DNA of 63,954 nt, filler included, from Octopus bimaculoides (lineage: Eukaryota), in assembly GCF_001194135.2 (NCBI RefSeq). It is 5 parts of 4 records of this genome, joined end to end, with 100 filler letters (N's around TTAATTAATTAA, not from the genome) between each part and the next. Parts side by side here need not be neighbours in the genome. Positions count along the whole stretch, not along the records: positions 1 to 14,676 come from NC_069004.1; positions 14,777 to 30,238 come from NC_068985.1; positions 30,339 to 55,852 come from NC_068985.1; 2 more parts are not named here. One strand, given 5' to 3'. Below are positions 1 through 63,954 of this stretch, piece after piece. The notes beneath the pieces are model-generated. The model ran no database searches, was not told the origin of the DNA, and saw only the letters and a program-made list of their open reading frames with translations. A program made the position numbers and the translations under genes. Numbering within the stretch: the first letter of the stretch is position 1; the number at the start of each line of letters is the position of its first letter.

Positions 1-1649
1 ATATGCTTGTATATGTGTGTGCGCGTGTGTGTGTGTAGGTGTGTGCGTTTGAGTGTATGCATGATTTTAGGCGAGACACCCACGCACATATGAATGAACT
101 TGTGTGTGTATATGGAAAAATCGTAAACATGTAAATGTATATTATTTATATACATTGTGTGTGCGTGTGTGTTTGTATGTATGCATTTATACTCACACAA
201 ACTATACACACTCTCACACATGCAAACACACACACACACACAGAAGCGTGCACGCACGCAAATACATATCCATGCACACGTGCGTGTGTGGCACGCAGAC
301 CACTGTGTTTTTGCTTAGTTAATGTGTCCACAGGGAACAACGATTTTTAGTTAGCGTGTGTTGTCTAACGATTGACATCTGTCTTGTGACGTAAACACCA
401 TTGATTGGTTACAAATTTCATATTCAGCAAGGATTCTTTTCCATGTCTTTTCTCATTTCCTCTTGCAACATAAATTTACTAGTTTCATTTCCGCTTTTAC
501 ACAAGCAACATTGAAACAGATAGATAAATAAACATTGAGACAGGTAAAATAAATAGATGAACGGACTGATGGATAAGGACTAGAAAAGTAAATTGAAATA
601 ATTTCAAATAAGCCGGAAACGAATGTTATCAGTTATATTTTCTACTTTACTCCCTCGCCTCCCGCCAACCATTATCAGTTTTCGTACAAATCGGTCTGAT
701 TCATTTAAAGCTTTCACTAAACTAAAGAGGTCATATCCCAAGCAAATCGAAACCTTAATTTTATGGGTATAGGGATGGATTTGTTGTTGGGTTGTTATGG
801 GTCCGATCCTATGTTGCAACTAGAGACAGTTATCTTTCTGTGTAACTGGTGAAGACAATAGGCCGAAGATTTGTTTGACAATATGGGGAAATGTGGATTC
901 TCTTTCGAATCTTAGCCTAGGTATTCTGTAGTTGTCCACTTCATATATGCATGAACGTATCTATGTATTTAAGTGTATGCGTGTGTCTGTATCTACGACG
1001 GTGCTACGCATGGTCTTCGACAGCAAAATTCCATTCACATGGAACTAGTGAAGCCTAGGCACAATTGTTCAAGTTTCCCCACAATGAGATCCAACTCAAA
1101 ACCTGGAACTACATCCCAACCTCACGACTATATGCATATGATTACACTATCATCTAAATACATAATATATATTCTGAATCATGTTCAGGTTTATTAGAAA
1201 TATCGAGCGTGCCGTTTCACAACCCAACATACAACACTGACATGTTTGGGAACTGAGGCGGAAGATTTAGAGAAAGCTGACAGCTGTGGTTTATTCCGGG
1301 TGCCTTATAAACAAAACTGACATGAGCACGGATGGCAGTTGAGATGACACACTGAATAATTAATGTAACAAATAAACCAGCTAATTAGAGCAGTACTTAT
1401 TGACTCACTCAATCAAGGCAGAGTTTGATTCCTTAATACTGAATGTTTATTATTACTTTTTTTGGCCAAACGTTAAATGTATTTAACATTTCCTTACGAC
1501 CTTCTCTTTATCTCTTGCTTTTTTTCTCCCTCTCCAAATCGCTTTCGTCTCTATTCCTTCCCTTCTTTTCTCTCTCCGTTCTCAATTCTTCTCCTCTTTG
1601 TCTGCTTCTGTCTCTAATACACGCGAGCCAACCTCTGACACTTTTCCCT

Positions 1650-1955
1650 TCTGTTGCTAAAGGAGACGAGAGTATCGGGATCATTTTCAGTGCAGTACAC
1701 TAGCACACAAAAGGAGCACAAGCACAGACATGACTGTGTAGGCAAAAGAGTGCATGGGATGTTAGTCGAGTATGTGGCTTCAAAACAACAGAAAAGTGGC
1801 ATGAACACAAAGCTGAGATAGAAAATGAGAATTACAAGATCTTGTGGGACTTCACCATAATGACTGACCATATTATTGAGGCAAGAAGACCAGACTTGAT
1901 TATAGTGGACAAAATAAACAAACTGCAAGATCACAGGTTTCGCAGTTCCCTATGA
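1650..1955 (+). mobile_element. R4/Dong-clade non-LTR retrotransposon fragment (zinc-knuckle to RLE region)
   Basis: Frameshifted translation ESIG..STLAQKEHKHRHDCVGKRVHW..KWHEHK..KILWDFTIMTDHIIEARRPDLIIVDK. Confidence 0.8.
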
Positions 1956-1964
1956 AAGGCAGAG

Positions 1965-2235
1965 AGCTGGCAGAAACGTTAGCACGTCGGGTGAAATGCT
2001 TAGCGGTATTTCGTCTAAATTCTGCCGAGGTCGACTTTGCCTTTCATCCTTTCGGGGTCGATAAATTCAGTACCAGTTACGCACTGGGGTCGATGTAATC
2101 GACTTAATCTCTTTGTTTGTCCTTGTTTGTCCCCTCTATGTTTAGCCCCTTGTGGGCAATACAGAAATAAGAAACGTTAGCACGCCGGGCGAAATGCTTA
2201 GCGTATTTCGTCTGTCTTTACGTTCTGAGTTCAAA
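1965..2235 (+). mobile_element. tRNA-headed SINE, family A (GGCGGCGAGCTGGCAGAAACGTTAGC type), with a partial second head
   Basis: Matches many copies in this window, e.g. 9360-9460(-), 18450-18620(-), 22350-22540(-), 23700-23860(-), 24470-24660(-), 29090-29410(-), 33558-33780(+), 43340-43530(-). B-box-like GAGTTCAAAT. Confidence 0.85.
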
Positions 2236-2410
2236 TATCTATGATCCAGCATCATTGCTATGTTGTCATGACGTCTCGTATTCTTTCTGGGCTACTGGTG
2301 TACATTCATATACACACAACAGATTAGACTGTTGGAAAAGAAAAAATCCTAACAGGTTGCAGCAAATAACTTTAGATGCCAAGAACCCTCCTAAGTATCC
2401 TAACTGTTCA

Positions 2411-2465
<55 letters not shown>

Positions 2466-2615
2466 GTTGTTCAGTAGTTTTATTTTTATAACGTGCTTTC
2501 ACTTCACTACCGAGCGCAGCTCTGTGCGCCTTGGGTATGTGCTGTGGTTTGCTGTGGTGCTCTTATGTTTACTGTATTGAAAGTGTTTTGCGTAGAATGT
2601 GTGCAGTACCCAGTA
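2466..2615 (-). mobile_element. 3' end of an R4-like RLE retrotransposon running into (AAT)n
   Basis: Minus strand reads LLGTAHILRKTLSIQ*, a short 3' UTR, then the (AAT)n array at 2412-2465. Confidence 0.7.
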
Positions 2616-2754
2616 NNNNNNNNNNTGGGAGATATAATCTGTGGTCCATTCTAAGATCTGTGGTTTTCAGTTCTTCGGTTATTTTCATTTTCATAGTATC
2701 GTAATTATTAGGTTTCCCTTCGTTATTTCCAGGCTTTATATTTGTTTATTATTA

Positions 2755-2812
<58 letters not shown>

Positions 2813-3227
2813 CATTGTTGTTGTTGTTGTTGTTACGCTAGCGCATGCTAATTTAGTTAGCAGGCATTTCATCCTGAGATTTTGTGACAAGTCTCCTCAA
2901 GTATCAAGAATTTTTCTTAAGATTCTAGTAAAATATAGGTTGGTACTTTTCCGCAGGTCGACAATGCGAGTTTCAATTCCAATTTCTTACATTTCTGCAT
3001 TTTTTTGTTTGTTTCTTTGTCTCGTTTGACTACATTTATTTGTTTATAATTATAGAAGCGGTGCTCTATCAAATTTTCTGCGCTATCAGATAAGACTCGG
3101 AGCCTAGTACTAACACGAAAGTGTTAATGACAATTAGCCAAAATTCATGTTGGATCAGAGGAAATATTAACGATGAGAAATAGTAAAAAATGAAAATAAT
3201 AATGTCAGTGATGATAATAATAATAAT

Positions 3228-5065
3228 GAAAGGAAGCAGTTAGAATTTCCTCATGTCCTGATCGATGATACATCTGGTAATGGTGTCACAATAAAAACAC
3301 TGGTAATTGCACAACCTGATAATCTCTACCTCATATGAGTGACAGTGAGAAAACAAAATATTGTGAATAACGGTGGTAATGAAACTAAAACCCTTGATGA
3401 TGACAGTGTTGCAACCGGCAGGCTCAGAGATACTGGTCTAGCTCCAGCCTGTCGATATCCAGCAATGGACTAGCACGGCGTAGATGGAACAAACAAGTCA
3501 ATGCCGTGGTCATGGAGTGTTACTACTTGAGCAACCCTGTAGACGAAAATGGTGCTCATATTCGGGGATACCGACAACGTATGATCAATGGAGTGAAAGA
3601 GGATTGTCTCAACTCACAGAGATTATGTGATCAAGCTAAAGCAATAAGAAAAAATCGTTGGTTCACAGAAGTAGAGCTCGTATCAAAAGAGAGGCAAAAT
3701 TAAATGTATGGACGGGCTAGCGATACCGTCGTGGGAGGTTATGAAGTAAATAGAAGAGACGGGCTGTAAGTACTTGGAGATATTGGAAATGGATAAATTG
3801 ATGGAGAAAGAAATGACAGAAAAATTTAAGGTGGATTACTTGCACAAACTAAGACTGACCCTTAAGTCGAAGTTAAACGGACGGAATAAGATTGACGCTA
3901 TCAACACCTGGGCGGTTTCATTCCTTAGATATAGGGCAGGGGTAATCGCATGGACAGTAGACGAACTAAACAGGTTAGACAGAAAGACAAGGAAGTTGCT
4001 AACTATATATGGGATACCCCACCCAAAAAGTGACACAGACAGAATGTATGTACCGAAAAAAAAAAAGGGGAAGAGAACTGATTGGATGCGAGCACAGCAT
4101 TAGCGCAGAAGAAAACAACATAGCATGGTATGTAAAAAATGCCACATAACTGCTATTATCGGAAATAAGAAAGTCACGCTTGTGTAGAATGAAAGATTGC
4201 AAAGATAAAAGCACTGTACAAGCACTTGAGAATGAATGAAACTGAAAATAGGTGGATAAAGAAAAGAATGCATGGACAATTTGGTAGGGATGTTGAAGAT
4301 AAGACAGAAAGAGAAAAAAGATGGCTGTGGATGGCTAAAAGTGATTCAAAACCGGAAACGGGCGCTCTAATCTGTGCTGCCCAAGAGCAAGTATTAAGAA
4401 CTAAATACATCAAATACAGAATAGACAACACATCAGAAAGTGATAAGTGCAGAATTTGTGGACAAAATCGTGAAACTGTATGACATGTTACCAGTCAATG
4501 TACGCCACTAGCCCTGAAATAATATAAGAGACGTCATGACAATATAGCAAAGCTTGTCCATAGGACACTTTGCAACAAGTATGGACTTGACAGAGCAAAA
4601 AAGTGGCACGAACATAAACCCGAAGGCATCATCGAAAATGATAATAGAAAAATCCTATGGGATTTTATGATTCAGTGCAACCATGAGATAGAGAATAGGA
4701 GACCAGACATAGTGTTAATTGAGAAAGACAGCGAACGATGCTGGATCATAGGTATCCGATAAGGAAGAAAGAAAAGTCGATAGGTATAACAGGTTAGCTT
4801 GGGAGGTTAGGCAGTTGTGGTCGCTGACAAAGGTGGTAGTAGTACCAATAATTGTCAGAGTCCTGGGAACAGTGAGTAAAAATTTTAAGAAGTACATGGA
4901 ACAAATAGGGGTTGTAATAAGGGTGGAGTACTTTCAGAAAACAGCACTACTGTAACCGCTTCGGTTGGTGCTCGAAAAATAAGGGGTGTTACCTTAGTTC
5001 ACTGGTAGTGAACAGCTGACCCCGTAGTAATCTCCAGCGTTAGAAGCTGTGCAAAGACAAATGAC
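3228..5065 (+). mobile_element. Internally deleted, decayed R4/Dong-clade retrotransposon flanked by TAA repeats
   Basis: N-terminal motif RRWNKQVNAVVMECYYLSNP..GYRQRM..QRLCDQAKAIRKNRW (to about 3680) abuts post-RT-core sequence KRGK..KYLEILE..LKSKLNGRNKIDAINTWAV..LDRKTRKLLT..HPKSDTDRMY, then CRICGQNRETV-H-C knuckle, RHDNI and RRPDIVLI endonuclease. Stops and frameshifts present. Confidence 0.9.
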
Positions 5066-5081
5066 AACAACAACAACAACA

Positions 5082-5112
<31 letters not shown>

Positions 5113-5114
5113 TG

Positions 5115-5145
<31 letters not shown>

Positions 5146-5201
5146 TAATAATAATAATAATATAATAAATAATAAAAAATAATAATAATAAATAATAATA
5201 A

Positions 5202-5778
5202 ATGCCCTGATGCAGTACCAGGCAGTGGCTCAAATGGCTTCTCATCTTAACTGGATGGAAGTGTTATCATGTACATTGTTTTGTCTTGGTATAAAAAGAT
5301 GGGCTACAGCAAATATTCTGCCCAATACCACAGATTTGCTTGTCAGTTGCTTGATCTTAACCAGTTGAGCATGTCCCTTGGTGGGTGACGATATGTGCAT
5401 CTCTGATCATGAGCAGAAGTAGTGGGGGAGCATCATGGCCATGTGTTGAGAGGAATTATTTGGGGTTTGGATAATTCACCTTTGGAAACATAGGTATTTC
5501 ATTCGACATCCTCAAACAACCTTTATTCAAGGACCTTTTGAGTGGGATGGGCTACTCGACCTGAAGAAAATTCTAACTGGGCCCCACCTGCAAGGTCATG
5601 TGCTGTTTATCTTGATATGAGACCACTGTGTTGCGCACATATGGTTGTGATGCATGTGCCTGGTGTACCCTTATCAGATGGGTAGTCATGATGGGTATAC
5701 TGGGCTTCGTATATTTTACCACAGTGTCACTTTGATGGCATGCCCTGCTTTCTCACTCAATAGTAATAATAATAATAA
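5202..5778 (+). mobile_element. Non-coding interspersed element ending in (AAT)n, embedded in a TAA array
   Basis: Homologous pieces at 38255-38375(+) and 41302-41432(-); no ORF; (AAT)n on both sides. Confidence 0.75.
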
Positions 5779-6265
5779 GTAACTGGACCCATGAAAAACT
5801 CACGGAAAATATAAAAAAATATAAGCATCTATAAATTGTGAGCTGGTGCTATGAGAAATATTTCTATATTGTGACACTTACAGAATGTAGAAAGAAGTGT
5901 AAAACCGATAACTATATAATCCAACCAAAATATCTCAGTTACGCAAACGTAAACAGAATTACTATTTAGCTTTAACACCCATAATGACCCTAATGACCAA
6001 AAAGATTTTCCTGCCCCTATATAGGATCTTTTTCGCTTTCTTCCAATCACTTGAAGGTTTATCGTGTCCCAGTACACTGGCTGGCCAAAATGAGTTGTAG
6101 CTGTAATTCAAAGGGGCCAGCCTTGTCATATTCTGTGTGAAGCCGAATCTCCCTGAGAACTACGTTAATGGTATGCATGTCTGTGGAGTACTCAGCCACT
6201 TGCGAGTTAATTTTATCTTCGTGTGGTAATGAAAAGTGAAAGTGACATCTAATATTTGTCTTTGA

Positions 6266-6558
6266 TTTAACAATGTGTCTGTGTATCTATGTATCAACTT
6301 TCTTTGGGTCTATGTATCTACTGTCTCTCTCACTTTCTCTCTTTCTCTCTCACTTTCTCTGTGTCCCTCCTCTCTCCCGCTTTTAATTTAACAATGTGTG
6401 TATGTATCTATGTATCAACTTTCTTTGGGTCTATGTATCTACTGTCTCTCTCACTTTCTCTCTTTCTCTCTTTCTCTCTCACTTTCTCTGTGTCCCTCCT
6501 CTCTCCCGCTTTTAATTTAACAATGTGTGTATGTATCTATGTATCAACTTTTCTTGCT
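6266..6558. repeat. Tandem repeat of about 125 bp, about 2.3 copies
   Basis: Unit ttaacaatgtgt..atctatgtatcaact..ctctctcccgcttttaat starts at about 6266, 6387 and 6514. Confidence 0.85.
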
Positions 6559-6869
6559 ATGTGATAAACATTTAAAAACACCAAACGAACGCCGTCACCA
6601 CTCACTGTCTCTCTCTCTCTTTCTCTGTCACTCTCTTTCTCTGTCACTCTCTTTCTCTTTCACTCTCTTTCTCTGTCACTCTCTTTCTCTGTCACTCTCT
6701 TTCTCTATCACTCTCTTTCTCTGTCACTCTCTCTTTCTCTCTCACACTCTCCTTCTCTCTCACTTCCTCTCTGTCCTCCTCTCTCCCACTTTACCACTCA
6801 CTTCTTTCTTTGAGGTAAGTGTGACACACACCACAGGTACGGACGTACAAAAACAAGTTGGTGTATTAA

Positions 6870-7440
6870 TATTGCACCTCTGTTACCAGGGCCCAACGAA
6901 CAGCTTTCGGTCCCCCATTCTTTAGAGCACGCATCCTAGTTCAGGCAATTCAACCTTCTTGCTTAGCGTTGAAGAATCGGTCACGGGCCAAGCTCGCCGC
7001 GAGCGCGTCAGTTGCAATGCCTTCTTTATGAGCCTTTTCTACTCTGGAATTCTCTATAACCATTTCCTTACTAAACCTAATCGATTCTAACTTTATAGTC
7101 CTTTTCATAACCACCATCAGTTGTTGACGATTGTCCCTGTCAACATCCTCTGAACTAGTTCTCTAATCTGTCTCTGTAAACTTGGCGCAGCTGCAAAGAC
7201 GCGTTCATTTTTCCAGTAACTGTGCCCCTGTCTAGGCAACCTATTTAAGTCAACCACACAGATCATGAATTTGTAGCCTGTGGAGCTGACCACTTTGAAT
7301 TGTGAACAATGTATGCTACCCCTATATGAATACGCCATCTTGATACTATCTGGATGACCCGATGTTGTCTAGCCTTCCCCACATTGGCACATTCGAGAAA
7401 TGCGCTCATCCTCGGCGAACGATTGCTTGCCCGTGGAGCT
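6870..7440 (-). mobile_element. Tx1/L1-clade LINE ORF2 fragment (end of APE domain plus linker)
   Basis: Minus-strand translation across frameshifts: KFMICVVDLNRLPRQGHSYWK..QIRELVQRMLTGTIVNN*WW..KRTIKLESIRFSK..GIATDALAASLARDRFFNAKQEG, matching the L1/Tx1 G-x-YWKLN..WW..K..IK linker pattern. Confidence 0.7.
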
Positions 7441-8286
7441 GTCCTCACCACTCACTTTGTTGTTATTTTTTTGGATATTTTTGCGGTCGCTATTGTTGTT
7501 GATGCTGTTCTCACCTCTGTTGTTGTTGTTGTTGTTGCTGCTGTCGCTACTATAGTTGCTATTGCCTGTTTGTGTTGTTGCTGCCGTTGTTATTTGTGTT
7601 GCTCTAGTCACTTTTTTATTTCTTTTTTTATTTCTGCCGGTGTCGTTGTTGCTCGACGGAAAAAGGTGTGAAGGCGTTTGACTAAATATATTGTATCATT
7701 TGGTTTTGCTACACGATTCCAGTTAGAAATATTGTAGGGTGTTCGATAAGCCAAATGCCAGCTATATTGAGAACACGACCGACTATATTCTTCCTTTCCT
7801 ATATCTACATCAATTAAAAATTTTAATATCATTTTGTCACAATAAAAAGCACAAATGATTTTTTTTCTCATTTTCACCAACTAAAAGAAAAAACCCCACA
7901 ACTTTCTTTGGCCAAGAGAGCAAAATTGAATAAAAGGTGAAAAAGAGAGGAAGAGAGAGAAAAAACGGAGGAAGAGCAATATATATATAGAGATAGATAG
8001 AAAGAGAGAGAGAAAGAGAGAGAGAGAAAAGAGAGAAGGAAAGAGGAGAGAAAGAGAAATAGAATGTAGAGGTGAGAGGTGTAATGTGATATTTATATAT
8101 ATATATATATATAATGTGTGCAATATGTGTTCGTATATCTGTGTCTTTGTCTCCACATACGCACACACATTCAGATACGTGTATTTATGTATGTATATGT
8201 GTATACACATACGCATATATAGTCTGCATACGTGTGTGTTTGCGCGTGTATACTTATGTATATAATGGTGATGAGAGAGCGAGAGT

Positions 8287-8344
<58 letters not shown>

Positions 8345-8356
8345 TANNNNNNNNNN

Positions 8357-8417
<61 letters not shown>

Positions 8418-9042
8418 AAGAAGACTGGGTTCTCAAGATGGCCACCATGTGTGTGTGTGTGTGTTTGTTGTTTTTGAGAGCTATGGTTTATGTTTGGCAG
8501 TGATGTTGAACAGGAGTACATAACCAGACTGCCAATCCCACCACTCCTTCGCCCCCTACCTCACCGAACACAGGGCCCCCTAAAGGGGACACTAGACACT
8601 CTATACTACAATTAGACTCAATTAATTGATGATATTCTGCCCCGTTTTACACACGTTGACTTGTAAGAGCTACTCTATAAACAGTACATTGTTTATCATT
8701 CGAACCGTTAACCTCTCCGTTGCATTGGACGGCGATGGTGGCATGTGGAGACGGGGTGTAGTTGTGGTTGTATTTTTGTGGCGGTGATGGTGGTGGTGGT
8801 GGTGATAGTTACCGTCATAGTTGTCGTGGTAGTACGATATTGAGACCTTTTTCGTTTTTTCCAAATGCTTGAAGACTTCTCAATTTTCAAGAGATTGTTT
8901 TCAAATTTCCCACACTGATGTAGTTTTGCATGCTGATGACGAAAATTGCATTTATGTTTTCGAAAACATTAATGATAAAGAGAATAATCCATTGAAAACT
9001 GAAAAATCTTCGAGTGGTTGCAAGAAAACGAAAACGATCCGT

Positions 9043-9073
<31 letters not shown>

Positions 9074-9469
9074 GCACGCACATACGCACAGACAGACAGA
9101 CACACACGCACACCTGGAAAAGAACTCAGGCTGGGCTTCTAATCAGATCTTTCGCGACACCCTTAAAACCAGGAACTTCTCTGCACCCCAATCGTATTTA
9201 CATACATACATGTATATATATAATAATATAAATAATATATAAATATATGCATATATCCATACATATATGTGCATACCTACATCTATATGTATACTACATG
9301 CATATATGGGTACAGTACATCAAAAAACGTTAAACACAATGAGAAGCGAAAACATACCCCAAAAGGTGAAAGGCTAAGTCGACCTCGCCGGAATTAGAAC
9401 TCAGAACGTAAAGACAAACGAAATACCACTAAGCATTTTGCCCGGCGTGCTAACGTCTCTGCCCGCGCG

Positions 9470-9502
<33 letters not shown>

Positions 9503-9693
9503 NNNNNNNNNNNNNNNNNNNNNNNNNNNNNNNNNNNNNNNNNNNNNNNNNNNNNNNNNNNNNNNNNNNNNNNNNNNNNNNNNNNNNNNNNNNNNNNNNN
9601 NNNNNNNNNNNNNNNNNNNNNNNNNNNNNNNNNNNNNNNNNNNNNNNNNNNNNNNNNNNNNNNNNNNNNNNNNNNNNNNNNNNNNNNNNNNNN

Positions 9694-9725
<32 letters not shown>

Positions 9726-11612
9726 GCGCGCACACACTATATACGTATATGTGTACACATGCGCGTACACACACACATTGGTGTGGGTGTATGTACATAC
9801 ATAGACATATTGCTTACATATTCTCACAAACACATTGACAGGTTGAAAAAAAAGAAGCATTTTATTGTAGACGGGATTTATGAAGAGATCTGTTCAAAGC
9901 TGGAGGTGGTCCTGCATCAATTTCCATTACTGATAACCATTAGAGAATGGTAAATTTATTTGTTCTGAAATGACTGGCACCAATCAACCTTGGTTGCTTT
10001 TACAGACGTCTTCAGGTCTAGTCTGCATCTGACCTTTGCTGGTTTGACAGTTAGGTGGGTGATTTTATATGTACGTACGTACGTATTTCTGTATGTATGT
10101 ATGTATGTATGTATGTATGTATGTATGTATTTGTGTGTATATGTGCATGTATGCATGTTATGTATGTTAGATATGTATGTGTGTATGTATATGTATGTGC
10201 TTGTGCCCGTTGTGTGTATGTGTGTGTGTGTATGTGTGTATGTGTATGTGTGTATGTGTATGTATAAATCTGAGTATGCATGTATGCTTCATCTATATAT
10301 GTATATATGTATGTTTGTATGTATAGAATGTTATATGTCTGTATGTGTTTTTTGTGTGTGCATGTATATATACATGCATTCATACATGTAAATGTATATG
10401 TATATTAATGTATNNNNNNNNNNNNNNNNNNNNNNNNNNNNNNNNNNNNNNNNNNNNNNNNNNNNNNNNNNNNNNNNNNNNNNNNNNNNNNNNNNNNNNN
10501 NNNNNNNNNNNNNNNNNNNNNNNNNNNNNNNNNNNNNNNNNNNNNNNNNNNNNNNNNNNNNNNNNNNNNNNNNNNNNNNNNNNNNNNNNNNNNNNNNNNN
10601 NNNNNNNNNNNNNNNNNNNNNNNNNNNNNNNNNNNNNNNNNNNNNNNNNNNNNNNNNNNNNNNNNNNNNNNNNNNNNNNNNNNNNNNNNNNNNNNNNNNN
10701 NNNNNNNNNNNNNNNNNNNNNNNNNNNNNNNNNNNNNNNNNNNNNNNNNNNNNNNNNNNNNNNNNNNNNNNNNNNNNNNNNNNNNNNNNNNNNNNNNNNN
10801 NNNNNNNNNNNNNNNNNNNNNNNNNNNNNNNNNNNNNNNNNNNNNNNNNNNNNNNNNNNNNNNNNNNNNNNNNNNNNNNNNNNNNNNNNNNNNNNNNNNN
10901 NNNNNNNNNNNNNNNNNNNNNNNNNNNNNNNNNNNNNNNNNNNNNNNNNNNNNNNNNNNNNNNNNNNNNNNNNNNNNNNNNNNNNNNNNNNNNNNNNNNN
11001 NNNNNNNNNNNNNNNNNNNNNNNNNNNNNNNNNNNNNNNNNNNNNNNNNNNNNNNNNNNNNNNNNNNNNNNNNNNNNNNNNNNNNNNNNNNNNNNNNNNN
11101 NNNNNNNNNNNNNNNNNNNNTATAATTGCTCACGTGTTATTGACTCTCTTTCTCTCTGCTGTAATAACATGCACACACATGTATCACTCACATACACACT
11201 TTTCTTTGTATGACGGCCTGTCTTTGATTATGTTCTTATATGTCGCATTCACACTCTCACACAGACATACATCTTTAACGCCATAATAAATATCTCTGTT
11301 ATTCATCTTATATGGTTGTAGTTTTTCATTACTGGTCATCTATGTTATCGTCGCATAACATATCATCTATATATCATCCATCGATATATAATTGTGTGTT
11401 CGACCGTGTGACACGTTTAAATAAAAGGAGTCCTCTGTTTTTCCATTCGTCACCATTTCTCCTTTTTGAGTTCGCACGGTCGTCCCTTACATATATATTG
11501 ACACACATACATATGTGTGTGCGTGTGTAAGTTTGTGTGTATATTTGTGTGTATGTATATGTGTATATATATGCATGTGTATACGCATATGGGTATTTAT
11601 GCGTGTGCGTGC

Positions 11613-11685
<73 letters not shown>

Positions 11686-12235
11686 CAGGAGTAGGAGAGA
11701 GGTCTCCATGAACATGAACATCGGACACATCACATTTAATCCATTAGAGTGTCAGATAAAAATCATCTATATTTGACCCGTGACATCCTCGTACGTCCAG
11801 TTATGTATATATGTGTTTTCTATTCTTTTGTTGGTTACACTCATTAAACTACGGTCATGCTGGCAGCAGAGCTAACAAGGTTTTTCTCAATTGTATCGAC
11901 AGCAGTGCTTAATTTGCTAAGAGTTTTATTGAACTCCGTCAATTAACTAATTTAATCTGGTTTACGATTCTTTAAAGATGTATTTCCCATTGTAGTTTTA
12001 TATACGCCAAGTTTTCAGCGGCACACATTCACACACGTACATCCGCACGCAGGCAAGCACGCACATGCGCGCATACAAATATAACAGTTATAGGAATTGA
12101 TATTTCGGATATACGTGACTATAATCTTCAAGTTAATGTTGTATGTTATATATACATATATATACGTTTATCAATTCGTATTGCAAGATTCCTGATGTGA
12201 AATCGTGTGTTGTATTTCGGGATGGTCACTTTATT

Positions 12236-12310
<75 letters not shown>

Positions 12311-12568
12311 TTGCCAAATAAACACGCGCACTTTGCCTTTTTCTTCATTCGTTTATTACTGTTATTTTATTATTTTAACATCTGTCCATTGTCCGGAAAT
12401 CTTTCGTCACACATCTCTGACCTCTTCAGCAACACTTTTCATTTCCGTGTGTGTTCTTGCTTACTCCCCCCCCCCAAAGACCATCCCAAATACAACAATA
12501 TCTGTTTCAATACACGATTTCACAGGGCGCGGCAGAAGTAAGGCCCTTTTTGCATCTAATAACTTTTA

Positions 12569-12875
12569 TCTATATATATAAAGATGCGAATGTGTGTCTG
12601 TGAGTCTGTCTGTGTGAATCCCTAAAACTTGAGAACTACACAACCAATTTCATTCAAATTTTACACATGCCTTACTTAGGGTCCAGGTAGTGTTTTAGGC
12701 CTAATTTTTTAAAACTTCTTGCCTAGTGCGAGCCCAGTGCAATATCAAAAGTGAAACAATAACGTCTCTATTCTAATGTCAGACAGTTTCACTTTTATTT
12801 AGTTTCACTTTTATTTAGTTTCACTTTTATTTAGTTTCACTTTAATACTGAAACTATTGAAGTGAAACTATTCTC
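12569..12875 (+). mobile_element. Helitron/HINE-like non-autonomous element, 5' part
   Basis: A|TC-TATATATAAAG start, GTCT repeat, then ccaatttcattcaaatt. Second copy at 14501-14676 is cut by a gap. Contains a 16-bp tandem (gtttcacttttattta) of about 3.5 copies at 12786-12844. No CTRR 3' end identified. Confidence 0.55.
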
Positions 12876-12884
12876 ACATATATA

Positions 12885-13880
12885 CAGGCATACATACATA
12901 AATGCGATCGACAAACTTTTATTCCCTACAAACTGTGAGTTTTTAAAAAATCTTTTTTCACACATTCACTTTCTACCATATATAAACACACAGAATACAC
13001 ACTCATACATACATACATACATACATACGTACAAATACACCCATACATACAAATAAATAATATATACAAATACCTGTCCATCTTTTTCAAATATGATCCA
13101 CTCTTTATTAAAATACATTTACTTTTCCCTACAAACTGTGAGGTTTTTCAATACAAACTGAGTTTTTGGAAAATCTTTTTTCACACATTTACTTACTACC
13201 ATATATATACACACAGAATACACACTCATACATACATACGTACAAATACACACGCACATACAAATAAACACATACATACAAATATCTGTCAGTCTTTTCC
13301 AAATACGATCGACAGTCAAANNNNNNNNNNNNNNNNNNNNNNNNNNNNNNNNNNNNNNNNNNNNNNNNNNNNNNNNNNNNNNNNNNNNNNNNNNNNNNNN
13401 NNNNNNNNNNNNNNNNNNNNNNNNNNNNNNNNNNNNNNNNNNNNNNNNNNNNNNNNNNNNNNNNNNNNNNNNNNNNNNNNNNNNNNNNNNNNNNNNNNNN
13501 NNNNNNNNNNNNNNNNNNNNNNNNNNNNNNNNNNNNNNNNNNNNNNNNNNNNNNNNNNNNNNNNNNNNNNNNNNNNNNNNNNNNNNNNNNNNNNNNNNNN
13601 NNNNNNNNNNNNNNNNNNNNNNNNNNNNNNNNNNNNNNNNNNNNNNNNNNNNNNNNNNNNNNNNNNNNNNNNNNNNNNNNNNNNNNNNNNNNNNNNNNNN
13701 NNNNNNNNNNNNNNNNNNNNNNNNNNNNNNNNNNNNNNNNNNNNNNNNNNNNNNNNNNNNNNNNNNNNNNNNNNNNNNNNNNNNNNNNNNNNNNNNNNNN
13801 NNNNNNNNNNNNNNNNNNNNNNNNNNNNNNATACAAATACACACATACATAAATGCGATCGACAAACTTTTATTCCCTAC
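12885..13880. repeat. Degenerate tandem repeat with a unit of about 200-220 bp, spanning an N gap
   Basis: ccctacaaactgtgag..ttttttcacacatt..cacacagaatacacactcatac recurs at about 12925 and 13127; aaatgcgatcgacaaacttttattccctac occurs at 12900 and 13851. Confidence 0.8.
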
Positions 13881-14246
13881 TTCTCAAAACCAGAAAGTAG
13901 AAAGCTATTTCGAAGATTACAGATCCAATCCATCACTGGAACTATAAAAATCTGTAAAACTTTCAAGAAGCTTATCATTTAAATATATATGAGCATGTCT
14001 AGATATGTAACTATATGCTTGAGAATACATACATAAAACATACAAATCTGCACTACATACATACATACATACATACATACATACATACATACATACATAC
14101 AAACAAAAATACCCTGTCATTGATGTTGAAATTCAATCAAGGAACCTTGAATCTAGGTTAGAAAACGGTTCTTTCTCTATTGGTAAGAAATTTTGAAATA
14201 AAACTGAATTAATGACATACATACATACGTACATACATACATACAT
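13881..14246 (+). mobile_element. 5'-truncated RLE-type retrotransposon 3' end terminating in (ACAT)n
   Basis: FSKPESRKLFRRLQIQSITGTIKICKTFKKLII* (stop about 13983), then a 3' UTR with a stem-loop at 14141-14172 and the terminal (ACAT)n at 14215-14246. Confidence 0.75.
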
Positions 14247-14526
14247 ATATACATATGAATATATGATATTTGTAAACAAACCAGAAAGGCCTTGCAAGTT
14301 ACGGAGAAAAAGCTACTATGGAAGACTCATAGTATAATAACAACAAGAAGCCGTGTTACCGTTGATTTGTGGGTTCGATTCTGGCTGGGGTAGCTCGTCA
14401 GTTTTCGGCCATTTGTTTGTATTTTAAGAATTGTCGCTTCAAATCGGAGAATATATATTATTATGATATATTATCATACAGTTATATATATATATATATA
14501 TCTATATATATAAAAATGAGAATGTG

Positions 14527-14565
<39 letters not shown>

Positions 14566-14776
14566 ATGTCTGTCTGTCTGTCTGTCTGCCTGTCTGTCTG
14601 TCTGCCTGTCTGTATGTCTGTCTGTCTGTGTGAATCCCTAAAACTCGAGAACTACGCAACCAATTTCATTCAAATTNNNNNNNNNNNNNNNNNNNNNNNN
14701 NNNNNNNNNNNNNNNNNNNNTTAATTAATTAANNNNNNNNNNNNNNNNNNNNNNNNNNNNNNNNNNNNNNNNNNNN

Positions 14777-15007
14777 GGCACATAAAAGACACCATTTCGA
14801 GCGTGGCCGTTTTCGTGCGGGTGACACGTAAAAGCACCCACTACACTCTCTGAGTGGTTGGCGTTAGGAAGGGCATCCAGCTGTAGAAACTCTGCCAAAT
14901 CGGACTGGAGCCTGGTGTTGCCATCCGGTTTCACCAGTCCTCAGTCAAATCGTCCAACCCATGCTAGCATGGAAAGCGGACGTTAAACGATGATGATGAT
15001 GATGATA
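14777..15007 (+). mobile_element. Interspersed repeat family D (SINE/LINE tail ending in (ATG)n)
   Basis: ..ttaggaagggcatccagctgtagaaac..catgctagcatggaaagcggacgttaaacgatgatg; further copies at 17437-17646(+) and 17921-18200(-), and a diverged relative at about 15070-15290(-). Confidence 0.85.
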
Positions 15008-15329
15008 TATACATATATAAAAACAAAGACACATATGTATATTATATCATTGCCATTAGTATTTTGGCGTCTATGTTTCCATACTTGCATGGTTTGGATG
15101 GTATTTGTAAGGGTAGATTTTCTGCGGCTGGAAACCCTTCCTGTCACTGACACTCGCCTGTTTCCGAGTAAGGTAATATTTCTTCAATTCAAGACATGTT
15201 TCCATGGAAACTTGGAAATGAAGGACAACATTTATATGATGGTAACTGTCATTTACAGCTATCACATGATAGCAATATACATGTGTATATTGCTGTTTAG
15301 CAATGATCAGTCCTAATCCACAGATCTAT

Positions 15330-15910
15330 GGGTAGGAGTGTGATAATGCCATCTTTTTTTCAGACATAGTTCTATGTATTCCTCCTTAGTTTTGAAGATC
15401 CTAAGCTTGTTGGAGAATCCCTTGTTGACTTGTACTTAGTAATCACCTGACTGAATTTTGGTGAAGGAAGGAGTTTAACACTGCTGCCTTCTTTTGAGTG
15501 TCCTGCTTTGATATCGGTTCATCCGGGACCTTGGATAGCAGGATGTTCCTTGAAAACATCTGCCTCCACTCCATGAAGATCCTGCAGATGTTTTGGTTAG
15601 GCGTTAAATAGCTGTGGGCCCTTTAAATCCCAAGTTATTGAAGTACATGGTCCTCACTCTAGACGGGATAAATGGGACCTTTGGAATAGTGCAGTGACGT
15701 CCAGTTTGGGCGCTGATATAGCTCTCGATACCAAAGTTTGGTGCCAGCACCTCCATGATCTTCCATATATCACTGCATACCAGGGAGTAAATTTGTAGCT
15801 CTTTCAGTCTTTTTCAGTAGCTCAGTGGTTCCATTGATGCGATTTTCTTGATGTAGCACTGCTGAACTGCCTCAAGTTCTGCTATTAATTTGACACTGTC
15901 GAGTGACCAC
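15330..15910 (-). mobile_element. CR1-clade LINE ORF2 C-terminal fragment
   Basis: SVKLIAELEAVQQCYIKKIASMEPLSY*KRLKELQIYSL matches the CR1 LExVQRR..LSYEERL..L.SL pattern; homologous to 53690-54130. Confidence 0.8.
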
Positions 15911-15929
15911 AGTCGAGGGCAGTGTCCCA

Positions 15930-15969
15930 TATATGTCTAACATTTCTCATCTCTTTTGTTATTTTGCAG
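15930..15969 (+). promoter_or_regulatory. 3' splice site of the last ALG10 intron
   Basis: Branch-point-like CTAAC at about 15937, then pyrimidine tract ttctcatctcttttgttattttg and CAG. Confidence 0.8.
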
Positions 15970-17031
15970 AAAATGAGTTCCAGTTACACATTTTTGGTGG
16001 CATCGACATTGGGCAGCTTCCCAATGCTCTACTTCTTCACGTTTCTCTACTACACTGATGCTGGTTCCACTTTCTTCACACTTCTAATGTACCTCCTTCA
16101 TCTCCATCACCAAACTATACCTGCTGCCCTCATTGGTGTCATAGCCATCCTCTTCCGCCAGACGAACATCATCTGGGTTGTGTTTATGGTCGGTGTCTCT
16201 GCCCAGAACACTCTCCTTCAGTGGATGGCTGTGCAAAAGAAGAACTTGAAAACTCAGCGGAAGCACGACTGGTTGCTGCTACATACTTTCTTCAATCTAT
16301 TCTCTGTGAATCTTCAGCGGAATCCGTGGGTCATTGTAGAGCTTGTGCTCTCCATCCTGATGAAAACTTGGTGTTATATAATTGTTACTCTTCTATTCCT
16401 TCTGTTTGTCTACATCAACAATGGCATTGTTGTTGGTGACAGAAGTCACCATGAAGCCACGTTCAACTTCCCTCAAATTTATTACTTTCTATCGACTGTT
16501 TTATTTTTTGCGAGTCCACATTTGATATCATTTCAGAAAATCTACAACTGGCTCTCACAATCTATTCAGAAACCCATCAGCTTCATCACTTTCTCTGTCA
16601 TATCGGCATTGTTAATCGCTAAATTTACATATGTACACGAGTACCTCCTAGCAGACAATCGGCACTACACATTCTATGTATGGTCCAAAATCTTTAAAAG
16701 ACATTACCTCGTACGATTCTTACTAATTCCCATTTATTGGTACACTTTATGCCAAATTTACTTAGACTTGAAAAAGAAAAATATCTTTTGGAAAATAGCT
16801 TTTGCTGTTTGCATCACTGTCTCTTTGGTTCCACAGAAACTCTTGGAGTTTCGCTATTTCATAATTCCTTATTTATTGCTTCGGTTAAACATGCCCCTCC
16901 CCACACCCCTGAGTAAGATGCTGTTGGAATTTACCGTCACCACTTTTGTAAATGCAATCACTATTTATCTATTTGTCTACAAGACATTCACATGGCCTGG
17001 AGTAAAAGATGCACAACGTTTCATGTGGTAG
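15970..17031 (+). CDS. ALG10: Terminal coding exon of the ALG10/DIE2 alpha-1,2-glucosyltransferase (Dol-P-Glc:Glc2Man9GlcNAc2-PP-Dol), 5'-partial
   Basis: Uninterrupted 353-codon hydrophobic frame with ALG10 motifs LYFFTFLYYTD, FRQTNIIW, GIVVGDRSHH, YLLADNRHYTFYVW, PQKLLEFRYFIIPY and C-terminal QRFMW*. The ORF-track start (15922) lies in intron; the exon starts after the acceptor ttttgcAG at 15969 (phase 0). Stop TAG at 17029-17031. Confidence 0.95.
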   Translation, partial: KMSSSYTFLVASTLGSFPMLYFFTFLYYTDAGSTFFTLLMYLLHLHHQTIPAALIGVIAILFRQTNIIWVVFMVGVSAQNTLLQWMAVQKKNLKTQRKHDWLLLHTFFNLFSVNLQRNPWVIVELVLSILMKTWCYIIVTLLFLLFVYINNGIVVGDRSHHEATFNFPQIYYFLSTVLFFASPHLISFQKIYNWLSQSIQKPISFITFSVISALLIAKFTYVHEYLLADNRHYTFYVWSKIFKRHYLVRFLLIPIYWYTLCQIYLDLKKKNIFWKIAFAVCITVSLVPQKLLEFRYFIIPYLLLRLNMPLPTPLSKMLLEFTVTTFVNAITIYLFVYKTFTWPGVKDAQRFMW

Positions 17032-17053
17032 ATGCTGATGTATTTAAAAATTG

Positions 17054-17059
17054 AATAAA
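17054..17059 (+). promoter_or_regulatory. Candidate polyadenylation signal of ALG10
   Basis: AATAAA about 23 nt after the stop codon; usage unverified. Confidence 0.45.
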
Positions 17060-17436
17060 ACAAATACTGTCTGGTCCGTATATATATATATATATATATN
17101 NNNNNNNNNNNNNNNNNNNNNNNNNNNNNNNNNNNNNNNNNNNNNNNNNNNNNNNNNNNNNNNNNNNNNNNNNNNNNNNNNNNNNNNNNNNNNNNNNNNN
17201 NNNNNNNNNNNNNNNNNNNNNNNNNNNNNNNNNNNNNNNNNNNNNNNNNNNNNNNNNNNNNNNNNNNNNNNNNNNNNNNNNNNNNNNNNNNNNNNNNNNN
17301 NNNNNNNNNNNNNNNNNNNNNNNNNNNNNNNNNNNNNNNNNNNNNNNNNNNNNNNNNNNNNNNNNNNNNNNNNNNNNNNNNNNNNNNNNNNNNNNNNNNN
17401 NNNNNNNNNNNNNNNNNNNNNNNNNNNNNNNNNNNN

Positions 17437-17646
17437 GTGTGACTGGCCCTCGTGCTGGTGGCATGTAAAAGCACCCACTACACTCTCGGAGTGGTTGGCG
17501 TTAGGAAGGGCATCCAGCTGTAGAAACTCTGCCAGATCAGATTGGAGCCTGGTGCAGCCTTCTGGATTGCCAGTCCTCAGTCAAATTGTCCAACCCATGC
17601 TAGCATGGAAAACGGACGTTAAACGATGATGATGATGATGATGATG
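17437..17646 (+). mobile_element. Family D repeat, left member of an inverted pair
   Basis: Roughly 90% identical by eye to the reverse complement of 17921-18125. Confidence 0.9.
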
Positions 17647-17704
17647 CTGTTCATGTTGCTAACACTCACTGAAAATGTAAACAAACACATGCATGCACTC
17701 ATAA

Positions 17705-17757
<53 letters not shown>

Positions 17758-17920
17758 TACACACATACATGCATGTGCACATACTTACACATATGGCATA
17801 GGAAGGGCATCCAGTCATAGAAACTATACCAAAGCTGACAGTGGAACACAATGGCAAACCATCGAACACACACATTCTAGAAATGTACATGGACATTAAA
17901 TTATACTGATTTGATATATA

Positions 17921-18200
17921 TCATCATCATCATCGTTTAACGTCCGCTTTCCATGCTAGCATGGGTTGGATGATTTGACTGAGGACTGGTGAAACCAGAT
18001 GGCTACACTAGGCTCCAATCTGATTTAGCAGAGTTTCTACAGCTGGATGTCCTTCCTAACGCCAACCACTCCAAGAGTGTAGTGGGTGCTTTTACGTGCC
18101 ACCGGCACGAAGGCCAGTCATGCGGTACTGACAACGGCCACACTCAAAATGGTGTATTTTACATGCCACCTGCACAGGAGCCAGTTTGGCAGCACTGGCA
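17921..18200 (-). mobile_element. Family D repeat, right member of an inverted pair
   Basis: Starts with (CAT)n and cgtttaacgtccgctttccatgctagcatgggttgg on the plus strand. Confidence 0.9.
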
Positions 18201-18727
18201 ACAATCTCGCTCGGTTGCCAAAAACAGTCAGTGAAAATTCGAAAAATATTTTGCCTCAGCCTGGTTTGTCCTACGTTTTAAAGACGATCAAGTATGCTTT
18301 GAGGGAGATTTAGCTGGTATTTCTAACCGGTCAAGCCACAGTGTAGATTTTCATGTTTCATATTAGTAGAAAGAAAAGGTCTTAGTTACCTCCCAAGTTG
18401 ATGATAATAGTGATGATGATTATGATAATGATTGTTTCAAATTCTGGCTCGAGATCAGTAATTTTAGGGTACGGTGTAGGTCAATTACATCAACCCCTGT
18501 GTTCAACTGGTACTTTATTTTATTGAACCCGAAAAGATGAAAGGCAGAGTTGACCTCGGTGGAATTTGATCTCAGAATGTAAAGAACTGGAAGAAATACC
18601 ACAAAGCATTTTGTCCTGTGTGTTTATGATTCCAATAATGAGTTCTTTTATTCGCCACAAGGGTATGTGATGAAGGTGACATTACCAGAACAGTTCACAA
18701 AAATATAATGAAATAAATAATGATATA

Positions 18728-19107
18728 GGCGTAGGAGTGGCTGTGTGGTAAGTATCTTGCTTACCAACCATATGGTTCCAGGTTCATTCCCACTGCGTGG
18801 CACCTTGGGCAAGTGTCTTCTACTATAGCCTCGGCCGACCAAAGCCTTGTGAGTGGATTTGGTAAACGGAAACTAGAAGAAGCCTGTCGTATATATGTAT
18901 ATATATATATATATATGTGTATATGTTTGTGTGTCTGTGTTTGTCCCCCCAGCATCGCTTGACAACCGATGGTGGTGTGTTTTCGACCCTAGAACTTAGC
19001 GGTTCGGCAAAGGAGACCGATAGAATAAGTACTAGGCTTACAAAAAATAAGTCCTGGGGTCGACTAAATGGCGGTGCTCCAGCATGGCCGCAGTCAAATG
19101 ACTGAAA
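18728..19107 (+). mobile_element. tRNA-headed SINE, family B (GGCGTAGGAGTGGCTGTGTGGTAAG..., tail GAAACAAGTAAAAGAG)
   Basis: Near full-length copy. Others at 27171-27579(-), 33983-34384(-), 34540-34930(-), 41890-42312(-), 44110-44522(-), 48185-48603(-), 60590-60820(-); partial copies at 20560-20755(+) and 31600-31760(+). Confidence 0.9.
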
Positions 19108-19195
19108 CAAGTAAAAAAGTAAAGTAAATTCGGCAAATAACTTAAGAGCAGGATCATAAAAATATCAGAAGTATAATCATATAGAATAATTTACC

Positions 19196-19289
19196 AAAAT
19201 ATTTTCGTCGCTTTGAGACCGCGATCTGTGCTGCACCACGGAATTTTGTCAGTGAACAGGTCGCGGTTTCAAAACGACGAAAATATTTT
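19196..19289. repeat. Foldback: 34-bp inverted arms around a 26-bp spacer
   Basis: aaaatattttcgtcgctttgagaccgcgatctgt versus acaggtcgcggtttcaaaacgacgaaaatatttt, 3 transition mismatches. Confidence 0.85.
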
Positions 19290-19516
19290 AACACAAATTA
19301 AATTTAAATGTTGAAGTGAATGTAACGGTTTTTGTGTGTTTTTAAATGGCTTATAAAAACCTTCCACGCTGCAATTGTTTTTGTTTCAGCAAACGATCTC
19401 AGATCAGGTCACTTGCTATGCAAGTACATCTCCGTAAATCATATAGAAGTAATATCGTTACAGAAATCGACATATGTCTGTAATTGCAACCGAGATAATC
19501 TTTAGTCCATCATTAA

Positions 19517-19672
19517 TCTTTTGAACCTGCGAGTTTACAGCCGAAATATAACGATATTTCTGCTATTTAGCAAACCGTAAGCACAAAACCATTTGGTCAT
19601 CCTCTTCTGCATCTTCCATAAATAATTCAAACGAAATCGCCCCCGTTTAAGCGTACTCGCAGGTTGAAAGGA
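19517..19672. mobile_element. MITE with TTAA target-site duplication (piggyBac-like)
   Basis: TTAA|tcttttgaacctgcgagt ... actcgcaggttgaaagga|TTAA; 18-bp TIR with 2 mismatches. Confidence 0.75.
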
Positions 19673-20106
19673 TTAATGGCTGAACGATAAATGTAATAAA
19701 ATGGATGGTTTATCTTAGAAAACAACTGTGAATAACGCAAAACGGATTATATATGAGAAGCTGTAATGATTGGTTGCATATCTATGTAACGTAAGAAGGA
19801 AGCAATAAGCTAGTCGATGTAACATACAATATACTAGGTAACAATAGGTGAGGATATGTATGTGAGCAAAAGGGGAAGGGAAATTTATGTGTAACTATAA
19901 GTATTTGTTTTATATTAGTTCAAGCATTTGCAGTGTTAATTAGAAACGTTATATTTGCCTCAGAACACATTTCAAATTACCCATACATGCTGTTTAGTGC
20001 AATAATAATTATCACATACGCAGAGTAACGCAGGCTGCATCAGGTCTGTTAGAATCCAGTACTTATCGAACCGTTCTCCCCTTTATCAACAAACATGTAT
20101 TTGTCG

Positions 20107-20147
<41 letters not shown>

Positions 20148-20764
20148 CACATGTAAATCAAAAATGAAGACGAAAACAAAAGTCAAATGGATGTACACAG
20201 GAAATGCATTTGGTTGACGCTCAGTTTAAGATGGAAAGAAGAAGGAGTGTGACGTTTCGAGTATGACGTTTCGTCAGAAAGAGGAAAAGTCTGGAGAGAA
20301 GGAAAAGACTAGTCAATCGTCCGATGAAGGCAGGTGTGTCATTACATGCTTACAGTGACCATGCATTCAGGATGAGGGTTGACGCTTCCCATTTATTCCA
20401 ACACAAATGACACGCTGTTAATCTCGTAAGTGTCCAAAGTGTCTGCCCTCAAGATGATCATATTTCTGGAGTCTGCAAGCCATACCACGACCAGAAACTT
20501 ACAGGAATGCAGAGGTTCTGATTGATGTTGATTTCCTGCCGGGCCTCTATAATGAACCCGTCCAACAGCCGCTTGACAACGGCTGCTGGTGTGTTTACGT
20601 CCCCGTAACTTAGTTTTATAGCAAACGAGACAGAATAAGTGCCAAGTTTTTTTTGTTTTAAGTACTGGAGGGTCAATTCATATTCATTCGACTAAAAATA
20701 CTTCAAGCTGGTGCTCCAGCATGAATGCAGTCTTTTGACTGAAGAGAGTAAAAGATGACTTTTC

Positions 20765-21090
20765 TTTTTTTTCTTTGTCCCCTGACGAAGAATTGAATCC
20801 GAAACGTTAAACATTCCACTCTTCACGGCAAGTTCACTGTACTACTAGATTATTGCCTGATTATTATACCCAACCACTAAATTCTGCGAACTGCCTTTCT
20901 CACTAAGCCTACACTTAAACGTCTCAACTCACAGTTGCACCACATTTTAAAGACTTTTCTTCTTTCTTTTTCCCTCTCTGCTGACTGCTAAACTGTGACT
21001 TTTTTCTCTTTTTCTCTGCCTCCTGACGAAGGATTGAATCCGAAACGTTGGATGTTCCACTCCTCACGGCAAGTTCACTGTACCCACTTC
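20765..21090 (+). mobile_element. Penelope-like remnant with two direct repeats (pLTR-like), each with a hammerhead-like core
   Basis: CTGACGA..GAAACGTT at 20782 and 21023, both followed by ttccactc.tcacggcaagttcactgtac; spacing about 240 bp. Confidence 0.65.
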
Positions 21091-21799
21091 ACTTTTTTCT
21101 ATAAAAGACTGGCCGTCCTTGTCTGCTAGCGATACATGTCTACGCTCTAAGTACCATACGTCTGTAAGAGTGGATCTCTCAAGGCGAACCTCAATATTCG
21201 GCGTTCTAATACTACCTCGTTTAGTTGGATATAAAGATTGTCATTTTGTATTGATACTGCTTTCGTTGTTAATATTTATCTTTCAATAAGCTTGCTGGCC
21301 ATTTGCAACATCAGTGACTAAAATGCGGATCTTATCTGCTGGCGATGTATATCTATGCTCTTAGCAGCGTACGTCCATATGAGAGGATGTTTCAAGGCGA
21401 ATGCTGCAGTTAACGGCATTCTGATAATTCATCCGCGTTTAACAGGGTATAACGATTGCTACACACACACACACACACATATGTATGTATGTACGTGTGT
21501 GTGAGTGTATGCACGAATATTATATATATATATATATGTGTGTGTGTGTACGTGTATGTGTACATATGTATGTGTGTGTGTCTGTTTATTTCGTAGACTT
21601 AACGATTATCATCGTCGTAGCTATTATTGAATTTGTCTTCTGTGCCAAGTCATTCTGAGTTTTAGCTATTGAAAAATTATATCAACTACTGTCTTGTCAC
21701 AACTAACATAGTTTTGTGTATATTGATTACAGTTACAAAAGTGGATCGAGAAAAGCATACAAGGGCCTCCCTACTCGAATCTTTAAAACACAATGATAA

Positions 21800-22075
21800 A
21801 ATGGCGACGAAGATGTTAGAAAACCTCCTTAAGCTGAATAATCAAGCGGGAGCCATGACATGGTTTGTTCAATAATTTTGAATGATGTAAAAGAGGTAAA
21901 AAGAAACACCTATTTTTGTCCTCACTTAGTGCTGAGGCGTTTTTGATTCTCAAAGACAAGCTTTTCCATGCAAATATTGAACATGCCAGATCCGTTCAGA
22001 TAAAACGGCATGAGAAAATCTTGTTAAATTCACTGAAAGATTAATAATAGCTGATAATGTGAAATTGCTGGAAAG
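21800..22075 (+). mobile_element. Gypsy-like LTR retrotransposon PBS and gag N-terminal remnant
   Basis: PBS-like TGGCGACGA at 21802 immediately before an ATG; degenerate FLSSLSAEAFLILKD motif. Confidence 0.5.
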
Positions 22076-22630
22076 CAAGTTACATAATTAGTTAACTTTA
22101 TTTTAAGAATAAATTGAGAAGCAGCAGTTTGTAAATTGAATTAATTGAAAGAAACTTTCTAATAAGAGATAATTAAAACTGAGTTTCATATCAGGATTGC
22201 GTTGTTGTTGTTGTTGTTGGTGGTGGTGATGGTGAAAACATAAAAATGATGTTTGATTCTCTTTGCAAATCATCTAGATTTAGGATATGGGGAATTATCT
22301 TTATTAGCCACGACCATGGACACTGAAGCGGTATAATTTAATTTCCAATTTTGGCACAAGACCAGCAATTTCAGGGAAGAGTTTTAGTCGCTCAACTGCT
22401 GCTTATTTTATCAAAACCCCGTAAAGAGATGAAACGCAAAGTCTATCTCGGCGGAGTTTGAACTCAGAATGTAAAGACGGACGAAATGCTGCCAAGCATT
22501 TTTTCCGGCGTGCTAACGATTCAACCGGTTCGCTGTCTTAGAAGCGGTATATATCGTTTTGAATTTTTGGCACATAATCAGAAATTTCAAGGGAGGAGGT
22601 AAAACGATAACATCGACTCAGTGCTGAACT

Positions 22631-23288
22631 GGGATCTTGTTCAAAACGGGGGCACCAGTATTTTCTTAACGAAACACTTTGAAACTTGGGACACTGGTAG
22701 AATGTGTCATATAAAACATCTTTTTCTCTTAGTCTTCTTAACAAAAAAACGTACATCGCAAGTTATTTCATATTAAAGTTGTCGTATTTCTGTAATTTCA
22801 ACCAATGACTGACGTCCATTCAGCCGAATTTAACTTAAGTGCTGATTACGTAAACAAACGATTCTGGCGGTGATAAAATTATTATTTCCTTGTCAAAAAA
22901 TGGCTGAAGCATAGGCAGTAGCTAATACTTTCATACAGTTCAGGCAGATGTTAACGAAATAAACACGCGTCAAAGAAAATGAAAAAAGCAAATGTTGTAC
23001 ACATACAGTTCAGGCAGATGTTAACGAAATTATAAATGGAGATTAAATACGCTTTACACCGCTTAAACTGCCAAAGGAGTAAGTGTAAACAGCTGAATAC
23101 TTGTCAGTGATTGGTTGAAATTATCGAAATAAGACAATTTTTTACATGAAATAAATTCGAATACAAACATTTTTTTCTGTTCTATAACACAAAATAGATA
23201 AGTATAGGAAGTTTGAAAGTCTTTCGGTACCAAAAACACTACATAAAACATTAATGAAAACTGGTGCCCCCGTTTTGAAGAAGATCCC
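22631..23288. mobile_element. 658-bp non-autonomous TIR element inserted into a family A SINE, with 6-bp TSD TGAACT
   Basis: TIR gggatctt(g/c)ttcaaaacgggggcaccagt (29 bp, 1 mismatch); TGAACT at 22625-22630 and 23289-23294; removing the element restores the SINE sequence gtgctgaactggtatttatttt. Confidence 0.9.
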
Positions 23289-23416
23289 TGAACTGGTATT
23301 TATTTTATGAACCCCTAAAAAGATGGAAAACAAAGTCGATCTTGGCGGGATTTGAACTCAGAATGTAAAATCGAACGAAATACTACAAAGCATTTTGCCG
23401 TCTTTAAAGTCATATA

Positions 23417-23667
23417 CACTAATCCCTCAACTATCGCGGATGTTATGTTCCCAAAACTTACGCGATAGGTGAAAATCCGCGAAGTAGAGACAGTACTGTA
23501 CTGTATATTTGTTTTAATTATTCTTATAATTTGTATATATTTATTTTATTATAAATGCAAAACAATACCATAAAGGAATCGACGTAAGCTTAAATAATAA
23601 ACCGCGATAGGTGATCCGCGATAGGTGATCCGTGATAGGTGATCCGCGATATGGCGAAGGATTACTG
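23417..23667. mobile_element. Tigger/pogo-like MITE
   Basis: TA|cactaatccctc ... gaaggattactg; homologous to 38823-39050; internal tandem copies of the 14-mer ccgcgataggtgat. Confidence 0.75.
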
Positions 23668-37314: not shown

Positions 37315-38822
37315 CGATATAACATACCAAATGATGAAAGACGTCCCTGCTGTGATGGTTTTATACTTTAAAAGTTCGTCGGATTGCATTACCTAATAAT
37401 CCGCCCACTCAAATGATAATAGCTACTTTTACTCGCCTTTTGTAAACAAACCAACGAAGGTACTTCTATTAAATCACACAATCAGCTAGAAATAACAGCT
37501 AAATCTTACACGTATCGCTTTCAGAAAAGGAAGGATACTTTCGATATTACACTACAATTTCGTAGATAAAACAAAAAACAGCTGGAGTGTGTTTGAACAG
37601 AGATATCCTCGATCAGCACTGCCTTTGCACATTTTCATATAAGATTGCTTGATAGTGCTTCCATCTTTGGATTCAGGTAATATTTAAAGATGTTCTAAGA
37701 TGGGGTAGAGCGAGATTTGAAGACGTTTAGGCTGTAAGTTCAAGCAAATCGAGCAACTAGGTAAGATCTCTCCTGTTGGCTCATTTTCGGAAGCTCTTTC
37801 TGGCTGGTAATAATTGAATGATTATGAAAAGTCGTTTCTGACAATCCTACTGGTAAATATTTTTGATTCAGTAGAGACCCTACAGGAACAGAAATACAGA
37901 TGATCGAACTTTAAGGAGAATGACAACACACACGTTCTATTTCCACGAATTGTTGACCCTTCGAAATTATGTCGTACGAATGACAACACGCCTGGTAACA
38001 AGATTTAACAAGTCTAGGCTCCGCTTTATCCACGAATGTGGGATTAGGTTATATTCTTTTCTATAATATTGTGTAACATTTTTTTGTCTTTGGTCAGTAA
38101 CTGTTATTTCCAATTTTCTTCTATCTAGAAATCAAAAAAAAGTTACTATTATTCCCTTCAAACTTTGCTTGGCCATCAATTACATTTCAGACAGATTCAG
38201 CGCTGAGTTGCTGAAACAGAAATATCGAAATAAATATTCTGCGCAACACCGCAGATTTCTTGGTCAATTGCTTGATCTTAACTACTTGAACATGTCCCTT
38301 AGTGGCTGACGATATATACATCTCTGATCATGAACAGGAGTAGCGGGGGAGCATCATAGCCTTGTCTTGAGAGGTTTGAATAAATGTAACAGAAGTAAAG
38401 TTTGAAGGTAATATTAGCTATCTAGGGATGAACGAATGGGACAAATATTGTTTTACACAGTGTAGTCGATCCATGCGAAGCATAAGTTTGACATTCACAT
38501 TCTGCAATTCCTCAAAACTATCTTGTCTATCCTTAAATAGTCTTTCCTCCCTTTAATCATTTTGTTCATCGACTGTTAGGTATTTCTCTCATTGAAGTTT
38601 GTATAATTTTCGTGTAATATCCTGTCAGGAGTTCCCACATACGACGTAGACATGTTGCTAGGCGGTAACTGGTTAGTTACGGTAGATGCTTTCTCGTAAT
38701 TCTCTGATGAATTGTTGTCGGCCGCCTAGCTTTGGTCTGTAGCTTCTTGTATGTCTTGGTAGAGCTCTGTATTCCATCAATTTCTTAGTAAGTGTGCCAT
38801 TTTCCGTTCCTGATGCACAAAA

Positions 38823-39050
38823 CAGTAATCCCTCGACTATCGTGGATGGTACATTCCAAAACCCCCCGTGATAGGTGAGAATCCGCGAAGTCGAAACAGT
38901 ACTGTACTGTATGTATTTGGGGGGGGGGGGTAATATTTTTATAACTTGTAATTATTTTATTATAAATGCAAAACAACACTACAGAGGAATCTACGTAAGT
39001 TTAAATAATAAACCGCAATAGGTGAACCACGATATGGTGAGGGATCACTG
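38823..39050. mobile_element. Tigger/pogo-like MITE
   Basis: cagtaatccctcg ... gagggatcactg|TA; same family as 23417-23667. Confidence 0.75.
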
Positions 39051-39828
39051 TACTTGGATTGCTAGCTGGATTGCATTTAAATATCCCCATATCATTCGAA
39101 ATGTTCAACATCCTTTTCCGCAATCCTTTTTGCCTTGGATCATTTCTTAAGATTCCCTTGTTATCTTGTTAATTTCTTTTCCCAATTCCTTTTCCACATA
39201 GTAATAACAGGATAACCACTGGACCTGTGCTACAAAGCACGAAACCTTCACCAGACACTTCCGCCTTATTCACACCATTGTTGTTGTTGTTTTAATTTAA
39301 GTTTAACAATACACTTATATGATGATATTAACTTTAGGACTACACCACCACCGCTGTTTTAATCGAGACTCCATAGCAGTAAGGCTTACTAGTTATTGCT
39401 AAAGAGGCCCTCCTCCTCTTGGCAGAGAATGTGTCCCTCCTGTGCTTTCATTGAAAATACTACATCTCCTCGTAAACAAGTTGTGGACATTACACAAAAT
39501 GTACTTCATCATTCAGGTTATATTACACTGGTTGTCGCACCAATTCTTTATTCCTCGTAAATCCTATGCGTTCACGACTATGATCCTGTTATATTGACAC
39601 TAGACTACCATCGGTAATTTTAAACCTGGCAGTAAACTGACATATTACATTGATCCAGTTTGGATGACCGTTGGCTTTTATGAGTTAACCCGTCTTTTGG
39701 CGGGTTTTCTATTTCTTCTTTCCATTGAGTTCCCCACATGAAAGAAATAGAAATCAGCCTTCTCAAGTAGGCTCAGTGCGATTGCTGAGCTCACACGCCC
39801 TCGGGTTGTGTCGGCTTGCACAATTTTT

Positions 39829-39871
<43 letters not shown>

Positions 39872-40229
39872 NNNNNNNNNNNNNNNNNNNNNNNNNNNNN
39901 NNNNNNNNNNNNNNNNNNNNNNNNNNNNNNNNNNNNNNNNNNNNNNNNNNNNNNNNNNNNNNNNNNNNNNNNNNNNNNNNNNNNNNNNNNNNNNNNNNNN
40001 NNNNNNNNNNNNNNNNNNNNNNNNNNNNNNNNNNNNNNNNNNNNNNNNNNNNNNNNNNNNNNNNNGTTCTTTGCTTTCATGTTTACATAAAAGAGCTTTT
40101 TCAACTTATAACCAGGATTTAAGAACAAGTTAAAAGAACGGAAAAGTTAAAAAGAGAAGAATTATATCAAGTTTACTTATTTTTTAAGTTCTATTCCAGA
40201 AAAGTCAAATGAAAGAAACTATTATCATT

Positions 40230-40610
40230 ATTATTATTACAAGTTTCACTTGAAAAGGAAGTTGAGGGTGGAGAGGGAAGTGTTACCTTGTAGCAAGTTT
40301 GTTGAAAGGTGAATGTTGGAAGAATGGCCAGTGTGAAAGGACCAGTTCTGAGCATACACCTGTAAAGAAAAGGAGAAGGGTTCTTGCCCTGTTGTTCAGG
40401 CACCCGTGTTTTTTGTGGGTTTTTCCACGAGGAACTTAAAGCGCATCCCCTATTGAAAGTTTTTAATTTGTTCAATTTTTATTGTTATTTCATTGTGTAC
40501 ACGCGAAAACCCATTGTATTGTCCTGCTTTTGTCTTTAATTTTGTTATATGTCTTTTAATGTTTTATATATGAGCCCTTGTGGCCAATATAGGAATAGAT
40601 TATTATTAAT
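40230..40610 (+). mobile_element. Tx1-like LINE 3' end (ORF2 C-terminus plus 3' UTR)
   Basis: KFHLKRKLRVEREVLPCSKFVER, then a T-rich UTR ending gagcccttgtggccaatataggaat. Confidence 0.55.
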
Positions 40611-41143
40611 ATACATATATAAACATATTTGAGGTTGTAAAGATGGACAAAATGCCGCTAAGCATTTTGCCTGATGTGCTAACGATTCTGCTGGCTCGTT
40701 GCCTTGGAAATATTATATAATAATACAAGTATGTATTCTGGGGTTGAACTCAAAGAGATTCCCAAAAATCGTTTATCCACTTATGTTGTTGACAAGTAAT
40801 GCTTCTCAAAACAACTGCGTAAAATAAAGATTTCTTTGCACATGTAAGTATGCATTACCTGAAGCAACACATGAAGACTAAATGGTTTGAAATGTTGTGT
40901 GTACATGTACATATGCGTGCGCGTGGCGTATGTGTGTGTGTACCTATATACATACACATCTTTCTCTTCTCTCTCTCTCTCTAAAATATATCCCTCAGTC
41001 CAATCGAGCTCTGAGCTGACAATGGTGTTTTAACATCTAAACGTCTTAAGCGACAATTCTTTTTCGCCAAGACAAACTGCAGTGAAAAACCTTTTACGGA
41101 TTCAAATATCTCTTAAACATATTTGAAGTGGTCTTGAGAGTAG

Positions 41144-41185
<42 letters not shown>

Positions 41186-41301
41186 ATCTGCGTGTAGATA
41201 TTTCTTTACGCCCACAAGGTACGACATACAGGTGTAGAAATCATTGCTATAAACATTTGGTTTTGTCTCGTAAGAAATTATTATTGTTATTATAATTATT
41301 A

Positions 41302-41432
41302 TTGAGTGAGAGAGCAGTGCATGCCATCAAAGTGAAACTGGGGTAAAATATATGAAGCCCATTATACCCATCATGACTACCCTTCTGATAAGGGTACATC
41401 AGGCACATGCATCACAACCATATGTGCGCGAC
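41302..41432 (-). mobile_element. 5'-truncated copy of the 5202-5778 element inside a (TTA)n/(TTG)n array
   Basis: Reverse complement of about 5631-5760; TTA repeats immediately on both sides. Confidence 0.85.
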
Positions 41433-41489
41433 TTATTATTATTATTATTATTATTGTTGTTGTTGTTGTTGTTGTTATTAATATTATTA

Positions 41490-41529
<40 letters not shown>

Positions 41530-41533
41530 TATT

Positions 41534-41572
<39 letters not shown>

Positions 41573-43233
41573 ATTAATATTATTATCATTATTATTATTA
41601 TTATTGTTGTTATTATTATTATTATTATTGTTGTTATTATTACTATTATCGTTTGGTTTTTCTTCTTTTTATTTTGTCAGAAACTTGTAAAATGTGTTTC
41701 CTTTCACAAGGTATGACGGTTCCGTCTTCGGGAAAGGTGACAAAGGGACACTGTGACATTCATATTGTCCCACCCTGCGGACCATCTTCACTCATTTGTT
41801 AATTTACATTTTGATTAACGGACTTTTAGGAAAAAATAAATTTTATAAAATTAATGAGAGACAATTTAATTAATTTTTTTTAATCTTTTATTGGTTTTAG
41901 TCGTTGGACTGCGCCCTTGCTAGAGCACCGCCTTGAAGAGTTTAGCAGAACAAATCAACCCTAGGACTAGTTGTTTTAAAACCTAGTACTTATTTTGTCG
42001 GTCTTTTTGCTAAACCGCTAAGTTACGGAGACGTAAACACACCAACACCGGTTGTCATACGGTGGCGGGGAACAAATACAGACACATATAGATACACACA
42101 CACACATACGCACACATTATATATATCTGTGTGTGTGTGTGTTTGTGTGTGTATGATGGGGTTTTTTCAGTTTCCGTCTACCGAATCCACTCACAAGTCT
42201 TTGGGTTCCCTGGGGTTATAGCAAAAGGCACTTACCCAAGTTTCTACACTTTGGAAGTGAACCCAGAACCATGTGGTTGGGAAGCAAGTTTCTTACCACA
42301 CAGCTACGCCTATTGAATAAAATTAATCACAATTTTTTTCATGAGAATCGTTAATTAATTGGATGCTTGCTTGAAAAGATTCTCAAGAAAATGGGCAACA
42401 ATAATCCAGATTACTGATTTTGCTTTCCTCTTTTTCCTTTTTTTTTTCCTATAATTTTTATTGCAGAGAGGAGAAGATTCATGAAAGTGCTTGATGGAAG
42501 TATCTCATTCAAATATTGGCTTACCTCAAGCAAGGTATTGATTCACAGCTAACTAGACGTAGAAATGTGTTACATATGCAGGACATTGTTACTTTTTAAA
42601 AAGACATTTTTTCATTTTAGTTGTTTGATTAATAACTAGCAGACACATTAACAGCGACAATAGTGACAACTACAACCACCTGAGTCGCAAACTAGACATT
42701 AACAATAAAATCAATGCAGTTTTTAAAAAAAAAGCTGCATAATGTTGCAACGACATTCTACTGTGAATTGGCCGGAAGAGAAAAGAGAGAGAGAAAGAGA
42801 GAGAGTCTTAGGTAGCGTTGAGTCTTCTCTCCAATATGATAGCAAGCGATGAAACGAGAGTATATACCACTACGGTTACACGGTTCTAGAGTTTGACTAT
42901 GTTGTGATGAGAAACTGTAATTGAAGGTTTGAGACAAGTGGAGGATTTTGCAAAGAAAAAAAAGAAGACGAATGNNNNNNNNNNNNNNNNNNNNNNNNNN
43001 NNNNNNNNNNNNNNNNNNNNNNNNNNNNNNNNNNNNNNNNNNNNNNNNNNNNNNNNNNNNNNNNNNNNNNNNNNNNNNNNNNNNNNNNNNNNNNNNNNNN
43101 NNNNNNNNNNNNNNNNNNNNNNNNNNNNNNNNNNNNNNNNNNNNNNNNNNNNNNNNNNNNNNNNNNNNNNNNNNNNNNNNNNNNNNNNNNNNNNNNNNNN
43201 NNNNNNNNNNNNNNNNNNNNNNNNNNNNNNNNN

Positions 43234-43274
<41 letters not shown>

Positions 43275-44739
43275 AAGAAATTGAAGGTTTATAGTAGTGA
43301 AGCAAAAGTCTTTTAAAATTATCGATAATCCTTTCTACTAGAGGCTCAAGGCCTCGAATTTGCGGAGAGGGAATTAGTTGATTACATCGACGCCAGTCTT
43401 TCCCTAATACTTAATTCATCGACCTCGAAAGGATGAAAGGCAAAGTAGACCTTTGATCCCAGAACGTGAGACAGACGAAATACAGCTAAGCATTTCACCC
43501 GGAGTGCTCACCATTATGCCAGCTCGCTGTCTTGACTTTTAGAATTATCAATAATAGATACAACAGCAATTACTATAAACTATCGTTTATATCAGTATAT
43601 ATCGATCGAGTAATGTGAAACTGGTAGATGTCGAGGATTAAAAATATAGAAATGAAATTCTGATGAGGAAGAATCATATCAAAAGTATTTTCTACGTAAT
43701 TGTTAGTGTAGAATATACCTACTGCAGTCATTTGATACCGTTGCTGTGTATCCTAAAGTGTATTCCGCTTCAAAAAACACCATGGAGTGTTTTGAAGACG
43801 ATAGTCGCAAGAACTGTAAACAGAAAGATCCGGATTTCATACACACACACATACAAAATGGCGATATTAACTATTGAACAATTTCTGAAAACCTCTCATT
43901 TTTATATCGCAAAATTTTCTGGATACTTCACTCTTATGTCAAACAACTCCTAAGTCTTAACCTCACGCTTCATCGTTTCCCTGGATTTCATCGATAGTTG
44001 GGTTTTAGACAGACGTGGTATACGTGTTATTTCTGTTTCTAAGTTCAAAGTTCACATTTACCTTACCCTATTCTTAGAATTTCTCAACCGTATTTTTAAA
44101 ATACGCGTACTCTTTACTCTTTACTCTTTACACTTTTACTTGTTTCAGTCATTTGACTGTGGACATGCTGGAGCACCGCCTTCAGTCGAGAAAATCGACC
44201 CCAGGACTTATTCTTTGTAAGCCTAGTACTTATTCTATCGGACACTTTTTGCGAACCGCTAAGTTACGGTGACGTAAATACACCAGCATCGGTTGTCAAG
44301 CGAAGTTGGGGGGACAAACACAGACACACACACACATATGTATATATACATATACATATATACGACGGGCTTCTTTCAGTTTCCATCTACCAAATCCACT
44401 CACAAGGCTTTGGTCGGCTCGAGGCTATACTAGAAGACACTTGCCCAAGGTGCCACGCAGTGGGACTGAACCGGGAACCATGTGGTTGGTAAGCAAGCTA
44501 CTTACCACACAGCCACTCCTGCACCTATACTCTTGGTTTTCTTATTCTTCCTTATTCTTTCCGCCTTTTATGCTAAATTTTTGTATACATTCATCATTTT
44601 CAGTCGTTTTAACTGACTTGAGAAACTCCTACTGAACAAAACAAACCTTACGTTTGTCAACAAAATACCAATAAATTTAATTTATTACAAACTAATACTA
44701 GAATATTTTATCTGTTGATAGTTTGCTGTCTCTATAAGT

Positions 44740-45119
44740 GGCACTCCGTCGGTTACGACGATGAGGGTTCCAGTTGATCCGATCAACAGAACAGCCTGCT
44801 CGTGAAATTAACGTGCAAGTGGCTGAGCACTCCACAGACACGTGTACCCTTAATGTAGTTCTCGGGGAGATTCGGTGTGACCCAGAGTGTGACGAAGCTG
44901 GCCCTTTGAAATACAGGTACAAGAGAAACAAGAAGAAAGTGTGAGAGAAAACTGTGGTGAAAGAGTACAGCAAGGTTCGCCACCACCTCCTGCCGGAGCT
45001 TTGTGGAGCTTTAGGTGTTTTCGCTCAATAAACACTCAGAACGCCCGGTCTGGGAATCGAAACTGCGATCCTACGACCGCGAGTCCGCTGCCCTAACCAC
45101 TGGGCCATTGCGCCTCCAC
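44740..45119 (-). mobile_element. tRNA-headed SINE, family C
   Basis: Highly similar to 36944-37314. Confidence 0.9.
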
Positions 45120-45399
45120 GCTGTCTCTGTGCTACTATGGAATAATCACATCTTAATATTATGTTCCCCTGTATCGAGCCCCTTATGATCCACATTGGAA
45201 AAATGCTGAAATAACTAATCGATATTTCTACCAAGAACATTAATATTCCTTGAAGGAAACACAACACAAAATACTTTATAGCCATTTCATTAAAAGACTA
45301 ATATGGTATGTATTAGTCTTCAATAAACAATTTGATGACAAAAATAATAACTTTAAATACGGCTTCAACTTTAATAAATGCCCACTTATATCCTCATCC

Positions 45400-45620
45400 A
45401 TCCTTTTCAAGACGAACTTTTCCGTTAATAAAGAATATTAAATTTAGAAAGCAAAACAATAGATTGCGATAAATTTAAAAGCAAAATTACAAGAAGCAGA
45501 AAATTCTAACAAGTTCTTCGTACAATTGAATAAAACATAAAATTCTCTATAAAAGATACTTATTGAGTTCTATAACCAACACTTATAAGAAAACTAATTG
45601 AATATTTTAAAAGATATTAA
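45400..45620 (+). mobile_element. Penelope-like RT N-terminal remnant
   Basis: Frameshifted LIKNIKFRKQNN..SNKFFVQLNKT*N resembles the PLE LI.NI.FR..N..K.FV.ADKT.NLY pattern. Confidence 0.45.
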
Positions 45621-47326
45621 TATCTACAGCCAAAAATCATTTCTTTTCTTGAAATTGCCAATGGAACCCAACCGCTCTCACCTCAACACCCTTGAGAAAT
45701 ATTTCAGTTTAGCCGTTCTCGTGGACGAGATATAATATTAAGAGAGATATAATATNNNNNNNNNNNNNNNNNNNNNNNNNNNNNNNNNNNNNNNNNNNNN
45801 NNNNNNNNNNNNNNNNNNNNNNNNNNNNNNNNNNNNNNNNNNNNNNNNNNNNNNNNNNNNNNNNNNNNNNNNNNNNNNNNNNNNNNNNNNNNNNNNNNNN
45901 NNNNNNNNNNNNNNNNNNNNNNNNNNNNNNNNNNNNNNNNNNNNNNNNNNNNNNNNNNNNNNNNNNNNNNNNNNNNNNNNNNNNNNNNNNNNNNNNNNNN
46001 NNNNNNNNNNNNNNNNNNNNNNNNNNNNNNNNNNNNNNNNNNNNNNNNNNNNNNNNNNNNNNNNNNNNNNNNNNNNNNNNNNNNNNNNNNNNNNNNNNNN
46101 NNNNNNNNNNNNNNNNNNNNNNNNNNNNNNTTGTCACTGAAATCATATCAATGACTTGGTCACTGATATGATTTCGCTTCATCAAACATAAATGATTCAG
46201 AAATAGAAATTATTTTATTTTCTTGTTCATGAATAATTGTAATTAACTATCGTTACTAGTAACAAATTTATCTGAAACACAAAAAAAATTCAATTTAATT
46301 AGAGAATAATTAGAGAATAATGGATTCAGAGAAATAAATTAGGTCTTCGATCATATTATCCAAATCTCTTAAATTATCAAATTTATTATCCAATTCTTCT
46401 AAATTGAAATTGAATTATATTGGGACGACAGTCACTCATTTTTTGGCTCCATTATCCTTGAGATCGGTCTCTCTTACTCTCGTCTGTTGGTGCGCAGTTA
46501 CTGCGGCACATTACAGCAGCACATTTATTGTCCATTGTTGAGAGTTTAAATTTGAGCTACTTGTCCTCTCGCAATTTCGTCAGTCGCTGATAACATCAGA
46601 TCGGCGGGGTTTTTTTTCCCCTTATATAAATAGTGAAGTCTTGCTTGAACTTCGATGAAAGCTGCTTTTTTAGTATTTTATATTCCTCGCTTGTTTTAGA
46701 GGAATCATAAGTGGTTGCAGCATGACATGTTTGAGTCGTGTTTCTTGTCGTTCAGTCTCTCCGCAGAAAAAGGTTACTGTGTCGATGATACGAGTATTAC
46801 CTTGTGTGCATTTTGGCCGAGTGATCCAGTTTGCTAAGGTGACATATTTCTTTCCAAAAAGTGCAGCTTACTGGCGTGATTGTTTTGCTGAAAAATTTGA
46901 GCAAGTTGAGTATTTCGTATCTCAATATTTTTTATGCATCTTCATTTTGCCTATCGGGGTGGGGACTTCCTTAGCCTTTCTGTAGAATTGGTATTAGTCT
47001 TGGTTCAGTTCAAAAGTCCATTGGAATTTTTCTCTATAGTTCCGCAGTTTGCTATAGCTGACTCCGGGTTCTATCGTCGCCATGTTGTATGTAGAATAAT
47101 TTTTACTCGTGGTTTATATTTCACTCTTTGATTACTGCTACGAATTTTTCAAAAAAAGTTGTTTCTTTGCATTTACTCAAAGAAAATAACAATTTCTTTT
47201 ACCAGGCTTGTATTAATGGCAAAAATTATATACGAAAGTATTCATTATCTGGGGGATTGAATAGTCCTCTATGCCAACGTGTATTCGACGCCACGGTGAT
47301 GTATGTATGTATGTATGTATGTATGT

Positions 47327-47796
47327 CTCTTCTATTTTTTTATTATTTTAAATCTTCCACTGGGGAGGGAGCCGGTTTCCAACAAAGAAACAAGGCTCCA
47401 TGATTGGGGTGTAGTTAAAATAGACAAATTCACATTTGGAACTTGAGAAAAGTCTTGCATATTTTTACTGTTCCACTCACAGATTGCACTTGTAATGTAC
47501 GAATCAACCGGTCGATTTCTCTTTCTGAAAATACCAGTTTAGGCAGATTCTCCTTTAAGCATTTACTAACAAAACCTAAAACCCCAATTATTATTGGTAT
47601 GAATATGAATTCATAGTCTGGATATAGAAGATGGGGGTTTCGAAGCAGTTGTCCATAGGTATCCTCTTTTTCTTTGATTTTCAAATAGATATTTATATCA
47701 GCAGGGCAGCTGACCTCTGTGATGGTACATAGCTTTGCTCCTCTGTCCCAAACAACAATATCCAGCCTGTTGCGCTTACATTTGACAGACGTTTTG
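47327..47796 (-). mobile_element. 5'-truncated RLE-type retrotransposon with (ACAT)n on both sides
   Basis: RNRLDIVVWDRGAKLCTITEVSCPADINIYLKIKEKE..IPIIIGVLG..LQVQSVSGTVKICKTFLKFQM* (stop at 47430), 3' UTR to 47327; TATG arrays at 47299-47326 and from 47797. Confidence 0.85.
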
Positions 47797-48170
47797 ATGT
47801 ATGTATGTATGTATGTATGTATGTATGCATGCATGTATGTATGTATATATGTATGTATGTATGCATTCATGTATGTATGTATATATGTATGCATGTATGT
47901 ATGTATGTATGCATGCATGTATGTATGTATGTATGTATGTATGTATGTATGCATGTATGTATGTATATATGTATGCATACATGTATGTATGCATGCATGC
48001 ATGTATGTATGTATGTATGTATGCATGTATGTATGTATATATGTATGTATGTATATATGTATGCATACATATATGTATGCATGTATGCATGTATGTATGT
48101 ATGTATGCATGTATATATGTATGCATTCATGTATGTATGTATATATGTATGCATGTATGTATGTATGCAT
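47797..48170. repeat. Long compound (TATG)n/(CATG) microsatellite
   Basis: Direct inspection; source of several spurious MYV/HTY ORFs. Confidence 0.95.
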
Positions 48171-49384
48171 TCATTTATCCGTTTATTTGTTTCAGTCATT
48201 AGATTACGGCCATGCTGGAGCACTGCCTTGAAGGATTTTTAGTCAAATGGATCGACCGTAGTATTTAATTTTTGAAACCCGGCACTTATTCTATCAGTCT
48301 CTTTTGTTGAACCGCTAAATTACGGGGACAGAAACACACCAACACCGGTTGTCAAGTAGAATTGGGGACAAACACAGACACAAGTACACATACACACACG
48401 CGCGCTCACACACACGCGCTCACACACACACGCACACATATGTCGGGCGTCTTTCAGTTTCCGTCTACCAAATCCACTCACAAGGCTTTGGTCAACCCGA
48501 GGTTACAGTAGAAGACACTTGCCTAATGTGTCACACAGTGGAACTGAATCCGGATTCATGTGGTTGAGAAGCAAACTTCTTACCACACACCCACTTCTGC
48601 GCCTGCCCCTGTTCGAAAATATAAGGACACAGAATTTTTGTGTCGTATAACTAGCGGGAAACGATGTTTCCTGGGGCTAATGAACAGTAAAATTCGTCAC
48701 ATCCTGGGACTGCCACATTATGTTGGCAAAGAATCATTACTTTATGATGCTGTTACTGTATATCTCTCTTTGAGAGATTTAGAAATAATAATATTTCTAT
48801 TTTGTAGATCAGTGACTGTGTGTCAATTTCAGATCTATATATTTTCGACAGCAGTTCAGTAGTGTCATCTAGCCAACCAAGCTACTCCACGCTGATAAAG
48901 AGCAATAACCCAGAAACCGGTCCGTGGATGCGAAGTTGAGGCGGGTGGAGCTGCTGATCTCCCCTGTTCGAAAATATAAAGACACAGAATCTTTTGTGTA
49001 GTATAACCAGCTGGAAACGATGTTTCCTGGGGCTAAAGAACAGTAACATTCATCCCATCCTGGGACTGCCATATTATGTTGACAAAAAGTCATTACTATA
49101 TATNNNNNNNNNNNNNNNNNNNNNNNNNNNNNNNNNNNNNNNNNNNNNNNNNNNNNNNNNNNNNNNNNNNNNNNNNNNNNNNNNNNNNNNNNNNNNNNNN
49201 NNNNNNNNNNNNNNNNNNNNNNNNNNNNNNNNNNNNNNNNNNNNNNNNNNNNNNNNNNNNNNNNNNNNNNNNNNNNNNNNNNNNNNNNNNNNNNNNNNNN
49301 NNNNNNNNNNNNNNNNNNNNNNNNNNNNNNNNNNNNNNNNTATATATGCATATACATATATATATATAAAATACAAAAATGGGA

Positions 49385-50292
49385 CAACAAAACATCCAGA
49401 TAGACGATACAAGGAAAACAGAGTTTTCAGAGTTTTCTATCCTCAGTAGAGTTCCAAATTATCTCAGCAATTTCGGCTGGTTATACTCGAGATTTCTCCA
49501 ATCTGGCCAGCCCCAAGGAAAAAATAAGCTAAGAGCATTAGATTCCTTGGAAAAAAAGCAGCGAATGTATACGAAAACAAGGACAGAAAAAAAAACAGAG
49601 AAATGTTACACAAATACAAATGCAATTAACAGGACATAGCAACAAGTGTTTTTCGACAAAGAAAGAATTAAATTAAGCTTGCGTGTGTGGAAGTAAAGCC
49701 TTGCGGCAGGGACATAGGATTTAACAGGCACAGGGAGGAATATAGATGTTGCACGGATGGTAGTCGAATCAAGAAAGAAAGGACAGGCCTGGCTGAACAC
49801 CGGTCAGTTGGGGAGAGGAGAGCGAGAGGTAGAGGCACAGGGATAGAAGGATTAAGGAGGGACAAGAAAAAATAAAAGAGATACAGTGAAGTGAAAGAGG
49901 AGGGAAAGTGAGCAGGAAGAGAAGGCCAGGAAATGTGAGAGAGGGGGAGCGAAAGAACGAAGAGTGGAATGAACGAAGTTTGAAAGGGCTGATAGAAAGA
50001 AGGAAAGAATGAAAGAATACAAAGAATAATAGACTCGTACAAAATTAGATATATATATACTTACATATAAGAGACCTAAGTGTACGTACGCCACTATATT
50101 TTTTATATATAAAAAATACGAAAATTGGACAAGAACGCAAAACATCCAGACAGTTAGGTGATACAAAAAAGAGACAACAAAACATCCAGACAGACGATAC
50201 AAGGAAAACAAGGACAGCTCATTCGGAGTTTTCTATCCTCAGTCGAGTTCCAGATTATCTTTGCAATTTCGACTGGCTATACTCGAGATTGC
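49385..50292 (-). mobile_element. Penelope-like remnant with pLTR-like direct repeats
   Basis: gacgatacaaggaaaaca..gagttttctatcctcagt.gagttcca.attatct..gcaatttcg.ctgg.tatactcgagat at about 49403-49492 and 50193-50290, with a purine-rich tract between. Confidence 0.55.
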
Positions 50293-51051
50293 TATATATA
50301 ATTTACTGTTTCGTTTAAGCAAGAGCAAAGAAAAAGTATTCCATCTAGTTAGAGATAAATAACGTTTTATGTATACAGTATAAAGATGCCAGCCACAGGG
50401 CAACTTATAAAAACCTCCCTAGACACGTGTCTCCAATGCAAGAAACTAATAGTACCTCGTATCTTTATGCTATGTACATTAGATTATATATGTGTGAGGG
50501 AGAGAGAGAGCGTGCGTGAGTGTGTGCGTGTGGGAGTATCGATAGATGTCATTCATATTTGTTTATTTATCCGTTTCCTGTAAATATTTTGTTTAATTCC
50601 ATTATTATTTTAAATACATTCTTATTTCCATATTTATTTATTGATGCCGATTCTTTTCCTCTCTTCTCCGTTTTATCAAACTTATAAAATACTGTTTTCT
50701 ATTGTTTCATTTTCTATACAATGTGTATATACACTCAACGATTAATTTTTTTGTTTCAGATTTATCCAATCAAATATATGTGACTCTACTTTCAGTGTTT
50801 TGTACTCTCTTTCCGCCATCGGCTACCCCTCCACCCCCACCCCCACACACACTCACACATAAACAAACAAACAAGCAAACAATCAGTAACAGAGACACAA
50901 GCATATGTGCGTCTTAGTCTCTTTATAAGTGAGGTGTGTCTGTGTGTGCATGCATGTATGTATGCGTGTGTGCGTGTGTGTATACATACATATATATATA
51001 TTAGTCCATGCTTATACAGTTTGCTAGCATAATCAAATTTACTACTGGAAT

Positions 51052-63184: not shown

Positions 63185-63954
63185 CACTCACATATGTGTA
63201 TAAATGTATATGAATATACGAACAAATACATATATTTACATATATACGTATAAATACGTTCACAGTATGTATATGTACGTATGTATGCACGTGTGTATAT
63301 ATGTGTGTATGTGTACACATACACACACACATACGCACGCGTACATATACGTGCACATACATACGTCAATATATATGTGTGTACAATATTTTTTTAATAG
63401 GAAATAAATACAAACCCCAAAACCGACATAACACCAATCACACAAACATTAGCCCCAAAAATTCCTTCATAAATTCATTTATTTATATTTTTATTCATAT
63501 ATTTATTCACCTCTCTCCTCCCCACTCTCTCTCCCCCGCTCACTCTCTCTCTCTCTCCCTCTTTTACATGCATAGCCTCATTGCTTTATATTATATATTT
63601 CATTTCTTATACAATATTTTGTTGTCTATGTTAGTTATTGTTTCGTTTCGTCTCGTTTGATTTCGTTTCGTCGTAGATATTTTATATTATTTTTTTGTCT
63701 TCATTAGTTTTCTTATTTCGTTGTACGTTTGGCTTGTGTTATGTGTTTTGTTTCAATGTTTGTCTATTTATTTATTTATTCTTTTTTGCTGTGTTTATGC
63801 GGTGGTGGTGGTGGTGGTCGGTGGAATTTGTTTCGTTTGATTTCTCTTTGATCATCATCGCTATACAAGATTTTTGTTTTTACAATATGTCAAGACGAAC
63901 ACAATCATTTTCGTGTGAGACATACTCGTGCGTGTGCGTGTGTGTGTGTGTGTG

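Follow-up and report, generated by a model that had tools for sequence, protein, structure and literature searches.

The window, a joined stretch of 63,954 nucleotides (filler included) from the genome of Octopus bimaculoides, holds two pieces of retrotransposon near its 14-kb and 47-kb marks, on separate contigs (C24 and C5). Both are 5'-truncated and lie where an earlier note had placed them; translation and matches to family majority sequences confirm this (Table 1). To judge from their sequence they are copies of two families, A and B, in an R4/Dong-type RLE retrotransposon lineage. The earlier note had proposed a single candidate family. The RLE retrotransposon ending in (ACAT)n stands, but the genome holds at least five such families rather than one (A, B, D, E and Y), all of which end in (ACAT)n.

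The C-terminus of the 14-kb piece translates as LQIQSITGTIKICKTF (13880-13982, + strand) and that of the 47-kb piece, a 121-aa open frame, as LQVQSVSGTVKICKTF (47433-47795, - strand). The RLE motif of the latter reads R-L-D where family B has R-P-D. The ACAT array begins 43 nt past the UTR motif in the 14-kb copy and 41 nt past it in the 47-kb copy, and both motifs fold as had been described: GGAACC/GGTTCT (14141-14172) and GGAGCC/GGCTCC (47399-47368). ACAT stands at the 5' junction of the 47-kb copy only, so this copy is flanked by the repeat on both sides, as first noticed; the 5' junction of the 14-kb copy adjoins another repeat. Reading the 14-kb piece as two separate elements was rejected because the second array, within its 3' UTR, is a trait of family A. 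Immediately past its 3' array, the 47-kb copy gives way to a third family, D, with an intact 5' end.

Table 1. Positions of the elements, arrays and hairpins in the window
Feature	Position	Strand	Basis or remark
Family A, 5'-truncated: final ORF codons (C-terminal helix after RLE domain) and stop	13880-13982	+	Translation; 96% to family-A majority over 13880-14052
Family A 3' UTR, with internal (ACAT)n at 14053-14104	13983-14214	+	Internal array recurs genome-wide in family-A copies; 90% to majority over 14105-14214
Two-stem 3'-UTR hairpin, 38 nt, family A variant with A-U pair	14138-14175	+	
(ACAT)n at 3' junction of A copy	14215-14255	+	
Degenerate (ACAT)n at 5' junction of B copy	47797-48167	-	
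Family B, 5'-truncated: RLE domain to stop	47430-47795	-	93% to family-B majority
Family B 3' UTR, with 38-nt hairpin at 47365-47402	47328-47429	-	
(ACAT)7 separating 3' end of B from 5' end of D	47299-47326	-	
Family D, 5'-intact, 3'-broken: 5' UTR, start codon 47083, decayed N-terminal Myb-like domain	46451-47298	-	Linked to the 3' end of D through a copy at C8:97.70 Mb (L364/L399)

Anatomy and relatives of the lineage

Domain anatomy points to the R4/Dong type. The single ORF, near-continuous in the majority sequences of families A and B, encodes an N-terminal Dong-like Myb domain, an RT (Pfam RVT_1, E 7.7e-10; homologous to solved R2 proteins, E 2e-9), a CCHC knuckle and an RLE, with aligned C-terminal motifs CRLC..H....C and RPD..E/D..P..EK. 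N-termini of the clade (B, D and 8 database proteins) match Dong-like N-termini, a group that includes a Bombyx protein, at 96.5% in HHalign (E 8e-10). The first 1.5 kb of family A or B contains no C2H2 pattern, and a Pfam search with the 121-aa RLE peptide matched no family. The Myb label is taken from the available part of PMC7998251, where this domain of Dong is proposed to serve in targeting.

Dong itself (R4 clade; Bombyx mori, Anopheles gambiae, Biomphalaria glabrata, Darwinula stevensoni) is the closest system for comparison in its single ORF, its RT, its C-terminal CCHC and RLE, its lack of an N-terminal zinc finger, the same N-terminal Myb-like domain and its insertion into microsatellites. 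It differs in its repeat and in its RT branch: described Dong elements insert in (TAA)n, as far as the portions of PMC3812793 and PMC7998251 at hand describe them. The junctions of the present lineage are (ACAT)n; it therefore works like Dong yet falls outside TAA-Dong. Bombyx Dong also has an HDV-like 5' ribozyme (PMC3774820, consulted in part). For this lineage Rfam gave only microsatellite noise on 7 loci with intact 5' ends, and a crude descriptor had no match on three 5' ends; a ribozyme can be missed where copies are decayed or the descriptor is strict.

TAA-tailed Dong families are present in the same genome and make up an RT clade apart from the ACAT lineage (SH-aLRT 96-99). In these quick, midpoint-rooted trees, whose sequences carried no Dong/R4/NeSL/HERO/R2 labels, the ACAT lineage is sister to the group in which the TAA families fall together with a Bombyx RT protein. 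RT identity to the Bombyx protein is 35-38% for the ACAT lineage and 44-51% for the TAA families. The 3' ends of 30 TAA-type copies read AAT in 25, ATG in 2, neither in 3 and ACAT in 0. A metagenome scan for relatives with flanks returned 255 pattern matches, 0 of them confirmed.

Other elements share parts of this design. R2 is likewise an RLE element with a homologous RT, but it has N-terminal zinc fingers and a 28S rDNA target; its 3'-UTR RNA structure is recognised in priming. Togen, NeSL-related, is an RLE element in (TG)n, and some HERO families also target microsatellites (PMC4640811, in the part available); these belong to other clades and use other repeats. Waldo (R1 clade; WaldoAg1, WaldoAg2, WaldoFs1) targets ACAY microsatellites, which include ACAT, according to the accessible text of PMC3812793. 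It carries an N-terminal APE endonuclease, whereas ours is a C-terminal RLE with a Dong-like N-terminus, so a common ACAY/ACAT target would be convergent.

Octopus Dong-R4 is already known, and repeat targeting is a known habit of such elements. Octopus genome annotations label Dong-R4 repeats, and five recently active Dong-R4 families have been counted in O. vulgaris; this superfamily label fits our lineage too, and in their available parts these sources give no target, TAA/ACAT split or UTR structure (PMC9115989, PMC8967140, PMC13282606). The first part of the PMC9115989 supplement PDF lists no Dong sequence. Families A, B, D, E and Y may already sit unlabelled in octopus repeat libraries, since our comparison with the annotations was by description. 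In the literature, Repbase and Dfam entries aside, we found no report of ACAT specificity for the Dong/R4 group.

ACAT arrays at both junctions

The earlier note proposed that ACAT/TACA microsatellites are targeted, and this holds genome-wide: ACAT acts like a target rather than a tail. Scoring a junction as ACAT-bearing on 11 of 12 matches inside 30 nt, we find the repeat on the same strand at the 5' junction of 166 of the 291 older copies, against 2 on the opposite strand and 37 of 3000 in background. Most copies lacking 5' ACAT, which that note had named as one part of the case against targeting, is thus not what is found. By family the counts are 66/119 for A, 89/153 for B and 11/19 for Y (opposite strand 0, 2 and 0), and among 5'-intact D copies 16/26 (opposite strand 0/26). 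The repeat stands in fixed orientation on both flanks, as in a target-specific non-LTR element. The other 125 older copies fail, many of them probably through subsequent decay or deletion, or because they are fragments of other families under a wrong label.

Young copies are clearer. All 24 assessable copies among the near-identical members of family Y have ACAT at the 5' junction (6 of 30 were masked by N gaps). In a position-ordered Y sample inspected by eye, with 10 of 30 masked by gaps, 18 of 20 assessable copies are set directly into an array and the other 2 into degenerate ones; the automatic count was only 10/21 because boundaries overshot into the array. At three of 60 Y loci the insertion splits the internal ACAT array of family A, giving paralogous sites that contain the target, and at 7 more another clade member begins just after the 3' array.

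It could be held that insertion has no preference, that the (ACAT)n tail is templated or slipped, and that copies merely accumulate in microsatellite-rich regions. The genome is indeed rich in microsatellites and about four in ten older 5' junctions are without ACAT. We nevertheless consider this very improbable and already largely refuted, given the strand asymmetry, the unbroken record of young copies and the splitting of A arrays by Y. Nor are the 5' arrays simply tails of upstream copies, since no clade member ends in the 300 nt upstream of 139 of the 166 ACAT-bearing junctions. Perfect ACAT runs of at least 12 nt make up just 0.056% per strand of the sequence in the background set of TAA-type loci. 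Past the Y end, 4 of 56 copies carry a mutated first repeat unit, despite near-identity of the elements themselves (27 differences in 10,145 nt when 30 copies are compared with one reference copy), which argues against an element-templated tail.

We believe, with a probability of about 0.85, that copies lie inside pre-existing (ACAT)n, always in the same orientation, probably owing to recognition and nicking of the repeat by the element's own protein. This protein would bind its own RNA through the conserved 3'-UTR hairpin and nick the ATGT strand in register (end|ACAT at most 3' junctions). Reverse transcription would then be primed with little or no pairing between RNA and target, and the usually truncated 5' end would be joined to the upstream half of the array through 0-3 nt of microhomology (mean at 5' junctions 1.14 nt against 0.39 expected, n=14). 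Families stack in tandem and in nested trains because 3' arrays and family A's UTR array also serve as targets.

The same insertions could arise if pairing set the target: read-through transcripts tailed with ACAU would anneal to nicked ATGT strands, the endonuclease would be loosely specific, and the protein would not read the repeat although insertion into ACAT is real. ACAT ends in all five families fit this, as do two pairs of Y copies with a common first-unit variant (ACGT twice, ATAT twice), as from one donor. However, the two ATAT copies fall in different Y sub-variants, the second unit is mutated about as often as the first (about 3/54 and the 4/56 above), as for target DNA, and the Myb-like domain proposed for Dong targeting (PMC7998251, part seen) is retained. 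We regard pairing as quite unlikely to set the target, and recognition by protein as the better reading.

Individual loci add detail. At L413 the 3' flank starts with an interruption that, by eye, has no counterpart on the 5' side, and no target-site duplication is resolvable inside perfect repeats. The young Y locus L420 has a filled 5' junction in all 4 public runs with the genome's species label. None of four runs from other organisms showed an orthologous empty site at this locus; in 2 of them the single-copy 5'-flank contig ends 31 and 37 letters into the repeat, outside the element, a weak hint of an empty array that we do not count as evidence.

The 3'-UTR hairpin and recent activity

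A 38-nt 3'-UTR hairpin is retained in all five families with compensatory changes. Family consensus sequences form 49 of 55 canonical pairs, against a shuffled mean of 42.0 (p = 4e-5). Families D and E, recruited through ORF and 3' sequence and not through the fold, keep 12 of 12 inner-stem pairs with different letters; one inner column pair is U-A, A-U or G-C depending on the family, another U-A, A-U or C-G, and one inner pair is mismatched in A, B and Y. The A-T/G-C swap to which the earlier note pointed is real, but it is a polymorphism inside family A, where one outer pair is G-C in 26, G-U in 18, A-U in 29 and A-C in 8 of 88 copies (Fisher p = 7.7e-4); covariation is better in the inner stem. 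Three probable A-type copies first labelled Y (L037, L042 and L096) remain among the 10 Y rows of the consensus count and the outer-pair survey; they were excluded from the RNAalifold alignment.

The covariation claimed for this motif is thus suggestive, not established: the consensus pairs favour it, but two relatedness-robust measures did not exceed shuffles (471 and 493 of 500) with five families sampled. RNAalifold on 37 decayed genomic copies gave just 3 pairs, the 3-bp apical stem, and the single copies fold weakly (z = +0.99 for the 14-kb UTR, -1.87 for the 47-kb UTR). These results are what one would see if the motif were inherited sequence with no selected RNA structure. That reading is unlikely in our opinion, since D and E keep their pairs with other letters, the two sides of the outer pair are associated within family A, and slid structures score far lower than the hairpin.

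Tentatively, the lineage may be a deep, so far undescribed R4 branch that switched from TAA to ACAT and is still active in octopods. Through its 3'-UTR array, every insertion of family A would plant new landing pads both for A and for the sister families and help build ACAT microsatellites, and the hairpin would be the RNA handle for the protein. It is a candidate compact 3'-UTR RNA element, of which we found none described for the clade in the literature. To our knowledge few target changes are known within the R4/Dong group; here two coexisting lineages in one genome have different microsatellite targets, TAA and ACAT, and the comparison with APE-type Waldo on ACAY repeats points to convergence. 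The arrays bear on claims of Dong activity in octopus as well, because callers that need unique flanks likely miss insertions within microsatellites. Family Y is young enough to test whether RLE target choice is set by the Myb-like domain, by the nuclease or by pairing of the RNA. It has recently amplified, with 558 exact copies of its last 33 nt and similar scores over 222 nt in at least 33 copies.

The two copies and their families

Both pieces singled out in the earlier note are present as it described them, and their positions, frames, UTRs and arrays were rechecked in the sequence. The 14-kb piece, a 5'-truncated copy of family A on the plus strand, consists of the final 34 codons and a UTR of 232 nt, followed by an ACAT array. 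The 47-kb piece, a 5'-truncated copy of family B on the minus strand, has a 102-nt 3' UTR and (ACAT)n at both ends. They come from separate contigs, the 14-kb piece from C24 and the 47-kb piece from C5. The intact 5' end of a third family, overlooked earlier, begins directly after the 3' array of the 47-kb copy.

Features of the two copies and of their surroundings in the window
Feature	Position	Strand	Remarks
Open frame of the 47-kb copy	47433-47795	minus	121 codons
Extra ACAT array within the UTR of the 14-kb copy	14053-14104		overlooked by the earlier note
Conserved 5'-UTR hairpin	47232-47275	minus	
Duplicated low-complexity repeat unit	12900-13320 and 13845-13879		contains short ACAT runs; flanks an N gap and adjoins the 5' junction of the family A copy
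Canonical Dong-type copy	3476-4952	plus	internal deletion; ends in (AAT)n; array 5081-5201

A first look at the genome with the 47-kb peptide gave 34,644 candidates, a figure that is no copy number, and 150 of them were scored. Near-complete ORFs of families A and B, assembled from long copies, encode, from N- to C-terminus, a W...N.DL..CY domain, an RT, a CCHC knuckle and an RLE. The RT matches Pfam RVT_1 and is homologous to solved R2 proteins. The N-terminal domain resembles Dong-like proteins, including one from Bombyx (HHalign 96.5%), and PMC7998251, in its accessible text, labels the Dong-type domain Myb/SANT-like. The N-terminus showed no zinc finger. Further families are Y, which is young, D and E; in the RLE region they are 54-85% identical with one another, and the only named close protein comes from Argonauta.

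Quick, midpoint-rooted RT trees with SH-aLRT support only covered A, B and Y of the five families. These three form one clade (98-99), nested in a long branch (96-99) whose other members are mostly database proteins without a name; canonical Dong-type elements from this genome fall outside that branch. The lineage shows the R4 clade's domain features and a Dong-like way of working, without Dong's TAA target. Among older RLE elements, L185 is related to B and also has ACAT at its end, L100 forms a long branch and L103 ends in TAA. The family A majority sequence carries a (GTA)n run in its N-terminal coding region.

ACAT as target or tail

The earlier note proposed that the lineage targets ACAT microsatellites. 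Tabulating junction flanks across the genome bears this out: same-strand ACAT stands at 166 5' junctions, a majority of those tested in A (66/119), B (89/153) and Y (11/19), where a junction passes if 11 of 12 letters fit (ACAT)n no more than 30 nt away. The 3' ends pass in 61/89, 79/111 and 10/10 cases. On the opposite strand the 5' junctions give 0, 2 and 0, and the background is 37 of 3000 flank windows. These counts exclude 27 family A fragments beginning at the internal array, along with any chain shorter than 50 nt and any junction containing N; the family labels are automatic and take in some fragments of other families and internally deleted copies. Family D copies with an intact 5' end have ACAT at the junction in 16 of 26 cases, with none on the opposite strand.

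Could these arrays be the tails of neighbours? At 139 of the 166 positive 5' junctions no clade member ends within 300 nt upstream, so these are not. The near-identical Y copies adjoin ACAT at all 24 assessable 5' junctions (6 of 30 fall in N gaps). Among the 30 Y copies that come first in position the automatic count was 10/21, its boundaries having overshot into arrays; by eye, 18 of 20 assessable copies adjoin an ACAT array, 2 lie in degenerate arrays and 10 in gaps. ACAT is orientation-specific at both junctions, and older arrays are split: the array in family A's UTR acts as a paralogous empty site, interrupted by 3 of 60 Y loci with A continuing downstream, as well as by one B and one A copy. 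At 7 more Y loci another clade member begins just past the 3' array.

The alternative of non-specific insertion with a templated ACAT tail is nearly excluded. Beyond Y's last bases, the first repeat unit carries a mutation in 4 of 56 copies, against only 27 differences in 10,145 nt of the element itself, and target DNA fits this better than a templated tail. The main rival, which we consider unlikely, is that an ACAU RNA tail pairs with the DNA and sets the target. We believe that the element's protein leads the targeting (probability roughly 0.85); that ACAT is targeted, by this route or by tail pairing, is close to certain. SINE-like repeats often begin right beside ACAT arrays, apparently in both orientations (L079, L073, L005 and others).

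Probable hairpins in the UTRs

A 38-nt motif is conserved in all five families, 35-60 nt upstream of the element end. Its parts are an outer stem followed by a UU bulge, an inner stem of 6 bp, a GU-containing loop of 5 nt and a bulged C. With the caution that the families are mutually related and that the motif was located by a pattern fixing its conserved letters, pairing is canonical at 49 of the 55 consensus pairs (mean of shuffles 42.0, p = 4e-5; 9-30 with slid partners). Inner pairs persist in D and E (12/12) with different letters. In E the outer stem has only 3 bp, while A, B and Y have a mismatch at one inner pair. The A-T/G-C swap of the earlier note is real; the pair is G-C in B, Y and D, A-U in E and mixed within A (G-C 26, G-U 18, A-U 29, A-C 8 of 88; Fisher p = 7.7e-4). 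The covariation that the note claims is suggestive. In a set of 37 natural copies, made up of the first 8 gap-free ones of each family but 5 of Y, the covariation score is 0.358, a value that 0 of 500 shuffles reach, against 0.199 for shuffles, but two relatedness-robust measures are not above shuffles (471 and 493 of 500). RNAalifold found only 3 pairs on natural copies. We consider the predicted RNA structure likely, not proven.

A second conserved hairpin lies in the 5' UTR, in the window and in full-length copies of A, B and D. Its layout is a purine-rich arm followed by a C, a stem-loop of 9 bp, a bulge of 3 nt and the matching arm, and its stem letters vary from family to family. An HDV-like ribozyme is present at the 5' end of Bombyx Dong (PMC3774820, accessible text); none was found in the ACAT lineage by Rfam on 7 loci or by a crude descriptor on three 5' ends.

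Proposed mechanism, known systems and recent activity

In the R2 model of RLE elements, reverse transcription starts at a nick that the protein, bound to the 3' UTR, makes in the bottom strand. The 3' hairpin would be the protein's binding site on the element RNA; the Myb-like domain and the nuclease may read the repeat, the nick would fall at the ACAT/ACAT step, and family A's internal array could multiply targets. Copies are heavily 5' truncated, and 5' microhomology is short (1.14 nt against 0.39 nt expected, n = 14).

The feature proposed in the earlier note is real, an RLE lineage inserting in ACAT arrays. The lineage is an ACAT-targeting one, assigned to R4/Dong from its domain features, that stands alongside TAA-targeting ones and includes a young family; it likely carries a 3'-UTR RNA hairpin. 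In the accessible text of the sources, Dong targets TAA instead (PMC3812793, PMC7998251), Waldo targets ACAY (PMC3812793), Togen and some HERO families combine an RLE with a microsatellite target (PMC4640811), and R2 target changes are few (PMC5035012). Octopus Dong-R4 elements are annotated with no target given in the accessible parts of PMC9115989 (PDF supplement, part 1, included), PMC8967140 and PMC13282606, and those of PMC13708176 hold nothing on Dong. No report of an ACAT-specific R4/Dong element was found in the literature searched, to which Repbase, Dfam and most subscription papers did not belong.

Family Y amplified recently. It is very young (L411-L470), with 558 exact copies of its terminal 33 nt. 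Long Y copies coincide with assembly gaps, and contigs that match parts of the stretch at one Y locus, L420, at 99% or more occur in sequencing runs bearing the labels of four other organisms.

Canonical Dong-type loci end in AAT in 25 of 30 cases and in ACAT in none, their assignment to the canonical RT clade being made via overlaps (L301 and L305 with L266, for example). Since one such AAT-ending copy lies in the window, the window holds both target types. Loci L261-L290 comprise at least 4 distinct TAA-tailed Dong-type families with differing 3' UTRs, one of which has, by eye, a similarly laid-out hairpin.
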